Shown: positions 1 through 64,000 of the stretch, one piece after another
Layout: the number at the start of each line of letters is the position of its first letter
How positions within the stretch are numbered: position 1 is the stretch's first letter
Position numbers and translations under genes: made by a program
The notes under the pieces: generated by a model
Databases searched by the model: none
Seen by the model: the letters and a program-made list of their open reading frames with translations, nothing else
Told to the model about the DNA's origin: nothing
Origin: Nevskiales bacterium
Lineage (GTDB): Bacteria; Pseudomonadota; Gammaproteobacteria; Nevskiales; JBOICV01
Direction: 5' to 3'
NCBI GenBank assembly: GCA_050740255.1
Contig: JBOICV010000176.1
Coordinates: 3,959-67,958, forward strand
DNA: 64,000 nt

Positions 1-102
1 GTCTTCCTTGCAAAAGTAGCCGCCCCAGACGCCGTGGCCCCAGTGGCGCTCGTCCTCCCAGAGCCTGCGCAATTCTTCTTCGGAGCGGCCGGGCTTGATC
101 AT
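1..102 (-). CDS. hypothetical protein, first 34 codons only (gene runs off the left edge)
   Basis: ATG at 102..100 opens MIKPGRSEEELRRLWEDERHWGHGVWGGYFCKED with no stop before position 1. Too short in-window to appear in the ORF track. Family not recognised. Confidence 0.3.
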   Translation of the reverse strand, partial: MIKPGRSEEELRRLWEDERHWGHGVWGGYFCKED

Positions 103-163
103 TCGGCGTCATTCTGCGCTATGTAAACCGCTTCGACGTTGTTGCCGTAGGGATCCAGCACAG

Positions 164-310
164 TTATGGTGAGAGCGAGTCGGCAAGCGCGCGCAGAAGC
201 TTGGCGCCGTCGCCGCGCCAGGCGCTGCCGTGCATGCAGGCGAGCGTGGTGGGCTCGAGCCAAAACTTGGCTTCGCCACGGGCCACGCTACGGAGCGTCC
301 GCTTGACCAA
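164..310 (-). pseudogene. possible DUF4160-like C-terminal remnant
   Basis: The frame directly after the brnA stop reads ..SVARGEAKFWLEPTTLACMHGSAWRGDGAKLLRALADSLSP*. This resembles the GEAKFWLEP core I associate with DUF4160 proteins. There is no ATG and the N-terminal half of the family is absent. Confidence 0.25.
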
Positions 311-325
311 TGATCGGGCCTCAAC

Positions 326-628
326 TCACAACGCCTTCGCAAGTGTCTCCGCCATTCTGGTTTGCCAACCAGGGCCAGTCGCTTTCCAGCGATCAATGAC
401 GGCGGGGTCGACGCGCAGCGATAACAAGGCTTTGGCAGGTTTCTTCCCAGGGCCACGTTGCCCTGGCCGGCGTACCGTCGCCTTCGCCCAAAACGCATCG
501 ACTGCCGCGCGATCATTGGGATCGTATGGAGTATTTGGATCGCGCACGCGCTTGCGTGCACGCCCAATAGCGGCCTTTACGGCTGTTGGGCTAGAAGGAA
601 ATGAGCTTGAAGTAGTTGCGCGCTTCAT
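326..628 (-). CDS. brnA: BrnA-type antitoxin
   Basis: C-terminus KKPAKALLSLRVDPAVIDRWKATGPGWQTRMAETLAKAL matches the BrnA ribbon-helix-helix-like tail. It lies immediately downstream of a DUF497 toxin gene. Start taken at the only internal Met (628), which overlaps brnT by 38 nt, so the start is uncertain. Confidence 0.7.
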   Translation of the reverse strand: MKRATTSSSFPSSPTAVKAAIGRARKRVRDPNTPYDPNDRAAVDAFWAKATVRRPGQRGPGKKPAKALLSLRVDPAVIDRWKATGPGWQTRMAETLAKAL

Positions 629-863
629 GGGTGGTGGCCTCTCGCAAGGAAATGACGTGAATGTCGTCGCCACGCTCGGTGTAGGTCATGTGCACCACGC
701 GGCCCCAGAGCCAGCCGAGCAGATTGAGACGCTGCTCGCTATAGGCTTCGCGGTCATCCTCCGCCGTCACCACTGGGTGATCGAATACCGCATCGCAGCC
801 GATGAAATCGAGCTTGTGCCTGGCGATGTTCTCCAGCCGTTTGGCTTCGTCGAAGGTGACCAC
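591..863 (-). CDS. brnT: BrnT (DUF497) type II toxin
   Basis: 90 aa with a GTG start. FDEAKRLENIARHKLDF...EQRLNLLGWLWGRVVHMTYTERGDDIHVISLREATTHEARNY fits the DUF497 pattern. Confidence 0.8.
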   Translation of the reverse strand: MVTFDEAKRLENIARHKLDFIGCDAVFDHPVVTAEDDREAYSEQRLNLLGWLWGRVVHMTYTERGDDIHVISLREATTHEARNYFKLISF

Positions 864-871
864 GCTGAGAG

Positions 872-915
872 TGTAGCTACAAAATACTCAAAAAGCCAAG
901 TTTTTTGTAGCTACA
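872..915. promoter_or_regulatory. twin 10-bp palindromes TGTAGCTACA upstream of brnTA (putative autoregulatory operator)
   Basis: TGTAGCTACA occurs at 872..881 and 906..915. Each copy is self-complementary, and together they form a 12-bp inverted repeat (873..884 / 903..914). The first copy starts 9 bp upstream of the brnT start. Confidence 0.4.
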
Positions 916-1128
916 GCGCGGAACGCCGATTGCTGAGCCGCTCGATGCGTCACAAAGCGTTCGCAACCATCTAACAACTGGATGGAAAATTGCAAATACA
1001 TAAAAAGATGTCTTAAATCAATATGTTGAAAATTAAAGCGGTACAATTGTTTTAAAAGACGAAAAAATGGTTGCAGCAGATGACAAATAATGGCAGAATG
1101 AAGGTGGATTGAAATACTGGAGCAAAAA

Positions 1129-1728
1129 ATGGATTCATCGACAGCAAATTCTAAAGCCGCGCTTTTCGCGTTCCTGAAAAAGGCCGAGGCCACCGGGATA
1201 TACAAGGCGAACAACGCAGCCGGGCTTCGTGCCGCAGCGATCAAGCTTCTCGACGACGTGCAAGACACGGACGATGTTCGTGGTGTGGACGTCGAGCAGG
1301 CGGCGCTCCGCTATCACAACAAACATCCTAGTGAGTTGAGTTCCGGATCTCTGAAGGAATACCAGCGACGTTTGGGGCGGGTACTTGAGGAATTCGCTGC
1401 TTTCAACGAAAACCCGGCCGGATACCGCCCAAAGGGTCGGATTGCTCGGCACCCAAGCGATAAGGCGAATGGCGATACCGGGAAGAAACCCGGGCGCGAC
1501 AAGTCCACCAGACCCAACACAACAACTACGGAAGTCTTGTCACCGAAAAGTGAATCATCCGGCACCTCAAGTTCGACACTCACAAGCGTTCCGATGCTTC
1601 GGTTGAGCTACCCGATTCGCGATGACGTCTTAGCCGAAATCGCTGTACCTCGTGCAATGACGACTGACGAAGCGAGGCGACTTTGCGCGTTCGTAATGAC
1701 TCTGGCTAAAGATTTTGCGCCGACTTGA
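1129..1728 (+). CDS. hypothetical protein (two helical segments joined by a Ser/Thr/Lys-rich linker)
   Basis: 199-aa ORF preceded by a strongly AT-rich stretch (about 960..1128). No family recognised. Confidence 0.5.
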   Translation: MDSSTANSKAALFAFLKKAEATGIYKANNAAGLRAAAIKLLDDVQDTDDVRGVDVEQAALRYHNKHPSELSSGSLKEYQRRLGRVLEEFAAFNENPAGYRPKGRIARHPSDKANGDTGKKPGRDKSTRPNTTTTEVLSPKSESSGTSSSTLTSVPMLRLSYPIRDDVLAEIAVPRAMTTDEARRLCAFVMTLAKDFAPT

Positions 1729-1981
1729 AGAAAAGGGGCGGGCTACCTCGATCTTGCCGAATGGGAAAGCAACGCGGCCTCCAACCCCGCGTTCGCATGC
1801 TCGGCATCCAAGGGAAAAGCGCAGTGTCCAAAACTGTGCCCGCCCATCACCCCTCGCCGTGAGTTTACCGCGCAGCGGTGCTCGACTTGAACGTGGCTTG
1901 GACGGCGCGTAGCGCCGTCCCCCGAGAGAAGTGGGGCCACTTCTAATTGGCACGGACTAAATTTTCCGAACGGGTTGCAGG

Positions 1982-4051
<2,070 letters not shown>

Positions 4052-4214
4052 TTATTCAGAAGTCGGCGCCGATCATACCCGCGCGCGTCGCCAACGGCAT
4101 GGTGAGCCAGACCACGCCGCCCGGCGCCATGGCCAATCCCTAATTCAGGGGATGGGTCTTGGCTTGCGGCTAGCCGATGATGGCTTTCATACTCCGATGG
4201 GGGGATATGAGAGC

Positions 4215-6494
4215 ATGAAAGCAGCTGGCCGCTGGAGCGAGTGGGTCACTGCGCATCCGCGCCTCATTGCAAGTCTCGCGCTGAGTCTGACCTTGATTGC
4301 CGGAATGGGTGCGGCGCGCCTGCGGCTGGTCAGCGATTATCGAACCTATCTCGCCCCGGATGATGAAAGCACCCAGGCTTTCGCCGAGCTGGAACGGCGC
4401 TTTGGCGGCACCGATGAGTTGCTACTGGTGCTGGCGCCCGCGGATGGCGAGGCGCAAACGCCGACGGCGATCATGCGGGTGGGGAAACTCGCTGATCGGC
4501 TGCGCGAAATGCCGGGCGCGGTGCGCGCCAGTTCCATTGCGGATCTGCCCCTTGCCTTAAGCGGTGAAGCCGGCGCGACGCTCACCAGCCTTGGCGCACT
4601 CGCGCAGGCTGGAAACACGGAGCCGGCGATTTGGGCTGCGGCCAGCGCGAGCGTTGCGCGGCTCGCCACCAATACTCTGTTGGCGCGGGATGGCTCGATG
4701 ACCGCCGCTTACGTCACCGTGCGCCTGCCCAATCCCGCCGGGTTCAGCGACTCGCAACAGGTCATGGATTACGTCACCGAACTCGGGCGTGAGGCGGAAG
4801 CGGAGTTTGCGGGCGACCGCATCCTGCGCACCGGTACGGTGCCGTATTACCACGACATCATGCTGGCGGCGCTACGCGATTTGCTGATCCTATTCCCCTT
4901 ATGTCTGGCAATGGCGGCGGTGATGCTGCTGAGTCTGCTCGGCAGCGTGCGCATGGTGCTGGCCTGCGCCGTGCCGGTGCTTTGCGCCGTCGTGACCGGC
5001 GTAGGCCTCGCCGGCTGGGGCGGCGTGCAGGTTACCGCCGTGACGGTGATCGCGCCCGTGCTCATTCTGGTCGTGTCACTGGCCTATGTGGTGCACGTGG
5101 CCGACACTTACTTGCAGATACGCGCGACGGAAGCGTCCACGATTCGCGCGGTTCAACTCAGCCTCATAGAGAACCTGCGGCCGACACTGCTGACGGTCGG
5201 CACCACCGCCCTGGGTTTCTTCTCGCTCAATTTCAGCGTGGCCCCGCCCTATCAGGAACTGGGCATGGTGGTGGCGATCGGTGTCGCCATGTCGGCGGTG
5301 TTCGTGCTGACCCTGATGCCGGTGCTGTTGATCTGGCTGAACCCACCGGCGATGCGTGACAAAAGCCGGTTCCGCCGCGCGGTAGAGCGGCTGGCGGAAC
5401 GCACGCAGGCGATTGAAAATCCACGCACGCTGCTGGCGCTGGGCGTCATCACCGCCGGATTGCTGTTGTGTATCGGGCTTAATACGCTCGATGACGATCT
5501 GGCCGAGTGGTTTCTGGAAGGAACGCGTCTGCGGCAGGAGACGATGGAGATTGATCAGCGGCTGACCGGCGTGCAGCAGATTCACTTTGCCTTGCCGGCG
5601 GCGGGCGACGCCGGTGTGCACGATCCAGCCTATCTGCAGAAAGTTGACGCCTTCGCGCAATGGTTGCGCGGTCAGCCCGACGTGATGAGCGTACGCAGCC
5701 TGCCGGATGTGCTGCGTTATCTGCATGAAGCGACCGTACCGGGCGCGACAGGTTTGCCGCAAAGCCCCGCGCTGGCGGAACAGCTGCTGTGGCTGTACGA
5801 GTTCTCAGCGCCACCGGGCGATCGCCTCGGCGGGCTGCTGGACGACGAGCGCCGGGCAAGCCTGGTGCACGTCTCGATACGCCACCAGGCAGGGACTGCG
5901 TTGCAGGCTCTGGATACCGCAGCGCGTAACTGGCTGGCTGCGCAAGCGCCCGAGTTCGGCGTGCCTATGGGTTTGAGTGCGGCGATGACTTTCGCGCAGA
6001 TGGCGCTGCGCAATGCCCCGATCATGTTAATGGCCACGGGCGCGGTGATGCTGCTGTCCGCGCTCGCCATCGGCTGGTCCCTGCGTTCGGTGCGGCTGGG
6101 CTGGATTTGCGTGCCGTCGAATCTGCTGCCGCTGGGGCTCGGCTATGGTCTGTGGGGTTTGTTGTCCGGCCATGTCGGCGTTGCGCTGTCGCTCGTGGCG
6201 GGGGCGGCGCTCGGCATCATTGTGGACGACAGCATTCATATACTGCATCGCTACCGCGATGCGCGGCGCGATCTCGGCATGGATGCGACCACGGCCTGCC
6301 GCTATACCGTGCGCCGCGTGGGCGGCGCGGTGACGATCACCACCATGGTGCTGGTGGTGGGTATGCTGCAAGTGGCTTTTTCAAGCGTCCAGCCCAATCA
6401 CGAGATCGGGTTGTGGCTCGCGATGACTTTTGCCCTGGCCTGGTTCTGCGAGCTGGTGATGTTGCCGCAACTGCTGATGCGTTTTGACCGATGA
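4215..6494 (+). CDS. RND/MMPL-superfamily exporter (two 6-TM bundles, HpnN-like architecture)
   Basis: About 760 aa with two hydrophobic blocks separated by a soluble domain. Start chosen at ATG 4215 (MKAAGRWSEW) behind a GGGGA/GAGAG Shine-Dalgarno. Stop overlaps the next gene (ATGA). Confidence 0.8.
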   Translation: MKAAGRWSEWVTAHPRLIASLALSLTLIAGMGAARLRLVSDYRTYLAPDDESTQAFAELERRFGGTDELLLVLAPADGEAQTPTAIMRVGKLADRLREMPGAVRASSIADLPLALSGEAGATLTSLGALAQAGNTEPAIWAAASASVARLATNTLLARDGSMTAAYVTVRLPNPAGFSDSQQVMDYVTELGREAEAEFAGDRILRTGTVPYYHDIMLAALRDLLILFPLCLAMAAVMLLSLLGSVRMVLACAVPVLCAVVTGVGLAGWGGVQVTAVTVIAPVLILVVSLAYVVHVADTYLQIRATEASTIRAVQLSLIENLRPTLLTVGTTALGFFSLNFSVAPPYQELGMVVAIGVAMSAVFVLTLMPVLLIWLNPPAMRDKSRFRRAVERLAERTQAIENPRTLLALGVITAGLLLCIGLNTLDDDLAEWFLEGTRLRQETMEIDQRLTGVQQIHFALPAAGDAGVHDPAYLQKVDAFAQWLRGQPDVMSVRSLPDVLRYLHEATVPGATGLPQSPALAEQLLWLYEFSAPPGDRLGGLLDDERRASLVHVSIRHQAGTALQALDTAARNWLAAQAPEFGVPMGLSAAMTFAQMALRNAPIMLMATGAVMLLSALAIGWSLRSVRLGWICVPSNLLPLGLGYGLWGLLSGHVGVALSLVAGAALGIIVDDSIHILHRYRDARRDLGMDATTACRYTVRRVGGAVTITTMVLVVGMLQVAFSSVQPNHEIGLWLAMTFALAWFCELVMLPQLLMRFDR

Positions 6495-7264
6495 GAAGCT
6501 ATTGCCGCATCTTGCTTCTGCTGATCTGCCCGCTCGCTGTATTGGCGGCGGAGGTGGACTCGGTGCGCGCCAAGCTGGCGGCGCGCTACACCGGCTGGCG
6601 TGATGCCTGTTTCGTGCTGGATTTAACGGTACAGCGTCCGGACGGCGGCACCCGCGAAGGCCGCGCTGAGTTGTGCCAGCTTGTCGACGGCGCCGACCGC
6701 TACGCACGCGTGCAAGTACTGGCGCCATTGGGTGCCCGCGGCATTCAGTTCATTTCGCAGCGCGGCGCCGATGGGCGCAGCCGGCAATGGATGTATACGC
6801 CGGCCAGCAAGCGCGCGGTGGCAGTTCAGGACGGTGGCGCGGAGCGGCCGTTTCTCGGCACCGACTTCAGCTCGGCGGATCTCGAGCTTTATCAGGCCGA
6901 TCCAGCGCGCGCCAAACCCGTCGCTGACGAAAGCTGCGGCGACACGCACTGCCGTATCTATGAGCTGCCGCCATCCCAGCCGCGGACAGCGACACGGCGC
7001 ATCTGGGTGGTGCGGGACAGCGGTGCCATCCACCGGGTGGACGTACTGTCGGGGACCAAACCGATCAAGCGGCTTGATATCGTCAGCGAGCTGCGCGGCC
7101 CGGAGGGTTATTGGCTGCCTGTGCAAGCCACAATGCGTGATTTGCGTAGCAGCAGCCTTACTGTGGTGACCTGGTCGCAAGCCCGCTTCAATCGAGGTCT
7201 CAAGCGGGCAGAATTCGACGCCGAAGCGCGCTGGGGCACGGGCGTTTCACGTCCGGCCCGATAA
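6491..7264 (+). CDS. outer-membrane lipoprotein-sorting (LolA-like) family protein
   Basis: Signal peptide, then ...WMYTPASKRAVAV...PFLGTDFSSADLE, the motif typical of LolA-like partners of RND/MMPL exporters. Translationally coupled to the upstream gene. Confidence 0.65.
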   Translation: MRSYCRILLLLICPLAVLAAEVDSVRAKLAARYTGWRDACFVLDLTVQRPDGGTREGRAELCQLVDGADRYARVQVLAPLGARGIQFISQRGADGRSRQWMYTPASKRAVAVQDGGAERPFLGTDFSSADLELYQADPARAKPVADESCGDTHCRIYELPPSQPRTATRRIWVVRDSGAIHRVDVLSGTKPIKRLDIVSELRGPEGYWLPVQATMRDLRSSSLTVVTWSQARFNRGLKRAEFDAEARWGTGVSRPAR

Positions 7265-7324
7265 CTCTCCAGGCCGCGACCATTGGACGGGGTAGCGCGC
7301 GGTCGGCGACAATCATCAGTTCTT

Positions 7325-8179
7325 ATGCGCCGTCCCCTTCTGATTGTCCTGCTGGCCGTGGGCTTAAGCGCCTGCCCCGGCAGCGCCATGGATGCCGCCG
7401 CCACGCGCGTGGCCACGGGTTTGCAGGATGGCATCCTCAATCACGATGACGTCGGCGTCGTGCGCGACGCGCTGCCGGGCTATCTGTTGACCATGGACGG
7501 TCTGGTTGAGGCCAGTCCGGACAATCCCCAGATCGCGCTGGCTGCGGCGCAGATCTACAGTTTTTATGCCAGCAATTTTGTGACCGAACCGGAACGCAAG
7601 AAGCGCCTCGCGGAGCGTGGCCTGCGTTACGCCAGAGCGGCCTTGTGCATGGAGCTGGATGATTTGTGCGAAACGCTGAAAACGCCGTTTGCGGAATTCA
7701 GCGACGAGGTAGAGGAGATCGAAGACGACGAACAGGTGCCGCTGCTGTACGGCTTTACCGTTGCCTGGGCCACCTGGGTGCAGGCCAATGTGGACGACTG
7801 GAACGCTATCGCCGACGTGCCCAAGATCGAAGCGCTGCTGAACAAGATCGTCGCGCTTAAGCCGCGTCACGATAGGGGAACGCCCTATATCTACCTCGGG
7901 GTGCTGTCCTCGCAACTGCCGCCGGCCATGGGCGGCAAACCGGAAAGGGCCAAGGCATACTTCGAGCGGGCCTTGACCATTTCCGGCGAGCGCAATCTGA
8001 TGGCGCAGGTCTACTACGCCAAGCAGTACGCGCGTATGGCGTTTGACCGCAAACTGCACGACCAACTGCTGGAAGAAGTGCTCGAAGCCGACCCGCGCGA
8101 GCGTGGGCTTACGCTCAGCAACACTCTGGCCCAGCAGGAAGCCCGGGAACTACTCGCCGGGAGCAAGGATTTCTTCTGA
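7325..8179 (+). CDS. TatT-like TPR lipoprotein (TRAP-transporter accessory component family)
   Basis: Lipobox LLAVGLSAC after ATG 7325, then an all-helical TPR-like body. Sits directly upstream of a DctP-type binding protein. Confidence 0.65.
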   Translation: MRRPLLIVLLAVGLSACPGSAMDAAATRVATGLQDGILNHDDVGVVRDALPGYLLTMDGLVEASPDNPQIALAAAQIYSFYASNFVTEPERKKRLAERGLRYARAALCMELDDLCETLKTPFAEFSDEVEEIEDDEQVPLLYGFTVAWATWVQANVDDWNAIADVPKIEALLNKIVALKPRHDRGTPYIYLGVLSSQLPPAMGGKPERAKAYFERALTISGERNLMAQVYYAKQYARMAFDRKLHDQLLEEVLEADPRERGLTLSNTLAQQEARELLAGSKDFF

Positions 8180-8394
8180 TTCCGTTTGTGCTGAGGTATC
8201 GAAGCACGAACGGATTAAGAATGATTGCCCTTCGATACGCCGAAGGCGTGCCCTGTCCTGAGCGCGGCGAAGGATCAGGGCGAACGGGAACGCCGGGTTC
8301 AAAGAAGGGCCGCGTGGTAAAATTTGCCCGCTGGTAAATTACCCCGGTGAATTACCCTAACCCTCGGACGCGATTGGCTTAGCTGTTCGCGCAG

Positions 8395-9411
8395 GTGAAG
8401 ATCATGTCCTTGCCACCCCTTTCCCGCTGGCTGTGCGCGCTGACGCTATTGGCGATGAGTGCGGAGGCGCCGGCCGCTACGCTCAAAATCGCGACCATCG
8501 CGCCCGAGGGCACTTCCTGGATGAAGGAGCTGCGGACAGGCGCCACTGAAATCGAGAAACGCACCGCCGGCCGCGTGAAACTCAAGTTCTTCCCGGGCGG
8601 GGTAATGGGCAACGACAAGAGCGTGCTGCGCAAAATCCGCGCCGGCCAGTTGCAAGGTGGCGCGCTAGCCTCGACCGGCCTCACCGACTTATACAAGGAC
8701 GCGCAACTCTACAGCCTGCCGATGCTGTTCCACTCCTACGAGGAAGTGGACTATGTGCGCGCACGCATGGACCAGACGCTGCAAGCCGGGTTGGAGGAAG
8801 CGGGCCTGGTGCCGCTGGGTATCAGCGAAGGCGGCTTCACCTACCTGATGGCCCAGTCCAGTATCTCCGAGGTGGAGGAGCTGAAGGGCAAGAAAGTCTG
8901 GGTGCCGGAAGGCGATCCTGTCAGCCAGGCCGCGCTCGAATACGCCGGCGTCACGCCGGTGCCGCTGCCGTTCGCGGACGTTTACACCGCGCTGCAGACG
9001 GGATTGCTGGACACCGTGTTCTCCGTCCCGACTGGCGCCATTGCCTTCCAGTGGTATACCAAGCTCAAAAGCCTGGTGGATATGCCGGTGACCTACGTGC
9101 TGGGCGTGCTGGCGATAGACAAGCGCAGTTTTCAGGCGCTCGATCCGGCCGACCAGGCGGTGATGCGGGAAGTGATCGAGAATACTTTTACGCGGCTTAA
9201 TAAAATCAACCGCGACGATAACCAGAAGGCGCTGGCCGCGCTGAAGAAACAGGGTATCGAGATCAACACGCTGGACGCGGCGGAAGAGGAGAAGCTGCGC
9301 GGCAAGGCCGAGCGCGCGATTGAAGACTTCCGCGGCAAGGGCGTTTACACACCCGAGTTGCTGGAAGACCTGCGCGGCCATCTCACCGCTTATCGCGCCA
9401 AAACGGAGTGA
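8395..9411 (+). CDS. dctP: TRAP transporter substrate-binding protein, DctP family
   Basis: Signal peptide followed by LKIATIAPEGTSWMKEL...KLKFFPGGVMGNDKSVLRKIRAGQLQG, the DctP signature. Start is GTG 8395 or ATG 8404. Confidence 0.85.
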   Translation: MKIMSLPPLSRWLCALTLLAMSAEAPAATLKIATIAPEGTSWMKELRTGATEIEKRTAGRVKLKFFPGGVMGNDKSVLRKIRAGQLQGGALASTGLTDLYKDAQLYSLPMLFHSYEEVDYVRARMDQTLQAGLEEAGLVPLGISEGGFTYLMAQSSISEVEELKGKKVWVPEGDPVSQAALEYAGVTPVPLPFADVYTALQTGLLDTVFSVPTGAIAFQWYTKLKSLVDMPVTYVLGVLAIDKRSFQALDPADQAVMREVIENTFTRLNKINRDDNQKALAALKKQGIEINTLDAAEEEKLRGKAERAIEDFRGKGVYTPELLEDLRGHLTAYRAKTE

Positions 9412-9605
9412 TGTCCAATTTGCGTTGGTCGGTACGCAGCGCCTGGTATGTAACCCAGGGTCAAGTCGAACACCGCTTTGCGGCTGCGCCCCACTCGCGA
9501 CTCGCGTCGAGCCTAACCGCTCGACCGCTCCCCGCTCGGGGGTGTCGGAGAGGTTCACCAGCAGGCCGATCTGATCGAGCTTGCCGACCACAAACGGTAA
9601 GCCCG

Positions 9606-10595
9606 CTACTTCCTTCTTCTTCCTTTCACCATGGCGCTCTTGCGGCTCGGGATCTGCGGCGCTAGCTCCGCGATCAGATCGAACAACCAGGCCACGCCTG
9701 CATCCATCATGGCCGAGCGTGTGGTGATGGCCTGAGTCGCAAAGCGGCCTAGCGGCAGCGGCGCTTCGCAGCTCGTCAGGCCAAAGCGACGGGCTTGTGT
9801 CGCGACAAGCGACTTCGGCACCGCGGCAACGAAGTCGGTCTCGGCGAGCAGCGTCAGCTCCAACATGAAGTTGGGAATCGCCAGCGCGACACGCCGCGTC
9901 CGGCCTTTCGCCGCGAGGGCCTTGTCTACGAAGCTCTCGTTGTCGCGCGTCAACGAGACCACCAGGTGTCGCTGCTTGCAGTAGTGGTCGAGTGTCGGCG
10001 CGGCCGCGAAGGGGTGGCCGGCGCGCATCGCGATGACGAACTGCTCTTCGTAGAGATTGCGGGCGACGAACCTTGCCGGGACTTCGTCGAGCGGCAGGAT
10101 CGCGATATCCAGCGTGCGCGCCTCGATCTCCTCGAGCGCCTGCTCCCAGGGGTTGCCGCCGATCCTGCCGTGCTGAGGCGGCAGGATCTGCCGCACGCTG
10201 AGGTCGATGCCGGGCGCCAGCGTGCGCAGCTTCTTCAGGAGCGGCGGCGCCAGAACGGCCGAGATGGCGTCCGGCGCACCGATCGTAAATCCGCGCGTGG
10301 ACTTCGCCGCGACGAACGGCTCTGCGGTCGAGACGACGCTGCGCACGCGCGCGAGGATTTCGGCGATCGGTTCGGCCAGTTCCGACGCGCGCTCGGTCGG
10401 CACCACGCCGCGCGGTGTCTTGAGGAACAGGGGGTCGTTGAGCAGACGTCGCAGCCGGTTCAAGCCGTGACTCACGGCCGAGGGCGAAAGGTTCAGAGCT
10501 TCGGCGGCCCTGCCGACGTGGCGCTGCTCGCGCACCGTTTCGAACAGGACCAGCAGGTTCAGGTCGGCGCGCGATAGATCAATCTGCTTCAGCAT
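9606..10595 (-). CDS. LysR-family transcriptional regulator
   Basis: N-terminal wHTH DLNLLVLFETVREQRHVGRAAEALNLSPSAVSHGLNRLR plus a substrate-binding domain. Confidence 0.9.
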   Translation of the reverse strand: MLKQIDLSRADLNLLVLFETVREQRHVGRAAEALNLSPSAVSHGLNRLRRLLNDPLFLKTPRGVVPTERASELAEPIAEILARVRSVVSTAEPFVAAKSTRGFTIGAPDAISAVLAPPLLKKLRTLAPGIDLSVRQILPPQHGRIGGNPWEQALEEIEARTLDIAILPLDEVPARFVARNLYEEQFVIAMRAGHPFAAAPTLDHYCKQRHLVVSLTRDNESFVDKALAAKGRTRRVALAIPNFMLELTLLAETDFVAAVPKSLVATQARRFGLTSCEAPLPLGRFATQAITTRSAMMDAGVAWLFDLIAELAPQIPSRKSAMVKGRRRK

Positions 10596-10811
10596 ATTGT
10601 TGAAATCATATCACTGGATTCAGCAGCGTCCGGCCCCTAGTCTTCGCGGCCACGTCGATGCGCATCGCAATTCGCGTCGGCCGATTACGTCCACACCGGA
10701 GATTTTTCAGTGCCAACTACAGACTTTCGATCCCTATCGCCTCTGGCCTTGGCGGTTCTCGCCGCACACCAAGGCTCGCTTTCCGCTTCCGACCTTCACA
10801 GCACCGCATCC

Positions 10812-11390
10812 ATGACTCGATCGCAGACGATTCAAGCTTCCGAACAACTCACCTCGCCCGAAGCAGCCGCCGTCGTCGCCTTCTGGCAGCAGGCGGGGCC
10901 TGCAATGTGGTTCGCCAAGGATGCCGACTTCGATCGGCGCTTTCGTGAGCGTTTCCTGGCTCAGCACGAGGCGGCCGCGCGCGGCGAGCTCTTCGACTGG
11001 CGGGCGACGGCGGACGGAGCGCTTGCGCTGATGGTGCTGCTCGACCAGTTTCCGCGGAATGTCTTCCGGGGAACGCCGCGCATGTATGCCACCGACGCGC
11101 TGGCGCGCAGGCTTGCGGATGAAGCCATCCGCGCGGGGCACGACCGGGCGGTCGAACACGAGCTGCAGAAATTCTTCTACCTGCCGTTCGCGCACTCGGA
11201 AGAACTGGCCGACCAGGAACGATCGGTATCGCTCTGCAGTCGCCTCGGACAGCCGGATCTGGCGCACGCCGAACACCATCGCGACATCGTACGCCGCTTC
11301 GGACGCTTCCCGCATCGCAATCCGATCCTCGGCCGCGCGATGCGGCCGGAGGAGCAGCGGTATCTGGATGAGGGCGGATACCAGGGTTAG
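10812..11390 (+). CDS. DUF924 family protein
   Basis: FWF..D..FD..FRERF...LLDQFPRNVFRGTPRMYATD...HRDIVRRFGRFPHRNPILGR is characteristic of DUF924. Start set at ATG 10812 to give the usual length of about 190 aa. Confidence 0.8.
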   Translation: MTRSQTIQASEQLTSPEAAAVVAFWQQAGPAMWFAKDADFDRRFRERFLAQHEAAARGELFDWRATADGALALMVLLDQFPRNVFRGTPRMYATDALARRLADEAIRAGHDRAVEHELQKFFYLPFAHSEELADQERSVSLCSRLGQPDLAHAEHHRDIVRRFGRFPHRNPILGRAMRPEEQRYLDEGGYQG

Positions 11391-11554
11391 AGTGGTTCGC
11401 CAATATTCTGCCTGTCATCCCGTACCATTGCCCACTGCCGCGTGCCTCAACGGTAAACTGGCGGCCCATTACCGACGCATTGTCTCAATTTCAAGAATCG
11501 TATGTTCCAGGCAACCCGAATCGCATCTAACCAGCGGCTTAACCCAGGCGTTAA

Positions 11555-11602
11555 GCGATAAGCGCCGGAGCAAAACGTGCCTAAGCGCTCGCTTGGGGCG
11601 CT
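11555..11602. repeat. direct repeat copy 1 (duplicate of the dctQ RBS and first codons)
   Basis: GCGATAAGCGCCGGAGCAAAACGTGCCTAAGCGCTCGCTTGGGGCGCT. It matches 12137..12185 apart from a 1-nt A-tract indel and 2 substitutions. Confidence 0.85.
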
Positions 11603-11628
11603 AGTCAGAGCGGCTTATACTGCTGCCG

Positions 11629-11901
11629 ATGAACTTCGTTTGGGGCCCGACCAAGGCGGAGGCCAATCTCAAGAAGCACGGAGTCAGCTTTGAAGAAGCT
11701 AGCACCGTGTTTCTCGATGTTCTGTCGGCCACCGGCGCTGATCCAGATCATTCGATGGGAGAGGAGCGCTGGATTACCTTCGGTGTCTCAAAGGAAGGTC
11801 GCTTTTTGGTCGTGTCTCACACGGATGAGGCAGACTCTGTGAGGCTCATTAGTGCCCGTCCTGGCACTGCACGCGAACGGAAACTTTATGAAGAAGGCTA
11901 G
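11629..11901 (+). CDS. brnT: BrnT (DUF497) type II toxin, second copy
   Basis: MNFVWGPTKAEANLKKHGVSFEEASTVFLD...GEERWITFGVSKEGRFLVVSHTDEADSVRLISARPGTARERKLYEE is canonical DUF497. GC content is visibly lower than the flanks. Confidence 0.85.
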   Translation: MNFVWGPTKAEANLKKHGVSFEEASTVFLDVLSATGADPDHSMGEERWITFGVSKEGRFLVVSHTDEADSVRLISARPGTARERKLYEEG

Positions 11902-12109
11902 TGGTTCCAAAGATACGCTTCGTAGCGAATACAAGCGCTCTGATTTTCCGGGGGGCATGGTTCGCGGCAAGTACGCCGCCAGAGCTGCTGCATCCTCGAA
12001 TATCGTGGTGCTTGAGCCTGAGCTTGCGGTTGCATTTCCCAATAGCGCCGCTGTCAATGATGCTCTGCGCGTAATCCTTCGTGTCGCCAAGCATGTATCG
12101 CATCCCTAA
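11888..12109 (+). CDS. brnA: BrnA-like antitoxin partner of DUF497 toxin
   Basis: 73 aa from ATG 11888, overlapping the brnT stop by 14 nt. YKRSDFPGGMVRGKYA...VVLEPELAVAFPNSAAVNDALR is typical of the small partners found after DUF497 genes. Confidence 0.65.
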   Translation: MKKASGSKDTLRSEYKRSDFPGGMVRGKYAARAAASSNIVVLEPELAVAFPNSAAVNDALRVILRVAKHVSHP

Positions 12110-12136
12110 CGAGGCGCTGCCCCCGACCGTTTTGCA

Positions 12137-12185
12137 GCGATAAGCGCCGGAGCAAAAACGTGCCTAAGCGCTTGCTTGGGGTGCT
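12137..12185. repeat. direct repeat copy 2 (authentic dctQ RBS and start)
   Basis: GCGATAAGCGCCGGAGCAAAAACGTGCCTAAGCGCTTGCTTGGGGTGCT. It contains GGAG and the GTG start (12160) of dctQ. Confidence 0.85.
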
Positions 12186-12663
12186 GGAGCAGGTCGAGTC
12201 CGCGCTGCTGGTGCTGCTGCTCGGCAGCATGGTGGTGCTGGCCGGCACGCAAATCCTGTTGCGCAACTTCTTTGACCTGGGCCTCGTCTGGGCCGACCCG
12301 CTGCTGCGCGCGATGGTGCTGTGGGCGGCGCTGCTGGGCGGATTGGCCGCGGCGCGCGGCGGCAACCGCCACATCACGGTGGATGTGATCGCGCATTTCC
12401 TGCCGCCACGCGGCAAGGCCGCCGCCGGGTTGATCGCGGCAGCTTTTACCGCCGCGCTGTGCGCGATGCTGGCCTGGGTCTCGCTCCAGTTCGTGCTGGG
12501 TGAATACGGCTCCGGCGTCACCATCTCGGGTTTGTTGCCGGTGTGGCTGAGCGCCGCGGCGATGCCGCTGGCCTTTGCGCTCATGTCGCTGCGTTTCGCC
12601 TTGCTGTCGCTGACTCACCTGGCCGCGTTACGCGCCGGGGCCAGCGCGGAACCTCCCGCATGA
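12160..12663 (+). CDS. dctQ: TRAP transporter small permease
   Basis: 167 aa with four hydrophobic helices. GTG start; ATGA overlap with dctM. Confidence 0.85.
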   Translation: MPKRLLGVLEQVESALLVLLLGSMVVLAGTQILLRNFFDLGLVWADPLLRAMVLWAALLGGLAAARGGNRHITVDVIAHFLPPRGKAAAGLIAAAFTAALCAMLAWVSLQFVLGEYGSGVTISGLLPVWLSAAAMPLAFALMSLRFALLSLTHLAALRAGASAEPPA

Positions 12664-13943
12664 TGCTGCTGCTCGCGCTGGGCTTGGTGCTGCTCGCGCT
12701 CCTGGGCGCGCCGCTATTTGCCGTCATCGCGGCCGGCGCCTTGCTCGGGTTTCACCACGCCGATGTGGGTTTGTCGGTGTTCGCCATCGAGTTCTACCGG
12801 CTGGCGGAGATGCAGGTGCTGCTGGCCATTCCGCTGTTCACGTTTGCCGGCTATCTGCTCGGCGAGAGCGGCGCGCCGCGACGGCTGGTGCGGGTGACCA
12901 ACGCGGTGCTCGGCTGGATGCCCGGCGGTCTCGCCATCGTCGCGCTCGCGGTCTGCGCCTTCTTCACCTCCATGACCGGCGCCACCGGCGTCACGATTGT
13001 CGCGATGGGTTCGCTGCTGTATCCCGCGCTAAAGCAGGCCGGTTATCCGGAGCGCTTCAACCTCGGTCTGATCACCACTTCCGGCAGCCTTGGCCTTTTG
13101 TTCGCGCCTTCGCTGCCCTTGATTCTGTATGGCGTACTGGCGCAGCAGCTTGGCGTCGGACCGGCGATTACCATCGAGGATTTGTTTCTGGCGGGCATTC
13201 TGCCGGGCCTGCTGATGCTGGTGCTGCTCGGCGGCTATAGCATCTGGACCGCGCGCCATCTCGAGCAGAAGCTGCAAGCCTTTGCCTGGCGCGAGCTGCG
13301 CGCAGCGCTGTGGGAAGCCAAGTGGGAGATCCCGCTGCCCTTCGTCGTGCTGGGCGGCATTTATGGTGGCGTGTTCGCACCGTCGGAGGCAGCGGCAGCG
13401 ACCGCTTTCTACGTGCTGATTGTCGAAGTATTCGTGCTGCGCGAGATTCCGCTGCCCAAGTTGCCGGCCGTCATGCGTGAAAGCATGGTGCTGGTCGGCG
13501 CGATTCTGGTGATCGTGGGCGTGGCCATGGCCTTCACCAACTACATGATTGACGTGGACGTGCCGGGCCGGCTGTTCGAATGGATTCAGATGCGGGTACA
13601 CGACAAGTGGACCTTTCTGATTCTGCTAAACCTGTTCCTGCTGGTGATGGGCTCTACGCTGGAGCTATACCCGGCGCTGGTGCTGGGCGTGCCGCTGGTG
13701 GTGCCGATTGCCTACGGCTACGGCATTGATCCGGTGCATCTCGGCATCGTATTTCTGACCAATATGCAGCTCGGCTTCTTCCTGCCGCCCATCGGCATGA
13801 GCCTGGTGATTGCGAGTTATCGCTTCAACAAACCCATTCTCGAGTTGTGTCGTGCGGCACTGCCATTTTTCGCGCTCCTGCTGCTGGCCTTGCTGGTGAT
13901 CACCTACGTACCGGCCTTGAGTCTGGCTTTCTTAAGCCGATGA
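12660..13943 (+). CDS. dctM: TRAP transporter large permease
   Basis: 427 aa, polytopic, DctM-like throughout. ATG 12660 overlaps the dctQ stop. Confidence 0.9.
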   Translation: MMLLLALGLVLLALLGAPLFAVIAAGALLGFHHADVGLSVFAIEFYRLAEMQVLLAIPLFTFAGYLLGESGAPRRLVRVTNAVLGWMPGGLAIVALAVCAFFTSMTGATGVTIVAMGSLLYPALKQAGYPERFNLGLITTSGSLGLLFAPSLPLILYGVLAQQLGVGPAITIEDLFLAGILPGLLMLVLLGGYSIWTARHLEQKLQAFAWRELRAALWEAKWEIPLPFVVLGGIYGGVFAPSEAAAATAFYVLIVEVFVLREIPLPKLPAVMRESMVLVGAILVIVGVAMAFTNYMIDVDVPGRLFEWIQMRVHDKWTFLILLNLFLLVMGSTLELYPALVLGVPLVVPIAYGYGIDPVHLGIVFLTNMQLGFFLPPIGMSLVIASYRFNKPILELCRAALPFFALLLLALLVITYVPALSLAFLSR

Positions 13944-14019
13944 AACTCCAGGCCGATCAACCGGTCGAAGCAGGCGAGTGGGCCCGTATAATGCGGGCTA
14001 GAAATGTAGGAGTAGCGAT

Positions 14020-14739
14020 ATGACTCAACTTGCGCGTGTTGGCGTTTTTCTTTCGCTTCTCGCTGGCGTCTTCGGCGCTGTGCTGCAACCTGCTCTCGCT
14101 GGCACCAGTGAGGAAGACAAGGCGCAGGACGCGGCCGTGGTGCTGCGTGAGCTGGTGCGTATTCCGGAAAAAGGCATTCCACCCAAATTGCTCGAACAGG
14201 CTTACGCGATTGCGGTAATCCCCGAGGTATTGAAGGTCGGTTTCGTGTTCGGCGGCCGCCGTGGCGAAGGTCTGCTCGCGGTGCGCACCGATTCCGGCAA
14301 ATGGAGCAACCCGTCTTTTATCGCGCTGACCGGCGCCAGCATCGGCTTTCAGATCGGCGCCAGCAGCACCGATATCGTGCTGGTGTTCAAGAACCGCAAG
14401 AGCATAGACCGCATCACCAAAGGCAAGATCACGCTGGGCGGCGACGCCTCGGTGGCGGCCGGCCCGGTTGGGCGCAGCGCCGAGGCGGCCACCGATATCC
14501 GCTTCGAGTCGGAGGTTTACTCCTACTCGCGCGCGCGCGGCGTATTCGCCGGGGTCTCGGCCGAGGGCGCTGCGCTGTCGATCGACGACACCGGCAACGC
14601 CGATTTCTATGATGACCGCAATATCGGCCCGCATGAGATTTTTGCGTCCACCAACCGCAATGCGCTACCCGACGCCGGCAAGGATTTTCTGCGCACCTTG
14701 GAGAAATACGCGCCGACTCACGGTACTCCAACGCAGTAG
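14020..14739 (+). CDS. SYLF (Ysc84-like) lipid-binding domain protein, secreted
   Basis: Signal peptide, then AIAVIPEVLKVGFVFGGRRGEGLL...KWSNPSFIALTGASIGFQIGA...ITLGGDASVAAGPVGRSAEA. AGGAG Shine-Dalgarno. Confidence 0.8.
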   Translation: MTQLARVGVFLSLLAGVFGAVLQPALAGTSEEDKAQDAAVVLRELVRIPEKGIPPKLLEQAYAIAVIPEVLKVGFVFGGRRGEGLLAVRTDSGKWSNPSFIALTGASIGFQIGASSTDIVLVFKNRKSIDRITKGKITLGGDASVAAGPVGRSAEAATDIRFESEVYSYSRARGVFAGVSAEGAALSIDDTGNADFYDDRNIGPHEIFASTNRNALPDAGKDFLRTLEKYAPTHGTPTQ

Positions 14740-14753
14740 CAGTAGTCACACCG

Positions 14754-15653
14754 ATGCGCGTGCGAGTAGTACTGGCGGCACTGCTATTGGGCGCCGGTGC
14801 TTTGGCGTCGGCCGCCGATACGAAACTGCCGACCGTCAATACCTCGCCGCTGCGCTTTGCGCTGCTCAAAACGGGAACGGCAAAGTCACCGGAAGCGATG
14901 GCCGTCAGCGGCGGCCGCTGGTTCACGCAGGCCAGCTTCGTGCATTCCGCGGTCTATGTGCAGCACCCCACGGGCAGCTTTCTATACGACACCGGACTCG
15001 GCGCGCAGGTTGATGCCCAGTTCAAGGCCGAGATGCCTTGGTGGGCCAAACCCCTGATGCCGTACGAAGTAGATTCGCCCGCGCGTCAGCAGCTCGCGGA
15101 TGCGAAGCTGCCGCTGCCGGAGCGGATTTTTCTGTCGCATGGACACTGGGATCACGTCAGCGGCCTGATTGATTTCCCGGATGCCGAAATCTGGATCACG
15201 GCGGAGGAAAAGAATTTTCTGGCTACCGGCAAGCCACCCGCGGTACTGCCGTCACAGGTCAATGCACCGCAACTGCGCTGGCGGCAGTTTGAACTGCTCG
15301 GTCCAAGCTATGCCGGCTTTGCACAAAGCCTGGATGTATTCGGCGACGGCAGCGCGATACTGGTGGGCATGCCGGGCCATACGCCGGGTTCGCTCGGCCT
15401 GTTTCTGACCAGCGTGTCGGGCAAGCACTACTTCTTTATCGGCGACACCGCCTGGCATTTGCGCGGCGTGACCCACGAGTCGCCCAAATTCCCGGTGGCG
15501 CGCAAGTTGGCGGATAGCGATCCCACCGCCACCTTGGCATTGCTAAAGCAAATCCACGCGCTGCAACTGGCCAATCCGGACTTGATCGTGGTGCCGGCGC
15601 ATGATGCCGCGGTGCAGGACGCGGTCGGCTATTTCCCGAATTGGGTGGAGTAG
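14754..15653 (+). CDS. MBL-fold metallo-hydrolase, secreted
   Basis: Signal peptide; metal motif LSHGHWDHVSG; later GHTPGS and a PAHD-type motif. Confidence 0.8.
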   Translation: MRVRVVLAALLLGAGALASAADTKLPTVNTSPLRFALLKTGTAKSPEAMAVSGGRWFTQASFVHSAVYVQHPTGSFLYDTGLGAQVDAQFKAEMPWWAKPLMPYEVDSPARQQLADAKLPLPERIFLSHGHWDHVSGLIDFPDAEIWITAEEKNFLATGKPPAVLPSQVNAPQLRWRQFELLGPSYAGFAQSLDVFGDGSAILVGMPGHTPGSLGLFLTSVSGKHYFFIGDTAWHLRGVTHESPKFPVARKLADSDPTATLALLKQIHALQLANPDLIVVPAHDAAVQDAVGYFPNWVE

Positions 15654-15716
15654 CGCGCTTCTGGTTGCCGAAGCTTGGCAGTATGCTGTCCTTGTCTCGC
15701 GTAAAACGACGCCGCC

Positions 15717-16727
15717 ATGATTGTCGAAAGTCAGTTCCATCCGGTTCCATGGCTCAAGAACCGCCATCTGCAGACGATTAGTGCGGCCTCGCTACGGCCG
15801 CGTCCCGCGCTGCGTTACCGAATCGAGCGCCTCGAATTACCCGACAGCGATTTCGTGGATCTGGCTTGGACCGATCACGACCGCGAACCCGGAACCCCCA
15901 TCGTCGTCATCCTGCACGGCCTGACCGGCTCGATAGAATCCAAATACGCGCGCGGCCTGATGAATGCGGTGCATGCGCTCGGCTGGCGCGCGGTGATGAT
16001 GCAGTTCCGCGGCCAGAGCGGCGAGCCGAACCGCCTGGCGCGCAGCTACCACTCCGGTGAGACAGGCGATCTGGACTTCCTGGTGCGCGACCTCAAGCGC
16101 CGCGAGCCGCGCACGCCCTTGGCAACCGTAGGTTACTCGCTGGGCGGAAACGTCTTGCTGAAGTGGCTGGGTGAGCAGGGCGCCAACGCGCCGGTCGAAA
16201 CCGCGGTGGCGGTGTCGGTGCCCTTCGATCTGGACTTATGTGCGCGTTCGATCCGGCGCGGTTTCTCGCGCACTTACCAGACGCGGCTGCTGCGTATGAT
16301 GCGGCGCGCGGTGCGGACCAAGTTCCGCTGGATGACCGCGCCGATTCCGCTGCCGAACTTAAGCAAGCTCAACGACTTTTATGCTTTCGACAACGCCATT
16401 ACTGCGCCGCTGCACGGTTTTCGCGACGTGCAGCACTATTACGAAGCATGCAGCAGCATGAAATATCTGAAGACGATCCGCGTGCCGACCCTTATCATTC
16501 ACGCCGCGGACGATCCCTTCATGTCACCGGCGGTGGTACCCTCGCCCGAAGCTTTGTCCGACAAGATCCGATTCGAGTTGTCGGCGCACGGTGGGCACGT
16601 CGCTTTCATCGCCGCGCGTCCTGGCGGCCGACCTTATTTCTGGCTGGAAGAGCGCATCCCCGCGCATTTGCGCGAGTATTTGCCGATAGCGGACTCCTGG
16701 TCGCCGGCGCTGGCGGGCGCGGGTTGA
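15717..16727 (+). CDS. alpha/beta hydrolase, YheT/ABHD1-3-like
   Basis: PWLKNRHLQT start, HGLTGS, nucleophile elbow GYSLGGN, C-terminal HGGH. Confidence 0.8.
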   Translation: MIVESQFHPVPWLKNRHLQTISAASLRPRPALRYRIERLELPDSDFVDLAWTDHDREPGTPIVVILHGLTGSIESKYARGLMNAVHALGWRAVMMQFRGQSGEPNRLARSYHSGETGDLDFLVRDLKRREPRTPLATVGYSLGGNVLLKWLGEQGANAPVETAVAVSVPFDLDLCARSIRRGFSRTYQTRLLRMMRRAVRTKFRWMTAPIPLPNLSKLNDFYAFDNAITAPLHGFRDVQHYYEACSSMKYLKTIRVPTLIIHAADDPFMSPAVVPSPEALSDKIRFELSAHGGHVAFIAARPGGRPYFWLEERIPAHLREYLPIADSWSPALAGAG

Positions 16728-16730
16728 GCG

Positions 16731-17105
16731 ATGAGCGGCAACTGGCTGCACGAAGTATTTGAGGCGGTGGTGCCGAGCGGCCCCGGCATTACGCGGCGGC
16801 GTATGTTCGGTTTCCACTGCGCCTTCCTGAGCGGCAATCTGTTCTGCGGCCATAGTCAGCAGACCTTCATGCTGCGCCTGAGCGAAACGGATCGAGTGGG
16901 ATTGCTGGCCTTGCCGGGCAGCGCACTGTTTGAGCCAAAAGCAGGCTTCGTGATGCGCGAGTACGTGGTGCCCGCGCCGGAGTTACTGGAAGATTTGGAT
17001 CGTTTACGCAGTTGGGTTAACAAGTCGCTCAGCTACGCGGCCAGCCTGGCGCCGAAGCCGCGCAAAACGCGCCAGACCACTAGACGTCCACGGCGCGTGG
17101 CATGA
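16731..17105 (+). CDS. TfoX N-terminal domain protein
   Basis: ITRRRMFGFHCAFLSGNLFCGH...FMLRL...REYVVVP pattern. 3-nt gap from the upstream gene and ATGA overlap with the downstream gene. Confidence 0.7.
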   Translation: MSGNWLHEVFEAVVPSGPGITRRRMFGFHCAFLSGNLFCGHSQQTFMLRLSETDRVGLLALPGSALFEPKAGFVMREYVVPAPELLEDLDRLRSWVNKSLSYAASLAPKPRKTRQTTRRPRRVA

Positions 17106-18055
17106 GCGCAAGCGCTGACACGGGCAACCTGGCCCGCATACTGCAAATCCTGCTCGGCGCAGAAATCGCGCTCGCTTTGTTCATCGCCTGGCTGTGCTGG
17201 CTGTCGTTGCTACCCGGTAAGGCGATGCTGGTGTGGGCGCTGACGCCTTATGTGCTGATCCGCGCGGGAATTCTGGCGCGCGGTTTCCAGCTGGCCTATA
17301 AACACCGTTCGCCGCTCAGCGCCCAGCATCGGCCGAGCCCTTTGAGCTGGGCGCGCGTGGTGGTGGGTGAATACGTCGCCGTGCTGATGCACTACTCGGG
17401 CCTGCTGCCCTTCGAGCAGTGGCTGCTACCGTCCGCACCGCAACCGGCTTTTTCCGGCAAGGGCGTGCCGGTGGTGCTGGTGCATGGTTTCTGCAGCAAC
17501 CGGGCCTGCTGGTACTTTTTCGCACGCTGGCTGCACAAACTGGGTGTCGGGCCGATTTATGCGGTAAGCCTGGAACCGCTGCTGGGCACCATCGAGGACA
17601 ATGCGACCCGGCTGGCGCCGCTCATCGAACAGATTTGCGAGACCAGCAAGCATCCGAAAGTGATGCTGGTCGGGCACGATATCGGCGGGCTTGTTGGGCG
17701 CGCACTTGTTCACTCCAGCTTTGGTGTCAAGCGTCTGGCGCGCGTCGTCACGCTGGGCAGCCCGCATCACGGCAGCATGGTGATTGAGGGCATTCAACAA
17801 TACGGCGAAAATCTGCGACAGATCACGCTCAAGAGCAACTGGACCGAACGCATGAGCGTGTTTGAACGCGCGCCCAGCCCGGTGCCGATCACCAGCCTGA
17901 TCTCGCCGCAGGACGAGGTGATTGCGCCGCAGACCAGCGCGGTGCTGCGCTATCCCAATGCGCAGAATCTGGTGCTCAAAGGCATCGGCCACTACGAGAT
18001 GTTGCTGTCGCGCAAAGTCGTGCGCATGGTCGCCCAAGTATTGCAGCAAGTCTGA
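17102..18055 (+). CDS. membrane-anchored alpha/beta hydrolase (lipase class-2/PGAP1-like layout) with Asp at the nucleophile elbow
   Basis: Two N-terminal TM helices. PVVLVHGFCSN oxyanion strand, then VMLVGHDIGGLVG where GHSxGG would be expected. Confidence 0.7.
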   Translation: MSASADTGNLARILQILLGAEIALALFIAWLCWLSLLPGKAMLVWALTPYVLIRAGILARGFQLAYKHRSPLSAQHRPSPLSWARVVVGEYVAVLMHYSGLLPFEQWLLPSAPQPAFSGKGVPVVLVHGFCSNRACWYFFARWLHKLGVGPIYAVSLEPLLGTIEDNATRLAPLIEQICETSKHPKVMLVGHDIGGLVGRALVHSSFGVKRLARVVTLGSPHHGSMVIEGIQQYGENLRQITLKSNWTERMSVFERAPSPVPITSLISPQDEVIAPQTSAVLRYPNAQNLVLKGIGHYEMLLSRKVVRMVAQVLQQV

Positions 18056-18068
18056 TCCGGGCTGAACT

Positions 18069-19181
18069 TTGCCCGATCTCGCGGTCATTATCCCGACGCT
18101 GAACGAAGCGCGACAACTGCCGCGCCTGCTGACCCTGCTGAACCGGCAAACCGGCCTGCGGCTGAAAATCATTGTGGCCGATGGCGGTTCGAGCGATGGC
18201 ACGCCGATTCAGGCGCAGACTGCGGGGGTAATCTTGGTGCGCAGCGCAGCCGGCCGCGGACGCCAGATGAACGCCGGCGCGCAGCGCGCCAGCACGGCTT
18301 ATCTGCTATTTCTGCACGCGGACTCCTATTGCGAGGCGCCTGACACGCTGGCCCAGGCACTGGCCGCCCTGAAGCATGCGCAGCAGAACGCGAGTCAAGA
18401 GCGCATTGCCGGCCATTTTCCGCTGCGCTTCGATCGAAGTGACCCAGCGGCTCACCGATTCGGCTACCGTTACATGGAAGAAAAAAGCGCACTCAACCGG
18501 CCCTATTGCCAGAACGGCGACCAGGGTTTGCTGTTGTCATCCGGCTATTTTCGCGAGCTCGGCGGCTTTGACGAGTCGCTGCCGTTTTTCGAGGATTTAC
18601 GCATGGCCGAGCGCATTCATGCGACGGGTCGCTGGATCACGCTGCCGGGCGTGTTGCACAGCTCTGCCCGCCGCTTAGAACAAGAAGGCTGGCTCGCGCG
18701 TTACCGGCTAATGGGTTTGATGGTCGCTGCGCACGGTATGAGCTTGCAGCAGTTTTTTCAGCGCGCGCCGCAGCTTTATCAACAGCATAATCACTCCGGC
18801 CGCCTGCTGCTAAGCCCCTATTTGCGACTGTTTCGTGAGATCGCACATGAGCTTGGCGGGCGTGCAACTTGGGAACATCTGCTGCGGCTAGGACACTTCA
18901 GCCGCCGGCATTGGTGGCAGTTGTTCTTCTTGGCGGACGTAGCGCTGCGGCGCTGGCTCGGACCCGACCGTTATCCGACGCTGAAGTTTTACGACCGGGT
19001 AATTTATCCGATAACGGCCAACCGCCTGGGAGATGTCATCACAGCGGTTCTAGCGTGGCTATACGGCATGGGCTGGCTTCGCCTAAGCTTCGCGTTTCGA
19101 GAACGGCGGCTGCTAAATCACGACGTGCATAAAGAGAAAATTCCCCCTCCCCCTGCGGGAGGGGGCGAGGGGGAGGGGTAG
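18069..19181 (+). CDS. family-2 glycosyltransferase with hydrophobic C-terminal extension
   Basis: LAVIIPTLNE...IVADGGSSDGT...LLFLHADS (DxD-like). TTG start. The last 12 codons (PPPPAGGGEGEG) are encoded by a REP-like GC-tract element. Confidence 0.8.
   Translation: MPDLAVIIPTLNEARQLPRLLTLLNRQTGLRLKIIVADGGSSDGTPIQAQTAGVILVRSAAGRGRQMNAGAQRASTAYLLFLHADSYCEAPDTLAQALAALKHAQQNASQERIAGHFPLRFDRSDPAAHRFGYRYMEEKSALNRPYCQNGDQGLLLSSGYFRELGGFDESLPFFEDLRMAERIHATGRWITLPGVLHSSARRLEQEGWLARYRLMGLMVAAHGMSLQQFFQRAPQLYQQHNHSGRLLLSPYLRLFREIAHELGGRATWEHLLRLGHFSRRHWWQLFFLADVALRRWLGPDRYPTLKFYDRVIYPITANRLGDVITAVLAWLYGMGWLRLSFAFRERRLLNHDVHKEKIPPPPAGGGEGEG
19143..19178. repeat. GC-tract REP-like hairpin / G-run element
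   Basis: CCCCCTCCC (19143..19151) pairs with GGGAGGGGG (19157..19165). Four G-runs occupy 19157..19178. Confidence 0.7.
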
Positions 19182-19211
19182 TCTCGCCCAGATGCACGAG
19201 CCGGAATTGCC

Positions 19212-20396
19212 ATGCCTGTCTCTATAGGTACACCGCTGTCGCCGACGGCGACCAAAGTCCTGTTTCTCGGTTCGGGCGAACTGGGCAAGGAAGTGGTGAT
19301 CGAGCTGCAGCGCTTGGGGGTAGAGGTCATCGCGGTTGACCGCTACGCCAACGCGCCGGCGATGCAGCTTGCGCACCGCAGCCACGTCGTGAATATGCTC
19401 GACGGCCGCGCGCTGAGACGGGTGATTGAACAGGAAAAACCCGACCTGGTCGTACCGGAGATTGAGGCGATTGCCACCGACACTCTGCTCGAGCTGGAAC
19501 AGGAAGGCGTTAAGGTCATTCCCACCGCCCGTGCCGCGCGCTTAACCATGAACCGCGAAGGCATCCGCCGCCTGGCCGCGGAAGAATTGCAATTACCGAC
19601 CTCGCCCTATCGCTTCGCCGCTACGAAGGAAGAATATCTGGCGGCGATCGGACAAGTCGGCACGCCTTGTGTGGTGAAGCCCATCATGTCGTCCTCCGGC
19701 AAGGGCCAGAGCGTGGTCAAGACGACGGCTGACGCAGATAAGGCCTGGGATTACGCGCAGACGGGCGGCCGCGCCGGGCAGGGCCGGGTGATTGTCGAGG
19801 GCTTTATCCAGTTCGACTACGAAATCACCCTGCTGACGGTGCGGCACGCCGGCGGTACGAGTTTCTGTGCGCCGATCGGCCATTTGCAGATAGATGGCGA
19901 CTATCGCGAGTCCTGGCAGCCGCAGCCGATGTCGGAAAAGGCGCGGGCCGAAGCCGAGCGCATCGCGCGCGCGGTCACCGACAATCTGGGCGGCCGCGGC
20001 ATTTTCGGCGTGGAATTGTTCGTAAAGGGCCAGCAGGTCTGGTTCAGCGAAGTCTCACCGCGCCCGCATGATACCGGTCTGGTCACGCTGATCTCGCAGG
20101 ATTTATCCGAGTTCGCGCTGCATGCGCGCGCGATTCTCGGCCTGCCGATTCCGAATATCCGCCAGCATGGGCCGAGCGCCTCGGCGGCGCTGCTGGTACA
20201 TGGCAGCTCGCAGCAAGTACGTTTTCACGGGCTGGATGGCGCGCTCGCGGAAAGCGACACGCAGCTACGCTTGTTCGGCAAACCGGAAGTGCAAGGCCAC
20301 CGGCGCATGGGTGTCGCGCTGGCGCGCGGTGGCACAATCGAAGACGCACGCGCCAGGGCGATACGCGCGATGCAGGCCGTCCGCGCGGAGCTGTAG
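19212..20396 (+). CDS. purT: formate-dependent phosphoribosylglycinamide formyltransferase (GAR transformylase 2)
   Basis: 394 aa. [44 protein letters not shown] and an ATP-grasp body, collinear with PurT. Confidence 0.93.
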
Positions 20397-21116
20397 GTGC
20401 TAAAAAAAGTCCGCCTAAATTTCGACTGGGAACGCTGGCTCGGCCGGCTGGTGCTGATTCTGCTGCTCACACCGGCTTTACTGGTGGGTGCCTTGCGCTG
20501 GATCAATCCGCCGATCACGAGCTTCATGATTGGCGCCAAGTGGGACTTGACGCGGAGCGGCGAGAAGAATGCCGCCATCCGCTACCGCTGGGTGAACTAT
20601 GAACGCATCGCGCCGGCCGCACGGCTGGCCGTTATCGCGGCCGAAGATCAGAACTTCGCGACGCACCGCGGCTTCGACTGGCAGGCGATAGGCAAGGCCA
20701 TGCAGCACAACCCAAAAAGCCAGCGCATGAAGGGCGCCAGCACCATCAGCCAGCAGGTCGCCAAGAACCTGTTCCTGTGGGAGCGGCGCAGTTGGCTGCG
20801 CAAAGGTATCGAGGCCTATTTCACACTGTGGATCGAGTGGCTCTGGCCCAAGCAGCGCATTCTGGAGGTTTATCTGAATACCGCGCAGTTTGACGCGCGC
20901 ACCTTCGGCGTCGGCGCCGCGGCCCAGCGTTTTTTCGGTCGCCCCGCCGCAAGTCTGAGTTACGCGCAGGCGGCGCTGTTGGCGGCGGTGCTGCCGGCGC
21001 CCAGGCGGCTGAGCGCGGCAGAACCGTCAGACTATGTGGAAGACCGCCAGGACTGGATTCTGGGCCAGATGCGCCGGCTCGGCAGCCAGACGCTCGCGGC
21101 GGTGGAACAGGACTGA
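20397..21116 (+). CDS. mtgA: monofunctional biosynthetic peptidoglycan transglycosylase
   Basis: N-terminal TM helix, then AAEDQNFATHRGFDW and ASTISQQVAKNLFLW glycosyltransferase-51 motifs. GTG start abuts the purT stop. Confidence 0.9.
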   Translation: MLKKVRLNFDWERWLGRLVLILLLTPALLVGALRWINPPITSFMIGAKWDLTRSGEKNAAIRYRWVNYERIAPAARLAVIAAEDQNFATHRGFDWQAIGKAMQHNPKSQRMKGASTISQQVAKNLFLWERRSWLRKGIEAYFTLWIEWLWPKQRILEVYLNTAQFDARTFGVGAAAQRFFGRPAASLSYAQAALLAAVLPAPRRLSAAEPSDYVEDRQDWILGQMRRLGSQTLAAVEQD

Positions 21117-21139
21117 GTCAAGCACCTGGGTAGCCAGTG

Positions 21140-21330
21140 TCTCGGTTCGCCCCTTCGACTTCAGCCCCGTTCGTCCTGAGCCCTTCGACACGCCTGTCCT
21201 GAGCTTGTCAAAGGGGGCCCCTCCTACAAAAACGGTGTAGGAGCGGCTGTAGGAGCGGCTTCAGCCGCGATCCTTCGCATCACCAGGCAAGATCGGGGCT
21301 AAAGCCCCTCCTACAAAAGACGATGGGTTA
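21140..21330. repeat. cluster of REP-like elements (two families)
   Basis: A CCCTTCGAC..TGTCCTGAGC-type unit lies at about 21146..21216. Imperfect inverted 25-mers TGTAGGAGCGGCTTCAGCCGCGATC (21248..21272) and GATCGGGGCTAAAGCCCCTCCTACA (21291..21315) follow. Confidence 0.75.
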
Positions 21331-21405
21331 GGGGAGTGGACTCCAGGGCCGGCTAAGCGCACGCTGATTGGCTAAACTTTGTCTGAGGCTAAGCGGAGAC
21401 TCGCC

Positions 21406-22965
21406 ATGCACGCGGTCGTGAAACAAGCCAAGTTACCGCGCCGGATTGAGGCCGGCGCGGATTACATCGAAAGTCTGCGCGGACGGGGCCTTAAGGTTTA
21501 TCTGTTCGGTGAGTTGGTAGCGGAGCCAGTGGATCATCCAATGATCCGTCCCTCGATCAACGCCATCGCCGCGACTTATGATCTGGCGCGCTCCAATCCC
21601 GAGCTCGCCTCGGTGATTTCACCTTTCACCGGCGAGCGCGTGAGCCGCTTCCTGCACGTCTGCACGAGTGCGGACGACCTGGTGCTGCAGAACAAGATGC
21701 AGCGCCGGCTGGGCCAGCTCACCGGCACCTGTTTCCAGCGCTGCGTGGGCATGGATGCCTTCAACTCGCTCTACTCAGTCACTTACGAAATGGACGAAAA
21801 GCATGGCACGCCTTATCACGGCCGCATGAAGGCGTTTCTCACGCAAATGCACCGCGGCAATTTCGTGGTCGGCGGCGCGATGACCGACGTCAAGGGGGAC
21901 CGCGGTCTGCCACCGCACCAGCAGAAAGATCCGGACTTGTTCGTACACATCGCCAAGCGCGACGACAAGGGCATCTACCTCACCGGCGCCAAGGCGCATC
22001 AGACCGGCTGCATCAATTCGCACTGGATGGTGGTGATGCCCACCCTGCGTCTGGGTCCGAAGGACAAGGACTACGCGGTGGTCGGTGCGGTGCCGGTGGA
22101 TGCGCCGGGTATCACCTACGTCTACGGCCGCCAGTCCTGCGATACGCGCAGCATGGAAGGCGGCACGCTCGACGCCGGCAACGCGAACTACAGCGGTCAG
22201 GAGGCGATGGTCATACTCGACAAGGTCTTCATCCCGCACGAACTGGTATTCATGGATGGCGAAACCGACTTCGCGGCGATGCTGGTGGAGCGTTTCACCA
22301 CTTATCACCGGCGCAGTTACGTCTGCAAAACCGGCGTCGGCGACGTGCTGATCGGTGCGGCGGCGCAGGCGGCCGAGTACAACGGCGCCGATCAAGCCTC
22401 GCACGTGAAAGACAAGCTGGTGCAGATGACGCACCTCAACGAAACCATTTACGGCACCGGCATCGCCTCCAGCTACCAGGGCAAAGCGACCCGATCCGGC
22501 GCCTGGATCAACGACGAGATGCTGGCCAATGTCTGCAAACACCACGTCACCAAGATGCCCTACGAGATTGGCCGCATCGCGCAGGATCTGGGCGGCGGCC
22601 TGGTCGCGACCATGCCGTCGGAGAAGGATCTCAACCATCCGGCGATCGGCAAGCTGCTGAAGAAATACCTGAAGGGCAAGGCCGAGGTGCCGACGATGAG
22701 CCGGCTGCGGGTGCTGCGCCTGATCGAGAACATGACGCTGGGCCGCAACGCGGTGGGTTATCTCACCGAGTCCATGCACGGCGCCGGTTCGCCGCAGGCC
22801 CAGCGCATCCAGATCGCACGCGCCATGCAACTCGAATATAAAAAGCGCCTGGCACGCGTCCTCGCCGGCATCGAGGAGTGCCCCTCGCCGGACCAAACCG
22901 CTGAGGAATTGAGCGGTTATTTCGCCGAAGTCTTCAAGCTGCCGAACCAGCCGGACGCGTTGTGA
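21406..22965 (+). CDS. 4-hydroxybutyryl-CoA dehydratase / vinylacetyl-CoA isomerase family protein (HpaB-fold)
   Basis: 519 aa from ATG 21406 (GGAG Shine-Dalgarno). CFQRC (C109/C113) and HRRSYVC (H301/C307) match the Fe-S ligand layout I recall for AbfD. Confidence 0.75.
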   Translation: MHAVVKQAKLPRRIEAGADYIESLRGRGLKVYLFGELVAEPVDHPMIRPSINAIAATYDLARSNPELASVISPFTGERVSRFLHVCTSADDLVLQNKMQRRLGQLTGTCFQRCVGMDAFNSLYSVTYEMDEKHGTPYHGRMKAFLTQMHRGNFVVGGAMTDVKGDRGLPPHQQKDPDLFVHIAKRDDKGIYLTGAKAHQTGCINSHWMVVMPTLRLGPKDKDYAVVGAVPVDAPGITYVYGRQSCDTRSMEGGTLDAGNANYSGQEAMVILDKVFIPHELVFMDGETDFAAMLVERFTTYHRRSYVCKTGVGDVLIGAAAQAAEYNGADQASHVKDKLVQMTHLNETIYGTGIASSYQGKATRSGAWINDEMLANVCKHHVTKMPYEIGRIAQDLGGGLVATMPSEKDLNHPAIGKLLKKYLKGKAEVPTMSRLRVLRLIENMTLGRNAVGYLTESMHGAGSPQAQRIQIARAMQLEYKKRLARVLAGIEECPSPDQTAEELSGYFAEVFKLPNQPDAL

Positions 22966-23126
22966 TCCGGTCCATCCGCAAGATCAGCTTGATTTTTTTG
23001 CGGGTTTCCCTCGGAAAATCGAGGTTGGTCAAAATATGACCAGATTGACTTAGGCGGCAGCACGCCGTAGTTTTGCGCGGTCTGATTCCAGTTGGGGCGG
23101 ACGTATCTACTTAATGAGGAGACGAT

Positions 23127-23387
23127 ATGGCAAAGCGTAAACCGAGCGCGGCATTCATGAAGCCCATGACGCCCAGCTCATCGCTGGCGGCGGTGGTCGG
23201 GTCCAAACCCCTGCCTCGCACCGAGGTGACCAAGAAGCTGTGGGCGTACATCAAGAAGAACGGATTGCAGGACAAGAAGAACAGGCGGAACATCAATGCC
23301 GACGCCGCACTCAAGGCGGTCTTCGGCGGCAAGGGCACCGTGAACATGTTTGAGATGACCAAGCTGGTCAACAAGCACCTGAGCTAA
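23127..23387 (+). CDS. SWIB/MDM2 domain protein
   Basis: 86 aa. PSSSLAAVVGSKPLPRTEVTKKLWAYIKKNGLQDKKNRRNINADAALKAVFG is the canonical bacterial SWIB domain. Confidence 0.9.
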   Translation: MAKRKPSAAFMKPMTPSSSLAAVVGSKPLPRTEVTKKLWAYIKKNGLQDKKNRRNINADAALKAVFGGKGTVNMFEMTKLVNKHLS

Positions 23388-23427
23388 GCGCGTTCTTTAT
23401 ACTGGACGGAGGCGTGAGCCTGACGGC

Positions 23428-24297
23428 TCACGTCCTCCGGCCCAGCCACTCCAAAATCAACTGATTGACCTGCTCCGGTTTTTCCCGGTGCAGGAAATGC
23501 CCCGCCCCCTCGACGATGGCCCACTCGTAGGGCCCGACGAAAAGATCACGCTGACCTGGCAGCATTTCCCCGCGCATATCGCGTGAGCCGCACAGCACGC
23601 GCGTCGGCACGGTCACCGGCCGGTTCAGCCGGCCACGGACTTCAATCAGCGTCGGGTTGAATCTGCGCGGGTTCATCATCGCGCGGTAATAGGCCAATGT
23701 CGCTTCGAGCGCACCGGCTTGCGCCATCATCTGCTTTATCTGCGCGACATGCGCATAGTCGGCATAAGCCGGCGACCAGAGTTTCCACAGCCATTCGATA
23801 AACGCGAAATCGTTCGCGCGGCACAAGCGCTCCGGCAGCCAGGGCAGTTGAAACAAAAACCAGTGAAACGATCGGATCGCGTGCTTGGGCGATTTCTTCA
23901 GCGTGCGACGCACCTGTGCCGGATGCGGCACCGCCAGAATCACCGCGCGCCGAATCCATTCCGGATAGGCGCCGAGCACGCCGTAGCTGATCGCCGCGCC
24001 CCAGTCCTGGGCGACCAGCAGGCAGGGCTGGCCATCGTTCAAGCCCTCGATCAGGCATTTTATGTCGGTCGCGAGCGTGGCGAGATCGTAATAACCGTTC
24101 GCCGGAATCTCAGTGGGTGGATATCCGCGCAGAAATGGCGCCACCACGCGGTAGCCGGCGGCGGCCAGTGCCGGCATCTGGCGCTCCCAGGTGTAGGCAT
24201 TGTCCGGAAAACCGTGCAATAGCAACACCAGGGGGCCTTGGCCCTGTTCGAGGTAGGCGAAACGCAAACCGTTGGCGCTGATTTCGCCGCGTCGCAT
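23428..24297 (-). CDS. alpha/beta hydrolase, epoxide-hydrolase-like
   Basis: LLLHGFPDNAYTWERQ and Asp nucleophile elbow VAQDWGA. Start set at ATG 24297. Confidence 0.8.
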   Translation of the reverse strand: MRRGEISANGLRFAYLEQGQGPLVLLLHGFPDNAYTWERQMPALAAAGYRVVAPFLRGYPPTEIPANGYYDLATLATDIKCLIEGLNDGQPCLLVAQDWGAAISYGVLGAYPEWIRRAVILAVPHPAQVRRTLKKSPKHAIRSFHWFLFQLPWLPERLCRANDFAFIEWLWKLWSPAYADYAHVAQIKQMMAQAGALEATLAYYRAMMNPRRFNPTLIEVRGRLNRPVTVPTRVLCGSRDMRGEMLPGQRDLFVGPYEWAIVEGAGHFLHREKPEQVNQLILEWLGRRT

Positions 24298-24394
24298 GAG
24301 CAATCCTCTGCTGGAACATCCGCCCGCAGCATAGCCCAGCGCGCAACTATCCCTATGAGGCGCGGTCACCTATCCTGAGCAGTGAACGCCGGCC

Positions 24395-24667
24395 GTGCTG
24401 ATGATGGCGATTCTGGCCGCGGCCCTGTACGGTTTTGCCGACGCGCATGCACCGGCGGCCGCAGCGGGTGCAATGGCCGCGGGCGGCAAGCTCACGGCGG
24501 CGCAGGCGGTGGTGCCGGTACTGGCAGCTTTTACCACCAACTCGGTGACCAAGGTGCTTATCGCGCTGGCCGCCGGCGACCGCGGCTTCGCCTGGCAGGT
24601 GATTCCGGGTGTGCTGCTGATGGTCGCCGCGGCCTGGCTTGGCGCGGGACTCGCGAGCTGGATTTAA
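24395..24667 (+). pseudogene. C-terminal fragment of a DUF4010/MgtC-family membrane protein
   Basis: The 90-aa ORF ..ADAHA...AFTTNSVTKVLIALAAGDRGFA.. resembles only the last ~90 residues of ~400-aa DUF4010 proteins. The upstream sequence is occupied by an oppositely oriented gene. Confidence 0.4.
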
Positions 24668-24674
24668 GCTGCGC

Positions 24675-25436
24675 TCACTCCAGCGCGTAGGTGACGACCG
24701 GTTCGGCGATGCCTTTCACCGGCAATGGTGGCATGGCTTTCAGCGCGAAGCGCGGATCGAGTTGCTCGCGCACACTCCCGGTCAGAAGAATGTCCACATT
24801 ATGCGAACGCGTCAGCGCCTGCACACGTGCCGCCAGGTTCACCGTGCGGCCGATCACCGAATACTCGATGCGGTCGCGGCTGCCCATCAGGCCGGCCAGA
24901 CCCGGGCCGCGATGGATGCCGATGCCTACCGCGAGCCGGGGCAGGCCTTCGCGCTCCAGTTCACTGCTGTAGGCACGCATGGCATCACGCATCGCCAGCG
25001 CCGCGCGGGCCGCGTCATTGCATTGCCAGGGATTGGGTTCAAGTGCGCCGAAGTAGGCAAGAATACCGTCGCCGAGGAAGGTGCTGACGTGGCCGCGGTT
25101 GTTGGTAATGGCGTCAGCGGCACGCTGGAAATAGCCGTTCAACAGCCTGGCCAATACGGGCGCGTCAAGCTTCTCCGACAGCGCCGTGTAGCCCACGAGA
25201 TCAGCGAATAGCGCGGTGACGATTTTGCGCTCGGCTGAAGATTCGGCGCCTTCCGAGGCCAGACGCTGCACCAGTCCCGCCGGCGCCAGCCGCGCGCAGG
25301 CCTGTTGCAGCCGCTGCAATTCCGCGGCCAGTACCTCAAGCTGCGCACGCAAGCCGGCAGTCCGGTGGCGCTCGCGATACAGCAATACGGCCAGCGCGGC
25401 GAGTAGCGCCAGTGCCGCCAGTGCCAGCCAGATCAT
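24675..25436 (-). CDS. class III adenylate/guanylate cyclase with N-terminal TM helix
   Basis: TM helix plus coiled segment, then KIVTALFADLVGYTALSE...FLGDGILAYFG...GIHRGP cyclase homology domain. Confidence 0.85.
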   Translation of the reverse strand: MIWLALAALALLAALAVLLYRERHRTAGLRAQLEVLAAELQRLQQACARLAPAGLVQRLASEGAESSAERKIVTALFADLVGYTALSEKLDAPVLARLLNGYFQRAADAITNNRGHVSTFLGDGILAYFGALEPNPWQCNDAARAALAMRDAMRAYSSELEREGLPRLAVGIGIHRGPGLAGLMGSRDRIEYSVIGRTVNLAARVQALTRSHNVDILLTGSVREQLDPRFALKAMPPLPVKGIAEPVVTYALE

Positions 25437-25442
25437 CCGCCC

Positions 25443-26537
25443 TTAATCCTTCGTGGCGCTGACCGTCATCTGCAAGCGGCACAGGGCGTTGGCCAGCGAG
25501 ACCACGCCGATAGCGTCGGTGAGCTGTTCTGCATTGAGCCGCTCGCCCAGTTGGCGCGCGCGGCGCTGTAACTGCACCGGCTCATACCAGATAGTCTCAC
25601 GCGCGAACGGCAGCAGTTCGCGCTCCACCGCGTCCAGCTCCGCCGCGTCCAGATGCGCAAGGGCGTAGGACACGTGCTCCATCTCCATGCCGCAGCCGGC
25701 AAGCAGTGCGCGCGCCTCCGCTTCCGACTGGGACGCGCCGAGGCCGCGCGCCACCACCGCAAACAAAAGCGCGCGGCAGCGCTGTGTCAGCGCAGGTGCC
25801 GCCCACATTTCATCGAGTGTCCGCGCCAGCAGCGGCGCAATCGGCGAACCGTCGAAAGCCTGCACCACCTGCTTGAAGGGGCCGGCAGGCGCCGCGGGCA
25901 GGGAGACGGCGTGACCGGGTTTGCGATACAGGTCCAGCCAGCGCGCGATCAAGGGGCGCAGCCAGCGGACGTAGAGCAGCTCCGGGGTTCCCTCCATTGC
26001 CTGCGGCGGCACAGCGGCGATGGTGGAAGTGCGGTTCATCATCACGCTGGCCACCACCGCGAAGGCGATCTCGCGTACCGCGGCGGCACCGAACCCGGCG
26101 TCACGCAGCGCGCGCACATCCGCCTCGCCGATTGGCGGATTGCTGTGCGACAGGCGGCGTGCAAAGCGCACCACCGCGGCCAGCTTCGGCTCCACATCAA
26201 CGCGCGCGAGCTGCTGCTCCAGGCGCTGGATGCGCTCCTCGCTCATGCCCTGGATGCGCAGTAGCGCACGCACGGCGGCATAGCAGAACCGGCAGGAATT
26301 CTCCTGGCTTACCACCAGGCCGATCAGATCGGACAGATGCAGGTCCAGCTCCACCAGCAGGCCGTGTTCCGGCAGCCATTGGACCATCGTCCGCGCCACC
26401 CAGGGCGCACGAGCGAAATAGCGGATCGTGGGATGCGGCAGTCCAGTGTGACGCCGCGCATAGGCTTCCAGCACCGGATCATGCGTCGGCTGCAGCAGGC
26501 AGGATTCCCACTCGACATTCAGCAGCGGACTGGTCAT
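25443..26537 (-). CDS. carboxymuconolactone decarboxylase (AhpD-like) family protein, two-domain
   Basis: 364 aa, all-helical, CRFCY CxxC-type motif typical of AhpD-like proteins. Confidence 0.7.
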   Translation of the reverse strand: MTSPLLNVEWESCLLQPTHDPVLEAYARRHTGLPHPTIRYFARAPWVARTMVQWLPEHGLLVELDLHLSDLIGLVVSQENSCRFCYAAVRALLRIQGMSEERIQRLEQQLARVDVEPKLAAVVRFARRLSHSNPPIGEADVRALRDAGFGAAAVREIAFAVVASVMMNRTSTIAAVPPQAMEGTPELLYVRWLRPLIARWLDLYRKPGHAVSLPAAPAGPFKQVVQAFDGSPIAPLLARTLDEMWAAPALTQRCRALLFAVVARGLGASQSEAEARALLAGCGMEMEHVSYALAHLDAAELDAVERELLPFARETIWYEPVQLQRRARQLGERLNAEQLTDAIGVVSLANALCRLQMTVSATKD

Positions 26538-26742
26538 GCCGACACTTTAACGCGGGGTACGGGCTTCTGGCTAAGCCGTTCAGCGGCGTTGTTTTTACCG
26601 ACGCTGTGGTATTGCATCGCTTCCCTGGAGGGGGCAGGGCAGGATGGTCCTGGCGGCTCGGCTCGGCTCGGCGCGGGATTGGCCATGCTTCGGCAGTGAT
26701 CGCATATTGGGCATCAGAGCGCTGCTGCGTTATCCTTTAGCA

Positions 26743-26964
26743 ATGATTGATGCCGCCCTTATCTCGAAGGTCAAGACGCTCAGCGTCGCTGATCGCCTTG
26801 AGCTGATTGGGGCCGTGTGGGATTCTCTCGCGGCGAATGAAGCCCCAGTAACTGAATCGGAAAAGGCCTTGCTGGATGCGCGGCTGGCGGACCTCACAAA
26901 AAACCCTGCCGATCAGAGCCCCTGGTCCGAAGTTCAGGAGCGACTTCGCCGGCTCCTAGCTTGA
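26743..26964 (+). CDS. putative addiction-module antitoxin component
   Basis: 73 aa. LSVADRLELIGAVWDSL......SEKALLDARLADL pattern. Directly precedes and overlaps a ParE/RelE toxin gene. Confidence 0.75.
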   Translation: MIDAALISKVKTLSVADRLELIGAVWDSLAANEAPVTESEKALLDARLADLTKNPADQSPWSEVQERLRRLLA

Positions 26965-27260
26965 GGCACACCGTCCATGTCCGCCGGGCGGCCGAGCTTG
27001 ACGTGGCGGAAGCTCAATACTGGTATGAGAAGCAGCGGCCTGGGTTAGCCGCCGAGTTCCACGCCGAATTCGTGCAGGCCATCGGTCGCCTTACCGAGAC
27101 GCCCCTCTTATATCCCGCTGTCTACCGCGGAGTACGCCGCGCGGTTCTTCACCGCTTTCCGTTTCTCGTCTGGTATCAGGTTCACGATTCGAGCATTACG
27201 GTACTCGCGTGCACACACGGCAAGCTCAATCCCAGGAAGCTTGCTGCCCGTTTGCGGTAA
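26961..27260 (+). CDS. RelE/ParE-family type II toxin
   Basis: 99 aa. AELDVAEAQYWYEKQRPGLAAEF...YRGVRRAVLHRFPFLVWYQVHDSSITVLACTHG. TTG start in a TTGA overlap with the antitoxin stop. Confidence 0.8.
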   Translation: MRHTVHVRRAAELDVAEAQYWYEKQRPGLAAEFHAEFVQAIGRLTETPLLYPAVYRGVRRAVLHRFPFLVWYQVHDSSITVLACTHGKLNPRKLAARLR

Positions 27261-27297
27261 GTTGATGCCCAACCGGCGTTGGCGCTAATAGCTGGGT

Positions 27298-29136
27298 TTA
27301 GGCCGCCGCTTCTCTTTCCGCTTTCTTGCGGTCGTGCTCTTTCAGGTGCCGTTTGCGGATGCGGATGGATTCCGGCGTGGCCTCGACCAGCTCGTCGTCG
27401 TTGATGAACTCCAGCGCCTGTTCCAGCGCGAACTTGATGGCCGGGGTCAGGATGATGTTCTCGTCCGACCCGGCCGCGCGCATATTGGTCAGCTTCTTGC
27501 CCTTGAGCGGGTTGACCACGAGGTCGTTGTCGCGGGAATGGATGCCGACGATCTGACCTTCGTAAACTTCCTGACCGTGCTCGACCAGCATGCGGCCGCG
27601 CTCCTGCAGATTGAATAGCGAGAAGGCCAGCACCGTGCCCTGCTCGTTGGATATCAGCACGCCGTTGTGACGCTGGCCCACGTCGGTGTCGATTTTGGGG
27701 CCGTAGTGATCGAAGTTGTGGAAGATCAGGCCGGTGCCGGAAGTCATGGACATGAACTCGGTCTGAAAACCGATCAGCCCGCGCGAGGGGATTTTGTATT
27801 CCAGGCGCACGCGGCCCTTGCCGTCCGGCACCATGTTTTGCATCTTGCCGCCGCGCTCGGCCAGTCCCTGAATCACGCCCCCTTGAGTCGCTTCCTCCAC
27901 ATCCGCAATCAAGGTTTCCCAGGGTTCGCAAATCTTGCCCTCGATCTCCTTGAGGATTACATGCGGGCGCGACACCGCCAGTTCGTAACCCTCGCGGCGC
28001 ATGTTCTCGATCAGGATGCCCAGATGCAGCAGGCCACGGCCGGAGACTTTGAGCTGGTCCGCATTGCCGGTCAGCTCGACGCGCAGGGCCACATTGGTCT
28101 TGAGTTCGCGCTGCAGGCGCTCGCCAATCTGGCGTGAGGTGACAAATTTTCCTTCCTTGCCCGCGAACGGCGATTTATTGACCTCGAAGGTCATGCTCAT
28201 GGTGGGTTCATCCACCTGCAGCGTCGGCAAACCCTCCGGGCTTTTGACATCGCACACCGTTTCGCTGATGCCCAAATCCTCGATGCCGGTCAGGGCGACG
28301 ATGTCGCCCGCCTGCGCTTCCGGCACTTCGGTCTTGTCCAGCCCCATGAAGCCGAGCACCTGCAGCACGCGCCCGGTGCGCTGGGTACCGTCGCGCGCGA
28401 TGATGCTCACCGGCTGATTGGTCCGCACCCTGCCGCGTGAGATGCGGCCGGTGCCGATCACGCCGACGTAGCTGCTATACGCCAGCGAGATGACCTGCAT
28501 CTGGAACGGGCCGTCAATGTCCACATCCGGCGCCGGCACCTTGTCGATAATGGTCTGGAACAGCGGATCCATATTGCCTTCGCGCAGTTCAGCCTCGAAG
28601 CCGGCGTAGCCGTTGAGCGCGGAGGCGTAAACGATCGGGAAGTCGAGCTGCTCGTCGGTGGCGCCGAGCTTGTCGAACAAGTCGAATACCTGATCAATCG
28701 TCCAGTGCGCCCGGCTGCCGGGCCGGTCAATCTTGTTGATGACGACGATGGGTTTCAAACCCAGCGCGAAGGCTTTCTGCGTGACGAAACGGGTCTGCGG
28801 CATGGGACCGTCCACCGCATCCACCAGCAGCAGCACCGAGTCCACCATGGACAGGACGCGTTCGACCTCGCCACCGAAATCGGCATGCCCGGGGGTATCC
28901 ACGATATTGATGCGGTACTTGGTATCCGAACGGGGATCAGTCCAGCGTATGGCGGTGTTCTTGGCCAGGATGGTGATGCCGCGCTCGCGCTCCAGGTCGT
29001 TGGAGTCCATGATCCGCTCGCCCAGGTTCTCGCGCGCGTCCAGCGTGCCGGACTGGCGCAACAGCTTGTCCACAAGGGTGGTTTTGCCGTGGTCGACGTG
29101 GGCGATGATGGCGATGTTGCGAAGATTTTGAATCAC
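27298..29136 (-). CDS. typA: translational GTPase TypA/BipA
   Basis: 612 aa. [34 protein letters not shown] and NKIDR motifs; full-length collinearity with BipA. Confidence 0.95.
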
Positions 29137-29144
29137 AAATTTCT

Positions 29145-29185
29145 CCCCTCTCCCCGCGCGGCGGGGAGAGGGTCAGGGTGAGGGG
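29145..29185. repeat. GC-tract REP-like hairpin / canonical G4 motif
   Basis: CCCCTCTCCCC (29145..29155) pairs with GGGGAGAGGGT (29163..29173). GGGGAGAGGGTCAGGGTGAGGGG occupies 29163..29185. Confidence 0.7.
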
Positions 29186-29943
29186 CGGCTATTCTACGCA
29201 GCTCTGCTGCACTGCGCCATTGTCTGACCGGCTTTGCCAAAAAAGCCTCACAGCCCTTAGGCGAGATTTACCCGCTGCGGCAGCGCGGGCTCAGGTATAG
29301 AGTAAGAATCCCATCCCCGACGTCGCTATCGCTAGGACAGCCATGCCCGAGCTCAATGTGTTGGTGGTAGACGATTCCAGTACCGCTCGCTTTGCGATGC
29401 GCAAGTACCTGGAGCATCTGCACAATCTGGTGCAGACCGCAGCCAGCGCGATGGAGGCCTATGACTATCTGAAAGATCATCAGCCTGACGTGATCTTTCT
29501 GGACAATGTCATGCCGGAAATCAGCGGACTTGAAGCGCTGTATACCCTGAAGCACGATGCAAAGACCGCTGTCATCCCGGTGATCTTCTGTACCTCCATT
29601 GGGAGAACCGAGTTCATCGAGCGTGCCCGCGCCTCCGGCGCGCTACAAGTCTTGCACAAACCCCCCAGTCTGGATCAGCTTTCCAGGGTGCTCGCTGACA
29701 TCCAGGCGCAGCCGACGCCGGCGCCAGCTTCGCGGCCGGTAGCGAGCACCACGCCGGCGGCCAACGATCAACCTGAGGCGCAGGGGCCTGGAGGCCAGCG
29801 AGCGACCGCTGCCGCCGACCTGCTACCGCCTGAGGCGGCCGGTGGTCGCTATGCTGAGTTGCGCGGACAGATTGACACCGGTATGGACTGCCCACGGTCT
29901 GATAGACATTCCCGGCCTATGATTTAAGCATAGCAGGAAGTCC

Positions 29944-30228
29944 ATGAGTACCCAGCGTTTCACGCCTGAATTTAAGGAAGAAGCCGTTCGCCAGATCGTT
30001 GACCGCGGCTATTCGGTTGCAGAAGTTTCATCTCGACTCGGCGTTTCCGCGCATAGCCTTTACAAGTGGGTGAAGTCGGTCACTCCGCACAAGAGCGAGA
30101 AGCAAGCTGCGGAATTGATCGAATCAAAAAGCGAAGTATTAAAGCTGCGCGCGCAACTGCGCCGCACCGAAGAAGAGCGAGACATCCTAAAAAAAGCGGC
30201 GCGGTACTTTGCCAGGGAGCCCGAGTAA
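29944..30228 (+). CDS. IS3-family transposase OrfA (HTH)
   Basis: MSTQRFTPEFKEEAVRQIVDRGYSVAEVSSRLGVSAHSLYKWVK plus a leucine-zipper-like tail. Slippery A AAA AAA G at 30189..30196. Confidence 0.9.
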   Translation: MSTQRFTPEFKEEAVRQIVDRGYSVAEVSSRLGVSAHSLYKWVKSVTPHKSEKQAAELIESKSEVLKLRAQLRRTEEERDILKKAARYFAREPE

Positions 30229-31079
30229 AGTACCGCTTCGTCAATGAACATCGGCATGAATTCCGGATCGTCACGATGTGTCGTGTGCTGAGGGTTTCCC
30301 GCGCGGGGTTTTATCAATGGCTGCATAGGCCGTTGTCGGATCGAGCCATCGAAGACCAGCGGCTCCTCGTGCTGATTCGCGCTTCCTACTCGGCCAGCGG
30401 CAGCGTATACGGCGCGCGGCGTGTATTCGGTGATTTGCGGGAAGCCGGTGAGACCTGCGGCAAGCATCGTGTCGCTCGCATCATGCGGATGAATAAAATC
30501 AAGGCTCTGCATGGCTACAAAATACCCCGATCCATCGTCGGGCGACCGTCCATTATTGCGCCCAATCGGCTCAATCGGGAGTTCAATGTCGATGCACCTG
30601 ATCGGGTCTGGGTGACCGATATCACCTATCTGAGGACCTGGCAGGGATGGCTGTACCTGGCGGTGGTGATGGACCTCTATGCACGCAAGATCATCGGCTG
30701 GTCGATGAAGCCGACCTTGGCGCGCGAGCTGGTGCTCGACGCGCTGCTGATGGCGCTCTGGCGTCGTAAGCCGCAGCGGCCGGTGCTCGTGCATTCAGAT
30801 CAGGGCAGCCAATACGGTAGTGACGATTGGCAGCGCTTCTGCCAGACCAACAACCTGGAGCCCAGCATGAGCCGGCGCGGCAACTGCTGGGACAACGCCG
30901 TGGCCGAGTCTTTCTTCAGCAGCTTGAAGAAAGAGCGCATCCGCAAGCGCATCTACAAAACGCGCGAGTTGGCTCGTGCCGATGTCTTCGACTACATCGA
31001 GGTCTTCTACAATCGAACCCGCCGACACAGCCATATCGGTGGCGTCAGCCCCGAGGCATTTGAACGTGCCTCACTTTGA
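30195..31079 (+). CDS. IS3-family transposase OrfB (DDE integrase core), expressed by -1 frameshift as OrfAB
   Basis: Lies in the -1 frame relative to orfA with no start codon of its own near the junction. WVTDITY...VHSDQGSQY...DNAVAESFF DDE motifs. Confidence 0.88.
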   Translation, partial: SGAVLCQGARVKYRFVNEHRHEFRIVTMCRVLRVSRAGFYQWLHRPLSDRAIEDQRLLVLIRASYSASGSVYGARRVFGDLREAGETCGKHRVARIMRMNKIKALHGYKIPRSIVGRPSIIAPNRLNREFNVDAPDRVWVTDITYLRTWQGWLYLAVVMDLYARKIIGWSMKPTLARELVLDALLMALWRRKPQRPVLVHSDQGSQYGSDDWQRFCQTNNLEPSMSRRGNCWDNAVAESFFSSLKKERIRKRIYKTRELARADVFDYIEVFYNRTRRHSHIGGVSPEAFERASL

Positions 31080-31480
31080 GGCTGGGGTATGTCTACGATT
31101 CCGTGGGCAGTCCAGTATGCGCAAGCTCACCGATGAGATCTTCGTGCAGCTGTCCGAACTCAAGCAGCAGATTACCCATCTCGACCCGGCCGGTCTGACC
31201 CGACAGGAGGTTGAAGCGGTGCGCCGGATCGCACGCGAGGAGACGGACGCCCTGCATCAGGCGGTGCGAGCCGAACTGGATGCGGTGCGCACACGTCTGG
31301 AGGCGATTACGCGTATGCAGGAAGAAGAGTATCAGCGGATGCTGACAGTGGTGCGCGAGATCGCGGCCGCCGAAGCCAATTCGTTCAAGGACAGCACGCT
31401 TAAGGAGGCTACCGCGCGGATCACGGAGCGGCTGTCCCACTCAATCCTGCGTGCGCTCGGCCGCGAGGTCTGACGCGCGT

Positions 31481-32158
31481 CTAGCCGCTTTTTACCGCCG
31501 GCTCACCCAGAACGACCGCGCCGCGGTCGGCCTGCCAATGCGCCGCACCGAGAAAAATCAGCCGGATTTGCTTGATGATGCGCACCGTCAATTCCTGCTC
31601 GCGCCGGTTCTGAGCGCCTTTTTCCCGCTGCGGCAGTTGCAGGATTTCCCCGGCCTGGGTGAGGGCGGTGTTGATCACCAGATCCGCGATCATCTCGCGG
31701 TCCTCGGCGGGAAACCCGCCCATTGGCGGGAATAAGCGCAAATCCTCCGCCAGCTCGCCCACAAAGAAACGCACCTCGCGATTGATCGCTTCGCGCACGC
31801 GCGCATTGGCGCCGCCGCGCTCCTGCGCGAGGATTTCGAAAGCGCGCGGATTGGCGCGGACGAAGTCCAGAAAAATCTGCACCGAACTCTGGATCACGAA
31901 ATGCGGTGAACCAAGCGCCGTTACGCGGGCCTCGCGCAGCAAGCGCCGCAAAGTCAGCGTCACCTCATCCACCAGCGCCAGCATCAACTCGTCCATATCG
32001 CCGAAATGGCGGTAGAAAGCGGTCGGCACGACGCCGGCCTCGCGCGTTATTTCGCGCAGGCCGAGGCTCGCCAAGCTGCGTCCACCGCCGGCCAGTTTGA
32101 GGGCGGCCTGCAGCAGGCTTTGCCGGGTTTGTTGCTTGCGCTCTTCACGCAGGGTCAT
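31481..32158 (-). CDS. desT: TetR-family repressor, DesT/FabR-like
   Basis: QTRQSLLQAALKLAG..RSLASLGLREITREAGVVPTAFYRHFGDMDELMLALVDE parallels E. coli FabR. Divergent from a desCB-type pair. ATG 32158 behind GAGGAA. Confidence 0.8.
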   Translation of the reverse strand: MTLREERKQQTRQSLLQAALKLAGGGRSLASLGLREITREAGVVPTAFYRHFGDMDELMLALVDEVTLTLRRLLREARVTALGSPHFVIQSSVQIFLDFVRANPRAFEILAQERGGANARVREAINREVRFFVGELAEDLRLFPPMGGFPAEDREMIADLVINTALTQAGEILQLPQREKGAQNRREQELTVRIIKQIRLIFLGAAHWQADRGAVVLGEPAVKSG

Positions 32159-32189
32159 GTGGTTTTCCTCACCCAAAAGCATAGCATGA

Positions 32190-32321
32190 GAGAACATTTG
32201 TTCACAGAACATAAATCCAGTGAGACTATAAGTTATTGTTTGTAGAAGATATAAATAAATGAGTGAACACGTGTTGACTTATTGTTATGAGGACTGCATA
32301 CTTAGTGCACACTTGTTCACT
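32190..32321. promoter_or_regulatory. three ACA-N2-TGT-core palindromes in the desT/desC divergent promoter (putative DesT operators)
   Basis: GAACATTTGTTC (32192..32203), AGTGAACACGTGTTGACT (32262..32279) and AGTGCACACTTGTTCACT (32304..32321). The region is markedly AT-rich. Confidence 0.6.
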
Positions 32322-32326
32322 AGTGA

Positions 32327-33463
32327 GTGAATGACATGACCCAGACCCAGCCTCGCCCCAGCCCCCGTCCCAATATCCTCAAGACCGGCTTGCGCCGCGC
32401 GCTCAGCTCGCGCATTGCAGCGACGCTGACCTATCCCCACGGCGTGGACCGCTACCTGGCGCAGTTTGACCCAAACTGGTCGCTGCGCGAAGTACGCGCG
32501 GAGCTGACCGCGGTGCGCTACCAGACCGCCGGCAGCGTCACCCTGACGCTGCGCCCCAACAGCAACTGGCAGGGCTTCAAGGCCGGCCAGTATGTGCGCC
32601 TGACGGTCGAGATGGACGGCGTACGCCGCATGCGCTGCTACTCGCCCGCCAATTCGGTGCACGCCAAGGACGGCCTGATTGAACTGACCGCCAAGGCGCA
32701 CGCCGGTGGTTTTGTTTCAAAGTTCCTGCGCGACGAGGCCCAGCCCGGCATGGTGGTGACCCTGTCGCGGGCCGACGGCCAGTTCGCGCTGCCGGCACAG
32801 CGGCCGGAACGCATCCTGCTGATCAGCCGCGGCAGCGGCATCACGCCGGTGATGTCCATGCTGCGCACGCTGTGCGATGAGGGCCACCAGGGCCGCATCA
32901 CCTTCCTGCACTACGCCAATGTGGCGCAGGATCAGATCTACGCAGCGGAGCTGGCCACGATTGCGCGCTGCTATCCCAACGTCGAGCTGCTGCGCTGCTA
33001 CAACGGCCCCGGCGGCGAGCTTACGGGATTGTTCAGCCAGCAACAGTTGCAGCAGGCCGTGCCGGACTACGCGCAGGCGCAGGCTTTTCTCTGCGGGCCG
33101 CCGGGGATGATGAAGGCGGTGCAGAAAGTCTGGGCCGACGCCGGCATCAGCGAGCGCCTGTTTCTCGAACATTTCACCGTCACACCCATCGTGCTGGCCG
33201 CCGGCAATGCCGAGGGTGAGGTGCGTTTTGCGCGCAGCGAACGCCTGGCCAAGAACAGCGGCAACACGTTGCTGGATCAGGCCGAAGCTGCGGGCCTCAA
33301 GCCCGAAGCCGGTTGCCGCATGGGCATCTGCCATACCTGCACCTGCCGCAAAACTTCCGGCACGGTGAAGAACCTCCAGACCGGCCAGCTCTCCAGCGAA
33401 GCCGACGAGGAGATCCAGATCTGCATCAGCGTGCCGGTCGGCACCGTGACGCTCGACCTCTAA
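32327..33463 (+). CDS. desC: ferredoxin-NAD(P) reductase-type oxidoreductase with C-terminal 2Fe-2S domain (DesC-like)
   Basis: RCYSPANS (FAD), GSGITPVMS (NAD), CRMGICHTCTC...C (plant-type 2Fe-2S). Start is GTG 32327 or ATG 32336. Confidence 0.85.
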   Translation: MNDMTQTQPRPSPRPNILKTGLRRALSSRIAATLTYPHGVDRYLAQFDPNWSLREVRAELTAVRYQTAGSVTLTLRPNSNWQGFKAGQYVRLTVEMDGVRRMRCYSPANSVHAKDGLIELTAKAHAGGFVSKFLRDEAQPGMVVTLSRADGQFALPAQRPERILLISRGSGITPVMSMLRTLCDEGHQGRITFLHYANVAQDQIYAAELATIARCYPNVELLRCYNGPGGELTGLFSQQQLQQAVPDYAQAQAFLCGPPGMMKAVQKVWADAGISERLFLEHFTVTPIVLAAGNAEGEVRFARSERLAKNSGNTLLDQAEAAGLKPEAGCRMGICHTCTCRKTSGTVKNLQTGQLSSEADEEIQICISVPVGTVTLDL

Positions 33464-33502
33464 ACCACGCACTAAACCTTGAATCACGAAACCGAATCCG
33501 CC

Positions 33503-34621
33503 ATGACATACCACGTCCCCCAACTCAGCCCCGAGCAGTTCGAAGCCTTTGGCAAGGAACTGGATGCGGTGCGCCAGCGCGTGCTCGCCGACCGCGGCGA
33601 GCGCGACGCCAACTACATCCGCAAGATCGTGAAGGCGCAGCGCCGGATCGAAGTCGGCGGCCGCGTGATGATGATGGTCCCGCCGGCCTGGCCGCTGGGC
33701 GTGGCCGCACTGTCCGTGTCGAAGATTCTCGACAACATGGAGATCGGCCACAACATCATGCATGCCCAGTACGACTTCATGCAGGACCCGGCGTTCAACT
33801 CCAAGAAATTCGAATGGGACCACGCCTCCACCAGCAAGCAATGGCTGCATTCGCACAACTATCTGCACCACACCTTCACCAACGTCCGCGGTGTCGATCG
33901 CGACATCGGTTACGGCGTGCTGCGCATGTCGGAAGCCCAGAAGTGGCACCCGTACTATCTGCTCAACCCGGTGTGGGCGTTCCTGCTGGCCACGTTCTTC
34001 GAGTACGGCATCTCCATGCACGACCTGGAAGTGGAGAAGGTCTGGAAGGGCAAAAAGTCGCGCGCTGAAATAGCCCAGTGGTTCCGTGACACCGCGGGCA
34101 AGCTGCGCAAGCAGTTGGTCAAGGACTACGTGCTGTTCCCGGTCGTGGCCGGCCCGATGGCGCCGCTTGTCCTGGCCGGCAATTTCGCGGCCAACCGCCT
34201 GCGCGACTACTGGACCTGGGGCATCATCTTCTGTGGCCACTTCCCCGAGGGCACGCAGGAGTTCTCCAAGGACTACATCAAGAACGAGACGCGCGGCCAG
34301 TGGTACTACCGGCAACTGCTGGGCTCGGCCAACATCGAGGGCGGCAAGCTGTTCCACATCATGAACGGCAACCTCAGCTTCCAGATAGAGCATCACCTGT
34401 TCCCTGATCTGCCGGCGCACCGCTACGCGGAGCTGTCGGTCGAGGTCAGGGAGATCTGTCAGCGCTACGGGCTGCCGTACAACTCCGGCTCGTTCGTCAA
34501 GCAGTTCGGCACCGTGGTGCGCAAAATCTTCCGGCTGTCGCTGCCCTCGCGGAAGGATTTCAAGCTGAAGGGGCGGACGGCAGCGAATGATGCGGCGCAG
34601 CCGCTGCCGATGGCGGCCTGA
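33503..34621 (+). CDS. desB: membrane acyl-CoA desaturase, DesB/DesA3-type
   Basis: His boxes HNIMH, HSHNYLHH and QIEHHLFP. Hydrophobic hairpins. Immediately downstream of the reductase. Confidence 0.85.
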   Translation: MTYHVPQLSPEQFEAFGKELDAVRQRVLADRGERDANYIRKIVKAQRRIEVGGRVMMMVPPAWPLGVAALSVSKILDNMEIGHNIMHAQYDFMQDPAFNSKKFEWDHASTSKQWLHSHNYLHHTFTNVRGVDRDIGYGVLRMSEAQKWHPYYLLNPVWAFLLATFFEYGISMHDLEVEKVWKGKKSRAEIAQWFRDTAGKLRKQLVKDYVLFPVVAGPMAPLVLAGNFAANRLRDYWTWGIIFCGHFPEGTQEFSKDYIKNETRGQWYYRQLLGSANIEGGKLFHIMNGNLSFQIEHHLFPDLPAHRYAELSVEVREICQRYGLPYNSGSFVKQFGTVVRKIFRLSLPSRKDFKLKGRTAANDAAQPLPMAA

Positions 34622-34712
34622 GCGTCAGTTCGGCTCGGTCATCGGCCGCATTTTCAAGTACAGTCTGCCGACGCCCCGTGAGACGGCGGCCGCGGCTGCC
34701 TGAGGATTGGAT

Positions 34713-35099
34713 ATGCGCACCACGCTAAGCCGGCTGGAAGCCATCAAGGACCTGGTCCAGGAAGCGATAGACAAGGGCGCGACTTCGGTCGAGCAGATTC
34801 ATCGCGCCATCGCAGACTTGCCGTTTGCGGCGCTGGAGCGGGGCGGCCTGCTGCGCGAGCCTAAGCCACGCGAAGTCGTGGGTCAAAGCATCGGCGTGGT
34901 GTATGACGCGATCCGCCGCGTGAACAGCGAGGTCGGCGGGCTCGTAACCGGCTTGTTCGAATCGCTGGACGATCATGCCGACGCCCAGACCACGCTGAGC
35001 CGCAAGCAATTGAGCGAGGCGCTGGATACCGCTTTCGATAAAGAAGCCGCCACGCTTGAGCCCAAAGGAAAAAAAGCCAACAAGCGCCGCAAGTCCTGA
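34713..35099 (+). CDS. hypothetical helical protein with basic C-terminal tail
   Basis: 128 aa from ATG 34713 (GAGG Shine-Dalgarno). No family recognised. Ends KGKKANKRRKS. Embedded between desaturase module 1 and module 2. Confidence 0.55.
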   Translation: MRTTLSRLEAIKDLVQEAIDKGATSVEQIHRAIADLPFAALERGGLLREPKPREVVGQSIGVVYDAIRRVNSEVGGLVTGLFESLDDHADAQTTLSRKQLSEALDTAFDKEAATLEPKGKKANKRRKS

Positions 35100-35129
35100 G
35101 CGCATTGCGCTCTGAACGAGGAGGGGATC

Positions 35130-36245
35130 ATGCAGCCCAGTCCAATGGAATCGCCACGCTCGCTGTGGGGCCGGTTGACCGCGATCACGGATCTTTTTGC
35201 TTATCCGCTGCGAACCTCGCACTACGTCGAACTGGTCAACCCGCTGTGGACCACGCACAAACTGCAGGCGCGGGTGGTCAAGGTCTGGGACGAAACCAAG
35301 GACGCGCGCACGCTGACGCTCAAGCCCGGCCTGAACTGGCGCGGCCACCGCGCGGGGCAGCATGTGCGCGTGGGCATTCCGGTCGGCGGCATGCATTACA
35401 CGCGCACCTACACGATCTCTTCACCGCCGGAGCGTGACGACGACTGCTTTACCATCACCACGAAAGCGATTCTTGGCGGGCGCATCTCGCATCACATCGT
35501 GCGCCAGATCAAGGTGGGCGATTACCTGCCCATCGGTCTGCCGCAGGGCGATTTCTATCTGCCGGACGCACAGCCGGTGCAGCCGCTGTTCATCACCGCC
35601 GGCAGCGGCATCACGCCGGCGATGAGCATGCTGCGCAGCCTGATCGCGCAGGAGCGCCTGCCGGATAGCGTGCACATCCACTACTCGCCGCATGAGTTCG
35701 ACGTGATTTTCGGCCAGGAGCTGCGCCAGACGGCGCGCGAGCAGCCGCGCTACAAGCTGCACGAGATTCACACGCACGAGTACGGCGAGCTGAAGCAGAC
35801 CAAGGGCTATTTCAACGACGAGCAGCTAAACCGTCTATGCCCGGACTGGCGCGAGCGCGAGGTCTATGCCTGCGGGCCGCCGGGCCTGCTGGCCGCGCTG
35901 GAGAAGCACTTCGAGCAGGCCGGACGTACGCGCCATCTGCACATCGAGCGCTTCCTCGCCAGCTTCGCCGAAGTGCCCAAGGACGCCGTCGGCGGCCGCG
36001 TGCGCTTCGCCAAGAGCAATATCGAAGCGCAGGCGGACCACAAGACGCCGCTGCTGCGTGTGGCCGAGGATGCCGGCATGAATCCGCCGCATGGCTGTCG
36101 CATGGGCATCTGCCACACCTGCAACACCACGCTGGTGTCCGGCTGCGTGCGCGACTTGCGTACCGGCAAGATTCTGAACGAGGCCGGCAGCATCGTGCAG
36201 ACCTGCATCTGCGCCGCCGCCGGCGATTGCGCACTCGATCAGTAG
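35130..36245 (+). CDS. second FNR-type reductase with 2Fe-2S domain (DesC paralog)
   Basis: RTYTISSPP, GSGITPAMS, CRMGICHTCNT...C. GAGGAGG Shine-Dalgarno. Confidence 0.85.
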   Translation: MQPSPMESPRSLWGRLTAITDLFAYPLRTSHYVELVNPLWTTHKLQARVVKVWDETKDARTLTLKPGLNWRGHRAGQHVRVGIPVGGMHYTRTYTISSPPERDDDCFTITTKAILGGRISHHIVRQIKVGDYLPIGLPQGDFYLPDAQPVQPLFITAGSGITPAMSMLRSLIAQERLPDSVHIHYSPHEFDVIFGQELRQTAREQPRYKLHEIHTHEYGELKQTKGYFNDEQLNRLCPDWREREVYACGPPGLLAALEKHFEQAGRTRHLHIERFLASFAEVPKDAVGGRVRFAKSNIEAQADHKTPLLRVAEDAGMNPPHGCRMGICHTCNTTLVSGCVRDLRTGKILNEAGSIVQTCICAAAGDCALDQ

Positions 36246-36255
36246 AGATGAAGTC

Positions 36256-37413
36256 GTGACCACGAGATTCGGCGTAAACCTCAGCGACGCGCAGATCGAG
36301 GAATTCGGCCGCGAGGTGGATGCCATCCGCGACGAGGTTTTCGATAGCCGCGGCGAGCGCGACCGACAATACATCCTCAAAATCATCAGAACCCAGCGCG
36401 TACTGGCCTTGGGCGGGCGCGTGGTGATGTTCCTGAGCATCTGGCTGCTACCCGCCATCGGACTGCCTTACGCCGGCTGGCCGCAGTTGCTGGCCGTGCT
36501 CGGTCTGGGCGCGGCGCTGCTGGGTCTGGCCAAGATCATCGAGAACATGGAGATCGGCCACAACGTCATGCACGCGCAATGGGACTGGATGAAGGACCCG
36601 GAAATCCAGTCCAGCACCTGGGAGTGGGACAACGTCTGTCGCTCCGACCAGTGGATGCACAGCCATAACGTCGTGCATCACACCTGGACCAACGTCATCG
36701 GCAAGGATCCGGACGTGGGCTACGGCGTGCTGCGCGTGAGCACTGCGCAGCGCTGGCGGCCCAAGTTCCTGGCGCAGCCGCTCGTCAATATCCTGCTATG
36801 TCTGTTCTTCCAGTGGGGCGTCGGCGCGCACGACATCTTGTTCGCGCACAAGACCGGCGCCGGTTCGAAAAAGGTCCTGCTGCGGCGCTTCGCGTGGAAG
36901 GCTTGGCGACAGGTGCAGAAAGACTATCTGCTGTGGCCGGCCTTCGGCGCGCTGCTGACCGCGCTGGCCTGCTGGGCGATGGGCAAGGATGCCAGCACCG
37001 CAGCGCTGCCAGCCCTGGGCCTGCTGGTGGCCGGCAGTTTCATCGCCAATACGCTGCGCAACGTCTGGACCAACGTCATCATTTTCTGCGGGCACTTTCC
37101 GCAGGGGGTTCATCACTTCCGCAAGAAGGACGTCGAGGGCGAAACCCGTGCGCAGTGGTATGTGCGGCAGTTGCTGGGCTCCTGCAATATCGGCGGCGGC
37201 AAGCTCTTTCACATCCTCTCCGGGAATCTGAGCCACCAGATCGAACACCACCTGTACCCGGACATGTGCAGCAACCGCTATCCGGAGGTCGCGCCGCGTA
37301 TCCGCGCGCTGGCGTCCCGCTACGGCCTGCCGTACAACACCGGCTCGCTGGCCCGGCAGTACGGCACGACCACCTGGACTATCTGGCGGCTGGCGTTTCC
37401 GGGCGGCGGCTGA
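36256..37413 (+). CDS. membrane acyl-CoA desaturase, DesB-type paralog 2
   Basis: HNVMH, HSHNVVHH, QIEHHLYP. GTG start 10 nt after the reductase stop. Confidence 0.85.
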   Translation: MTTRFGVNLSDAQIEEFGREVDAIRDEVFDSRGERDRQYILKIIRTQRVLALGGRVVMFLSIWLLPAIGLPYAGWPQLLAVLGLGAALLGLAKIIENMEIGHNVMHAQWDWMKDPEIQSSTWEWDNVCRSDQWMHSHNVVHHTWTNVIGKDPDVGYGVLRVSTAQRWRPKFLAQPLVNILLCLFFQWGVGAHDILFAHKTGAGSKKVLLRRFAWKAWRQVQKDYLLWPAFGALLTALACWAMGKDASTAALPALGLLVAGSFIANTLRNVWTNVIIFCGHFPQGVHHFRKKDVEGETRAQWYVRQLLGSCNIGGGKLFHILSGNLSHQIEHHLYPDMCSNRYPEVAPRIRALASRYGLPYNTGSLARQYGTTTWTIWRLAFPGGG

Positions 37414-37451
37414 CGCGTAACTGAACGAATTGGATTTGTGAGGCAAAAATC

Positions 37452-38642
37452 ATGACCGCCGCAAGACTTCCCGCCAAATTACCAGTGGGGCTCACCGAAG
37501 CCCAGATCGAGGAGTTCGGCCGCGAGCTGGACGCGATCCGCGACGAGGTAATGGATTCGCGCGGCGAGCGCGACCGCGCCTATATCCTGAAGGTGATCAA
37601 GACCCAGCGCAGCCTGGCGGTGATCGGCCGCTTCATCATCTACGGCGGGTTGTTCCTGCTGCCGGCCTGGGGTCATGCGCTCGCCGGATGGGCGAGCAGC
37701 CTTTCGGTGATCGGGCTGGGCACCGCGATGCTGGGCATCGCCAAGATTCTGGAGAATATGGAGATCGCCCACAACATCCTGCACGCGCAATGGGACTGGA
37801 TGAAGGACCCCGAAATCCAGTCGAACACCTGGGAGTGGGACACGATGTCGCCTTCCGATCGCTGGATGCACTCGCACAACGTCGTGCATCACACCTGGAC
37901 CAATGTGCTGGAGAAGGACCTGGATGTCGGCTACGGCATCATGCGCGTCACGCCGATGCAGAAGTGGCACCCCTTTTACCTGCTGCAACCCCTGTTCTTC
38001 ATCACGCTCATGCTGTTCTTCGAAGAGGGCGTCGCCCTGCATGAACAGGCGATAGACGATCACATGAAGGGCAAGAAGACGCTGAAGGAAATCCTGCCGA
38101 CCCTGCGCCATATCGGCCGCAAGGTGCGCGGGCAGGTGCTCAAGGACTACGTGATGTGGCCCGGCGCCGCCCTGCTGGTCAGCATTCCGATCTCGTTTTA
38201 CGTGCCTGCTTCACCCTGGCTGGCGTTCGGGCTGGTGGCGGGCGCGAATGCGGTCGCCAACATCATGCGCAATATCTGGGCCTTCATGATCATCTTCTGC
38301 GGCCACTTCCCGGCCGGCGTGCACAACTTCACGCAAGATCAGGTTGAAGGCGAAACCCGCGCGCGCTGGTATCAGCGCCAGTTGCTGGGCTCCTGCAACA
38401 TCGGCGGCGGAAAACTATTCCATGTGCTGTCCGGAAATCTGAGCCACCAGATCGAGCATCACCTGTTTCCGGACATGTGCAGCAACCGTTATCCTGAGGT
38501 GGCGCCGCGGGTGCGCGCGCTGGCCGCCCGCTACGGCTTGCCTTACAACACCGGTTCACTCACGCGGCAGTTCGGCACCACCTGGCTGAAAAATCTGCGA
38601 CTGGCGTTTCCGGGCGGCGAGCTCCAACCGACGCCTGCCTGA
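37452..38642 (+). CDS. membrane acyl-CoA desaturase, DesB-type paralog 3
   Basis: HNILH, HSHNVVHH, QIEHHLFP. By eye about 60% identical to paralog 2. Confidence 0.85.
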   Translation: MTAARLPAKLPVGLTEAQIEEFGRELDAIRDEVMDSRGERDRAYILKVIKTQRSLAVIGRFIIYGGLFLLPAWGHALAGWASSLSVIGLGTAMLGIAKILENMEIAHNILHAQWDWMKDPEIQSNTWEWDTMSPSDRWMHSHNVVHHTWTNVLEKDLDVGYGIMRVTPMQKWHPFYLLQPLFFITLMLFFEEGVALHEQAIDDHMKGKKTLKEILPTLRHIGRKVRGQVLKDYVMWPGAALLVSIPISFYVPASPWLAFGLVAGANAVANIMRNIWAFMIIFCGHFPAGVHNFTQDQVEGETRARWYQRQLLGSCNIGGGKLFHVLSGNLSHQIEHHLFPDMCSNRYPEVAPRVRALAARYGLPYNTGSLTRQFGTTWLKNLRLAFPGGELQPTPA

Positions 38643-38705
38643 ACCGTCCTACGAGGCGGTGGAATCACCGCAGGCTTCCCCAGGCTTTGTGTATCATGCA
38701 GGCCC

Positions 38706-39380
38706 ATGCCTGGGCCCAAAGATCTGCTCGCCAACAATCGCAAGTGGGCTACACAGCGACGCGCGGCAAATCCTGAATTTTTCGCGCGGCTGGCGCAGGC
38801 CCAGCAACCGGACTATTTATGGATCGGCTGCTCGGATGCAAGGGTGCCGGCCAACGAATTAATCGGCCTGCCGCCCGGCGAAGTGTTCGTGCAGCGTAAT
38901 CTTGGCAACCAGTTCTTTCCGCACGACTTCAACGCGGTGGCGGTGTTGCAGTTCGCGGTGGAGGTACTCAAAGTGCGGCATGTGATCGTCTGCGGCCACT
39001 ACGGCTGCGGCGCGGTCAACGCGGCCATGCATCACGCCGCGCCGGGCCGCGGACTGGACGCCGTCAAACGCTGGATCACCGACATCCGCCGCACCCGCAT
39101 GCGCTCGCGCAAGGAATTGCTGCGCCTGGATCCCGCCGCCTGCCGGGACCGGCTGTGCGAGCTGAACGTGATTCAGCAGGTGGAGTACTTGCGCGCCTCG
39201 CCCGCCGTACGTGGCGCTTGGGCGCGTGGACAGAAGCTGTCCGTGCACGGCTGGATTTATCATCTGGAAGACGGTCTGCTGCAAGACTTGAGCGTGACCG
39301 TGAGCGGGCTCAAGGACAAGCCGCTGCGTTTCGCGCGCGAGGCAAAAACCGAAGCACCGCTCCGCCGGCGAGCGAAATAG
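38706..39380 (+). CDS. beta-class carbonic anhydrase
   Basis: LWIGCSDARVPANE...VFVQRNLGN...VIVCGHYGCGAV zinc-ligand pattern. Confidence 0.88.
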   Translation: MPGPKDLLANNRKWATQRRAANPEFFARLAQAQQPDYLWIGCSDARVPANELIGLPPGEVFVQRNLGNQFFPHDFNAVAVLQFAVEVLKVRHVIVCGHYGCGAVNAAMHHAAPGRGLDAVKRWITDIRRTRMRSRKELLRLDPAACRDRLCELNVIQQVEYLRASPAVRGAWARGQKLSVHGWIYHLEDGLLQDLSVTVSGLKDKPLRFAREAKTEAPLRRRAK

Positions 39381-39397
39381 GCGTTGAGGGATGCCCG

Positions 39398-39455
39398 TTC
39401 CCCCTAGAGGGGGAAGTCCCACCCCCACCCTGACCCCCCCCTCAAGGGGGAGGGA
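39398..39455. repeat. GC-tract REP-like palindromes between convergent genes (likely bidirectional terminator region)
   Basis: TTCCCCCTAGAGGGGGAA (39398..39415). C-runs at 39418..39441. CCCCCCTCAAGGGGG at about 39435..39450. Confidence 0.65.
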
Positions 39456-39457
39456 AC

Positions 39458-40240
39458 TTACTTCCCGGAGAATTTGCCCGGCCGGCGCTCCATGAAAGCG
39501 CGCAAGCCCTCCTGCATATCTTCGGATTTCATCAGCGGAATCAGATCGGGCAGCAGCCGCGCAAAGGCGGCATCTTCGCCCTGCCGGCGTACCAGGCGCG
39601 CGGATTTCAGCGTCGCGTAAACGCCGAGCGGCGCCTGCGCGGCGATGGTCTGGGCGATTTGTAACGCGCGTTCCAGTTGCTTACCCGGCTCCACCACTTC
39701 CTGCACCAGTCCCAGGCGCAGCGCTTCGGCCGCGTTGATTTCATCTGCCGTCAGCAGATAACGCATGGCATTGCCCCAGCCGACTTCCTGAATCAGCCGC
39801 ACGGTAGCGCCGCCGACGGGATAAATGCCGCGCTTGACCTCAATCTGGCCGAAGCGGGTATCAGACGCGGCGACGCGGATGTCGGTGGCGAGCAGCAGTT
39901 CAATGCCCAGCGTCAGACAGAGGCCTTGCACGGCCATGACCAGCGGCTTGCTGACGCGCCTGGCATCGTCGGCGCCGAGGGGATCGAGCCCGCCCGGCGG
40001 CGGATCGGGGAATTTCCCCGCGGAAAACGTCGCCGCCCATTTCGGCAGGTCGAGGCCGCCGGTGAAATGATCGCCGTGCGCGAACAACAAGCCGCAGCGC
40101 AGGTTCTGATCCTGCTCAAGCTGGCCGTAGGCCGCGCCGAGCTCCTGATACATCTCCAGATCGAAGGCGTTGCGCTTTTCGGGCCGGTTGAGGCCGATCA
40201 GCAGGACTTGACCACGGACTTCAGTAGTAACTTTGCTCAT
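39458..40240 (-). CDS. enoyl-CoA hydratase/isomerase (crotonase) family protein
   Basis: LLIGLNRPEKRNAFD...FTGGLDL...crotonase fold. Start at ATG 40240. Confidence 0.85.
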   Translation of the reverse strand: MSKVTTEVRGQVLLIGLNRPEKRNAFDLEMYQELGAAYGQLEQDQNLRCGLLFAHGDHFTGGLDLPKWAATFSAGKFPDPPPGGLDPLGADDARRVSKPLVMAVQGLCLTLGIELLLATDIRVAASDTRFGQIEVKRGIYPVGGATVRLIQEVGWGNAMRYLLTADEINAAEALRLGLVQEVVEPGKQLERALQIAQTIAAQAPLGVYATLKSARLVRRQGEDAAFARLLPDLIPLMKSEDMQEGLRAFMERRPGKFSGK

Positions 40241-40247
40241 TGATTTT

Positions 40248-41324
40248 TTACCTCGCTGGAATGGGTAGACGCGCAAACGCCGGCGCCGTCAGGCTGCCGA
40301 GATACAGGTATTCGCCGTAAGGCTCGGCGCTGGTGATGGGCGCGAAGGCGTCATGCGACGCGTCCTGCAGGTTGTGAATGACCTTGCCCTCGCTGTCGAG
40401 CGCGAGCACGAAGGCGTGATGCACTGGCTTGGGCTGCAGCACTTTGGGCAGGCGCATCATCAGCTTGCGGAGCCACGGCTTGTCGGCGGCGACATCGATC
40501 GCCGGATTGCGCGGTGTTACCAGCGCGAGCCAGAAGTTGCCGCGCTCGTCCCCGGTGATGCCATCCGGCAGACCCGGCAGGTTGGCGAAGAATACGTCGA
40601 AGCTGCCGGCCGGCTCCCCCTTCAGCCAGTAACGCAGCACATTGTAGCTGCCGGTTTGATTGACCAGCACGAAGCTTTCGTCAGCAGCGAGCGCGACGCC
40701 ATTCGCGAATTGCATCCCGGCAAGCAACACACTCGTGTTGCCGCTAGCCGGATCGTACTTCAGCAAGCGGCCGTGGCCGCCATGCTCGAGAATGTCGTCC
40801 ACTCCGACATGCGGGTGATAGCCGAACTTGCTCGATGCGTCCGAAAAATAAATCATGCCGTCGCCGGCGACTTCGACGTCGTCGGCGAACTTGATCGGAA
40901 CGCCCTCCGCTTCGGTCGCCAGCACCTTGAGCTGGCCGTCCGGCGCGATGGACAAGAGCCCGCGCACTGCATCCGCCACGATTAAATTCCCCTGCGCATC
41001 GAAGTCCAGGCCGAGCGGGCGGCCGCCGGTGTTGACGATGACCTGCGGGTTGCCGCCGTTGACGTCAAAGCGCACCAGCCGGCCGTCCTTGTAGCCGACA
41101 TAAATCTGCCCCTGCGCATCTAGCGCAACGTCCTCCGGACCGACGCCGGCATCCACACCCAAACGTTCTACCTTGGTCAAGGCGTCATTGACTGCATAAG
41201 GCCCGGCCAAAGCCGGCGCGGGTGGTGGTGTCCAGGCCACCGGTTCGATTGGCACCGGCCAGAAAAACAGGTAGGCGAGGGCGGCGATGACGACCGCGCC
41301 GATCAGCAGCAATATGTTGCGCAT
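40248..41324 (-). CDS. strictosidine-synthase-like / SMP-30-gluconolactonase-type beta-propeller with N-terminal TM anchor
   Basis: TM helix, then GPEDVALDAQGQIYVG..DGRLVRF...GRPLGLDFDAQGNLIVADA...MIYFSDAS propeller repeats. Confidence 0.8.
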   Translation of the reverse strand: MRNILLLIGAVVIAALAYLFFWPVPIEPVAWTPPPAPALAGPYAVNDALTKVERLGVDAGVGPEDVALDAQGQIYVGYKDGRLVRFDVNGGNPQVIVNTGGRPLGLDFDAQGNLIVADAVRGLLSIAPDGQLKVLATEAEGVPIKFADDVEVAGDGMIYFSDASSKFGYHPHVGVDDILEHGGHGRLLKYDPASGNTSVLLAGMQFANGVALAADESFVLVNQTGSYNVLRYWLKGEPAGSFDVFFANLPGLPDGITGDERGNFWLALVTPRNPAIDVAADKPWLRKLMMRLPKVLQPKPVHHAFVLALDSEGKVIHNLQDASHDAFAPITSAEPYGEYLYLGSLTAPAFARLPIPAR

Positions 41325-41337
41325 GGGTTCTTCGACT

Positions 41338-42411
41338 TCAAGGTTTAAGCAGGCTGGCGTCAATATCGCTCAAACGCGTACAACCTGCCAGCGCCATGGC
41401 ATCCGACAATTCCTGACGCAGAATCTCAAGCACTCGCACCACGCCGGCTTCGCCATCCACCGCCAGCCCCCACAACACCGGGCGGCCGATCAGCACCCCG
41501 CGCGCGCCGAGCGCCAGCGCCTTGAGTACATCCGCGCCGCGCCGCACACCGCCATCCACGTAAATCTCGCAGGCTCCCTGCACCGCCGATACCACATGCG
41601 GCAGCGCCGCAACCGTGGCGGGACTGGTATCCAGCTGCCGACCGCCGTGATTCGATACCATCACCGCCTGCGCGCCATGCTCAGCGCAACGGCGTGCGTC
41701 ATCGCCGCGGCAGACGCCCTTCACCACCACCGGCAGTTTGGTGGCGGCGCACAGCCATTCCAGATGCCGCCAGGACAAGGCGCCGTCGAATAGCGTATTG
41801 ACGTAGGCCGCCAAACCAGAGCCCTCGACTTTGGGGAAGTCGCCTTTGCCCGCCGGCACCACATTCTCTACCGCTAGGCCAGGCGGCAACTGGAAGCCAT
41901 TGCGGGAGTCACGCTCGCGATTACCCCAGACCGGCGCGTCCACCGTGAGTACGATCGCCTCCGCTCCGGCGGCTTCGGCACGCGCAATTAAATCGCGCGT
42001 CACGCCGCGGTCTTTATAGATGTAAAGCTGAAACCATTTGGGGCTCGCTGCTTCGCGAAACACCTCTTCCATCGCGGTGTTGGACAGTGAGCTCAGAATG
42101 AACAAAGTACCCGCTCGCCTGGCTGCGCGCGCGGCGGCAATCTCGCCCTCCTTGCAGGCGAGTTTATGAAAAGCCGTGGGCGCAATCAGAATTGGCATTG
42201 AAACCGGACGTCCGAGCACGGTCGTTTCGAGTACGCGCGGCTCGACACCGGCCAGCACGCGGTAGTAAATCGGGATGCGCTCCCAGGCCGCGCGGTTTTC
42301 GCGCAGCGTCACTTCGTCCAGTGCGGCACCGGCGTAGTACTCGTAGACCTCTTTCGACAGACGACTGCGCGCAGCTTCCGCGTAGTCCGCGAGATTCAGC
42401 ATATTGCTCAT
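41338..42411 (-). CDS. FMN-dependent alpha-hydroxy-acid oxidase/dehydrogenase (LldD/glycolate-oxidase family)
   Basis: 357 aa. ..SNHGGRQLD.. and a GADV...IGRP C-terminal FMN-phosphate motif. ATG overlaps the upstream gene stop (ATGA). Confidence 0.88.
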   Translation of the reverse strand: MSNMLNLADYAEAARSRLSKEVYEYYAGAALDEVTLRENRAAWERIPIYYRVLAGVEPRVLETTVLGRPVSMPILIAPTAFHKLACKEGEIAAARAARRAGTLFILSSLSNTAMEEVFREAASPKWFQLYIYKDRGVTRDLIARAEAAGAEAIVLTVDAPVWGNRERDSRNGFQLPPGLAVENVVPAGKGDFPKVEGSGLAAYVNTLFDGALSWRHLEWLCAATKLPVVVKGVCRGDDARRCAEHGAQAVMVSNHGGRQLDTSPATVAALPHVVSAVQGACEIYVDGGVRRGADVLKALALGARGVLIGRPVLWGLAVDGEAGVVRVLEILRQELSDAMALAGCTRLSDIDASLLKP

Positions 42412-44735
42412 ACGACTGGTGATTCCCTAGGTAGCCGCCAGCCCTGCCAGGCCAGCGGCAGCAGAATTAGCAGGCAGGCGGCGAGCAGCATAAAGCTCTG
42501 CCAGGTGTAGCGCAGATCGCTCCAGTGCTCGAACAGGCTGAAGTACTGTCCCACACAGAGTGCGCAAAGTACGGCAATACCCCAGCCGAAAGTTCTTGCT
42601 GGTGTTTGTGCGTCGGCGAGCGCCAGTGGCAGCAGAAAAATGAAATGGCAGTAATAGTTGGAAGGATAGAACAGGAAGGGAATAGTCAGCAGGCCGATAA
42701 GCGTGACCTGATGCACCTCGCGGCCGCGGCAGGCGAAAGCCGCCAGTAACAAGACGCCCGCGATAATCGTGTAGGTGAGCGGACGGCGTGCCGCGTAGGT
42801 TTGCTGCTGCGTGCGCTGCCATTCCACCCATGGCTCGGGATGATCGCGCCGCAATACATGCTTGGCGGCGAGCGCGGGATCGTAGGACATGACGTTGCGC
42901 AGGCCAACGTTATTTATGCTGGGGCCAGTTGCGTGAATTTCTATTTTTTCGAGCCAGTTACCCCAAGCGCCTTGCCAACCGAAGAGTGCCGAGCTCGCGG
43001 CGACCAAGGCAATCACCGTCGCCACCGCGCCCAGCCCGGTGCGTATCGTCGTCGCTTGCTCCTGCCACAAGCTTTCCCAGGCCGGGCAGCGCCGTGCGCG
43101 CAATTGCTGCAGACCCCACCACAGCAGCGGCAGAGCCAGAAAGAAAGTGGCCATAGCTGGGAAGGCGCGAATCAAGCCGGCATAAGCGAGCAGGCCGCCA
43201 CCCAATACCCAGCGCCGATTCTTTAGCGCGCAGGCGCCGAGACCTAGCGCGACCAGCCAGTCCTGACGCAGGGTCGAGCCCATCAGATTGCTGCCGAAAT
43301 TATAGAAGTCAGTGACGCCAAACAGGATGGCGGAGTAAAGCATCACGCGCAGCCCGAAGCTGCGATAGACCACGAAAAACAATAGTACGATCAGAGCTGG
43401 GTCAATCAGCCCCGCAAGTGACAACGTCCACTCATTGGCCGGCAGCTCATGAAATAGCAGCCATGCGCCGAGTATCCAAACCGGCGTGGCGTTGCCGCCG
43501 TGATCTTGCATGCTGCCGAGGTAATCGGCGTCGCCCATAGCGCGCTGCAGATACAGCATGTCCTGTGTGAATTCCTGCCAGCGTGTCTGTGTAAAACGGC
43601 CGCGCACAGCCAACACTTCCGCGGCGACCTCTGGCGCGTAACGCATATCGTTGGTCTTCAAGTCGCGCAAGCGCACACCATTCATTCGATCCAAGGTCGC
43701 GCCTGGCGTGTTGTCGAGATAGGCGGCAAGACTGGCGAGGTACAAACCATCGAAACGCAGTTCCGGAAAATACTTGGCTACCGGAAAGTAGTGGCGCATG
43801 TCGAAGGTATGCACCAGAGTGCGCCGACCTTTGGCCTGATCCCGGAACTGCGGCATGCCGAAGTGGTAGTAGCAGCCCACCGCCACAACCGCGAGCGTAA
43901 TCAGCAGCGCCGTCAGCATGCGCCGATCGGACTGCTGTCCGGGTCTTGCAAAAGCTTCACGCAACGCAATCGTGCCGGCGATCAGCGCGACGGCGGCGCG
44001 CAGAGCGGATTCACCTTCGAAGAACGGATAGTGTCGGAAATAGTGGTAGGCAACCCAGAGGGTCGCGGCGAGTGCGGCCGCCAGCAGTCCCCAAGTGAAT
44101 TTGCGCGGTGCGCCACGTTGCAACAGCACGAACAACACCAGCAGTGCGGTGGCCAGCGCCAGACTCGCACGGCTGGTTTCCATTTCATTCAGAAACCAGG
44201 CGCGTTTGAACGGGGCTTTCGAGCCCTCCGCCGGACATTGCTGCGCGACGCCGAACTCGGCAACGCTGTAGCGGCCGTCGCCGCCTTGGGCGCTGAGCCG
44301 CAGGTAGCGCGCAGTGACGTTAATCGTGGCGTGCCGCAGCCGCAAGCCTGCGCCAGCCACCGCAACTGCGGTCCACAGCGGCTGAAACTGCTGACCGTCG
44401 AATGAACCGGAAACCAGATACTCGTCGTTATTGTCGCCCTGCAGCCAGATGCAGCGTAGCGCGAGCGGTACACCGAGGTCATAGTCAACATAGGCCTCCG
44501 GCGAGGCCAGGTGCGCACTGTGCTCCGATAGCCAGAAAGCGCCCTCACGCGTGCCGGTGCCGTCGGTAATGCGCCCGGCGTTGGCCACACCGAAGGCCTG
44601 TGGCGGTAGCTCCGCGAGCAAGTTATTCGGACTGGGGGCAGCTTGCGCGCAAACGCTTGCAAGCAGCAGCGATATGGTGACGATGACTAGCTGTACAGGC
44701 CTGGGAATCACGTGTTCGTCTAGAATGGAACGCAA
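42408..44735 (-). CDS. large polytopic membrane protein with N-terminal periplasmic discoidin (F5/8 type C)-like domain; function unknown
   Basis: 775 aa. Signal peptide; a ~130-aa segment (ITDG...WLS...YVDYDLG...YLRLSAQGGDGRYSVAEFGV) that looks like a discoidin jelly-roll; then more than 12 predicted TM helices. Confidence 0.6.
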   Translation of the reverse strand: MRSILDEHVIPRPVQLVIVTISLLLASVCAQAAPSPNNLLAELPPQAFGVANAGRITDGTGTREGAFWLSEHSAHLASPEAYVDYDLGVPLALRCIWLQGDNNDEYLVSGSFDGQQFQPLWTAVAVAGAGLRLRHATINVTARYLRLSAQGGDGRYSVAEFGVAQQCPAEGSKAPFKRAWFLNEMETSRASLALATALLVLFVLLQRGAPRKFTWGLLAAALAATLWVAYHYFRHYPFFEGESALRAAVALIAGTIALREAFARPGQQSDRRMLTALLITLAVVAVGCYYHFGMPQFRDQAKGRRTLVHTFDMRHYFPVAKYFPELRFDGLYLASLAAYLDNTPGATLDRMNGVRLRDLKTNDMRYAPEVAAEVLAVRGRFTQTRWQEFTQDMLYLQRAMGDADYLGSMQDHGGNATPVWILGAWLLFHELPANEWTLSLAGLIDPALIVLLFFVVYRSFGLRVMLYSAILFGVTDFYNFGSNLMGSTLRQDWLVALGLGACALKNRRWVLGGGLLAYAGLIRAFPAMATFFLALPLLWWGLQQLRARRCPAWESLWQEQATTIRTGLGAVATVIALVAASSALFGWQGAWGNWLEKIEIHATGPSINNVGLRNVMSYDPALAAKHVLRRDHPEPWVEWQRTQQQTYAARRPLTYTIIAGVLLLAAFACRGREVHQVTLIGLLTIPFLFYPSNYYCHFIFLLPLALADAQTPARTFGWGIAVLCALCVGQYFSLFEHWSDLRYTWQSFMLLAACLLILLPLAWQGWRLPRESPVV

Positions 44736-44796
44736 TCAAAGTTAATGGCTTTCGTACCGTTACCGGCAACACAGAGTCCGCAGCGGCGGACTGCGT

Positions 44797-46350
44797 ATGG
44801 CTTCAACACAAAAACTCCATTTCCGGCTGCATTACCTCTTGGCGGGACTCGCGCTGGTTGTCGCGGCCGTGCTGTGGGCACAGACACCTCTGACGCTGGA
44901 CGATGCCTTCATCTCTTACCGGTATGCGCGAAACCTGGTTCAAGGTCAGGGCCTGGTCTTCAACAGCGGCGAGTTGGTCGAAGGCTACACCAATTTTCTA
45001 TGGGTACTGATCGCCGCGTTGGCGATTGCATGTAAAGCCGATCCGTTCGCGGCGACGCGGCTGTTGGGAGTGCTCTCCTACGGAATTGGAGTTCTGTTCT
45101 GCGCGCAAGCCTTGTACGCGACGGCACCACAGCGCATTTCCAGCCTGCTGCTCGTGGCATTTTTGGGTATGTTGCTGCTGCCCGATGGCTTGCTGGCCGC
45201 CGTCGGCACCGGCCTAGAAACCGCTTTCGTCGGCACGCTGGGCATTCTGCTCGGCTTAAGCCTGTTTGTTTGGTCTGAACGAATCCGCGCCGCATATCTC
45301 ATAGCCGCAGGCACAGCGCTAATCCTGCTCTTGACGCGGCTCGACGCCGTATTGCCAGTGGCCGCAGCGGGCTTGGTGTTCTGGCTTAGTCGCCTGCCAA
45401 ATGGCGTGCGCTCTGCAACTTGGCACACCGCCGTACAGTTCGCCATTCCGGCGCTGGGGCTGATTATCTATTTGCTCTGGAAAATCAGCTATTACGGCGA
45501 ACTGCTGCCCAATACCTACTACGCCAAGGGCGGCGATCTCTGGTCCTGGGAGCAAGGAAAGGCTTATCTGCGGTCGTTCCTGTCCAGTAATCCTCAAGTT
45601 GCAGCCGCTCTGCCGCTGGCGTTTCTGGCTGCTTTTGCCGCTGACGCGCCCACATGGCGCAGATTCGCTCAATATGCGTTGCTGACCGTCCTGCTGCGTT
45701 GCGCTTACGTTGGGAAAGTCGGCGGGGATTTCATGCAGTATCGCTTCATCTGGGAAACTTATCCGCTGCTTATTTGCGCTGCCGCGATCGGGCTGGGCAA
45801 GCTGGCGAGCCTAACAGAACCGCTGTGGGCCTTTGCTCTGGTATTAGTCTGCCTGGTATTGAGTGCGCAGCCCGCGACCCTGGACAATAAGTTCGGACAA
45901 CAGTGGCCGGACGAGATGGATCGCTATGCACGCGAAGGCCAGCAGGTTGGCAAAGCGCTGTACGCGGTTCTGCCAGAAAACACGGTCATTGCTACCACGC
46001 TGGTAGGCACCTTGGGTTACTACACTAACCTCAAAATCGTTGATCAGTGGGGACTCACTGACAGGTTTATAGCCCACATGCCCGTTTCTCGTATCGTGAC
46101 GCGCGGCCATGTCAAATTCGCGCCACAGGAATATCTACGTTCGCGCGGTGTCAATCTGTATATTGCTCACCCGCAACTGTGTTCCTGCAGTCAACCATGT
46201 ACCGAGGCCTTGCCCAATGTATTCATACGAGTGGAACGCGACTTGTGTGTGCGCAGCTGGTACTTCGGGCAGACGGACGATTTGACGCGTCATTTCTGCA
46301 GCCACCCCCAAAACTTCGTCCTGCATAACATCATCTGCCCGAGCTCCTGA
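44797..46350 (+). CDS. polytopic membrane protein, GT-C-fold glycosyltransferase-like (DD motif after TM1)
   Basis: 517 aa. TLDDAFISYRYARNLVQGQGLVFNSGELVEGYTNFLW after the first helix recalls the DDx loop motif of GT-C enzymes (e.g. Emb-type arabinosyltransferases). About 11 further hydrophobic helices. Confidence 0.5.
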   Translation: MASTQKLHFRLHYLLAGLALVVAAVLWAQTPLTLDDAFISYRYARNLVQGQGLVFNSGELVEGYTNFLWVLIAALAIACKADPFAATRLLGVLSYGIGVLFCAQALYATAPQRISSLLLVAFLGMLLLPDGLLAAVGTGLETAFVGTLGILLGLSLFVWSERIRAAYLIAAGTALILLLTRLDAVLPVAAAGLVFWLSRLPNGVRSATWHTAVQFAIPALGLIIYLLWKISYYGELLPNTYYAKGGDLWSWEQGKAYLRSFLSSNPQVAAALPLAFLAAFAADAPTWRRFAQYALLTVLLRCAYVGKVGGDFMQYRFIWETYPLLICAAAIGLGKLASLTEPLWAFALVLVCLVLSAQPATLDNKFGQQWPDEMDRYAREGQQVGKALYAVLPENTVIATTLVGTLGYYTNLKIVDQWGLTDRFIAHMPVSRIVTRGHVKFAPQEYLRSRGVNLYIAHPQLCSCSQPCTEALPNVFIRVERDLCVRSWYFGQTDDLTRHFCSHPQNFVLHNIICPSS

Positions 46351-46354
46351 AACC

Positions 46355-47779
46355 ATGCGTCAGACCAAAGTCGTAGCGACGCTCGGTCCCGCCACCGACC
46401 GCCCCGGCGTACTGCGCGAATTGGTCGGGGCTGGAGTAGATGTGGTGCGGTTGAATTTTTCCCATGGCGTCGCCGACGACCATAAAAAGCGCGCTGCGGC
46501 AGTGCTTGCCGCGGCCGAGGAACTGAAACGCGACGTCGGTATCCTCGGTGATTTGCAAGGCCCCAAGATCCGCATCGAATCTTTCCGCGGCGGCGGCGTG
46601 GAACTGAGCGAAGGCCAGGACTTCACGCTGGACGCGGGTCTGGCGCACGATGCGGGCAACGTCCACGTCGTGGCGACGAGTTACACCCAGTTGCCGCAAG
46701 ACGTACGCACCGGCGATGTGCTGGTGCTCAACGATGGCGCGATCAGCCTCGAGGTGCAGGAGGTGGCGGGCAGCCAGGTGCGCTGCAAGGTCGTGGTGGG
46801 CGGCCTGCTCACCAATCGCAAAGGCATCAATAAACTGGGCGGCGGCTTGTCGGCCGAGGCGCTTACCCTCAAGGATCGAGACGATATCCGGCTGGCGGCC
46901 GAAATCGGCGTGGATTTTCTGGCCGTGTCCTTCCCGCGCAGCGCGGCGGACATGCAGCTCGCGCGCCGGCTTTACAGCGAAGCTGGCGGCCGCGGCCAAC
47001 TGGTCGCGAAGATCGAGCGCACGGAAGCGGTGACTCAGCTCGACGCGCTGCTGGCAGAGAGCGATGCCGTCATGGTTGCGCGCGGCGATCTGGGCGTGGA
47101 AATCGGCGATGCCGAATTGCCCGGTGTGCAGAAACGCATCATCGCCGCGGCGCGCGAGCAGAACCGCCTGGTGATTACCGCCACGCAAATGATGGAGTCC
47201 ATGATCGCGAGTCCGGTGCCGACCCGGGCCGAGGTGCTGGACGTAGCCAATGCGGTAATGGACGGCAGCGATGCGGTGATGTTGTCGGCCGAGACTGCGG
47301 CCGGCAAGTATCCGGTGAAGGCGGTGCAGGCTATGTGTCGTGTCTGCATCGGCGCAGAGCGCCAGCAGGTGACGCAACGTTCGGCGGCACTGCTGACGCG
47401 TCATTTCGAGCGCACCGACGAAGCGATTGCCATGGCCGCGATCTACACCGCGCAGAACATGCGCGCCGGCGCCATCATCGCGCTGACCGAGTCCGGCGGC
47501 ACCGCGATCTGGATGTCCCGCGCCGCGACCACGATTCCGATTTACGCGCTGACCCGGCACGAGCATGCGCGCCGCCGGCTGGCCTTGTGCCGCGGCGTTT
47601 ACCCGGTCGAGTTCGATCCGTCCAGTCTCGACGGTGTGGTAGCGGTACGCGAGGCGATCAGCTGCCTGAAAAACAAGGGCCAGTTGCGCGACGGCGAGCG
47701 TGTGCTGATTACCAAGGGCGATTTGGACTCCATCGGCGGCACCAATGCCATGAAAGTCGTGAAAGTGGGCGAGATTTGA
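46355..47779 (+). CDS. pyk: pyruvate kinase
   Basis: MRQTKVVATLGPATD...VDVVRLNFSHG...MVARGDLGVE; 474 aa. Confidence 0.95.
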   Translation: MRQTKVVATLGPATDRPGVLRELVGAGVDVVRLNFSHGVADDHKKRAAAVLAAAEELKRDVGILGDLQGPKIRIESFRGGGVELSEGQDFTLDAGLAHDAGNVHVVATSYTQLPQDVRTGDVLVLNDGAISLEVQEVAGSQVRCKVVVGGLLTNRKGINKLGGGLSAEALTLKDRDDIRLAAEIGVDFLAVSFPRSAADMQLARRLYSEAGGRGQLVAKIERTEAVTQLDALLAESDAVMVARGDLGVEIGDAELPGVQKRIIAAAREQNRLVITATQMMESMIASPVPTRAEVLDVANAVMDGSDAVMLSAETAAGKYPVKAVQAMCRVCIGAERQQVTQRSAALLTRHFERTDEAIAMAAIYTAQNMRAGAIIALTESGGTAIWMSRAATTIPIYALTRHEHARRRLALCRGVYPVEFDPSSLDGVVAVREAISCLKNKGQLRDGERVLITKGDLDSIGGTNAMKVVKVGEI

Positions 47780-48183
47780 CCGCACGCACCGGACATTGCT
47801 TGTGTGGCGCAGTGCAATTCACCGCCAGCGGCGCACCGCACAGCGTCGGCCATTGCTGTTGCAAGATGTGCCAGACCAGCGTCGGCGCAGTAGCCGTGAC
47901 CTGGGCCACCTTCCCGGCGACGGCGGCTGAAATTCGCGGCGAGACGCTGAGTTGGTATCGCTCATCGAAGCGAGCCGAACGAGGTTTTTGCAATCGCTGC
48001 GGCGCCAGTCTCGCCTGGCGCAAGCTCGACGGTAAATACATTGACCTTACCGTCGCCTTATTCGATCAGCCAGACGATTTGCCGCCTACGTACGCCATCT
48101 GGGCCAGTCGCAAGCCGACCTGGCTCAAACTGGACGAGCACCTGCCGCAGCACGCCGAGCAGGCGCACACCGAGCCGGAGTAG
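47776..48183 (+). CDS. GFA (glutathione-dependent formaldehyde-activating / CENP-V) family protein
   Basis: GHCLCGAVQF...CCCKMCQ...FCNRCGASL zinc-Cys pattern. The only available start is TTG 47776, in a TTGA overlap with the pyk stop. Confidence 0.7.
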   Translation: MTARTGHCLCGAVQFTASGAPHSVGHCCCKMCQTSVGAVAVTWATFPATAAEIRGETLSWYRSSKRAERGFCNRCGASLAWRKLDGKYIDLTVALFDQPDDLPPTYAIWASRKPTWLKLDEHLPQHAEQAHTEPE

Positions 48184-48190
48184 CAATTTT

Positions 48191-48258
48191 GTCATTCTGA
48201 GCGCCTACAGGCGCGAAGAATCTGATTTGGCTCAGGATGACTTTGCTTGGCAAAGTCA
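48191..48258. repeat. REP-like hairpins between convergent genes
   Basis: GTCATTCTGAGC (48191..48202) pairs with GCTCAGGATGAC (48230..48241). A perfect 9-bp stem TGACTTTGC-TTG-GCAAAGTCA lies at 48238..48258. Confidence 0.7.
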
Positions 48259-49011
48259 CTTCTTCGCCGTCAGTTTGGCCACAAGCGCGTGCAGGGTTTT
48301 CTGCGCTTCTTCGCGGTAGAAAAAATCCCCCACCGAGCGCGTATCGAGTTGCGCCTGGGCGAAGGCCGCGTGCAAGTCGGCGCGCGCCACCGCCCGCATG
48401 GACAGCATGGCCTGGCGCGGCAGGGCCAGCATCCGCTGCGCCTGTGCCAGCGCCCGCGGCACGACTTCCTCAGGCGGCGCCAATTCGTTGACCAGTCCCA
48501 GACGCAGCGCCTCGGCGGCGCCAATCATTTTGCCTTCGGTCACCAGACGCTCGGCGGCGCCCGCGCCGACCAGGCGCACCAGTGCGTGATGGATGTGCGT
48601 CGGCACCATCAGACCGACTTCGACTTCATTGACGCCGATGCGAAAGTCACCCTCGGCCATTACCCGATAGTCGCAGCAGATCGACAACACCGCACCGCCT
48701 GCCGGTGAATGGCCGCTAATCGCTGCGATCACGGGAATCGGCGAACGTCCCAGCGTCTCGGTCAGCGTGAAGAACTCGGCGAGAAAGGCAGTTAACTCGG
48801 CGCGCTCGAACTTTAGCAGTGAAGGCACGTCCAGCCCGGCCGAGAAAATGCGCGGTCTGGCCGACGACAGAATGAGTGCCTGGGCGCCCTGCCCGGGAGC
48901 GGCCCTTACCGCCTCCAGCAGTCGCGCCACCAGCTCGGTGCCGAGCGCATTGACCGGCGGTCGGTTCATCCGTAGTTCCCACACCTCCCCGTGTTGAACG
49001 GTTTCCAACAT
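48256..49011 (-). CDS. enoyl-CoA hydratase/isomerase family protein
   Basis: WELRMNRPPVNALG...IFSAGLDV...ISGHSPAGG crotonase motifs. Start at ATG 49011. Confidence 0.85.
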   Translation of the reverse strand: MLETVQHGEVWELRMNRPPVNALGTELVARLLEAVRAAPGQGAQALILSSARPRIFSAGLDVPSLLKFERAELTAFLAEFFTLTETLGRSPIPVIAAISGHSPAGGAVLSICCDYRVMAEGDFRIGVNEVEVGLMVPTHIHHALVRLVGAGAAERLVTEGKMIGAAEALRLGLVNELAPPEEVVPRALAQAQRMLALPRQAMLSMRAVARADLHAAFAQAQLDTRSVGDFFYREEAQKTLHALVAKLTAKK

Positions 49012-49082
49012 GCAAGCTCTCCTGAAAGACGTCCGGCGCGCAGTATAGCCTCGGCATGAAAACTTCATGCCAGGGGGCTAGA

Positions 49083-50912
49083 ATGACCAGCAAACCCAAG
49101 GAAATTCATATGGCCGGTGATGAGGCAGGACAGAACAGCAGGCCGTTCGGTGGGCTGGCGATATTGGCCGGAATCCTGTTCGTGACGGGTGCTGTGGCCG
49201 CAGGTTTGTGGGCCTATCGCGATCAGGTGACGCCGGGCGGCACTCTTGAGGAAACGCTGGCCGTGCTGGAAGATCCCAGCGCCCAGCCCAAGCGCCGCAA
49301 ACCAAAACGTGAAACGGTGGCTGAGGAAACCGCGGCCGGGGAGCTTGGCGCGGACGCACAAGTTGCGGCCGGCGCAGAACCACCACCCGCGGCCGTACCG
49401 GCCAGCACTGGGCTTTATCCGCCGGAAGCCACGGCGGAAGCCGCCGCGCACCTGTGCTTCTTCTCGTTCAACAACCCGGTCGAATACCAGCAGTTCAAGC
49501 GCTTCATCGCCTCCATACAGCCGAATACGCCGATCAAACTCAGCGTGGCCGAGTACATCGCCAACGACGCCGATGTCGAGGACGCTTTCCTCGCGGTGCT
49601 GAACTCCGGCGTGAAATGCGACGGCGTGGTGCTGTCCGGTCACCATACCGACGAGTTTTACGGCGATCGCAGCTCCGGCGACATGGACTTCGATTTCCTC
49701 GAGGAGCAGGCCTGCAATCCGCGCCACGCGGCGTGGTTTTCACATGTGAAGGCGCTGTGGCTGCAGGGTTGCAATACCGTCAAGACCAAGATGCTCAATG
49801 ACGAGGTGGATTCGGACGAGCGCATTCACGGCTCGCCCTTGCCGATGATGACCGGCCTGATCCGCGTCAACGATCTCGAGGACGGGCTGGAAGACGCGCG
49901 TGACCTGCTGGAGGAGAATCTCAACGACGAGAATCTGGTCAACGACTATATGCGGATTTTTCCCACCGCCACGGTGTTCGGCTGGAGTTTCATGGCGCCC
50001 GGCGAGAAAGCCGGCTCGCATTACTCGATGCCTTATCACGTGGCGCAGGTGTCGCATGTGCTGAATCCCGCGGAGGAGTTTTTCGCCAATCCAATGAAGA
50101 GCGAGATTCCGGCGGCGTCCGCGCAGCATTACGCCGCGGCGCTATACGGCATGCTGACGCGCCCGGCCACTGCGGGCGCCGATCCGATTCCCGGCATGAA
50201 CGAGGACAGTTTCATCCTCGGCTGGCGGCGGCACGGCGATTTCCGTTTCAAATGGGCGCTGGACAATCCAGACCTGCGCGGCTATCACTCGCTGTTGAAC
50301 GCGGATAACGAGATCAATCGGCAGCTCAAGGGACTGAATTGCCTGCTGCAGGCGATCGACGACAAGCGAGTCAATGGCGAAAGCGTCGCGTCCGTCGCCG
50401 ATTACGCGCTCGCTCAGGAATCGCTGATACCTTTCACCAGTTACACGCTCGCCGCGCTGGCGCGGAACTCCGGCGGCAGCTTGCGCGCGCGGATGCAGGA
50501 CAACGCCACGCTAATGGGCTATCTGCAACGCGCTGCCGCGGCTGAGGGTTATCGCGGCAACGACGCCAGGAGCCTGCTGGCTTATCTGCGACCGGCGGAT
50601 GCGGATCAGGCGGTGGGCAGTGCTGCAGTATCGGAAGATGTAAGCACTGCAGCCAACGCGCCGGCCGAAGTTCCGGCGCAGCCTGCGTCGGCGGATGAAG
50701 CCGAGCCTCCGCCGGTTGATGATGCAAGCGTACCAGCGGCAGAGTCGGCTTCTGAGCCTGAGCAGGCCGCGCCGGCGCCGGTGGTAAGGCCGCCTGCCGC
50801 AAACGAGGTGAGAGCACCGCCGCGCGAGGCTACCCGCTCTGCCAAGCGCAAGCGCGTAACGCTCGCGCCGGTGCTCGGCAGCGAGGACGCCGTCTCCTAC
50901 GACGAAGATTGA
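49083..50912 (+). CDS. membrane-anchored hypothetical protein with caspase-like His/Cys arrangement and Ala/Pro/Glu-rich tail
   Basis: One TM helix (GGLAILAGILFVTGAVAAGLWAY). HLCFFSFNN strand; VVLSGHH then, 43 residues on, LWLQGCN. Start uncertain (49056, 49083 or 49110). Confidence 0.6.
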   Translation: MTSKPKEIHMAGDEAGQNSRPFGGLAILAGILFVTGAVAAGLWAYRDQVTPGGTLEETLAVLEDPSAQPKRRKPKRETVAEETAAGELGADAQVAAGAEPPPAAVPASTGLYPPEATAEAAAHLCFFSFNNPVEYQQFKRFIASIQPNTPIKLSVAEYIANDADVEDAFLAVLNSGVKCDGVVLSGHHTDEFYGDRSSGDMDFDFLEEQACNPRHAAWFSHVKALWLQGCNTVKTKMLNDEVDSDERIHGSPLPMMTGLIRVNDLEDGLEDARDLLEENLNDENLVNDYMRIFPTATVFGWSFMAPGEKAGSHYSMPYHVAQVSHVLNPAEEFFANPMKSEIPAASAQHYAAALYGMLTRPATAGADPIPGMNEDSFILGWRRHGDFRFKWALDNPDLRGYHSLLNADNEINRQLKGLNCLLQAIDDKRVNGESVASVADYALAQESLIPFTSYTLAALARNSGGSLRARMQDNATLMGYLQRAAAAEGYRGNDARSLLAYLRPADADQAVGSAAVSEDVSTAANAPAEVPAQPASADEAEPPPVDDASVPAAESASEPEQAAPAPVVRPPAANEVRAPPREATRSAKRKRVTLAPVLGSEDAVSYDED

Positions 50913-51436
50913 ATATCACCCGTGTTGCGGCCGGTTTCGGCCTGTGGTTCTCGCTCGCACTGTCTCTTGCTGTTCATGCCGCGCCGCCAATAGAAACCAA
51001 CCACGAGCCGCTGCGGGCCGATCGCGTGGTGCTGCGCAAAGCCGACCGTCTGCTGGAGCTGTACAACGGCGACGAGTTGCTGAAAAGTTACACTATCTCC
51101 CTGGGCCGCAATCCGGTCGGCCATAAGCAACAGCAGGGCGATTCGCGTACGCCGGAAGGTGAGTATGTGCTCGACTGGCGCAACCCGCGCAGCCAGTTCC
51201 ATCGCTCGCTGCACATCTCCTATCCCGACGCCGAGGACCGCGCCAGCGCCAAAAAGCGCGGCGTTGCGCCCGGGGGTGATATCTTTCTGCATGGCTCGCC
51301 CAATGGGCTCGCCGGTTCCGAGGAGCTGCTGTCCGGCATGGACTGGACTGACGGGTGCATCGCCGTGACCAATCGCGAGATCGAAGAGATCTGGCGGGCA
51401 GTGCGCGACGGCACGCCCATCACCATACTTCCCTGA
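50909..51436 (+). CDS. L,D-transpeptidase (YkuD) family protein, secreted
   Basis: Signal peptide. ...IFLHGSPNG...WTDGCIAVTN catalytic His/Cys motif. TTG start in a TTGA overlap with the upstream stop. Confidence 0.85.
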   Translation: MNITRVAAGFGLWFSLALSLAVHAAPPIETNHEPLRADRVVLRKADRLLELYNGDELLKSYTISLGRNPVGHKQQQGDSRTPEGEYVLDWRNPRSQFHRSLHISYPDAEDRASAKKRGVAPGGDIFLHGSPNGLAGSEELLSGMDWTDGCIAVTNREIEEIWRAVRDGTPITILP

Positions 51437-51466
51437 GGGTGGCCAAGCGGCTGAAATCCCCCCTCA

Positions 51467-51536
51467 CCCCCCTTTGCCAAAGGGGGGAAGTGCTTCGTTG
51501 CTGCCGGAATGTTCTGCCCCCTTTAGCAAAGGGGGC
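51467..51536. repeat. two GC-tract REP-like palindromes
   Basis: CCCCCCTTTGCCAAAGGGGGG (51467..51487) and GCCCCCTTTAGCAAAGGGGGC (51516..51536). Confidence 0.75.
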
Positions 51537-51561
51537 ACGCGCCTAGCGCGGGGGATTTTTC

Positions 51562-52884
51562 ATGCAACCGGAACGAAGGAGGGCCATTCTGGCGCTGGCG
51601 CTGCCGACCATCGGCGGCATGATGTCGCAGAACGTCCTGAACCTGATTGATACCGCGATGGTCGGCGCGCTTGGACCGGCCGCGCTGGCCGGTGTGGGTT
51701 TCGCCAGCTTCCTGAACTTCTTTGCGTTTGCCGCCATTGCCGGTCTGGCCAATGCGGTGCAGGCCATCGCCGCGCGCCGTTATGGCGAAGGCAGGTTCGA
51801 AGAAACCGCCTTGCCGCTCAACGGCGGTCTGCTGCTGGCCTTGGTCATCGGCGCGCCCTTGTCGGCGCTGCTGATTCTGACCGCGCCCTGGTACTTCCCG
51901 CTGCTCATCAATGATCCGGAAGTGGTGCGCGAAGGCTTGCCCTATCTCCAGTTGCGCCTGCTCGGCATCACCGCCATCGGCATGAACTTCGCCTTCCGCG
52001 GCTATTGGAACGCGGTCAATCAGGCGCGGGTATATATGCAGACGCTGCTGATGATGTGCGCGCTGAACATCGTGCTGAACTATCTGCTGATCTTCGGCAA
52101 GCTCGGCCTGCCGGCGCTCGGCACCACCGGCGCCGGTTTTGGCACCATGATCTCGGCCTGGCTGGGCACGGCCTATTACTTCTACCTGGCGCACCGGAAA
52201 ATCCGCTCGGGCGGATTCCTGCACCGCTGGCCCGACCGCGTGCAGATTCGCGCCTTGCTGAAACTGGGCCTGCCATCCTCCACCCAGCAGTTGTTTTTCG
52301 CCGGCGGCTTCGCGGTGATGTTCTGGATCATCGGCCAGGTCGGCACGCCGGAGCTGGCGGTCGCCAACGTGCTGGTGAACATCACCCTGGTGGCGATACT
52401 GCCCGCGCTGGGTTTTGGGCTGGCGGCGTCGTCGCTGGTCAGTCATGCGCTGGGCCGTGGCGATGCGGCGGACGCGCATCGCTGGGCCTGGGACGTGGTG
52501 AAAATCGGCGCCTTCGTGTTTATTGCACTCGGACTGCCAATGATGTTCTTCCCCAAACTCGTGCTGTCTGCATTCCTGCACGAAGCTGAATTGCTGGAGC
52601 TGGGCGAGCTGCCGCTGCAACTGGCGGGCTTCGGCATCGCGCTGGATGGCGTCGGCCTGATTCTGATGCACGCACTGCTGGGCGCCGGCGCCAGCGCCTC
52701 GGTGATGGCGGTGGCCATCATTCTGCAATGGGGTTTGTTCCTGCCCTTCGCCTGGTGGCTGGGGCCGCATCTGGGTTTTGGCCTGACCGTGATCTGGCTC
52801 GCGTTTATCGGCTACCGCGCGATTCAATCCACGCTGTTCACCCTGTTATGGGAGCGGCGCGCCTGGATGGCTATTCGGATATAA
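51562..52884 (+). CDS. MATE-family efflux transporter
   Basis: 440 aa, 12 TM. ILALALPTIGGMMSQNVLNLIDTAMVG N-terminal MATE signature. Confidence 0.9.
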   Translation: MQPERRRAILALALPTIGGMMSQNVLNLIDTAMVGALGPAALAGVGFASFLNFFAFAAIAGLANAVQAIAARRYGEGRFEETALPLNGGLLLALVIGAPLSALLILTAPWYFPLLINDPEVVREGLPYLQLRLLGITAIGMNFAFRGYWNAVNQARVYMQTLLMMCALNIVLNYLLIFGKLGLPALGTTGAGFGTMISAWLGTAYYFYLAHRKIRSGGFLHRWPDRVQIRALLKLGLPSSTQQLFFAGGFAVMFWIIGQVGTPELAVANVLVNITLVAILPALGFGLAASSLVSHALGRGDAADAHRWAWDVVKIGAFVFIALGLPMMFFPKLVLSAFLHEAELLELGELPLQLAGFGIALDGVGLILMHALLGAGASASVMAVAIILQWGLFLPFAWWLGPHLGFGLTVIWLAFIGYRAIQSTLFTLLWERRAWMAIRI

Positions 52885-52911
52885 AAAAGCCGACTTGCGT
52901 CGGCTTTTTTT
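52885..52911. terminator. bidirectional rho-independent terminator
   Basis: AAAAAGCCGAC-TTGC-GTCGGCTTTTTTT lies between the convergent MATE and desaturase genes. Confidence 0.85.
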
Positions 52912-52925
52912 GAAGATACTGCGAT

Positions 52926-54104
52926 TCACGCAGCCCGTTGCAGTTCAACGTCTTGCAGCAAACGGGTGGAAACGCTCTGCGCCAGCTTTTCGCGTGCGCG
53001 CACCACCGCCGTATCCAGCGCCGGCACGTCGGCGAACTTGCGCTTGGCGCCGGTCTTCAACTCCTCCAGCGACGGCAGGCTCGGCAGCTCGATGGACTTC
53101 AGATAAGCCTCGGCCTCCGCCACCGCGCGTTGCGCACGCAGTTTCAATTCTTCCCAGTGGTGGCTGTTGTGCCAGGCGGTCTTGACCTGTTCGACCAGCG
53201 TGTCCACCGAGAAACCCGCGGCGATATGGCCGGCGGTGCGGTCAATGATGGCGTTGGTCGGGCGCTTCTCGCTCTTGAGCACGCTCTCCGGCGGGGTCTG
53301 CACATCCCATACCAGGCCGCACTTCTCCAGCAGTTTGATCAGGTAATAAGTCACGTCATATTCGTACCAGAAAAAACCATTTCGGGCCGAACCGGGATAG
53401 TAGTGATGGTTGTTGTGCCAGCCTTCGCCCATCGCGATGATGGCCAGCAGCCAGTTATTGCGCGAGTCGTCGCCGGTCAGATAACGCTGCTTGCCGAACA
53501 CATGCGCCAGCGAGTTGATCATGAAGGTGGCGTGATACACCAGCACCGTGGACAGCACGAAGCCCACGAACAGCCCCGACCAGCCGCCGATCAGGAAGCA
53601 CACCACGCCCAGCAGAATGCCCGGCAGATACTTGTTCCTGTCGAGCCAGCGCAGTTCCGGATATTTAGCGAAATCCTGGATCAAGGACATATCCGCGTTC
53701 ATGCGCTGACGGAAGACCCAGCCCATGTGCGCGCCCCAGAAACCGTAATGGCGCGGCGAATGGGCGTCAGCGGGGGTGTCGGAATCGCGGTGATGCTCGC
53801 GGTGCTTGGCGGCCCACCACAGCGGACCGCGTTGCATGGCCATGGCGCCGCAGAGCACGATCAGAAACTGGGTAACGCGCCCCGCCTTGTAGGAGCGGTG
53901 CGAGAGCAGGCGGTGATAGCCGCCGGTGATGCCGAATACGCGCACCACATACAACACGGCGCACATCACCACGGCCTGGGTGGTGAAGCCGGTCCAGAAC
54001 ACGCCCAGCGCTGCGACGTGAAACAGGATGAAGGCGAACACGCTGGGACGAATGCTGTCGTCGTCCACCGCGGGCGCCGCCTGGGCCGATACCGTTGCCT
54101 GCAT
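52926..54104 (-). CDS. desA: Delta9-type (SCD/DesA-like) membrane fatty-acid desaturase, paralog 1
   Basis: His boxes HRLLSHRS, HREHHRDSD and GEGWHNNHH. A ~110-aa helical C-terminal extension. ATG 54104 behind GAGGAG. Confidence 0.85.
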   Translation of the reverse strand: MQATVSAQAAPAVDDDSIRPSVFAFILFHVAALGVFWTGFTTQAVVMCAVLYVVRVFGITGGYHRLLSHRSYKAGRVTQFLIVLCGAMAMQRGPLWWAAKHREHHRDSDTPADAHSPRHYGFWGAHMGWVFRQRMNADMSLIQDFAKYPELRWLDRNKYLPGILLGVVCFLIGGWSGLFVGFVLSTVLVYHATFMINSLAHVFGKQRYLTGDDSRNNWLLAIIAMGEGWHNNHHYYPGSARNGFFWYEYDVTYYLIKLLEKCGLVWDVQTPPESVLKSEKRPTNAIIDRTAGHIAAGFSVDTLVEQVKTAWHNSHHWEELKLRAQRAVAEAEAYLKSIELPSLPSLEELKTGAKRKFADVPALDTAVVRAREKLAQSVSTRLLQDVELQRAA

Positions 54105-54134
54105 TGACCTAAACTCCTCTACCGGAAGCCGCAT

Positions 54135-54172
54135 TATACACCTATATATACATTTGTCTATACACGTGTATA
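54135..54172. promoter_or_regulatory. overlapping ACA-N2-TGT-core boxes including a perfect 14-bp palindrome (putative FabR operator)
   Basis: TATACACCTATATATA (54135..54150), TATACATTTGTCTATA (54147..54162) and the perfect TATACACGTGTATA (54159..54172), all in the desA/fabR divergent promoter. Confidence 0.6.
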
Positions 54173-54212
54173 ATACGGCTGTAATAAAGCTGTATCTCGG
54201 ATAAGGATATTG

Positions 54213-54866
54213 ATGAAACCGGCTGATCTAGCCACTAGCGCAACTTCCGCCCGCAAGACCCATATCGGGCGGGAAGATTTGATTGCGGCTGCGCTGAAAC
54301 TGCTGGGCCCGCATCGCAGCGTCTCGACGCTGAGCCTGCGCGAGGTGGCACGCGCGGCCGGCATCGCCCCGAACAGCTTTTACCGGCACTTCCGCGATGT
54401 GGACGAGTTGGCGGTCGCGCTGATTGACCAGGCCGGCGCCAGCCTGCGCAAAGTCATCCGCGAGGCGCGCCTGCGCATTTCCAAGGGCGAAGGCAGCGTG
54501 ATCCGGCCTTCGGTCGAAGCCTTCATGGACCAGTTAGAGGCGGACAAAAAACTGCTGCACATCCTGATGCGTGAAGGCACGGTCGGCTCCAACGCCTTCA
54601 AGCAGGCGGTGGAGCACGAGCTGCGGCACTTTGAAGAAGAGCTGCGCGTGGACCTCATCCGCCTCTCGGCCGCCAACGGCGACCCGATTTACCGCCCGGA
54701 GCTGGTCGCACGCGCCATCACCCGCCTGACCTTCGCCGTGGGCGGCGCCGCCATGGACTTGCCGGCCGAGCAGCGCGCCCTCATCAAGGAAGACATCGTC
54801 GAGATGGTCAAAATGATCATGGCCGGCACGCAGACGCTCGCCGCCACCGAAGGTGCGCAGGCCTAG
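54213..54866 (+). CDS. fabR: TetR-family repressor FabR-like
   Basis: LSLREVARAAGIAPNSFYRHFRDVDELAVALIDQAGASLRKVIREARLRISKGEGSVIRPSVEAFM is near-collinear with E. coli FabR as I recall it. Confidence 0.82.
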   Translation: MKPADLATSATSARKTHIGREDLIAAALKLLGPHRSVSTLSLREVARAAGIAPNSFYRHFRDVDELAVALIDQAGASLRKVIREARLRISKGEGSVIRPSVEAFMDQLEADKKLLHILMREGTVGSNAFKQAVEHELRHFEEELRVDLIRLSAANGDPIYRPELVARAITRLTFAVGGAAMDLPAEQRALIKEDIVEMVKMIMAGTQTLAATEGAQA

Positions 54867-54874
54867 TTTCTGCC

Positions 54875-55013
54875 GTCATTCCCGCGCACGCGGGAATCTT
54901 ACATCGTCCCCAGAAGATACCCGCTTTCGCGGGTATGACGGAACGATCGGATACCGCCCTATCGGGCCCTCGTCATTCCCGCGCACGCGGGAATCTTGGG
55001 CCGGAATGACGGC
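54875..55013. repeat. REP-like cluster
   Basis: GTCATTCCCGCGCACGCGGGAATC occurs twice (54875..54898 and 54972..54995). ATACCCGC-TTTC-GCGGGTAT hairpin between them. CCGGAATGACGG half-unit at the end. Confidence 0.8.
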
Positions 55014-55016
55014 CTA

Positions 55017-55220
55017 TCAGGAGCCGCGCTTTCTCCGCTCCGTCACCTGCTCCCCCGCAATGCCCCAGTTGTCGGTGCTTACTTCGTCAATCACTACAAC
55101 GGTGGTGGCAGGATTCTTGTTGAGCACTTTCTGAAGCAGAGAGGTGACGCCGGCTATCAGCTCGGCCTTCTGCTCTTTAGTGGCGCCTTCATTGGTGATC
55201 TTGATATTTACGTAGGGCAT
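55017..55220 (-). CDS. 4-oxalocrotonate tautomerase family protein
   Basis: 67 aa starting MPYVNIKI (catalytic Pro1), beta-alpha-beta layout. Confidence 0.85.
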   Translation of the reverse strand: MPYVNIKITNEGATKEQKAELIAGVTSLLQKVLNKNPATTVVVIDEVSTDNWGIAGEQVTERRKRGS

Positions 55221-55260
55221 GTTTTTATCGCCTCACCGCTGCGGTTGGTCCGCATCTCGG

Positions 55261-55446
55261 CTAGAAGGGAGGGACCCCAAGATCCTTGCAGATTTTCCGA
55301 GCCAAATGATCATGAACTTCGGTGTGACGCGGAACTGCGCTCCTACGATTGAGGTTCGGGTTGTGCCACCAGGAGCGCCGACCGCCCTCGCGGAGGAGAG
55401 AGCAGCCGTGTTGCGAAAGATGCCGCAGCAGGTCGCGGCGCTTCAT
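55261..55446 (-). CDS. hicA: HicA-type mRNA interferase toxin
   Basis: 61 aa. MKRRDLLRHLSQHGCSLLREGGRRSWWHNP...VPRHTEVHDHLARKICKDLGV. Confidence 0.88.
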   Translation of the reverse strand: MKRRDLLRHLSQHGCSLLREGGRRSWWHNPNLNRRSAVPRHTEVHDHLARKICKDLGVPPF

Positions 55447-55655
55447 ACCGCGATGGGGAGTTCTTCATAGCCTTTACCCGCCGCACGGCGAGCATCTTTA
55501 CGGTTCATTTCGAGGGCCTCAGCCAACGTGACCCGGAGCGTTTCAACGAGTTCCTCGCGCGTTGACTCTTGACAGTTGACGCCCGGTACTTCCTCGATCC
55601 AGCCGATCCACCAAGGGGCCTTGTGTTTAATGACAGCGGTATAGGTCTGCTTCAT
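55443..55655 (-). CDS. hicB: HicB-type antitoxin
   Basis: MKQTYTAVIKHKAPWWIGWIEEVPGVNCQESTREELVETL.. 4-nt overlap with hicA. Start is ATG 55655 (alternatives 55664 or 55703). Confidence 0.8.
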   Translation of the reverse strand: MKQTYTAVIKHKAPWWIGWIEEVPGVNCQESTREELVETLRVTLAEALEMNRKDARRAAGKGYEELPIAV

Positions 55656-55776
55656 GACCGCCATTCTACCTTGACGACCGCCTATCCCATTATTGGGATC
55701 CAAGCAAAGTAGACGTCAAGATGACGTCCAACGTCGGACACTTATCCGATTAATCCGGTACTTCAAACACGGTAGC

Positions 55777-55814
55777 TCATAACAAAAAACCGGCTTTCGC
55801 CGGTTTTTTGTTAT
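55777..55814. terminator. bidirectional rho-independent terminator (17-bp perfect stem)
   Basis: CATAACAAAAAACCGGC-TTTC-GCCGGTTTTTTGTTATG, just downstream of the desA paralog 2 stop. Confidence 0.85.
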
Positions 55815-55825
55815 GAACATTTACC

Positions 55826-57004
55826 TTAAGCGGGCAGCTGCGCTTTCGCGTGCTCCATCAGCTTGAGCGACACCGCCTGCACCAGGCGGGCGCGGGCGCG
55901 TTCGACGGCTTCGTCGAGCGACGGCGTATTCGCGAACATCTTGCGCGCCTTCGCGCGCACTTCATCCGGGCTCGGCAGGGCGGGCAGTTCGATGGAGTGC
56001 AGATAGGTTTCTGCTTCGGCCATCGCCTGTTGCGCGCGCGCTTTGAGTTCTTCCCAATGATTGCTGTTAGCCCAGGCTTGACGTACCTGCGCCACCAGCC
56101 CGTCTACCGAGAAACCGGAAGCGATATGGCCGGCGGTCTTGTCAATGATGGCGTTGGTAGTGCGCTTCTCGCCGCTCAGCACACTCTGCGGCGGACGCTG
56201 TACTTCCCAGACGACGCCAAGTTTCTCGAACAAGCAGATCAGGTAGTAAGTCGGGTCCCACTCGTACCAGAAGAAGCCGTTGCGCGCCGAGCCGGGGTAG
56301 TAGTGGTGGTTGTTATGCCAGCCTTCACCGCCGGCGATAAAAGCCAGAAACCAGTGGTTACGCGAATCATCGCCGGTGAGATAGCGCTGTTTGCCGAGCA
56401 CGTGCGCCAGCGAGTTGATGGCGAAAGTGGAGTGGTATACGAGGATGGTCGAAAGCGTGAAGCCGGCGAACAAGCCCGGCAGGCCGTCCAGCGCAAAACA
56501 GAACAAGGCCATGAGCAGGCCGGGCGCGTACTGGTTTTCCTGCAGCCAGCGAATCTCGGGGTATTTGACGAAGTCCTGAATCAGATTCATGTCCGCCTGC
56601 AGCCGGCGCGGGCGGAAAATCCAAGTCACATGGGCGCCGAGAAAACCATAGTGGCGCGGCGAGTGGCCATCGGAGGGGGTGTCCGAATCGCGATGGTGGG
56701 CGCGGTGCTTGGCGGCCCACCACAGCACGTCGCGCTGCATGGCGGCCGTACCCCAGAAAGCCAGAAAGAACTGGAACACGCGTCCGGTCTTGAACGAGCG
56801 GTGCGAGAAGTAGCGGTGATAGCCCATGGTGATGCCGAACACGCGCAGCCAGTAGAGCGCGATGCACAGAATCACGGAAGTGGTGGTGAAGCCGGTCCAG
56901 ATTACGGCGAGCGCCGCGAGGTGAAACAGGATGAAAGGAAAGGCCGTCGGATAAAGAATATCGTCCGACAATGCCTTTTCAGCGGTGATCGTATGCGCCT
57001 GCAC
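55826..57004 (-). CDS. Delta9-type (SCD/DesA-like) membrane fatty-acid desaturase, paralog 2
   Basis: HRYFSHRS, HRAHHRDSD, GEGWHNNHH. By eye about 65-70% identical to paralog 1, including the C-terminal extension. Confidence 0.85.
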   Translation of the reverse strand: MQAHTITAEKALSDDILYPTAFPFILFHLAALAVIWTGFTTTSVILCIALYWLRVFGITMGYHRYFSHRSFKTGRVFQFFLAFWGTAAMQRDVLWWAAKHRAHHRDSDTPSDGHSPRHYGFLGAHVTWIFRPRRLQADMNLIQDFVKYPEIRWLQENQYAPGLLMALFCFALDGLPGLFAGFTLSTILVYHSTFAINSLAHVLGKQRYLTGDDSRNHWFLAFIAGGEGWHNNHHYYPGSARNGFFWYEWDPTYYLICLFEKLGVVWEVQRPPQSVLSGEKRTTNAIIDKTAGHIASGFSVDGLVAQVRQAWANSNHWEELKARAQQAMAEAETYLHSIELPALPSPDEVRAKARKMFANTPSLDEAVERARARLVQAVSLKLMEHAKAQLPA

Positions 57005-57286
57005 GTATTTCCCCCGATTTATCGCAGCACTACAATGGTCCGGTTACTTAGTCGCCGGCCGGCTTCAAAGGCAGGCTCGGATTCCTGACCATTACAACAA
57101 GACGACATTGTACTTTTTTTACACGGCCACGCCATTAAAGACTTAGGTCACCGGTAGCGGCTCAGTTTGCCGTCACACCGGCCCTTCGACTGTGCTCAGG
57201 ATAAACTCCGGCTGGTGTCTATGGTATTGAATAGACTGGATTCAGGCCTGCGCCGGAATGACGAGCACAAAGAGTAAGGGGGATTT

Positions 57287-59455
57287 ATGAGCTCACATAA
57301 CGTTCGGCTGGTGGACGACGTCGAGCGGGCCACCGACGCCATTATCGAAAAGCTGGGCAAAACCATCGTGTTAGGCATGCCGCTGGGTTTGGGCAAGCCG
57401 GCCGAGCTGGCCAACGCGCTATTCGCTCGCGCCGCTAAGGACTCTTCGCTCAAGCTCAAGATTCTGACGGCCTTGTCGCTGGAGGTGCCCACGCCCGCCA
57501 ATGGGCTGGAAGCGGCCTTTATGGGCCCTTTTTTGGAACGCGTATTCGGCGGCGTTCCCCAGCTCGATTACATCAACGCGCTGCGCAAGGGCAAGCTGCC
57601 GCCGAACGTGGAAGTCTGCGAGTTCTTCTTCAAGCCAGGCAGCTTCATGACCAACCTGCACGCGCAGCAGCACTACATCAGCAGCAATTACTCGCACGCG
57701 GCGCGCGACGTGTTCAATAACGGCTGCAATCTCACCGCCCAAATCATCTGCAAGCGCGAGACGCCGCAAGGCCCGCGTTACTCGCTGTCCTGCAACCCGG
57801 ATACCGCGCCGGAGCTGCTGGAACTGCTCAAGGCCAGCGGCCGGCCGCACCTCGCGGTCGGTCTGGTGAATCAGAGCCTGCCCTATATGTACAACGACGC
57901 GGAGGTCGGGCCGGAAGACTTCGACCTGATTATTGATCATCCGCGCTACACCACGCCGCTGTTCTCGACACCCAAGATGCCGGTGATGACGCCGGACTAC
58001 ATGATCGGCCTCAATGCCAGCGCGCTGATCAAGGACGGCGGCACCCTGCAGATCGGCATCGGCGCACTCGGCGATGCCATCGTCTATGCGGCCAAGCTGC
58101 GGCATGAGCACAACGAGGTTTATCAGCAGACGCTGCGCGCGGCCGGCGTCCTGACGCAGTCGGAAAAACTTGTTGGCGACATCGGCGGTACCGAGCCCTT
58201 TCAGCAGGGTTTATACGGCGCGACCGAGATGTTCGTGGACGGTTTGCTGCACCTGTACAAGGCCGGCATTCTCAAGCGCCGCGTCTACGACTTCTGGGCG
58301 CTGCAACAGCTCGTCAACGAAGGCCGCTGCGATCCCGACCAGCTCAAGCCCGAGGTGCTCGATGGGCTGGAGTCCCTCGGCGTACGCACGATCCGCACCC
58401 GCGATTTCGCGGTGCTGCAGCACCACGGCTTATTCAATGACCAGACGCGCTATGACCTGGGTTATATCGTCGCGCCGGACGGCGAGCGCGTGATCGGCAA
58501 TGTGGCCGAGCCGCATTCGCGCCAGGTGATCGGCGATCGCTGTCTCGGCAAAAAGCTGCGCCACGGCATCGTGCTGCACGGCGGCTTCTTCCTGGGTCCG
58601 CGCGATTTCTACGACGGTCTGCGCAACATGAGCGAGGACCAACGCCGCCAGATTTGCATGACTGGCGTGTACAAGGTCAACCAGCTCGACCACAACCCGC
58701 GGCTTTACAAGCAACAGCGGCTGCACGCGCGTTTCATCAACACCGGCATCATGGTGACGCTCTCGGGGGCGGTGTGCTCGGACGGTCTGGAGGACGGCCG
58801 CGTGGTGTCCGGCGTCGGCGGACAGTACAACTTCGTCGCGATGGCGCATCAACTGCCGACCGGCCGCTCGATCCTGATGATCCGCGCGGTGCGCGACAAG
58901 GAAGGCAAGACGACAGAGCCGTCCAGCAATATCGTGTTCAACTACGGCCACACCACGATTGCGCGCCATCTGCGCGACATCGTGATCACCGAATATGGCA
59001 TCGCCGAGCTGCGCTCGAAAACCGACAGCGAAGTGATCAAGGCTTTGCTCAACGTGGCCGATTCGCGCTTTCAGCAAGGTTTGCTGGAACGGGCGAAGAA
59101 AGCCGGCAAGCTCGAAGTTGATTACCAGATACCGGAGCAATACCGTCAGAACCTGCCGGAAAAACTCGAAGAGAAGCTGGCTGAGTGCAAGAAACAAGGA
59201 TTGTTTCCCGCGTTCCCGCTCGGCTGCGATCTGACCGAAGACGAACTCAAGCTCGGCAAGGCACTCAAGGGCGTGAAAGCGCGCGCAGCGGCCGGCAAGC
59301 TGCGCGCGATGCTGGATGCGTGGAAGGTGAAGGAAATTCCAGCCAGCGCAAAACCCTATCTGGAGCGCATGCAACTGACGCAGCCGCAAACGCTGCAGGA
59401 TAAGATCGTACAAAAGCTGCTCGTGCTGGAACTGCAGACGACCGGAGCGATTTGA
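57287..59455 (+). CDS. acetyl-CoA hydrolase/transferase family protein
   Basis: 722 aa. ..VSGVGGQYNFVAMAH.. and overall layout of long acetyl-CoA hydrolase/transferase C-terminal-domain proteins. Confidence 0.75.
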   Translation: MSSHNVRLVDDVERATDAIIEKLGKTIVLGMPLGLGKPAELANALFARAAKDSSLKLKILTALSLEVPTPANGLEAAFMGPFLERVFGGVPQLDYINALRKGKLPPNVEVCEFFFKPGSFMTNLHAQQHYISSNYSHAARDVFNNGCNLTAQIICKRETPQGPRYSLSCNPDTAPELLELLKASGRPHLAVGLVNQSLPYMYNDAEVGPEDFDLIIDHPRYTTPLFSTPKMPVMTPDYMIGLNASALIKDGGTLQIGIGALGDAIVYAAKLRHEHNEVYQQTLRAAGVLTQSEKLVGDIGGTEPFQQGLYGATEMFVDGLLHLYKAGILKRRVYDFWALQQLVNEGRCDPDQLKPEVLDGLESLGVRTIRTRDFAVLQHHGLFNDQTRYDLGYIVAPDGERVIGNVAEPHSRQVIGDRCLGKKLRHGIVLHGGFFLGPRDFYDGLRNMSEDQRRQICMTGVYKVNQLDHNPRLYKQQRLHARFINTGIMVTLSGAVCSDGLEDGRVVSGVGGQYNFVAMAHQLPTGRSILMIRAVRDKEGKTTEPSSNIVFNYGHTTIARHLRDIVITEYGIAELRSKTDSEVIKALLNVADSRFQQGLLERAKKAGKLEVDYQIPEQYRQNLPEKLEEKLAECKKQGLFPAFPLGCDLTEDELKLGKALKGVKARAAAGKLRAMLDAWKVKEIPASAKPYLERMQLTQPQTLQDKIVQKLLVLELQTTGAI

Positions 59456-59457
59456 TC

Positions 59458-59784
59458 ATGGCCAAGGCGATAACCCTGACTACTCTACAAATCGTGCCGG
59501 GCAAACGCATCGTCGAGCACTACGGCCTGGTCTGCGGCAGTACCATCCGCGCCAAACACATCGGCCGCGATCTCGCCGCCGGCTTCAAGAACATTTTCGG
59601 CGGCGAGTTGAAGGGCTATACCGAATTGCTGCAGGAGTCGCGCGACGAGGCGACCGCGCGCATGGTCGAACAGGCCGCGCAGCTCGGCGCCAATGCCGTC
59701 CTCAACGTGCAATACGGCACTTCAGCCGTGGCGCCGGGGGCAGCCGAACTATTCGCTTACGGCACCGCGGTAAAGGTGGAGTAG
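59458..59784 (+). CDS. YbjQ (UPF0145) family protein
   Basis: IVEHYGLVCGSTIRAKHIGRDLAAGFKNIFGGELKGYTELL...ANAVLNVQYGTS..AYGTAVKV. Confidence 0.88.
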   Translation: MAKAITLTTLQIVPGKRIVEHYGLVCGSTIRAKHIGRDLAAGFKNIFGGELKGYTELLQESRDEATARMVEQAAQLGANAVLNVQYGTSAVAPGAAELFAYGTAVKVE

Positions 59785-59823
59785 CGCGAGTAGCGCACGG
59801 CCGGATGCGAGCAGAGACGCCCG

Positions 59824-60288
59824 ATGGAAAACTACATTGACCTGATCGTTTTTCTAGCCTTGCTGGCGGCGGGCTATGTGTTTGGCAGCATTGCCGAGAG
59901 TCAGCATTATCGCTCGATCCGGCAGCGCGAAAAGGCTTTTCTGCGCATCGCCGCAGTACCGTCGGAAATTATCCCCTCGGGTCGCTTCGAGACCGTCGGC
60001 ATGGTCTGCGGCAATGTCGTGATCTCGGTGGACTACTTCAAGCGCTTCACCGCCGCGCTGCGGAATCTGACCGGCGGCCGGGTGAGCGCTTATGAAACCC
60101 TGCTCGACCGCGCCCGCCGCGAGGCGGTGCTGCGCATGAAGGATGCCGCGCGCCGGCAGCGCGCCGATATGGTGCTGAATATGCGTCTGGAAACCTCCGC
60201 GGTCGGCAGTCAGCAAAGCTCGCGGCAAGGCATCGCCTGTGTGGAAGTGCTGGCTTACGGCACTGCAGTAAAACGGATCAGCGTTTGA
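59824..60288 (+). CDS. YbjQ-like domain protein with N-terminal TM helix
   Basis: TM helix, then GMVCGNVVISVDYFKRFTAALRNLTGGRVSAYETLL...AYGTAVK. Confidence 0.8.
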   Translation: MENYIDLIVFLALLAAGYVFGSIAESQHYRSIRQREKAFLRIAAVPSEIIPSGRFETVGMVCGNVVISVDYFKRFTAALRNLTGGRVSAYETLLDRARREAVLRMKDAARRQRADMVLNMRLETSAVGSQQSSRQGIACVEVLAYGTAVKRISV

Positions 60289-61091
60289 GTTACGTTCCAA
60301 AACTTCCGGACGACCGCGTCAATATTCCACAGCAGCATCCGCTAATCGATCTGGCGGTGTTGCTGACCGGCGCGCTCGCGGTGGTATTGGGAATTTACTG
60401 GCTGCTCGGTGTGGCGGTGAATTATGCGGTGGACCGGCTACCCGCCGGTTTCGAACAGCGGCTGGCGGCGAAAATCGATTTTCCCGCGGACGAGGACAGC
60501 AAGCCGGATCCGCGCGAACCCGCAGCGCAGGCGGTGCTAGCCAAGCTGCTCCGCCGGTTGCCGGCAATGGCTTACCCTTTTCGCCTCAGCGTCGCGGACG
60601 ATGCGCAGGTCAATGCTTTCGCCGTCCCCGGCGGTCACATCGTGTTATTGCGCGGCTTGCTCGATGCCGTGCGTTCGGAGAATGAGCTGGCGATGGTGCT
60701 GAGTCATGAGCTCGGACACTATGCCCAGCGCGATCATCTGCGAGCGCTCGGCCGCGGTCTGGTGTTGGCGGTCTTGTCCGCCGTGTTATTGGGTCAGGAC
60801 AGCGCGCTCAGCGGAGTGGCGCAGGGTTCCTTAGGCGTGGCGCATGCGAACTATAGCCGCGGTCAGGAAGCGAGTGCGGATCGTTACGGCATCGAGTTGC
60901 TGCAAAAGACTTACGGTCATGTCGGCGGCGCAACGGATTTCTTTGAACGTCTGGCCGTCGAAGACGGCAACAAACATGGACCCACCTGGTTATCCTCACA
61001 TCCGCTGTCGGCGGCGCGGGTGCGCGAACTACGCGCCCATATACTGACCCGACGCTACCCTGAAAAAACCAAGCTGCCCTGGCCGCCGTAG
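60285..61091 (+). CDS. M48-family zinc metallopeptidase, membrane-anchored
   Basis: TM helix; HELGHY (HExxH) and a downstream E/D ligand region. TTG start in a TTGA overlap. Confidence 0.85.
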   Translation: MSYVPKLPDDRVNIPQQHPLIDLAVLLTGALAVVLGIYWLLGVAVNYAVDRLPAGFEQRLAAKIDFPADEDSKPDPREPAAQAVLAKLLRRLPAMAYPFRLSVADDAQVNAFAVPGGHIVLLRGLLDAVRSENELAMVLSHELGHYAQRDHLRALGRGLVLAVLSAVLLGQDSALSGVAQGSLGVAHANYSRGQEASADRYGIELLQKTYGHVGGATDFFERLAVEDGNKHGPTWLSSHPLSAARVRELRAHILTRRYPEKTKLPWPP

Positions 61092-61107
61092 GCTGTCTTT
61101 TTAGCGT

Positions 61108-61953
61108 TTAGTCTGCTTCCGGCTCAGACCAGTGGACGGCGTCGCCGCCGGTGCCCAGCGCTGCGAAGTCGAACAGCTCACGATCTGCAAGCTGCGAAGG
61201 CTTCACGTTTTGCAGCGCGCGGAAAATATTCTCGATGCGGCCGGGATGTTTGCGTTGCCAGTCCTGCAGCATCTGCTTGATCTGCTTGCGTTGCGCGCCT
61301 TCCTGCGAGCCGCAGAGCAGGCAGGGGATGATCGGAAACTGCCGATGCTCGGCCCAGGCGGCGATGTCTTCCTCTTCGCAGTAAGCCAGCGGCCGGATCA
61401 CGATGTGCTGGCCGTCGTCGCTTTGCAGCTTGGGCGGCATGGCCTTGAGCGCGCCGCCGTGGAACAGGTTGAGAAAAAGAGTTTCGACGATGTCGTCGCG
61501 GTGATGGCCGAGCGCGATTTTGTTAAAACCATTCTCCTGCGCGTAGCGATATAGCGCGCCGCGGCGCAAGCGCGAACACAGCCCGCATAGGGTCTTGCCT
61601 TCCGGAATCACGCGCTTGACCACCGAATAGGTGTCCTGCTCGATGACCTGATAGGGCACGCCGCGGGCTTTCAGGTAGTCCGGCAAGGCGTGGGCGGGGA
61701 AATTTGGCTGCTTCTGATCGAGGTTCACCGCCACCAGCTCGAATTCAACCGGCGCGGCCTCGCGCAGCATCAGCAGTACGTCGAGCAGGGTGTAGGAATC
61801 CTTGCCACCCGACAGACAAACCATCACGCGGTCACCGGGCGCGATCATGCGGTAGTCCTGAATGGCCTGGCCCACCAGGCGGCGCAGGCGCTTCTGCAGC
61901 TTGTTGATTTCAAGCTGGCTTTTACGGTTGAGGATTTGCGCAGGTACGGGCAT
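61108..61953 (-). CDS. ttcA: tRNA 2-thiocytidine(32) synthetase
   Basis: PP-loop [18 protein letters not shown] and CLLCGSQ cysteine motifs; 281 aa. Confidence 0.92.
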
Positions 61954-62042
61954 GGCGAACTCCAGGGGAGCGTATTGTGCCAGAGCGTATCCGCCACCCC
62001 AAAGAGCAACAAACAGCTATCGGCTCAGTATGCCGCTTAACC

Positions 62043-62125
62043 TTTGTGCTCGTCATTCCGGCGCAGGCCGGAATCCAGTCTTTTCAATCCCATGGACACC
62101 GGCCTGCGCCGGTGTGACGGCGAAC
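62043..62125. repeat. REP-like units of the GTCATTCCGGCGCAGGCCGGAATC family
   Basis: CGTCATTCCGGCGCAGGCCGGAATCCAG and a degenerate inverted partner CCGGCCTGCGCCGGTGTGACGG. A related unit lies at 57236..57268. Confidence 0.75.
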
Positions 62126-62171
62126 TAAGACACTACCAGACACCACCTCAAAGTTCGGGTTTTTGCGCGAT

Positions 62172-62202
62172 AAAAAAACCCCGAATCGTCGCCGGATCGG
62201 GG
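62172..62202 (-). terminator. rho-independent terminator of the lipoprotein gene
   Basis: The minus strand reads CCCCGATCC-GGCGAC-GATTCGGGG followed by T7. Confidence 0.75.
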
Positions 62203-62224
62203 TTGCGCCAGTTTGATCTTCCAG

Positions 62225-64000
62225 TTACGGGATCGGGATGGCGATGTCGGTGACGACCGCGCCGCCGCCGATGACGCCGGCGTTGAAGGCCTGGCCGCTG
62301 AGCAGATTCACCCGGAATAGCGTCGAGTTGGCGGTGCCATCAACACTCATCAAGGCGGCGTTATCGCTGGCGCCGACCCGCACGATGTCGAAGCCGATTT
62401 GATTGCCCAGGGTGACGCCCGTCGGTCCGACCGGCACCAGGGTGCCGTCGTTGGGCGGATTCTGCGTGGCTACCGAGTCGTCAACCGTGTTCACCACGAA
62501 TAGCGTCGTGGCCGCCACAACGCCCGAGACGCTATTGGTATAGCCGGCGCCCACGAGCTGCGGCGTGCCGGGATTAATCAGGCCGTCCGTGATCGTCAAG
62601 CAGTTGTTGTTTGTGTCAGGCGTGACGTTCACGCGCAGATTGTCGCGGTTGCTGCCCACGATCCGCAGCCGATCCGGTACCGGGTTGAAATCCAGGCTGT
62701 ACTGGGCTGTGCCGCTCAGTGCCGTAAAAGCTGGCGCGCCGGTGATATCGGCCGGGTCGGCGATCAGCGTGCAGACAAAAGTCGCTGCGCCGGTGGCAGG
62801 CACAACGGTGTACAGCCGTCCGTCGCTGGCCAGCGCGTAGAACGCGCCGGTGGCGGGGCGGAAGTCGATGCCCAGAATGCTGGGTGTGCCGGTCAGGCCC
62901 GTGATGGCGACGCCGTTGGCGCCATTGGCGACGATGCCCGGCGCGTTCGCGGCGAACTGTACCAGCCGCGGGCTGGTTCCCGCCGTGACGCCGAACACGT
63001 TGCCGGCGAAGTCAGGCGCCGCGGCCGCAGTCGTGGTGGTGAAGGTATCGCTGACACCGCCCACCGTAAGCGCGGTATTGACCGCTGCGGTCGGCGCGTT
63101 GGCGGAGCTATGACGCACGCAGACCGTTTCACTGTTATTCACGGTGCCATTGGCGCTGGTAAAGCTTGCGGTGCAGCCGATGCTGTACTCGCCGCCAGTG
63201 ACCGCAATCGGCGTCGGCGCTGAAATGCCGGTAATGGTCACGGTGTTGGAGACCTGCGGCATGTTCTGGCCGACATTGGTTCTGTCGGTGAACGTGAAGG
63301 CGTCCGGGGTGCTATCGCCGGTGGTGGAGGTAAAGGTGTCGGACACGCCGCCGACCGTTAATACCGTGTCAACCGCCGTGCTGGCCGCCGCGGCCGAGGT
63401 ATGGCGTACGCAAACCGTCTGGCCGTTGGTGATGGTGCCGGCGGTGGAAACGAAAGTAGCGGTGCAGCCGACGCTATAGGTGCCGCCCGTGACCGTGACC
63501 GGGGCCGCGGTACCGATGCCGGAAATCGTTACCGCGTTCGAAGTGCGGACGGTGTTTTGCGCAACATTGGGCTGATCAACAAACGTGAACGCGTCCGGCT
63601 GGGTGTCCGCGGTCGTGCTGGTAAAGACGTCGGAGACCGAACCTATCGTTACCGTTGTGTTGACCGGGGTATTTATGGTGGTGGCGGAAGTGTGGCGGGC
63701 GCACACGAACTGCCCACTAGTGATCGTGCCCGCGGTGCTGACGAAGGTCGAGCCGCAAGTGGTGGCGCTGCTGCCGATTGCATAAGTGCCGCCACTCACC
63801 GAGATCGGGAGCGGCACGTTGATTCCGGTAATAGCCACTGGAGCGGAAGTTTGCTGCGCATTGAGGGCGACATTGTTCAGATCAACGAACGCGAACGCGG
63901 CTGGAATATTGGCCACATCGTCGCCGACATCATCTTTACAGGCGCCCAACACCAAGGCGCTGCTAATGGCAAGCAGGCGCAGAACCAGCAACCGCGTAGT
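62225..64000 (-). CDS. secreted lipoprotein: three tandem ~100-aa repeats plus C-terminal DUF4394-like beta-propeller region (5' end at or just beyond the window edge)
   Basis: Lipobox LVLGAC. Repeats PDAFTF.D..NV...........V.ITGI....P..V.GG.Y..G......T.G.....VCVRH.S.......T.L.VGGVSDTF..TT. Tail has ILGIDFRPATG..YAL...LY and LDFNPV.DRLR motifs. The frame is open to position 64000. Confidence 0.75.
   Translation of the reverse strand, partial: TTRLLVLRLLAISSALVLGACKDDVGDDVANIPAAFAFVDLNNVALNAQQTSAPVAITGINVPLPISVSGGTYAIGSSATTCGSTFVSTAGTITSGQFVCARHTSATTINTPVNTTVTIGSVSDVFTSTTADTQPDAFTFVDQPNVAQNTVRTSNAVTISGIGTAAPVTVTGGTYSVGCTATFVSTAGTITNGQTVCVRHTSAAAASTAVDTVLTVGGVSDTFTSTTGDSTPDAFTFTDRTNVGQNMPQVSNTVTITGISAPTPIAVTGGEYSIGCTASFTSANGTVNNSETVCVRHSSANAPTAAVNTALTVGGVSDTFTTTTAAAAPDFAGNVFGVTAGTSPRLVQFAANAPGIVANGANGVAITGLTGTPSILGIDFRPATGAFYALASDGRLYTVVPATGAATFVCTLIADPADITGAPAFTALSGTAQYSLDFNPVPDRLRIVGSNRDNLRVNVTPDTNNNCLTITDGLINPGTPQLVGAGYTNSVSGVVAATTLFVVNTVDDSVATQNPPNDGTLVPVGPTGVTLGNQIGFDIVRVGASDNAALMSVDGTANSTLFRVNLLSGQAFNAGVIGGGAVVTDIAIPIP

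Follow-up and report, generated by a model that had tools for sequence, protein, structure and literature searches.

A direct repeat of dctQ sequence brackets a mobile brnT cassette in a split TRAP transporter operon

In a 64,000-nucleotide stretch of DNA from a Nevskiales bacterium (the window), the dctP and dctQ genes of a TRAP transporter operon lie far apart, and a brnT toxin gene and its small partner stand between two copies of a direct repeat, the second of which contains the start of dctQ (Table 1). How did this arrangement arise? The original prediction was that the gene pair had entered at the 5' end of dctQ by a mechanism that duplicated about 48 bp. The repeat bracketing the pair is real: its copies of 49 and 50 nt differ by one A indel and two substitutions, matching exactly over 22 nt (11554-11575 and 12136-12157) and, after the extra A of copy 2, at 94% identity over 31 nt (11572-11602 versus 12155-12185). 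As had been read from the letters, copy 2 holds the GGAG (12149-12152) and GTG (12160) of dctQ; NCBI starts DctQ at the same GTG, and an identical 167-aa protein is on record. Copy 1 retains its own GGAG (11567-11570) and GTG (11577), and the frame expected to read from there across the brnT start runs for 38 codons, with no family match in a profile search. Read from the sequence in the dctQ frame, both substitutions between the copies are non-synonymous (TTG to TCG and GTG to GCG). The 533-534 nt enclosed by the copies have the lower GC content that had been judged by eye, 55.7% against 62% in the window and 69% in dctQ.

The 64-kb window has no further copy of the 49-mer, and chance would be expected to yield none. 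Two independent assemblies, from runs L001 and L002, are 100% identical to the window over copy 1, brnT, the partner, copy 2 and dctQ, which argues that the repeat is not an assembly artefact. The source is a metagenome-assembled genome, and the run-level contig of L001 begins at 11384, near a module boundary, but the three assemblies agree base for base over both copies and the chance expectation is zero; we thus judge it extremely improbable that the repeat arose by chance or through faulty assembly or binning.

Table 1. Features of the split TRAP operon and its insertions (window coordinates)
Feature	Position	Strand	Basis or remark
tatT (TRAP T-component)	7283..8179	+	PF16811 TAtT, E = 3.3e-69
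dctP (solute-binding subunit)	8395..9411	+	PF03480, NF037995
Inverted repeat, left arm, 20 nt, native dctP coding (CGCTTATCGCGCCAAAACGG)	9387..9406	+	also in empty-site relatives
Segment between dctP and lysR module	9412..9653	.	blastn homology to L083 reaches 9426
LysR-family regulator	9606..10595	-	PF00126 + PF03466
DUF924 gene, divergent from lysR	10710..11390	+	PF06041, E = 1.1e-57; NCBI start 10812
Low-GC (53%) non-coding stretch	11391..11553	+	GC; motifs
Direct repeat copy 1	11554..11602	+	non-functional duplicate of dctQ 5' UTR, SD, GTG, codons 1-9
38-codon remnant ORF	11577..11693	+	opens at copy 1 GTG, crosses brnT ATG out of frame
Mobile brnT-partner cassette	11593..12118	+	homology limits versus L088, L090, L096, L097
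brnT (BrnT-family ribonuclease toxin, 90 aa)	11629..11901	+	PF04365, E = 6.5e-24
73-aa partner ORF, presumed antitoxin	11888..12109	+	conserved beside brnT in other contexts
Inverted repeat, right arm (inverted copy of dctP last 20 coding nt)	12127..12146	+	spans spacer/copy 2 boundary
Direct repeat copy 2	12136..12185	+	functional dctQ 5' UTR, SD (12149-12152), GTG (12160), codons 1-9
dctQ (small TRAP permease), intact	12160..12663	+	PF04290
dctM (large TRAP permease), intact	12660..13943	+	PF06808, TIGR00786

The window encodes TatT, a DctP-family protein, DctQ, and DctM together (PF16811, PF03480, PF04290, PF06808), and it is tatT, found in synteny 5' of dctP in almost every relative, that identifies this operon as a TRAP system of the TPAT type. 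The four genes are contiguous in ~70 related genomes, without lysR, DUF924, or brnT. The closest empty-site relatives, L084 and L086/L087, have a dctQ start that overlaps the end of dctP (TGATG); in L084 and L086 the junction reads GATTGATGC, its ATG being the dctQ start, and in L085, also empty, dctP and dctQ are 34 nt apart. The window itself still has an ATG (9411-9413) overlapping the dctP TGA (9409-9411), at the ancestral position of the dctQ start. The contiguous operons and the TGATG empty sites show that the 2.75 kb between dctP and dctQ were acquired, and they comprise at least two modules, a lysR-DUF924 pair and a brnT cassette. The sister lineage L083 (86% nucleotide identity in dctP and dctQM, 88% amino acid identity in DctQ) has no lysR-DUF924, and the brnT pair at its dctP/dctQ junction is a different one: its BrnT is 54% identical in amino acids to that of the window, versus 78-82% for cassettes in unrelated genomes. 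The operon had been predicted to be split by insertion, with lysR and DUF924 possibly inserted as well, and these comparisons bear out both points.

The lysR gene shows 83% nucleotide identity to L094 over 9654-10714 and is absent at this locus from all relatives. Both L094 and L095 keep the lysR(-)/DUF924(+) pair, with homology stopping exactly at the DUF924 stop codon, 11390; the pair is a divergent two-gene insertion that is present intact as a unit elsewhere. To its left, the first 15 nt after dctP, including TTTGCGTT (9419-9426), are common to the window and L083, so that TTTGCGTT comes after the dctP stop in both. Positions 9606-9653 encode a novel C-terminal tail of LysR, homology to the L094 lysR beginning only at 9654, and neither Pfam nor nhmmer detects a cassette remnant between dctP and the module.

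The second module is compact. From left to right it has a degenerate left arm (TTGGGGCGCT), a conserved TTATACTG (11615-11622), brnT, the partner, and a right arm, CGCATCCCTAAC (12099-12110), into which the stop codon falls; its ends are 12-nt inverted repeats, and the direct repeat brackets the unit tightly. Homology to L088, L090, L096, and L097 (72-76%) is confined to 11610/11615-12087/12118, MAFFT moving the left end to ~11589, and cassette GC lies below that of the flanks in every host. The brnT cassette is thus a discrete, mobile, low-GC unit of ~0.5 kb, found in at least five unrelated contexts. BrnT covers positions 1-77 of 77 of the PF04365 profile and also matches phrog_4399 ('ribonuclease toxin', E = 9.8e-17) and PDB 7vd7 ('toxin', E = 5.9e-12); among its 1839 homologues, the nearest, at 74-82% identity, are in unrelated genomes. 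The partner ATG (11888) lies 14 nt inside brnT, a toxin-first overlapping bicistron that recurs in L088, L090, and L097, and the partner is kept next to brnT in L083, L088, L090, L096, and L097. BrnT/BrnA type II toxin-antitoxin systems have been reviewed (PMC5086665). The partner had been labelled brnA, a name that its position suggests but its sequence does not: Pfam, NCBIfam, PHROGs, and PDB sequences give no BrnA or other family match, even at E up to 10, and NCBI calls it a 'hypothetical protein'. We presume that it is the antitoxin. By eye, and from sequence alone, its C-terminal pattern (IVVLEPELAVAF…VNDALRVIL) is ribbon-helix-helix-like.

Elsewhere, the cassette family looks like an integron-type gene cassette with inverted ends of the corresponding kind. 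An attC site is defined by R'' (RYYYAAC) and R' (GTTRRRY) boxes closing an imperfect hairpin of ~55-140 nt. The cassettes of L096 and L097 have CACACCCCTAAC and GTTAG(G/C)GGTGTG as their ends; these complement each other and, when joined, fold with z = -3.6 and -2.5. Repeats of an attC-like element with TTTGCG|TTAG at its end flank the L096 cassette, which has a GFA gene (PF04828) directly 3' of it. BrnT/BrnA and GFA genes are both among reported integron cargo (PMC7370490, PMC7923331), and IntI can insert cassettes outside integrons, such isolated cassettes being common (bioRxiv 10.1101/2022.09.11.507474). The absence of an integrase from the locus, noted at the outset, is confirmed: neither integrase nor transposase lies near it (the genes within ~8 kb are metabolic or transport genes), there is no tRNA or tmRNA in 7000-15000, and tblastn with an approximate probe sequence, a weak search, finds no IntI-like ORF in the 64-kb window. 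We rejected an integrase-mediated genomic island with attL/attR (no integrase, no tRNA/tmRNA, and no repeat with the other cassette copies) and a transposon or IS insertion (a 49-bp repeat that is partly non-ancestral, and no transposase nearby).

Could an integron integrase nonetheless have acted in trans? The junction would then be a small integrase-less array of the CALIN/SALIN type, in which the repeat copies and their left flanks are attC-like sites of 69 and 72 nt (11524-11592 and 12104-12175, CTAAC to GC|TT) between cassettes, so that no duplication event is needed. The RYYYAAC/GTTRRRY-like complementary ends of the family fit this proposal, as do the attC-like flanks and following GFA cassette of L096, the TTTGCGTT after dctP in the window and L083, the different cassettes held at the site by sister lineages, and the known capacity of IntI to insert outside integrons. 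However, the 3' halves of the putative attC sites hold the dctQ Shine-Dalgarno, start, and N-terminal codons, homologous to dctQ of empty-site relatives; the supposed crossover is preceded by C and not by G; the window arms are degenerate, and shuffled sequence folds as well as either element does (z of about 0); and the IntI search, for what its weak probe is worth, was negative. We consider such an array very unlikely. A broader version, in which the dctP/dctQ junction of this Nevskiales clade is a free-standing landing pad for integron-type cassettes and the 49-mer copies are two of its sites, is a shade less so, though still quite unlikely. If true, the pad would be an attC-like site without an integrase, with the host Shine-Dalgarno, start, and first codons taken into its 3' half, and different brnT cassettes (window versus L083) would repeatedly be captured or exchanged there by an integrase acting in trans.

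The repeat itself is composite. Nothing at the ancestral junction of relatives corresponds to its first 24 nt (AGCGATAAGCGCCGGAGCAAAAAC), and its final 25 nt, the only ancestral part, are dctQ codons: codons 2-5 (CCT AAG CGC TTG) match CCC AGG CGT CTG and CTC AAG CGG CTG in relatives. The duplication should therefore postdate an earlier insertion. GTTA stands immediately left of copy 1, and weaker similarity extends ~48 nt leftward of both copies (p = 0.003 tested alone). The last 20 coding nucleotides of dctP recur inverted across the left boundary of copy 2, the two arms being complementary at 18/20 positions, a value reached by 0/3000 shuffles. This inverted arm is intact and contiguous only at copy 2, so the left context of copy 2 would be the older one, the opposite of what target duplication of the form L-49-insert-49-R predicts.

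That form, entry in situ into an intact target through an att-type integrase or widely staggered cuts, would account for a direct repeat tightly flanking a demonstrably mobile unit, for 96% identity between the copies, which points to a recent event, and for a GC break that falls at the repeat. Against it, the 8 nt left of copy 2 (CCGTTTTG) lengthen the inverted dctP match from 11 to 20 nt; were they the end of the insert, they would match dctP by chance at about 1e-5. Integrase, transposase, and tRNA target are all missing, and the L088 and L090 cassettes have neither the 49-mer nor comparably long flanking repeats. Known transposase duplications measure 2-14 bp, and 49 bp is far outside that range. 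Target duplication in situ is therefore unlikely. Of the original prediction of entry with a ~48-bp duplication, the mobile, repeat-bracketed unit stands, and the simple duplicated target does not, 24 nt being non-ancestral; its mechanism fares similarly, recombination being favoured over transposase duplication and an att site finding no support. The 49-mer had been expected beside other brnT cassettes and is missing from the five contexts examined (L083, L088, L090, L096, and L097). It is neither carried by the cassette nor dispersed, and it does not occur in relatives without the brnT pair; the two outcomes named beforehand as speaking against the prediction were thus looked for and not seen.

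The low-GC stretch between DUF924 and copy 1 may be the remnant of an older cassette. At 11520-11539 it has a motif resembling the cassette 3' end (ATCGCATCTAACCAGCGGCT), and at 11534-11554 a hairpin motif, the 21-mer, that is 100% identical to L088 2002-2022; a weak, in-register similarity (p = 0.003 to 0.07) links the stretch to the partner gene's 3' half, and 12086-12131 is similar to part of it (p = 0.003). An nhmmer cassette profile, Pfam, and protein searches all fail to detect it. These observations raise the possibility of a tandem duplication of a 583-bp unit (cassette, spacer, and dctQ 5' end) by unequal crossing-over in which the cassette left arm paired with the dctQ sequence that resembles it; the lysR-DUF924 insertion would later have truncated the upstream copy, which then decayed. 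Cassette and UTR together are as long as the repeat period (583 nt), the stretch lies roughly in register with the partner 3' half and spacer, its GC fits the cassette and not the DUF924 module, and DUF924 homology stops exactly where it begins. Yet a single duplication should age uniformly, and the 49-mer is 96% identical while the adjacent supposed remnant is only ~55-65% so; the searches do not recognise that remnant, and its 21-mer is identical to the unrelated L088 locus, not to the copy 2 spacer. We regard tandem duplication as improbable, on a par with target duplication in situ.

The look-alike of the cassette left arm sits in dctQ at the right boundary of the repeat, and the final 11 nt of copy 2 (TTGGGGTGCTG) resemble that arm. 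It matches ~8-10/12 nt; sites that similar number ~90 in the window, counting both strands, which makes its placement there suggestive (p roughly 0.05) and not proof.

We lean, if only slightly, towards stepwise horizontal acquisition, with the repeat arising when DNA of a sibling strain recombined through homology at one end and microhomology at the other, that is, by homology-facilitated illegitimate recombination (a term used in PMC8116780 and PMC5312590). An early event, whose left edge is common to L083, would have separated dctQ from dctP and supplied dctQ with a new 5' UTR: the inverted dctP 3' end, a new Shine-Dalgarno, and the GTG start. The lysR-DUF924 module would then have inserted, and the present brnT-partner cassette would have been added third, the 49-bp repeat being the footprint of this step. 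In that third step a sibling-strain donor, with the cassette already directly 5' of the same dctQ UTR, would have recombined into a cassette-free recipient, its right end anchored by ordinary homologous recombination in dctQ-dctM and its left end joined illegitimately, the cassette left arm (GTTAGGGGTGTG) meeting its look-alike in dctQ codons 6-9 (CTTGGGGTGCTG). Because donor-recipient homology begins 49 nt upstream of this joint, UTR, start codon, and nine codons would end up on both sides of the cassette; only products with an intact dctQ start would survive, so that selection would also have shaped the locus we see. The layout of the locus, its empty counterparts, a cassette that moves and has defined limits, the microhomology, and the inverted dctP arm are shown by the data. 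We recovered neither a donor-type nor a recipient-type strain; these strains, the recombination event and its route, and the order of the second and third steps are what we infer, and the proposed steps do not explain where the inverted dctP arm and the 21-mer came from. As a consequence of the split, dctQM would no longer be translationally coupled to dctP and would be transcribed from the DUF924 and/or brnT side, and the Shine-Dalgarno-GTG frame left in copy 1 could modulate toxin translation.

Compared with known systems, the locus is instructive and yet looks like genome tinkering of a fairly ordinary bacterial type. It shares with TPAT-type TRAP transporters (PF16811) the gene order tatT-dctP-dctQ-dctM kept in ~70 relatives, and differs in the 2.75 kb between dctP and dctQ and in a regulator gene convergent toward dctP. 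The prototype BrnT/BrnA type II toxin-antitoxin system is reportedly the one that Heaton et al. described in 2012 from Brucella abortus; a full-length BrnT ribonuclease-toxin domain, a toxin gene that comes first and overlaps a small partner, and a compact two-gene layout are the same here, whereas the partner has no detectable BrnA signature and is conserved only beside this BrnT subfamily. Like integron cassettes outside integrons (SALIN/CALIN, attG; PMC4889954), the cassette is a ~0.5-kb unit in many unrelated contexts, always 3' of a co-directional gene and with no integrase nearby; brnT and GFA are typical cargo, and the ends resemble R'' (…CTAAC) and R' (GTTAGGG…), pairing when joined. 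In the window, by contrast, the attC-like sequence is degenerate or absent and the flanking repeat is host dctQ sequence, and IntI recombination proceeds without target duplication. A direct repeat flanking inserted DNA is also what transposons and IS elements leave as a target-site duplication, but here a spacer of 17-25 nt separates the cassette right end from the repeat.

Two further parallels lie in recombination. Homology-facilitated illegitimate recombination of DNA being taken up, which de Vries and Wackernagel (2002) are said to have found usually to give deletions, not duplications, is reported mostly as insertion with deletion, whereas the event that we infer here made a 49-bp duplication; in both, one end lies in long homology and the other at a short GC-rich microhomology, and no enzyme of the element is needed. 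In the formation of lambda dgal, aberrant excision is followed by Campbell-type reintegration. Our locus has no phage or integrase, and a circular 583-bp intermediate would be hypothetical, but the logic would be the same: having captured neighbouring host sequence, a mobile unit goes back in through homology, and the host segment comes to lie duplicated on both of its sides.

A DctM scan of species-representative genomes gave 80 loci in which tatT-dctP-dctQ-dctM is the order wherever both genes were found, the predicted dctP-dctQ gap is below 100 nt except at eight loci, and mostly below 25 nt, and lysR, DUF924, and brnT are absent. Among the closest relatives, recovered by DctQ protein search, dctP stop and dctQ start overlap (GATTGATGC) in L084 (84% amino acid identity) and L086/L087 (78%), and a gap of 34 nt separates the two genes in L085 (76%). 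The TGATG is still present in the window at 9409-9413, and window dctQ codons 2-5 (CCT AAG CGC TTG) are homologous to the relatives' codons. The original prediction that genes had been inserted into this operon thus holds, as relatives show contiguous dctP-dctQ without any of the three. More distant relatives (L028, L041, L045, L072, L062, L015, and L012) show dctP-dctQ gaps widened to 120-770 nt, filled in L028 (2370-3137) by repetitive, partly N-masked sequence and containing in L041 (7020-7524) a 106-aa ORF; the dctP/dctQ junction seems generally insertion-prone.

Features of the locus in window coordinates, with a repeated element from two unrelated loci
Feature	Coordinates	Strand	Remarks
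tatT	7283-8179		PF16811
dctP	8395-9411
lysR	9606-10595	minus
DUF924 gene	10710-11390
Repeat copy 1	11554-11602
brnT	11629-11901		PF04365, full length
Partner ORF	11888-12109		73 aa, 14-nt overlap with brnT
Repeat copy 2	12136-12185
dctQ	12160-12663
dctM	12660-13943
~25-68-nt element, L096	3075-3150 and 2530-2553
~68-nt element, L097	30-90

The brnT-partner unit is bracketed by a direct repeat of 49/50 nt (the 49-mer), whose two copies we located where they had originally been placed. They match exactly over AGCGATAAGCGCCGGAGCAAAA (11554-11575 vs 12136-12157), beyond which copy 2 has one extra A, followed by 31 nt at 94% identity (11572-11602 vs 12155-12185); the window contains no third copy, and none is expected by chance. 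Copy 2 includes the GGAG (12149-12152) and GTG start (12160) of dctQ, which encodes a 167-aa DctQ recorded as an identical protein in an NCBI "Nevskiales bacterium" MAG. Since two run-level assemblies, L001 and L002, match the window at 100% identity over both copies, the repeat is not an assembly artefact, an explanation to which we give almost no credence.

The repeat is a composite of 24 nt of postinsertion UTR and 25 nt of ancestral dctQ codons. The ancestral junction has nothing corresponding to the 24 nt 5' of the dctQ GTG, so half of the supposed 48-bp target was absent before an earlier insertion. At its right end the repeat reads TTGGGG(C/T)GCT, where dctQ codons 6-9 (CTTGGGGTGCTG) resemble the left arm of the cassette. 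To the left of both copies, similarity of ~65% runs on for ~48 nt (p = 0.003 tested alone), this flank being the partner-gene 3' end at copy 2 and ATCGCATC--TAACCAGCGGCT at copy 1, which looks like another cassette 3' end. Neither copy folds as RNA or DNA better than shuffled sequence, no Rfam family was found in 9300-12400, and promoter and terminator consensus scans were uninformative.

The order of events is indicated by an inverted copy, at 12127-12146, of the last 20 coding nucleotides of dctP (9387-9406), which match at 18/20 positions against a best of 15 in 3000 shuffles. The left arm is ordinary dctP sequence and is present in the empty-site relatives too, identifying the right arm as the copy. 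This inverted arm is cut by the repeat boundary at 12136 and is intact at copy 2 only, with different sequence left of copy 1; the left context of copy 2 (spacer and cassette) is therefore the older, the opposite of simple target duplication at cassette entry. Together with the nonancestral half of the repeat, this argues against the proposed reading of the repeat as plainly duplicated target. Duplication in situ by an att-type or staggered mechanism is likewise contradicted by the inverted arm and is unlikely, no recombinase being present; the suggestion that the repeat is an att site does not hold up either. The whole 2.7-kb insert is flanked by inverted repeats, of which the left arm is native, which suggests that fold-back or template switching may have taken part in the first rearrangement.

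At the left edge of copy 1 lies a 21-mer, GCGGCTTAACCCAGGCGTTAA (11534-11554), in which GCTTAAC and GTTAAGC, spaced by 6 nt, make a perfect RYYYAAC/GTTRRRY pair. The window has this 21-mer a single time, and it is 100% identical to intergenic positions 2002-2022 of the unrelated contig L088, 1 kb upstream of the brnT cassette there and before a methyltransferase gene; it also resembles the dctP-stop/dctQ-start junction of L086 (17/19, with a 2-nt gap). Searches for the 21-mer in viral contigs and plasmids gave nothing meaningful, and a 22-mer scan of viral contigs gave no match to the 49-mer. A JGI metagenome scan for the 49-mer returned one match, 25 nt exact (CAGCGATAAGCGCCGGAGCAAAAAC, the upstream half of copy 2), on the minus strand of contig L093 (1367-1391), within a LeuA/HMGL-like ORF where it encodes …SAISAGAKT…; although longer than chance expectation, this sole match in an unrelated ORF is probably a coincidence, and we rejected the 49-mer as an element found elsewhere.

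The divergent lysR-DUF924 pair recurs with other neighbors in L094 and L095. Nucleotide identity between L094 and the window is 83% over 9654-10714 and 78% over 10860-11390, where homology ends exactly at the DUF924 stop; no DUF924 donor above 78% identity was found. The last 16 LysR codons (9606-9653) have no homology to the L094/L095 LysR, and lysR therefore appears to have lost its original end at the module boundary and to have gained a new stop in local DNA on arrival. The start of the L001 contig, at window position 11384, falls 6 nt short of the DUF924 stop, at the right boundary of the module, which could reflect strain heterogeneity there in the sampled population.

Beyond the module, the GC content of 11391-11553 (53%) is cassette-like and unlike that of lysR-DUF924. 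Tandem duplication of a 583-bp unit, later truncated, would fit this GC content and the register of the similarity; we nevertheless consider it improbable, given the contrast of 96% against ~60% identity and a negative nhmmer result. Candidate remnants of brnT in 9412-9653 and of the partner gene in 11391-11553 were rejected, their tblastn matches being at noise level with wrong-strand matches equally good; neither Pfam nor an nhmmer profile of six cassettes gave anything on them at E up to 10, and weak in-register DNA similarity is all that remains. We also rejected a further, degraded dctQ 5' end immediately past the dctP stop, which would have been a third copy; its anchored alignment did not surpass that of 20% of random 28-mers.

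The brnT unit is a mobile cassette. Related cassettes lie after a methyltransferase gene (L088), after an FMO gene (L090), before a GFA gene (L096), and in a further context (L097), with DNA homology to the window limited to 11610/11615-12087/12118 at 72-76% and a left end that MAFFT alignment pushes to ~11589. Their GC content is below that of the flanks in every host. The termini are 12-nt inverted repeats, GTTAG(G/C)GGTGTG and CACACCCCTAAC, the right one including the partner stop codon. The unit ends of L096 and L097, joined as in a circle, close a hairpin more readily than shuffled controls do (z = -3.6 and -2.5, respectively), and an element of ~25-68 nt ending TTTGC(G/A)|TTAG flanks the L096 cassette at either end and precedes the one in L097. 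Its ~68-nt form (CTCGAA..TTCGCTGCGCTCACTG..GCGC.CTTCAGCTTTGC(G/A)TTAG) is downstream of the cassette in L096, where a PF04828 (GFA) gene follows, and upstream in L097. The L096/L097 arrangement resembles an array of a chromosomal integron whose attC sites form a conserved family. In L088 and L090, the only repeats flanking the cassette are short and at the level expected by chance.

Integron cargo has been reported to include BrnT/BrnA and GFA genes (PMC7370490, PMC7923331), integrase-less isolated cassettes are common, and insertion outside att sites is possible (PMC4889954; bioRxiv 10.1101/2022.09.11.507474). Based on its mobility, paired ends, low GC, and this reported cargo, we call the brnT unit integron-cassette-like. 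In agreement with the original prediction, a weak probe found no IntI-like gene in the window, where no attC-like fold is supported against shuffles either. That the two copies are attC-like sites of an integrase-less mini-array would explain the recurrent occupancy of the junction, yet the supposed sites are partly real dctQ coding sequence and fail to fold, making this more doubtful still than the two duplication schemes. The partner ORF, labeled hypothetical by NCBI, matched nothing in Pfam, NCBIfam, PHROGs, or PDB sequences; only its position makes it "BrnA", so its earlier assignment to that antitoxin family is not upheld. In the window, L088, L090, L096, and L097 alike, the conserved sequence TTATACTG (window 11615-11622) stands 6-8 nt 5' of the brnT ATG; it may be a -10 element for a nearly leaderless brnT transcript.

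The nearest relative, the sister lineage L083 (DctQ 88% at the amino acid level; dctP and dctQM 86% nucleotide identity), has a dctP-dctQ insert of 668 nt (1198-1865) that contains its own brnT-like gene (PF04365, E = 5e-27) and partner and lacks lysR-DUF924. BrnT of the window is only 54% identical to that of L083 and 74-82% identical to those of unrelated bacteria (Panacagrimonas, Serpentinimonas, Sulfuriferula, and others). The first 15 nt past the dctP stop (…TTTGCGTT) are common to both lineages and the right junction differs, so either the site was opened once with later cassette exchange or it was hit twice. Different brnT cassettes at one junction in two sister lineages may mean that the junction is a local hotspot or that cassettes are exchanged outside integrons. 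The L083 brnT frame, missed by the gene caller, opens just past a TAG with no ATG/GTG/TTG ahead of the conserved N terminus; the toxin may be inactivated and the partner retained. Similarity to a decayed flanking repeat in L083 was not significant.

We lean toward the recombination-mediated family of explanations, which the original prediction had already put forward, because a one-ended homologous event would fit four anatomical features: the composite repeat, the inverted arm, the look-alike edge in dctQ codons 6-9, and the left-flank similarity. The donor would be a sibling strain with the order cassette-spacer-UTR-dctQ (cassette-CCGTTTTGC-49-mer-dctQ), and the recipient would have had the order lysR-DUF924-(older cassette end)-UTR-dctQ, with the 21-mer ahead of the 49-mer. 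The right end of the incoming DNA would have entered by homologous recombination in dctQ-dctM and its left end, the cassette arm, would have joined at the look-alike TTGGGGTG in recipient dctQ codons 6-9, leaving the recipient UTR and codons 1-9 upstream as copy 1 and supplying those of the donor as copy 2. On this view, the copies would differ by two substitutions and an indel because donor and recipient carried different alleles, and not through subsequent mutation. An identical product would result if a 583-bp circle, cut out between arm and look-alike, had reinserted in Campbell fashion. The one-ended route is classed as homology-facilitated illegitimate recombination. The name appears in PMC8116780.

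DctQ and DctM are intact and conserved. Translational coupling of dctQ to dctP would have been lost and lysR transcription is convergent towards dctP, so that dctQM expression would have to come from the DUF924 and/or brnT side, probably rewired to a LysR-controlled or toxin-antitoxin promoter. In addition, the SD-GTG of copy 1 opens a 38-codon frame that crosses the brnT ATG in another reading frame and could lead either to masking of toxin translation or to its coupling. This locus provides a clean and datable case of a translationally coupled operon tolerating nested acquisitions, its downstream gene rescued each time via a rebuilt or duplicated translation start, and of a toxin-antitoxin cassette that elsewhere looks integron-borne settling in a housekeeping operon with no recombinase nearby.

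As a well-resolved added case, the locus leaves the understanding of these systems unchanged; the kinds it combines, namely a toxin-antitoxin cassette of the BrnT family, an isolated cassette resembling those of integrons, and an operon that horizontal gene transfer has disrupted, are already known. The cassette arms in the window are degenerate (TTGGGGCGCT, 11593-11602; CGCATCCCTAAC, 12099-12110). Unusual here are the long junction duplication and the different cassette at the same junction in the sister lineage.

Follow-up and report, generated by a model that had tools for sequence, protein, structure and literature searches.

The locus examined here lies within a 64,000-nucleotide stretch of DNA from a Nevskiales bacterium (hereafter the window). 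ORF calls on the window place all seven genes at the coordinates and on the strands listed in Table 1: a regulator gene, two reductase genes (Red1 and Red2), three desaturase genes (Des1, Des2 and Des3) and a small gene of 128 codons (Orf130). We refer to the regulator with Red1, Des1 and Orf130 as module 1 and to Red2, Des2 and Des3 as module 2. An earlier note on this DNA was correct in every detail as to genes and their coordinates, His boxes, gaps and degrees of identity, including the gaps of 10 nt (Red2-Des2) and 38 nt (Des2-Des3) within module 2, and its assignment of the proteins to a DesT-like regulator, FNR/2Fe-2S reductases and DesB/DesA3-type membrane desaturases agrees with NCBIfam, Pfam and PDB matches. 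The remaining gaps in the block are 15-39, 85-91 and 30 nt, the last being the distance between the stop codon of Orf130 and the start of Red2. Alternative starts are minor only (TTG 33479 for Des1 and TTG 34707 for Orf130).

Table 1. Genes and predicted sequence features of the desaturase block (positions in the window).
Feature	Position	Strand	Remarks
DesT/FabR-type TetR-family regulator	31481-32158	-	divergent from Red1
Operator-like palindrome A, AGAGAACATTTGTTCACA	32189-32206		upstream of regulator gene; 2 mismatches to AGTGNACANNTGTNCACT
Operator-like palindrome B, AGTGAACACGTGTTGACT	32262-32279		overlaps -35 hexamer TTGACT; 1 mismatch to AGTGNACANNTGTNCACT
Sigma-70-like promoter candidate for Red1, TTGACT-17-CATACT	32274-32302	+	consensus match only
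Operator-like palindrome C, AGTGCACACTTGTTCACT	32304-32321		between -10 hexamer and Red1 start; exact match to AGTGNACANNTGTNCACT
Red1, FNR-type FAD/NAD(P)H reductase with C-terminal 2Fe-2S ferredoxin domain (DesC/Rv3230c-like)	32327-33463	+	Pfam
Des1, membrane acyl-CoA-type desaturase, clade A	33503-34621	+	PF00487, His boxes
Orf130, conserved small helical protein (128 aa), third gene of DesT-linked operon	34713-35099	+	
Inserted cassette Red2-Des2-Des3 with short flanks	35057-38683	+	missing from collinear relative L093
Red2, FNR-type reductase with 2Fe-2S domain, Des3-partner lineage	35130-36245	+	Pfam, motifs
Des2, membrane desaturase, clade B	36256-37413	+	PF00487, His boxes
Des3, membrane desaturase, clade C	37452-38642	+	PF00487, His boxes

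The regulator scores 167 bits against the NCBIfam FabR equivalog (cut-off 151), carries the Pfam domains TetR_N and TetR_C_46 and matches the solved structure of DesT (PDB 3lsj) over residues 22-232 with E=1e-35; its ATG at 32158 has GAGGAAAA upstream. The divergent region between the regulator and Red1 is 168 nt long. When scored against the consensus AGTGNACANNTGTNCACT, it is the only place with predicted DesT/FabR-type operators, three in all with 0-2 mismatches, and the predicted motif recurs in the regulator-reductase intergenic regions of 15 other loci. The exact operator 20-mer occurs once in the window, with 0 occurrences expected by chance. A crude consensus scan of positions 31000-39500 found one promoter-like match only and no plus-strand terminator.

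Both reductases contain the Pfam domains FAD_binding_6, NAD_binding_1 and Fer2 and have intact RxY[ST], GSGITP and Cx4Cx2C...C motifs (in Red1, RCYS, GSGITP and CRMGICHTC...C). All three desaturases belong to PF00487, with HNxxH, HSHNxxHH and QIEHH invariant in all three, and the Des1 boxes (HNIMH, HSHNYLHH and QIEHH) are invariant across a 15-sequence alignment. In neighbor-joining (NJ) trees, Red1 groups with the reductases of regulator-linked loci in Mycobacterium and Nocardia (bootstrap 100%) and Des1 falls into clade A, which comprises DesT-linked and actinobacterial DesA3-like desaturases (100%). Within this clade, Des1 is grouped with regulator-linked desaturases of Mycobacterium, Nocardia and Alcanivorax (100%) and is 57-59% identical to those of Mycobacterium and Nocardia. 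For the regulator-linked pair of Mycobacterium L069, for which no orthology to DesA3 is assumed, identities are 59% to Des1 and 48% to Red1, with clades at 100% bootstrap; the trees and comparisons were built without PA4888 (P. aeruginosa DesB) and Rv3229c (DesA3) themselves.

Reductase-dependent acyl-CoA desaturases such as DesCB and DesA3/Rv3230c have been studied as 1:1 pairs, and DesA3, the product of Rv3229c, is a stearoyl-CoA Delta9 desaturase. DesB of P. aeruginosa needs DesC, and DesT is an acyl-CoA-responsive repressor of desCB that senses acyl-CoA saturation (PMC10634369); in M. tuberculosis, Rv3230c-Rv3229c is a two-protein reductase-desaturase operon (bioRxiv 10.1101/2022.04.26.489556). 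Module 1 has the features of the DesT-DesC-DesB arrangement, namely a divergent regulator, predicted palindromic operators, a reductase directly upstream and a three-His-box desaturase. It shares with P. aeruginosa desT-desCB (PA4890-PA4888) the divergent DesT/FabR-type TetR repressor, the order of oxidoreductase then His-box membrane desaturase, and palindromic operators in the divergent promoter, which are predicted ones here. Unlike in P. aeruginosa, however, Orf130 follows the desaturase, an inserted cassette of one reductase and two desaturases from other clades lies downstream, and the window showed no second operator target of the fabAB type.

Orf130 had been taken for an orphan ORF, but it belongs to a family that is conserved and regularly supplies the third gene in operons linked to DesT. 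A word search found 58 clusters of the family, and HMMER found 754 clusters at 50% identity. Its members lie directly after the desaturase in L093 and L095, where synteny is conserved, farther downstream in L177 and L005, and alone beside the regulator in L094, and remote homologs come after actinobacterial desaturases, including those of Nocardia loci. A parallel to Red1-Des1-Orf130 is a putative operon of Rhodococcus sp. KSM-B-3M, in which a ferredoxin reductase, an acyl-CoA desaturase and a hypothetical protein, also small, are co-expressed (PMC13304129). Orf130 has a dN/dS of 0.10 and no Pfam or NCBIfam match over threshold, and its AF2 model (pLDDT 85.5) consists of three helices with no match among PDB folds at E<1. 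A role as a phasin or lipid-droplet protein is not supported, there being no phasin or apolipoprotein family match above threshold and no solved-fold match; below threshold, Pfam matches in the family were to DUF6781 (10 of 31 members) and ApoLp-III (two of 31). The name 'phasin' appears on two JGI records of the family only.

The window and L093 are collinear, differing only in an IS element and in the block at 35057-38683. Gene order in L093 is TetR<>Red-Des-Orf130-carbonic anhydrase, without Red2-Des2-Des3; by blastn, 34622-35056 of the window corresponds to 9910-10350 of L093 and 38684-39382 to 10428-11141, and the insertion borders were determined by reading the junction sequences directly. 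Because this collinear relative lacks exactly Red2, Des2 and Des3, the block is an inserted cassette.

This result bears on the origin of the array, which the earlier note had described as a duplicated and diverged version of one reductase-desaturase pair. Des2 and Des3 are indeed adjacent and 62% identical (61.8% measured, where about 60% had been claimed), with Des1 farther off (47.5% to Des2 and 47.2% to Des3), and a true tandem pair is known elsewhere, in Nocardia L055, where the two desaturases are sisters with 100% bootstrap. Nevertheless, Des2 and Des3 are closer to their orthologs in other genomes (84-91%) than to each other, they fall into separate clades that include taxa with a dedicated reductase for each, Red1 and Red2 share only 34% identity and belong to different reductase clades, and the entire module 2 is missing from L093. 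Local duplication and divergence is therefore a very improbable origin, and the description was wrong: the three desaturases represent three old clades with orthologs in 1:1 pairs elsewhere.

Des2 and Des3 both lie outside the Mycobacterium/DesA3-like clade of Des1, with 45-50% identity to DesA3-type members. Clade B, which contains Des2, has 85% bootstrap support and the group of window_D2, L009_D2 and L013_D1 has 100%, although several nodes of the NJ trees have modest values (28-80%). Des2 has orthologs in Stenotrophobium, Solimonas and Stagnimonas, and identity among its orthologs reaches 84-87%; Des3 orthologs (73-91%) occur in Nevskia, Acinetobacter, Alcanivorax, Marinobacter and Moraxellaceae; in Nevskia, Acinetobacter, Stenotrophobium and Solimonas, these orthologs sit in 1:1 reductase-desaturase pairs. 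The concern that the paralogs might be catalytically dead was not borne out, as Des2 and Des3 keep their His ligands and have dN/dS values against orthologs of 0.11-0.13 and 0.09, respectively, which reflect purifying selection. The AF2 model of Des2 (pLDDT 81.9, pTM 0.83) gave best Foldseek matches in the PDB with probabilities of 0.99-1.0 and TM values of 0.43-0.50, none at E<=0.001; the match to AlkB (8f6t) had a probability of 0.63 and likewise an E above 0.001. Sequence search found no solved relative.

Red2 shares 85-89% identity with the reductases of L005, L009, L013, L096, L176 and L177, and its orthologs precede Des2 alone in L013, L096 and L176, Des3 alone in L005 and L177, and both desaturases in the window and in L009/L010 (in L009, the Red2-type reductase and the Des2 ortholog overlap by 4 nt). 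It clusters with L005_R2, L009_R2 and L013_R1 (bootstrap 80%) within the Acinetobacter/Alcanivorax group of Des3-partner reductases (100%), and is 73-79% identical to the partner reductases of Acinetobacter, Alcanivorax, Marinobacter and Nevskia. Des2-clade enzymes of Stenotrophobium, Solimonas and Stagnimonas have partner reductases from a clade of their own (98%), which is not represented here. The 1:1 pairs of Acinetobacter, Alcanivorax, Marinobacter and Nevskia have the same order of reductase then desaturase, but in module 2 the clade-B Des2 stands between the reductase and Des3. The three genes of module 2 are co-directional, with a dedicated reductase directly upstream and a gene ratio of 1:2 rather than 1:1. 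As to the earlier proposal that one reductase serves two desaturases, the contexts of Red2 orthologs favour sharing but fall short of proof, and they support Red2 as the probable shared electron donor of Des2 and Des3. The desaturases of the Acinetobacter, Alcanivorax, Marinobacter and Nevskia pairs are variously annotated as acyl-CoA, linoleoyl-CoA or NADPH-dependent stearoyl-CoA 9-desaturase.

We surveyed layouts at 107 loci with adequate flanks. Plain reductase-desaturase pairs made up 79 of these and pairs with an added regulator another 10, and the order reductase-desaturase-desaturase was found at six. One reductase followed by two co-directional desaturases, as in module 2, occurs in the Alcanivoracaceae loci L025 and L027, which also have a DesT-like regulator, and in Nocardia sp. 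L055; in A. baumannii ABVal2, two desB genes share their locus with a desT homolog and an oxidoreductase (PMC11448061). None of these four combines two reductases with three desaturases. Their origins are independent; the L055 pair is a recent tandem duplicate, and the second desaturase of the Alcanivoracaceae belongs to yet another clade. One-reductase, two-desaturase layouts have at least three independent origins and, to our knowledge, none of those in L025, L027, L055 and ABVal2 has been characterised. The array in the window is a rare rearrangement of well-known parts and no new kind of system.

On balance, we think it probable that the block combines two modules for aerobic desaturation of acyl chains, of the DesT-DesC-DesB and Rv3230c-DesA3 kind, with read-through and a shared Red2. 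Module 1 would be the ancestral resident, in which a DesT/FabR-type repressor is divergent from Red1-Des1-Orf130 and three predicted operators flank one promoter-like site, and module 2 (about 35057-38683) is the compact cassette whose insertion separated Orf130 from the gene for carbonic anhydrase. Electrons from NAD(P)H would reach the di-iron centres of Des2 and Des3 through Red2, and read-through from the DesT-controlled promoter would put all three desaturases under acyl-CoA-responsive control. Consensus scans found no operator, promoter-like site or terminator between Orf130 and Red2, which makes read-through, and thus co-transcription of module 2 with module 1, plausible from sequence; an internal promoter within Orf130 that drives Red2 is possible.

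Alternatively, the juxtaposition might be incidental, with Red2-Des2-Des3 an autonomous operon that has its own promoter and regulation and is functionally independent of the DesT module. Red2-type cassettes lie away from any DesT gene in L007, L013, L096 and L176, and their distance from DesT in L007, L013 and L176 indicates that they can be expressed on their own there. The array in L009/L010 has no regulator gene upstream, and the cassette follows Orf130 in the window but precedes it in L177 and L005, which points to repeated reshuffling. This possibility is nevertheless a doubtful one, given that merely 30 nt with no detected promoter-like site or terminator separate Orf130 from Red2, that module 1 adjoins a Red2-type module in at least four configurations (the window, L005, L177 and L009/L010), and that Stagnimonas L014 and the metagenome loci L098 and L104 likewise pair a regulator-linked module with a second one, although with reductases of the distinct Des2-partner type. 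Such recurrent adjacency suggests that clustering of the modules is favoured.

Under the composite reading, the substrates of the desaturases would be acyl-CoA, and since the clades of Des2 and Des3 are old and distinct, the two enzymes probably prefer different chain lengths or positions. It is also conceivable, if rather unlikely, that Des2, Des3 or both act on alkanes, fatty alcohols or wax-ester/triacylglycerol precursors rather than acyl-CoA, with a link to storage lipids or hydrocarbons. Orthologs of Des3 occur mainly in taxa that degrade hydrocarbons and form wax esters (Alcanivorax, Marinobacter, Acinetobacter and Nevskiales), and the cassette of relatives adjoins WS/DGAT and PGAP1-like hydrolase genes (L009/L010, L176 and L005). 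However, no WS/DGAT gene was detected in the 64-kb window, where the PGAP1-like query gave a single weak match (17390-17791, 27% identity, E=5e-6) about 14 kb upstream of the block, and Des2 and Des3 share all His boxes, besides the identity noted above, with the DesA3-type clade. According to a 2026 study, over-expression of a reductase-linked "acyl-CoA desaturase" of Rhodococcus yielded cis-hexadecene from hexadecane, but conversion amounted to about 1% and the support for a direct mechanism comes from modelling (PMC13304129).

The composite reading does not overturn current understanding, its parts being known. Genomes with multiple desaturases are common. A stronger version, in which Red2 is truly shared by two desaturases of differing specificity and Orf130 with its actinobacterial homologs is an unrecognised, widely conserved accessory component, seems to us improbable as a whole. 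If Red2 were shared and specificities differed, the products might extend beyond those of a single Delta9 enzyme, for example to di-unsaturated chains or unusual positional isomers, and might also include non-CoA compounds in desaturated form, for instance alkanes or fatty alcohols bound for wax esters. The loci in which one reductase ortholog accompanies clade B, clade C or both make up a natural series, ready for testing how promiscuous the reductase is and how specific the desaturases are. The Orf130 family, which accompanies DesT-type operons across Gammaproteobacteria and, remotely, in Actinobacteria, is a candidate for a missing component in the function or regulation of these desaturases.

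A six-frame ORF listing placed the seven genes of the block where the earlier note had put them: a DesT/FabR-type TetR-family regulator divergent from a reductase (Red1), a membrane desaturase (Des1) and a 128-aa ORF (Orf130), together module 1, and then a cassette, module 2, of a second reductase (Red2) and two further desaturases (Des2 and Des3). The regulator ORF mechanically extends to 32212, and its ATG at 32158 is preceded by a ribosome-binding site (GAGGAAAA). Within the cassette, Red2 and Des2 are separated by 10 nt and Des2 and Des3 by 38 nt. The families proposed for these genes agree with Pfam, NCBIfam and PDB matches; the regulator is FabR by NCBIfam (167 bits vs a cut-off of 151) and, among solved structures, is closest to P. 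aeruginosa DesT (3lsj, E=1e-35). A sequence search of Des3 against solved structures found no relative. Des2 and Des3 are 61.8% identical, close to the 60% estimated previously, and both are more distant from Des1 (47.5% for Des1/Des2 and 47.2% for Des1/Des3); Red1 and Red2 share 34% identity. Both reductases keep RxY[ST], GSGITP and the cluster motif Cx4Cx2C...C. The possibility that Des2 and Des3 are dead paralogs is ruled out by the HNxxH, HSHNxxHH and QIEHH boxes, invariant in all three desaturases in a 15-sequence alignment, and by the low dN/dS values of Red2, Des2 and Des3 (0.09-0.13), which indicate purifying selection.

Coordinates of the block genes, operator-like sites and compared regions (window positions unless a locus is named)
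Feature	Position	Strand	Remarks
Regulator	31481-32158	-	TetR_N and TetR_C_46 domains
Red1	32327-33463	+	FAD_binding_6, NAD_binding_1, Fer2
Des1	33503-34621	+	PF00487; alternative TTG start at 33479
Orf130 (128 aa)	34713-35099	+	without Pfam match
Red2	35130-36245	+	FAD_binding_6, NAD_binding_1, Fer2
Des2	36256-37413	+	PF00487
Des3	37452-38642	+	PF00487
Operator-like site A	32189-32206		2 mismatches
Operator-like site B	32262-32279		1 mismatch; overlaps -35 hexamer of sole promoter-like site
Operator-like site C	32304-32321		0 mismatches; between -10 hexamer and Red1 start
Remote Orf130 homolog	L044 11120-11488		directly after regulator-linked desaturase
Remote Orf130 homolog	L058 11134-11454		directly after regulator-linked desaturase
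Remote Orf130 homolog	L086 11169-11483		directly after regulator-linked desaturase
Remote Orf130 homolog	L066 11041-11355		directly after regulator-linked desaturase
Cassette-flank region	L009 12460-15620		relative
Cassette-flank region	L176 1-689		relative
Cassette-flank region	L005 11191-12414		relative

The array had been interpreted as the product of local duplication and divergence. In neighbour-joining (NJ) trees with 200 bootstraps, built for both desaturases and reductases, Des1, Des2 and Des3 fall into separate clades (A, B and C). Clade A unites Des1 with regulator-linked Alcanivorax genes and with Mycobacterium and Nocardia genes (100% bootstrap); clade B, with Des2, has 85% bootstrap and contains a subgroup of the window and loci L009 and L013 at 100%. 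Orthologs of Des2 occur in close relatives (84-87% identical) and in Stenotrophobium, Solimonas and Stagnimonas (71-73%), with an upstream reductase of their own in Stenotrophobium and Solimonas. Those of Des3 (73-91%) occur in Nevskia, Solimonas, Acinetobacter, Alcanivorax, Marinobacter and Moraxellaceae, and form a plain reductase-desaturase pair in Nevskia ramosa, Acinetobacter and a metagenomic relative. The three clades, and the existence of Des2 and Des3 orthologs in their own pairs elsewhere, speak against local duplication; judged from these trees, Des1, Des2 and Des3 did not arise by duplication in place. Among the reductases, Red1 clusters with those of Mycobacterium and Nocardia (100%) and Red2 with L005_R2, L009_R2 and L013_R1 (80%), a group nested within the Acinetobacter and Alcanivorax reductases that accompany Des3-type genes (100%). 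The partners of Des2-type genes in Stenotrophobium, Solimonas and Stagnimonas form a separate clade (98%).

We compared the window at the gene and DNA level with the relative L093 (GCA_975200385.1), which is collinear with it from BipA through the regulator, reductase, desaturase, Orf130, carbonic anhydrase, enoyl-CoA hydratase, SGL-like and FMN dehydrogenase genes. Only two window segments have no counterpart in L093 at the DNA level, 29137-31513 and 35057-38683, and the second is exactly Red2-Des2-Des3. As read from this comparison, the array is a juxtaposition of modules. Other relatives carry the same parts in other arrangements: regulator<>R1-D1-R2-D3-Orf130 in L177, the same with a hydrolase gene before Orf130 in L005, R1-D1-R2-D2-D3 followed by hydrolase, cNMP-binding protein and WS/DGAT genes in L009/L010, R2-D2 alone in L013, L096 and L176, and R2-D3 alone in L007. 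The position of the cassette relative to Orf130 varies among these genomes, and at least two independent rearrangements must therefore have occurred. The module 1 enzymes also appear to have been exchanged, because between a regulator and an Orf130 that are 80% and 83% identical in L093 and the window, identity falls to 40% for the reductase and 53% for the desaturase (window 32327-34621 vs L093 7776-9991). The Red1-Des1 pair is nearer to the L005 pair and to a Mycobacterium pair than to that of L093, which suggests cassette replacement of the module 1 enzyme pair within a stable operon frame.

A plasmid or mobile origin of the cassette is ruled out: a megablast search against plasmids found no counterpart of the region, only short desaturase fragments, the GC3 of the cassette (0.83-0.86) is in line with that of its neighbours, and the junction sequences at its borders showed neither repeats nor remnants of mobile elements. 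The segment 29137-31513 holds an IS3-type element (29884-31114) that is absent from L093, with 30-nt terminal inverted repeats (29884-29913 and 31085-31114, 83% complementary) and transposase ORFs at 29944-30228 and 30066-31079; it apparently lies at, or within, the 3' portion of an ORF (29343-29927) that resembles a response regulator. A 99-aa ORF at 26961-27260 resembles, by eye, a ParE/RelE-type toxin. Directly downstream of the block lies a co-directional beta-class carbonic anhydrase gene (38706-39380), the same neighbour that follows Orf130 in L093.

The proposal that one reductase serves two desaturases finds good comparative support. Depending on the genome, a Red2 ortholog (85-89% identical) precedes Des2 only, Des3 only or both; the reductase lineage that usually accompanies clade B genes is absent from this locus; and the genes for Red2 and Des2 overlap by 4 nt in L009. 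We infer that Red2 is probably common to Des2 and Des3. In a layout census of 107 loci sampled from genome and metagenome collections and flanked on each side by 1.5 kb or more (T, regulator; R, reductase; D, desaturase; o, Orf130), most were R-D (79) or T<>R-D (10), with fewer T<>R-D-R-D (4), T<>R-D-o (2), T<>R-D-R-D-o (1, L177) and T<>o (1, L094); four others comprised three lone desaturases and one split reductase. R-D-D in any form is rare, being found in 6 of the 107 (the window, L009/L010, two Alcanivoracaceae and one Nocardia), and these six loci, by the NJ trees, are of at least three independent origins. For A. baumannii, one paper mentions two desB genes lying together with a desT homolog and an oxidoreductase gene (PMC11448061).

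Repression of desCB by DesT responds to acyl-CoA saturation, and DesB requires DesC (PMC10634369); the mycobacterial counterpart of desCB is Rv3230c-Rv3229c (bioRxiv 10.1101/2022.04.26.489556). The 168-nt divergent region between the regulator and Red1 contains three sites matching the operator-like motif AGTGNACANNTGTNCACT, and related palindromes occur in regulator-reductase intergenic regions of Stagnimonas, Alcanivorax, Mycobacterium and other loci. Scans upstream of Red2 for operator-like sites, matches to a promoter consensus and plus-strand terminators found none of the three. The idea of a further operator at Red2 was rejected; the sole other match in the window (17697, 3 mismatches) is inside a coding region. 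The simplest model is that Red2 would be reached by read-through from the DesT-controlled promoter. A second TetR-family ORF (54174-54866) is weakly similar to the regulator (106 bits vs a single-sequence profile).

Orf130, previously called an orphan, belongs to a family. A word search recovered 58 clusters of homologs and a full HMMER search 754 clusters (50% identity, E<=1e-3); these 754 clusters, a dN/dS of 0.10 and a confident AF2 model of three helices (pLDDT 85.5) rule out a spurious ORF. It matched no Pfam family and no solved fold, and identification as a phasin or apolipoprotein had no family or fold support. All eight strong Orf130-profile matches among the compared loci, including the window, either neighbour a DesT-like regulator gene or come after a desaturase gene, and weak matches are small ORFs directly after a desaturase in Nocardia, an actinobacterial MAG and an Alcanivoracaceae locus. 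Profile-profile comparison (hhalign) of Orf130 with these small ORFs gave a probability of 93.8% (E=1.7e-7); the remote homologs in L044, L058, L086 and L066 lack its middle segment of ~32 residues. In Paraperlucidibaca (L094, 7312-8303), a DesT-like regulator gene is divergent from a lone Orf130 homolog; an operator-like palindrome separates the two, and neither reductase nor desaturase is present, an arrangement suggesting that Orf130 is itself a DesT-regulon member. By its description, a co-expressed Rhodococcus unit of reductase, desaturase and hypothetical protein (PMC13304129) parallels Red1-Des1-Orf130 in gene content.

Most likely, the block encodes a pair of modules for reductase-dependent desaturation of acyl chains, and module 2 contributes two enzymes from separate clades. 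The genes that flank the Red2-type cassette in relatives code for a PGAP1-like hydrolase, a cNMP-binding protein and a WS/DGAT wax-ester/triacylglycerol synthase. Within the 64-kb window, no gene for WS/DGAT was detected, and a PGAP1-like query gave one weak match there (27% identity, E=5e-6, 17390-17791). The WS/DGAT and lipase-like neighbours in relatives, with the taxonomic spread of Des3, hint at a possible link to storage lipids or hydrocarbons, and the Rhodococcus alkane-desaturation claim (PMC13304129) leaves room for non-CoA substrates that these desaturases may use. The parts of the array are known and, within the census sample, they are combined here in a rare variant that is uncharacterised. 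As by-products, a natural series of reductase/desaturase pairings and a conserved small-protein family, that of Orf130, are the most useful.

Follow-up and report, generated by a model that had tools for sequence, protein, structure and literature searches.

Does the close packing of five genes in a Nevskiales MAG reflect a dedicated pathway for building or remodelling an envelope glycolipid or acylated polymer, as the initial annotation of the locus had suggested? Drawing on profile searches, predicted structures and comparison of gene neighbourhoods for the 64,000-nucleotide stretch of DNA analysed here (the window), we propose that the locus is probably an evolutionary mosaic and not a dedicated five-gene pathway, in which two periplasm-facing membrane proteins would lie beside ordinary metabolic genes.

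Four of the genes are on the minus strand. A 775-aa protein with a signal peptide, a CBM32/discoidin module and a polytopic core (42408-44735, TTG start according to the NCBI annotation) is followed by an FMN-dependent (S)-2-hydroxy-acid oxidase of the glycolate/L-lactate oxidase type (41338-42411), a strictosidine-synthase-like/SMP-30-type six-bladed propeller with an N-terminal membrane anchor (40248-41324, ATG at 41324) and a crotonase-fold enoyl-CoA hydratase/isomerase of the PRK06563 subfamily (39458-40240). The crotonase probably starts at the ATG at 40240, while the ORF as listed reaches a TTG at 40276. The 775-aa stop and the oxidase start share a 4-nt ATGA (GTATGAGC, 42408-42411), 13 nt separate the oxidase stop from the propeller ATG, and 7 nt the propeller stop from the crotonase ATG. 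Diverging from this block, a 517-aa protein is encoded on the plus strand (44797-46350) across a spacer assigned to no strand (44736-44796, sequence read). The ORF list and junction reads recovered all five ORFs, the overlap, both gaps and the spacer, in agreement with the arrangement first described, except that the spacer measures 61 nt instead of 62 bp. A consensus scan of the spacer found no sigma-70-like promoter, and no internal terminator-like sites were detected between the packed genes. The 517-aa gene is itself followed after 4 nt by a pyruvate kinase gene (PK; 46355-47779, plus strand; Pfam PK and PK_C, junction read), which the initial annotation did not mention and which is a neighbour outside any glycan function. 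Since the 517-aa gene is packed as tightly with PK as the minus-strand genes are with each other, tight packing is uninformative at this locus.

The 517-aa protein is well supported as an AftB-family GT-C glycosyltransferase. AftB is the mycobacterial terminal beta-(1->2)-arabinofuranosyltransferase with a GT-C(A) fold (PDB 9dlf/9dlh), which we take to belong to CAZy family GT89. A profile search against the PDB matched AftB 9dlf at E 3e-36, and the AF2 model (pLDDT 95.6) shares the AftB fold including a C-terminal periplasmic alpha/beta domain; Foldseek placed AftB on top (E 3.4e-10, TMq 0.64), followed by ALG9, OST, ArnT and AftA, with 24 GT-C matches at E<=1e-3. The first-loop motif LDDAFISYRYARNL...GYTNFLW, from which a GT-C enzyme had originally been suspected, is present in the ORF translation, and its DD pair, D35-D36 (nt 44899-44904, plus strand), matches the catalytic DD pair of AftB in the alignment, so that the suspicion proved correct. 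All six functionally implicated AftB residues are kept, D62, T91, E172, R221, T274 and R372 corresponding to D36, T65, E141, R181, T240 and R316, with their roles taken from work on AftB (PMC12041299). As in AftB, the DD motif sits at the tip of the first juxtamembrane helix, where the catalytic Asp is found in all GT-C(A) enzymes, and all five donor-contacting residues are retained (PMC12041299). By analogy, the 517-aa enzyme would take a polyprenyl-phosphate-linked sugar at the periplasmic face and add it to an envelope glycan, with Asp36 as the putative catalytic residue and Arg181 and Arg316 predicted to hold the phosphate.

The relationship to AftB is nevertheless distant. Identity is about 20%, the protein is shorter (517 aa against 617-669 aa), the NCBIfam equivalog score is 30.6 against a cutoff of 1050 bits, and the host is a Gram-negative gammaproteobacterium without arabinogalactan. 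A family member at another locus (L136), 43% identical to the 517-aa protein, is encoded in the same operon as UbiA, DprE1-like and DprE2-like genes, which together make up a lipid-linked arabinofuranose donor pathway and recall AftB in this respect. The donor sugar is most likely a pentofuranose, e.g. D-arabinofuranose. No donor-synthesis genes (UbiA, DprE1/2, GT2, GtrA) are present within the 64-kb window, and the AftB-like enzyme is therefore without a visible donor supply here.

The 775-aa protein is identical to NCBI ACRETN_14285, a 'hypothetical protein' of a Nevskiales MAG, and belongs to a large uncharacterised family with at least 531 homologues at 90% clustering and 3,583 clusters at 50% identity (E<=1e-3). 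The clusters are mostly from Myxococcota MAGs, the members all derive from MAGs, and identity across phyla is about 50%. Pfam and NCBIfam contain no model for the core, and no sequence relative was found in the PDB. The profile and structure searches proposed in the initial annotation for both membrane proteins succeeded for the 517-aa protein, which they placed in the AftB family, and returned no family match for the 775-aa core. In the AF2 model (mean pLDDT 87.8), a signal helix at the N-terminus is followed by four TM helices, then by a loop of 128 residues and around 12 further helices, and the earlier count of more than 12 TM helices accordingly holds. Residues 45-165 (44241-44603, minus strand) form a beta-sandwich, with strands spanning residues 46-164, that Foldseek matches to CBM32, fucose-binding and discoidin modules (E about 1e-4, probability 1.0, TM-score to target 0.6-0.72). 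The Pfam F5_F8_type_C model scores below threshold in this protein (19.4 bits against a cutoff of 28.2) and is matched in 28 of 35 family members; the discoidin domain on a polytopic core, as initially read, is thereby borne out. The same CBM subtype, with the motifs DNNDxY and GGDxxYS, is found at the C-terminus of an AftB-like GT-C in L136 (hmmsearch E 2e-7; hhalign probability 88%). Cleavage of the signal peptide would place the module in the periplasm, tethered to the polytopic core.

The most conserved core residues fall in the large loop past TM4 (residues 290-417; 43485-43868, minus strand), which is a candidate active-site region. It carries the motif H309-x-x-[D/E]312-x-x-H-Y-x4-K321-Y-x-x-E325 together with D392 and D411-H412-G413. 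In the diverse alignment A3, K321, E325, D392 and G413 are present in 46 of 46 sequences, an acidic residue at position 312 (D/E) in 45 and H309 in 44, and residue 312 lies at the start of the first helix past TM4. We infer that this loop faces the periplasm, because of the signal peptide, the predicted periplasmic CBM and the Arg/Lys-rich short loops past TM1 and TM3.

The genes around the 775-aa protein and its homologues provide further context. Upstream of the 775-aa gene, the space is a variable "glycosylation slot", the contents of which differ between relatives. Here and in L086 it holds the AftB-like gene; L086 is the only other known relative in which the 517-aa gene adjoins the 775-aa gene, and there the spacer between the two homologues is similar (67 nt) and the 517-PK adjacency also recurs. 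In L085, a DUF2079-DUF2079-GT2-methyltransferase-GtrA cassette on the same strand as the 775-aa gene takes the place of the 517-aa gene, with the end of GtrA 24 nt from the 775-aa gene, whereas the slot is empty in L001, leaving PK directly beside the 775-aa gene. Of about 86 loci in the wider family, 13 have GT-C-type genes (DUF2079, AftB-like, PMT_2) within 10 kb and 5-6 have GT2 genes, while 85% of the loci have no glycan gene nearby. In L052, four GT-C-type genes (PMT_2, AftB-like, PMT, DUF2079) cluster with a GT2 and an epimerase gene next to the 775 homologue. Such arrangements resemble three-component periplasmic glycosylation systems, i.e. GtrA/GtrB/GtrC, CsbB/GtcA/YfhO, or a polyprenyl-phosphoribose synthase with a MATE protein and GT136: L085 has a GtrB-like GT2, a GtrA-family gene and GT-C-type DUF2079 genes directly upstream of the 775-aa gene, and L052 clusters GT2, DUF2079, PMT-like and AftB-like genes beside its homologue. 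Unlike these systems, the window contains only the GT-C component (the 517-aa protein), with no synthase and no dedicated flippase; a MatE gene near the locus is also present in L001, which is without the GT-C.

This scattered context, i.e. the variable slot, the GT-C-type neighbours and the CBM shared with an AftB-like enzyme, suggests that the 775-aa protein is a periplasm-facing enzyme using lipid-linked sugars. It would act on a polysaccharide or glycolipid held by its CBM, most probably as a GT-C-like transferase. CBM-bearing GT-C enzymes are known, namely GT136 ORF12 of Citrobacter youngae, EmbA/B/C and AftD (PMC11127046), and the 775-aa protein shares with them the predicted combination of a polytopic core with a beta-sandwich CBM in the periplasm, where this module could bind the acceptor polysaccharide, as well as a conserved acidic residue after a TM helix. 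It departs from these enzymes in having a CBM32/discoidin-type module at its N-terminus and three additional TM helices ahead of the candidate catalytic loop, and its core has no detectable sequence or Foldseek similarity to any solved GT-C. The top 50 Foldseek matches in the PDB are all CBM32, with no GT-C or other membrane enzyme among them, and hhalign against AftB-like and DUF2079 profiles returned nothing, although the positive control, AftB-like against DUF2079, was likewise unmatched and the hhalign comparison is therefore without power.

This absence of structural or profile matches would also fit an envelope-glycan protein of another kind, such as a Wzy/WaaL-type polymerase or ligase, an acyltransferase that modifies polysaccharides, or an exporter or scaffold for a glycan polymer held by the CBM, which we regard as possible if somewhat unlikely. 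The large loop described above, predicted to be periplasmic, carries invariant Arg, His and Asp residues, a trait shared with Wzy/WaaL-type enzymes, and a GH113-family glycosidase gene adjoins the 775 homologue in 9-11 Myxococcota loci, an association also seen between hydrolases and synthase or export systems. However, searches with 35 to 46 members gave no Pfam or NCBIfam match to Wzy_C, acyltransferase or transporter families, even with the threshold relaxed to E<=1, and the roughly 50% identity across phyla is unlike the very divergent Wzy and ligase families. In addition, the acidic residue at position 312, where the first post-TM helix begins, fits a GT-C, and the recurrent neighbours are GT2 with GtrA, which make a lipid-linked monosaccharide donor, and not Wzx or initiating transferases. 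A GT-C-like role of the 775-aa protein remains our preferred reading. This other evidence, and not the proposed link to the three enzymes, which is unsupported, sustains the original idea of an envelope-glycan role for both membrane proteins.

The identities first given to these enzymes were confirmed by Pfam. The oxidase matches FMN_dh (E 2.6e-136, 454.7 bits), its best PDB relatives being L-lactate oxidase (7f22, E 9e-122) and, at E about 1e-104, the glycolate oxidases of spinach and human; the propeller matches Str_synth, SSL_N and SGL and resembles e.g. membrane-anchored propellers of the APMAP type; and the EchA19-like crotonase matches ECH_1 (E 1.8e-40) and NCBIfam NF005126 (383 bits against a cutoff of 261). 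To our knowledge, none of these enzyme types is known in glycan assembly. They are presumably ordinary metabolic genes, and their clustering with the membrane proteins is confined to three related genomes. Among about 83 other loci with a 775-aa homologue, oxidase, propeller and crotonase accompany it only in L001 and L085 (70-73% identity), and in 80 genome loci of other species no oxidase, propeller or 517-aa gene lies near the homologue. De novo clustering of neighbours in 83 loci revealed no partner in more than 18, the commonest being Ser/Thr kinases. Conversely, in some 25 metagenome loci that encode an oxidase orthologue (64-73% identity), the 775-aa, propeller and crotonase genes are all missing. 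A single five-gene system is therefore unsupported, and the adjacency of the genes is essentially peculiar to this lineage. The related genome L135 encodes an oxidase (72.6% identical), an aldehyde dehydrogenase (Aldedh), a hypothetical protein and a propeller (65%) in this order without the 775-aa or 517-aa genes; the oxidase-propeller linkage is probably older than the arrival of the 775-aa gene, and adjacency to the membrane proteins would represent lineage-specific synteny. Co-transcription with the membrane-protein genes is possible, with no sign of shared function.

The 4-nt overlap between the 775-aa and oxidase genes is kept in all three related genomes (here, L001 and L085), although the 775-aa proteins have diverged to 70-73% identity, and co-expression, possibly with a lineage-specific functional link, is conceivable. 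A new coupling of this kind in this Nevskiales group, e.g. one tying envelope-protein expression to hydroxy-acid oxidation while the wider family works alone, is improbable in our view: the flanking PK, carbonic anhydrase and desaturase genes are equally syntenic in these genomes, so that shared ancestry explains retention of the overlap, the coupling has no biochemical rationale, and the comparison covers three genomes only. Least probable, and very doubtful, is the five-gene pathway, in which oxidase, propeller and crotonase would produce or modify an acyl or hydroxy-acid substituent for transfer by the membrane proteins onto an envelope glycolipid or polymer: the tight packing, uninterrupted by terminator-like sites, the conserved overlap and a membrane-anchored propeller that could act at the envelope speak for it, but the block is missing from the 80 loci of other species and the oxidase-orthologue loci, L001 and L085 are without the 517-aa gene, the propeller is separated from the oxidase in L001 by 464 nt and an opposite-strand ORF and linked to it without membrane proteins in L135, and neither oxidase nor crotonase carries a signal peptide, yet the conserved parts of the membrane proteins are predicted to face the periplasm.

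The mosaic reading is also in agreement with the crotonase, whose identity to its L085 and L001 counterparts (92-95%) far exceeds the value for the 775-aa protein and which looks like a housekeeping gene. Propeller orthologues (60-65% identity), named 'SMP-30/gluconolactonase/LRE family', occur widely across Alcanivorax, Nevskiales and Pseudomonadales, and those in Alcanivorax and another Nevskiales genome have different neighbours.

Based on the gene layout, comparisons to related loci and profile and structure searches, the locus at 39458-46350 is best read as a mosaic of three parts rather than as a five-gene pathway. The parts would be an orphan-family membrane protein (the 775-aa protein) with a variable glycosylation slot, an AftB-like GT-C (the 517-aa protein), and a remnant metabolic cluster together with a housekeeping crotonase. 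The gene layout described in the initial annotation is borne out by the ORF list and by direct reading of the junctions. On the minus strand, the 775-aa gene (42408-44735) is followed by an FMN_dh oxidase (41338-42411), a membrane-anchored strictosidine-synthase-like propeller (40248-41324) and a crotonase (39458-40240); the stop of the 775-aa gene overlaps the oxidase start in ATGA, and the subsequent gaps are 13 and 7 nt. The 517-aa polytopic protein (44797-46350) is encoded divergently, 61 nt from the 775-aa gene. The window derives from a Nevskiales MAG, and NCBI holds identical entries for both membrane proteins, ACRETN_14285 (775 aa) and ACRETN_14290 (517 aa), each named "hypothetical protein". 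Absent from the initial annotation is a further junction, in which the stop of the 517-aa gene is separated by 4 nt from the start of pyruvate kinase (window 46348-46357), while in a related locus (L086) the called 517-type gene and pyruvate kinase overlap by 4 nt. Given this spacing and overlap, the glycolytic pyruvate kinase may be co-transcribed with the GT-C gene, and close packing here hence joins genes unrelated in function. Tight packing in this genome should not be equated with shared function, and an envelope-biosynthesis annotation of oxidase, propeller and crotonase should be avoided.

Indeed, the proposal that the five genes form one pathway is not supported, as the neighbourhood is kept only in close relatives. 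The block of 775-aa gene, oxidase, propeller and crotonase occurs only in L001 and L085 (70% and 73% identity), where the flanks, i.e. pyruvate kinase, carbonic anhydrase and desaturases, are equally syntenic, so that the arrangement is attributable to shared ancestry. The divergent 517/775 pair is common only to the window and L086. Within 10 kb of the 775 homologue, the oxidase, the propeller and the 517-aa gene were found in 0 of 80 genome loci from other species, and in de novo clustering of all ORFs neighbouring 775 homologues, partners recurred in at most 18 of 83 loci; Ser/Thr kinases were the most frequent, ahead of a DsbA-like protein, an ABC ATPase, GH113 and DUF2079. In approximately 25 soil-metagenome loci with oxidase orthologues of 64-73% identity, 775-aa gene, propeller and crotonase are all missing, and the propeller orthologues (60-65% identity) that are common in Alcanivorax and Nevskiales have other neighbours. 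In the metagenomic locus L135, the oxidase (72.6% identical) is followed by an aldehyde dehydrogenase, a hypothetical protein and the propeller, with the 775-aa and 517-aa genes absent, which argues that the oxidase-propeller linkage predates the membrane proteins and does not depend on them. A crotonase beside the 775 gene in four Polyangia loci (L064, L077, L078 and L083) is only 28% identical, convergent and confined to one clade, and was judged coincidental.

The identities of the three enzymes are confirmed by Pfam and NCBIfam. The oxidase belongs to the FMN-dependent alpha-hydroxy-acid oxidases, with a full-length FMN_dh domain (454.7 bits, covering positions 1-349 of the 350-position profile) and scores under every NCBIfam equivalog cutoff, and its closest PDB relatives are lactate and glycolate oxidases. 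The closest solved relatives of the propeller are plant strictosidine synthases and a rice SSL protein, and those of the crotonase EchA19-like hydratases. The crotonase is consistent with a housekeeping gene, being 92-95% identical among relatives as compared to 70-73% for the 775-aa protein. We note that the FMN_dh oxidase, the aldehyde dehydrogenase, a 212-aa hypothetical protein with an N-terminal anchor and the SSL propeller are tightly packed in this order in two loci (L135:1881-6071, JGI 3300063079, and L134:1-2940). The hosts are related gammaproteobacteria, and the window is devoid of the aldehyde dehydrogenase and the 212-aa hypothetical protein. This cluster may represent a small catabolic operon.

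The suspicion that the 517-aa protein is a GT-C enzyme proved correct, through an AftB profile match, AftB as the top fold match and retained active-site residues. A profile of 38 homologues matched the cryo-EM structure of mycobacterial AftB (PDB 9dlf) with an E-value of 3e-36 over profile positions 21-352, and Foldseek with the AF2 model (pLDDT 95.6) retrieved AftB as the best match, then ALG9, OST/STT3, ArnT, AglB, PglB, AftA and DPY19, all with probability 1.0. In AftB, D62 of the DD motif is the essential catalytic residue, and the donor is contacted by T91, E172, R221, T274 and R372 (PMC12041299). D35-D36 of the 517-aa protein, which align to AftB D61-D62, are invariant in 38 sequences and immediately precede helix 37-48 of the AF2 model. 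In the HMMER alignment, AftB D62, T91, E172, R221, T274 and R372 correspond to D36, T65, E141, R181, T240 and R316; in the 517-aa family, the residue is invariant at E141 and R316 and at least 90% conserved at T65 and R181, with T240 outside the conservation listing. The 517-aa protein is therefore an AftB-family GT-C(A) enzyme and a predicted glycosyltransferase. It is a distant family member and not the AftB orthologue, since the NCBIfam model beta_arabfuran_tase yields 30.6 bits (E 8.8e-8) relative to an equivalog cutoff of 1050; in Pfam, a model for the protein is absent. Judging from sequence, Gram-negative bacteria possess predicted AftB-type arabinofuranosyltransferases whose active site is intact, and some of these genes sit with a DprE1/DprE2-type donor pathway known from mycobacteria.

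No UbiA-type transferase, DprE1 or DprE2 was detected within the 64-kb window, nor were these donor genes found near the 517-aa homologues of two further loci (L137 and L138). The donor pathway adjoins a 43%-identical 517-aa homologue in a MAG cluster (L136:2849-12794; ENA ERZ27280176, contig k141_7651911), where the operon partners of the homologue are a PMT-like GT-C, a prenyl-phosphate transferase of the UbiA family, and DprE1-like and DprE2-like proteins. In mycobacteria, the UbiA, DprE1 and DprE2 gene set makes decaprenyl-phospho-arabinofuranose, and the L136 cluster is predicted to encode a mycobacterial-style lipid-linked arabinofuranose pathway. Four GT-C-type genes, i.e. one TMEM260-like, two AftB-like and one PMT-like, are present in this cluster and are followed by the UbiA-family, DprE1-like (384 bits) and DprE2-like (201 bits) genes. 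In GT136 three-component systems, the donor is flipped by a MATE protein, and a MATE-family transporter is encoded on the plus strand of the window (51562-52884), 5 kb from the GT-C gene. This candidate flippase was rejected; the transporter is probably unrelated to the GT-C gene, as it keeps its syntenic place in L001, where the GT-C is missing.

The 775-aa protein belongs to a very large, discoidin-tethered family that is strongly conserved (approximately 50% identity across phyla) and without Pfam or NCBIfam model or solved relative. At least 531 homologues are present in a 90%-clustered database, and 3,583 clusters at 50% identity were matched at E<=1e-3, 1,124 of which reach E<=1e-30. Among GTDB species representatives, nearly all matches are Myxococcota (Polyangia) MAGs, with a few in Acidobacteriota, Verrucomicrobiota and Pseudomonadota, and this patchy distribution suggests horizontal spread. 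Between Nevskiales and Polyangia, the proteins are about 50% identical, with a mean column identity of 59% in the close alignment. In the AF2 model (pLDDT 87.8), a signal helix precedes a beta-sandwich (45-165); four TM helices come next, and a 128-residue loop separates them from some twelve further helices. The N-terminal domain is a CBM32/F5-8 type C (discoidin) module: the beta-sandwich matches CBM32/discoidin modules with Foldseek probability 1.0, and Pfam F5_F8_type_C matches 28 of 35 members and distant members as well, with 19.4 bits for the 775-aa protein, below the gathering threshold of 28.2. By AF2 secondary structure and hydropathy, the core is a polytopic membrane domain (8-13 or more TM helices) with a predicted extracytoplasmic loop region. 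For this core, Pfam at E<=1 on 35 members and NCBIfam at E<=1 on 46 members returned nothing, and profile searches at E<=10 detected no PDB sequence relative. Foldseek against the PDB with the whole 775-aa model, the results of which were swamped by the CBM32 domain, placed zero membrane-protein structures in the top 50, and structural likeness of the core to solved GT-C enzymes was not found. Using hhalign, the family gave zero signal against AftB-like and DUF2079 proteins; this negative was dropped as evidence on the core, as the control between these two accepted GT-C families was also blank, leaving the test powerless. Comparisons with single PMT-like and TMEM260-like proteins were not significant, the PMT-like alignment being collinear but with a probability of only 0.4%. 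A literature search on DUF2079 and on discoidin-GT-C fusions in Myxococcota found nothing relevant.

The signal peptide (…CAQA/AP), together with Arg/Lys-rich short loops after TM1 and TM3, would place the CBM and loop 290-417 of the 775-aa protein in the periplasm. Residues of a candidate active site emerge from a diverse alignment of 46 sequences with 27% mean column identity, where the invariant positions cluster in this loop and in later ones, namely K321, E325, Y332, W386, D392, G413, P418, W420, D445, G486, R490, G513, R523, P526 and N608. In addition, H309 is present in 44 of the 46 sequences and an acidic residue (D or E) at position 312 in 45. The VHTWDMRHYFPVAKYF motif of the protein presumably recalls the PMT loop-1 motif and is taken as a lead. 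In the AF2 model, residue 312 opens helix 310-321, the first after TM4. In all GT-C(A) enzymes, the tip of the first juxtamembrane helix bears the catalytic Asp (PMC12041299). TM4 of the 775-aa protein would then be the equivalent of GT-C TM1.

The 775 family repeatedly adjoins lipid-linked-sugar machinery. In three to four related genomes, the slot that separates pyruvate kinase from the 5' end of the 775 gene holds an AftB-like gene in the window and L086, nothing in L001, and DUF2079-DUF2079-GT2-methyltransferase-GtrA in L085, running in the same direction and stopping 24 nt short of the 775-aa gene. In 13 of approximately 86 loci (raw count), there is a GT-C-type gene (DUF2079, AftB-like or PMT_2) no more than 10 kb from the 775 homologue, and in 5-6 a GT2 gene; 85% of the loci have no GT-C-type neighbour. 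In a closed Deltaproteobacteria/Myxococcota MAG (L052:8607-21771, CP064976.1), the order is myo-inositol-1-phosphate synthase, 775 homologue, sugar epimerase, DUF4143-domain gene, PMT_2, AftB-like, PMT-like, GT2 and DUF2079, with the synthase gene 45 nt upstream of the 775 homologue, an arrangement seen in L052 only. This gene set is reminiscent of the machinery with which actinobacteria make phosphatidylinositol-anchored lipoglycans. Furthermore, a 647-aa AftB-like paralogue in L136 carries a C-terminal CBM of the same subtype as the 775 family, with the motifs DNNDxY and GGDxxYS recurring (hmmsearch E 2e-7); hhalign relates the two CBMs with a probability of 88% for a diverse profile and of only 6% for a shallow one. 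A CBM-held acceptor is known in the GT-C enzymes GT136 ORF12, EmbC and AftD (PMC11127046). The variable slot, the GT-C and GT2 neighbours, the CBM shared with the AftB-like paralogue and these precedents point, by sequence and analogy, to the 775-aa protein as a putative periplasm-facing enzyme acting on a glycan, alongside lipid-linked-sugar transferases.

A more specific reading, which we regard as speculative and rather doubtful, is that the 775-aa protein represents an unrecognised family of CBM32-tethered, periplasm-facing lipid-linked-sugar enzymes that help to build an arabinofuranose- or mannose-containing envelope lipoglycan. The core fold would possibly be new to the PDB, and the partners would be AftB-like, PMT-like and DUF2079 GT-C enzymes, with donors supplied via GT2/GtrA or UbiA/DprE1/DprE2. 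The hosts would be Gram-negative Myxococcota and a few Gammaproteobacteria, with the system as a counterpart of the actinobacterial arabinan/lipoarabinomannan machinery; the L052 cluster even starts with the myo-inositol-1-phosphate synthase gene. If the proteins do form a new periplasmic glycan-building class, the family would define a new CAZy-type family and point to a conserved, hitherto unknown envelope glycan in Polyangia. Of the interpretation in the initial annotation, the domain and family calls stand and an envelope-glycan role of the two membrane proteins is plausible, whereas the common pathway is not supported.

In one clade of Myxococcota, the region 60-540 nt downstream of the 775 homologue holds, in convergent orientation, a glycoside hydrolase of the GH113 family that bears an N-terminal signal or anchor (L002, L003, L006, L007, L009, L011-L013, L028, L032 and L041; e.g. 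L002:10401-11495), and an outer-membrane efflux protein is often found near this pair.

Promoter/terminator and Rfam scans and a repeat search of the window yielded nothing informative. A slight GC dip at 42-46 kb (0.60 vs ~0.63) was discarded as a sign of transfer, as membrane-protein codon content can explain it. Long ORFs at 46331-47785 (minus; 484 aa, opposite pyruvate kinase), 43500-44405 (plus) and 35812-36458 (minus) are GC-rich antisense artefacts and not genes. On the plus strand, 49056-50912 encodes a 618-aa protein without Pfam match and with Ala/Pro/Glu-rich low-complexity N- and C-terminal regions; the L001 counterpart (578 aa, 76% identity) likewise has no Pfam match. Finally, two membrane fatty-acid desaturase paralogues stand in tandem after a ferredoxin-NAD(P) reductase with FAD_binding_6, NAD_binding_1 and Fer2 domains (35130-38642), with a third desaturase 14 kb away (52926-54134). 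The desaturase arrangement adjoins a beta-class carbonic anhydrase (38706-39380) and is syntenic in L001 and L085.
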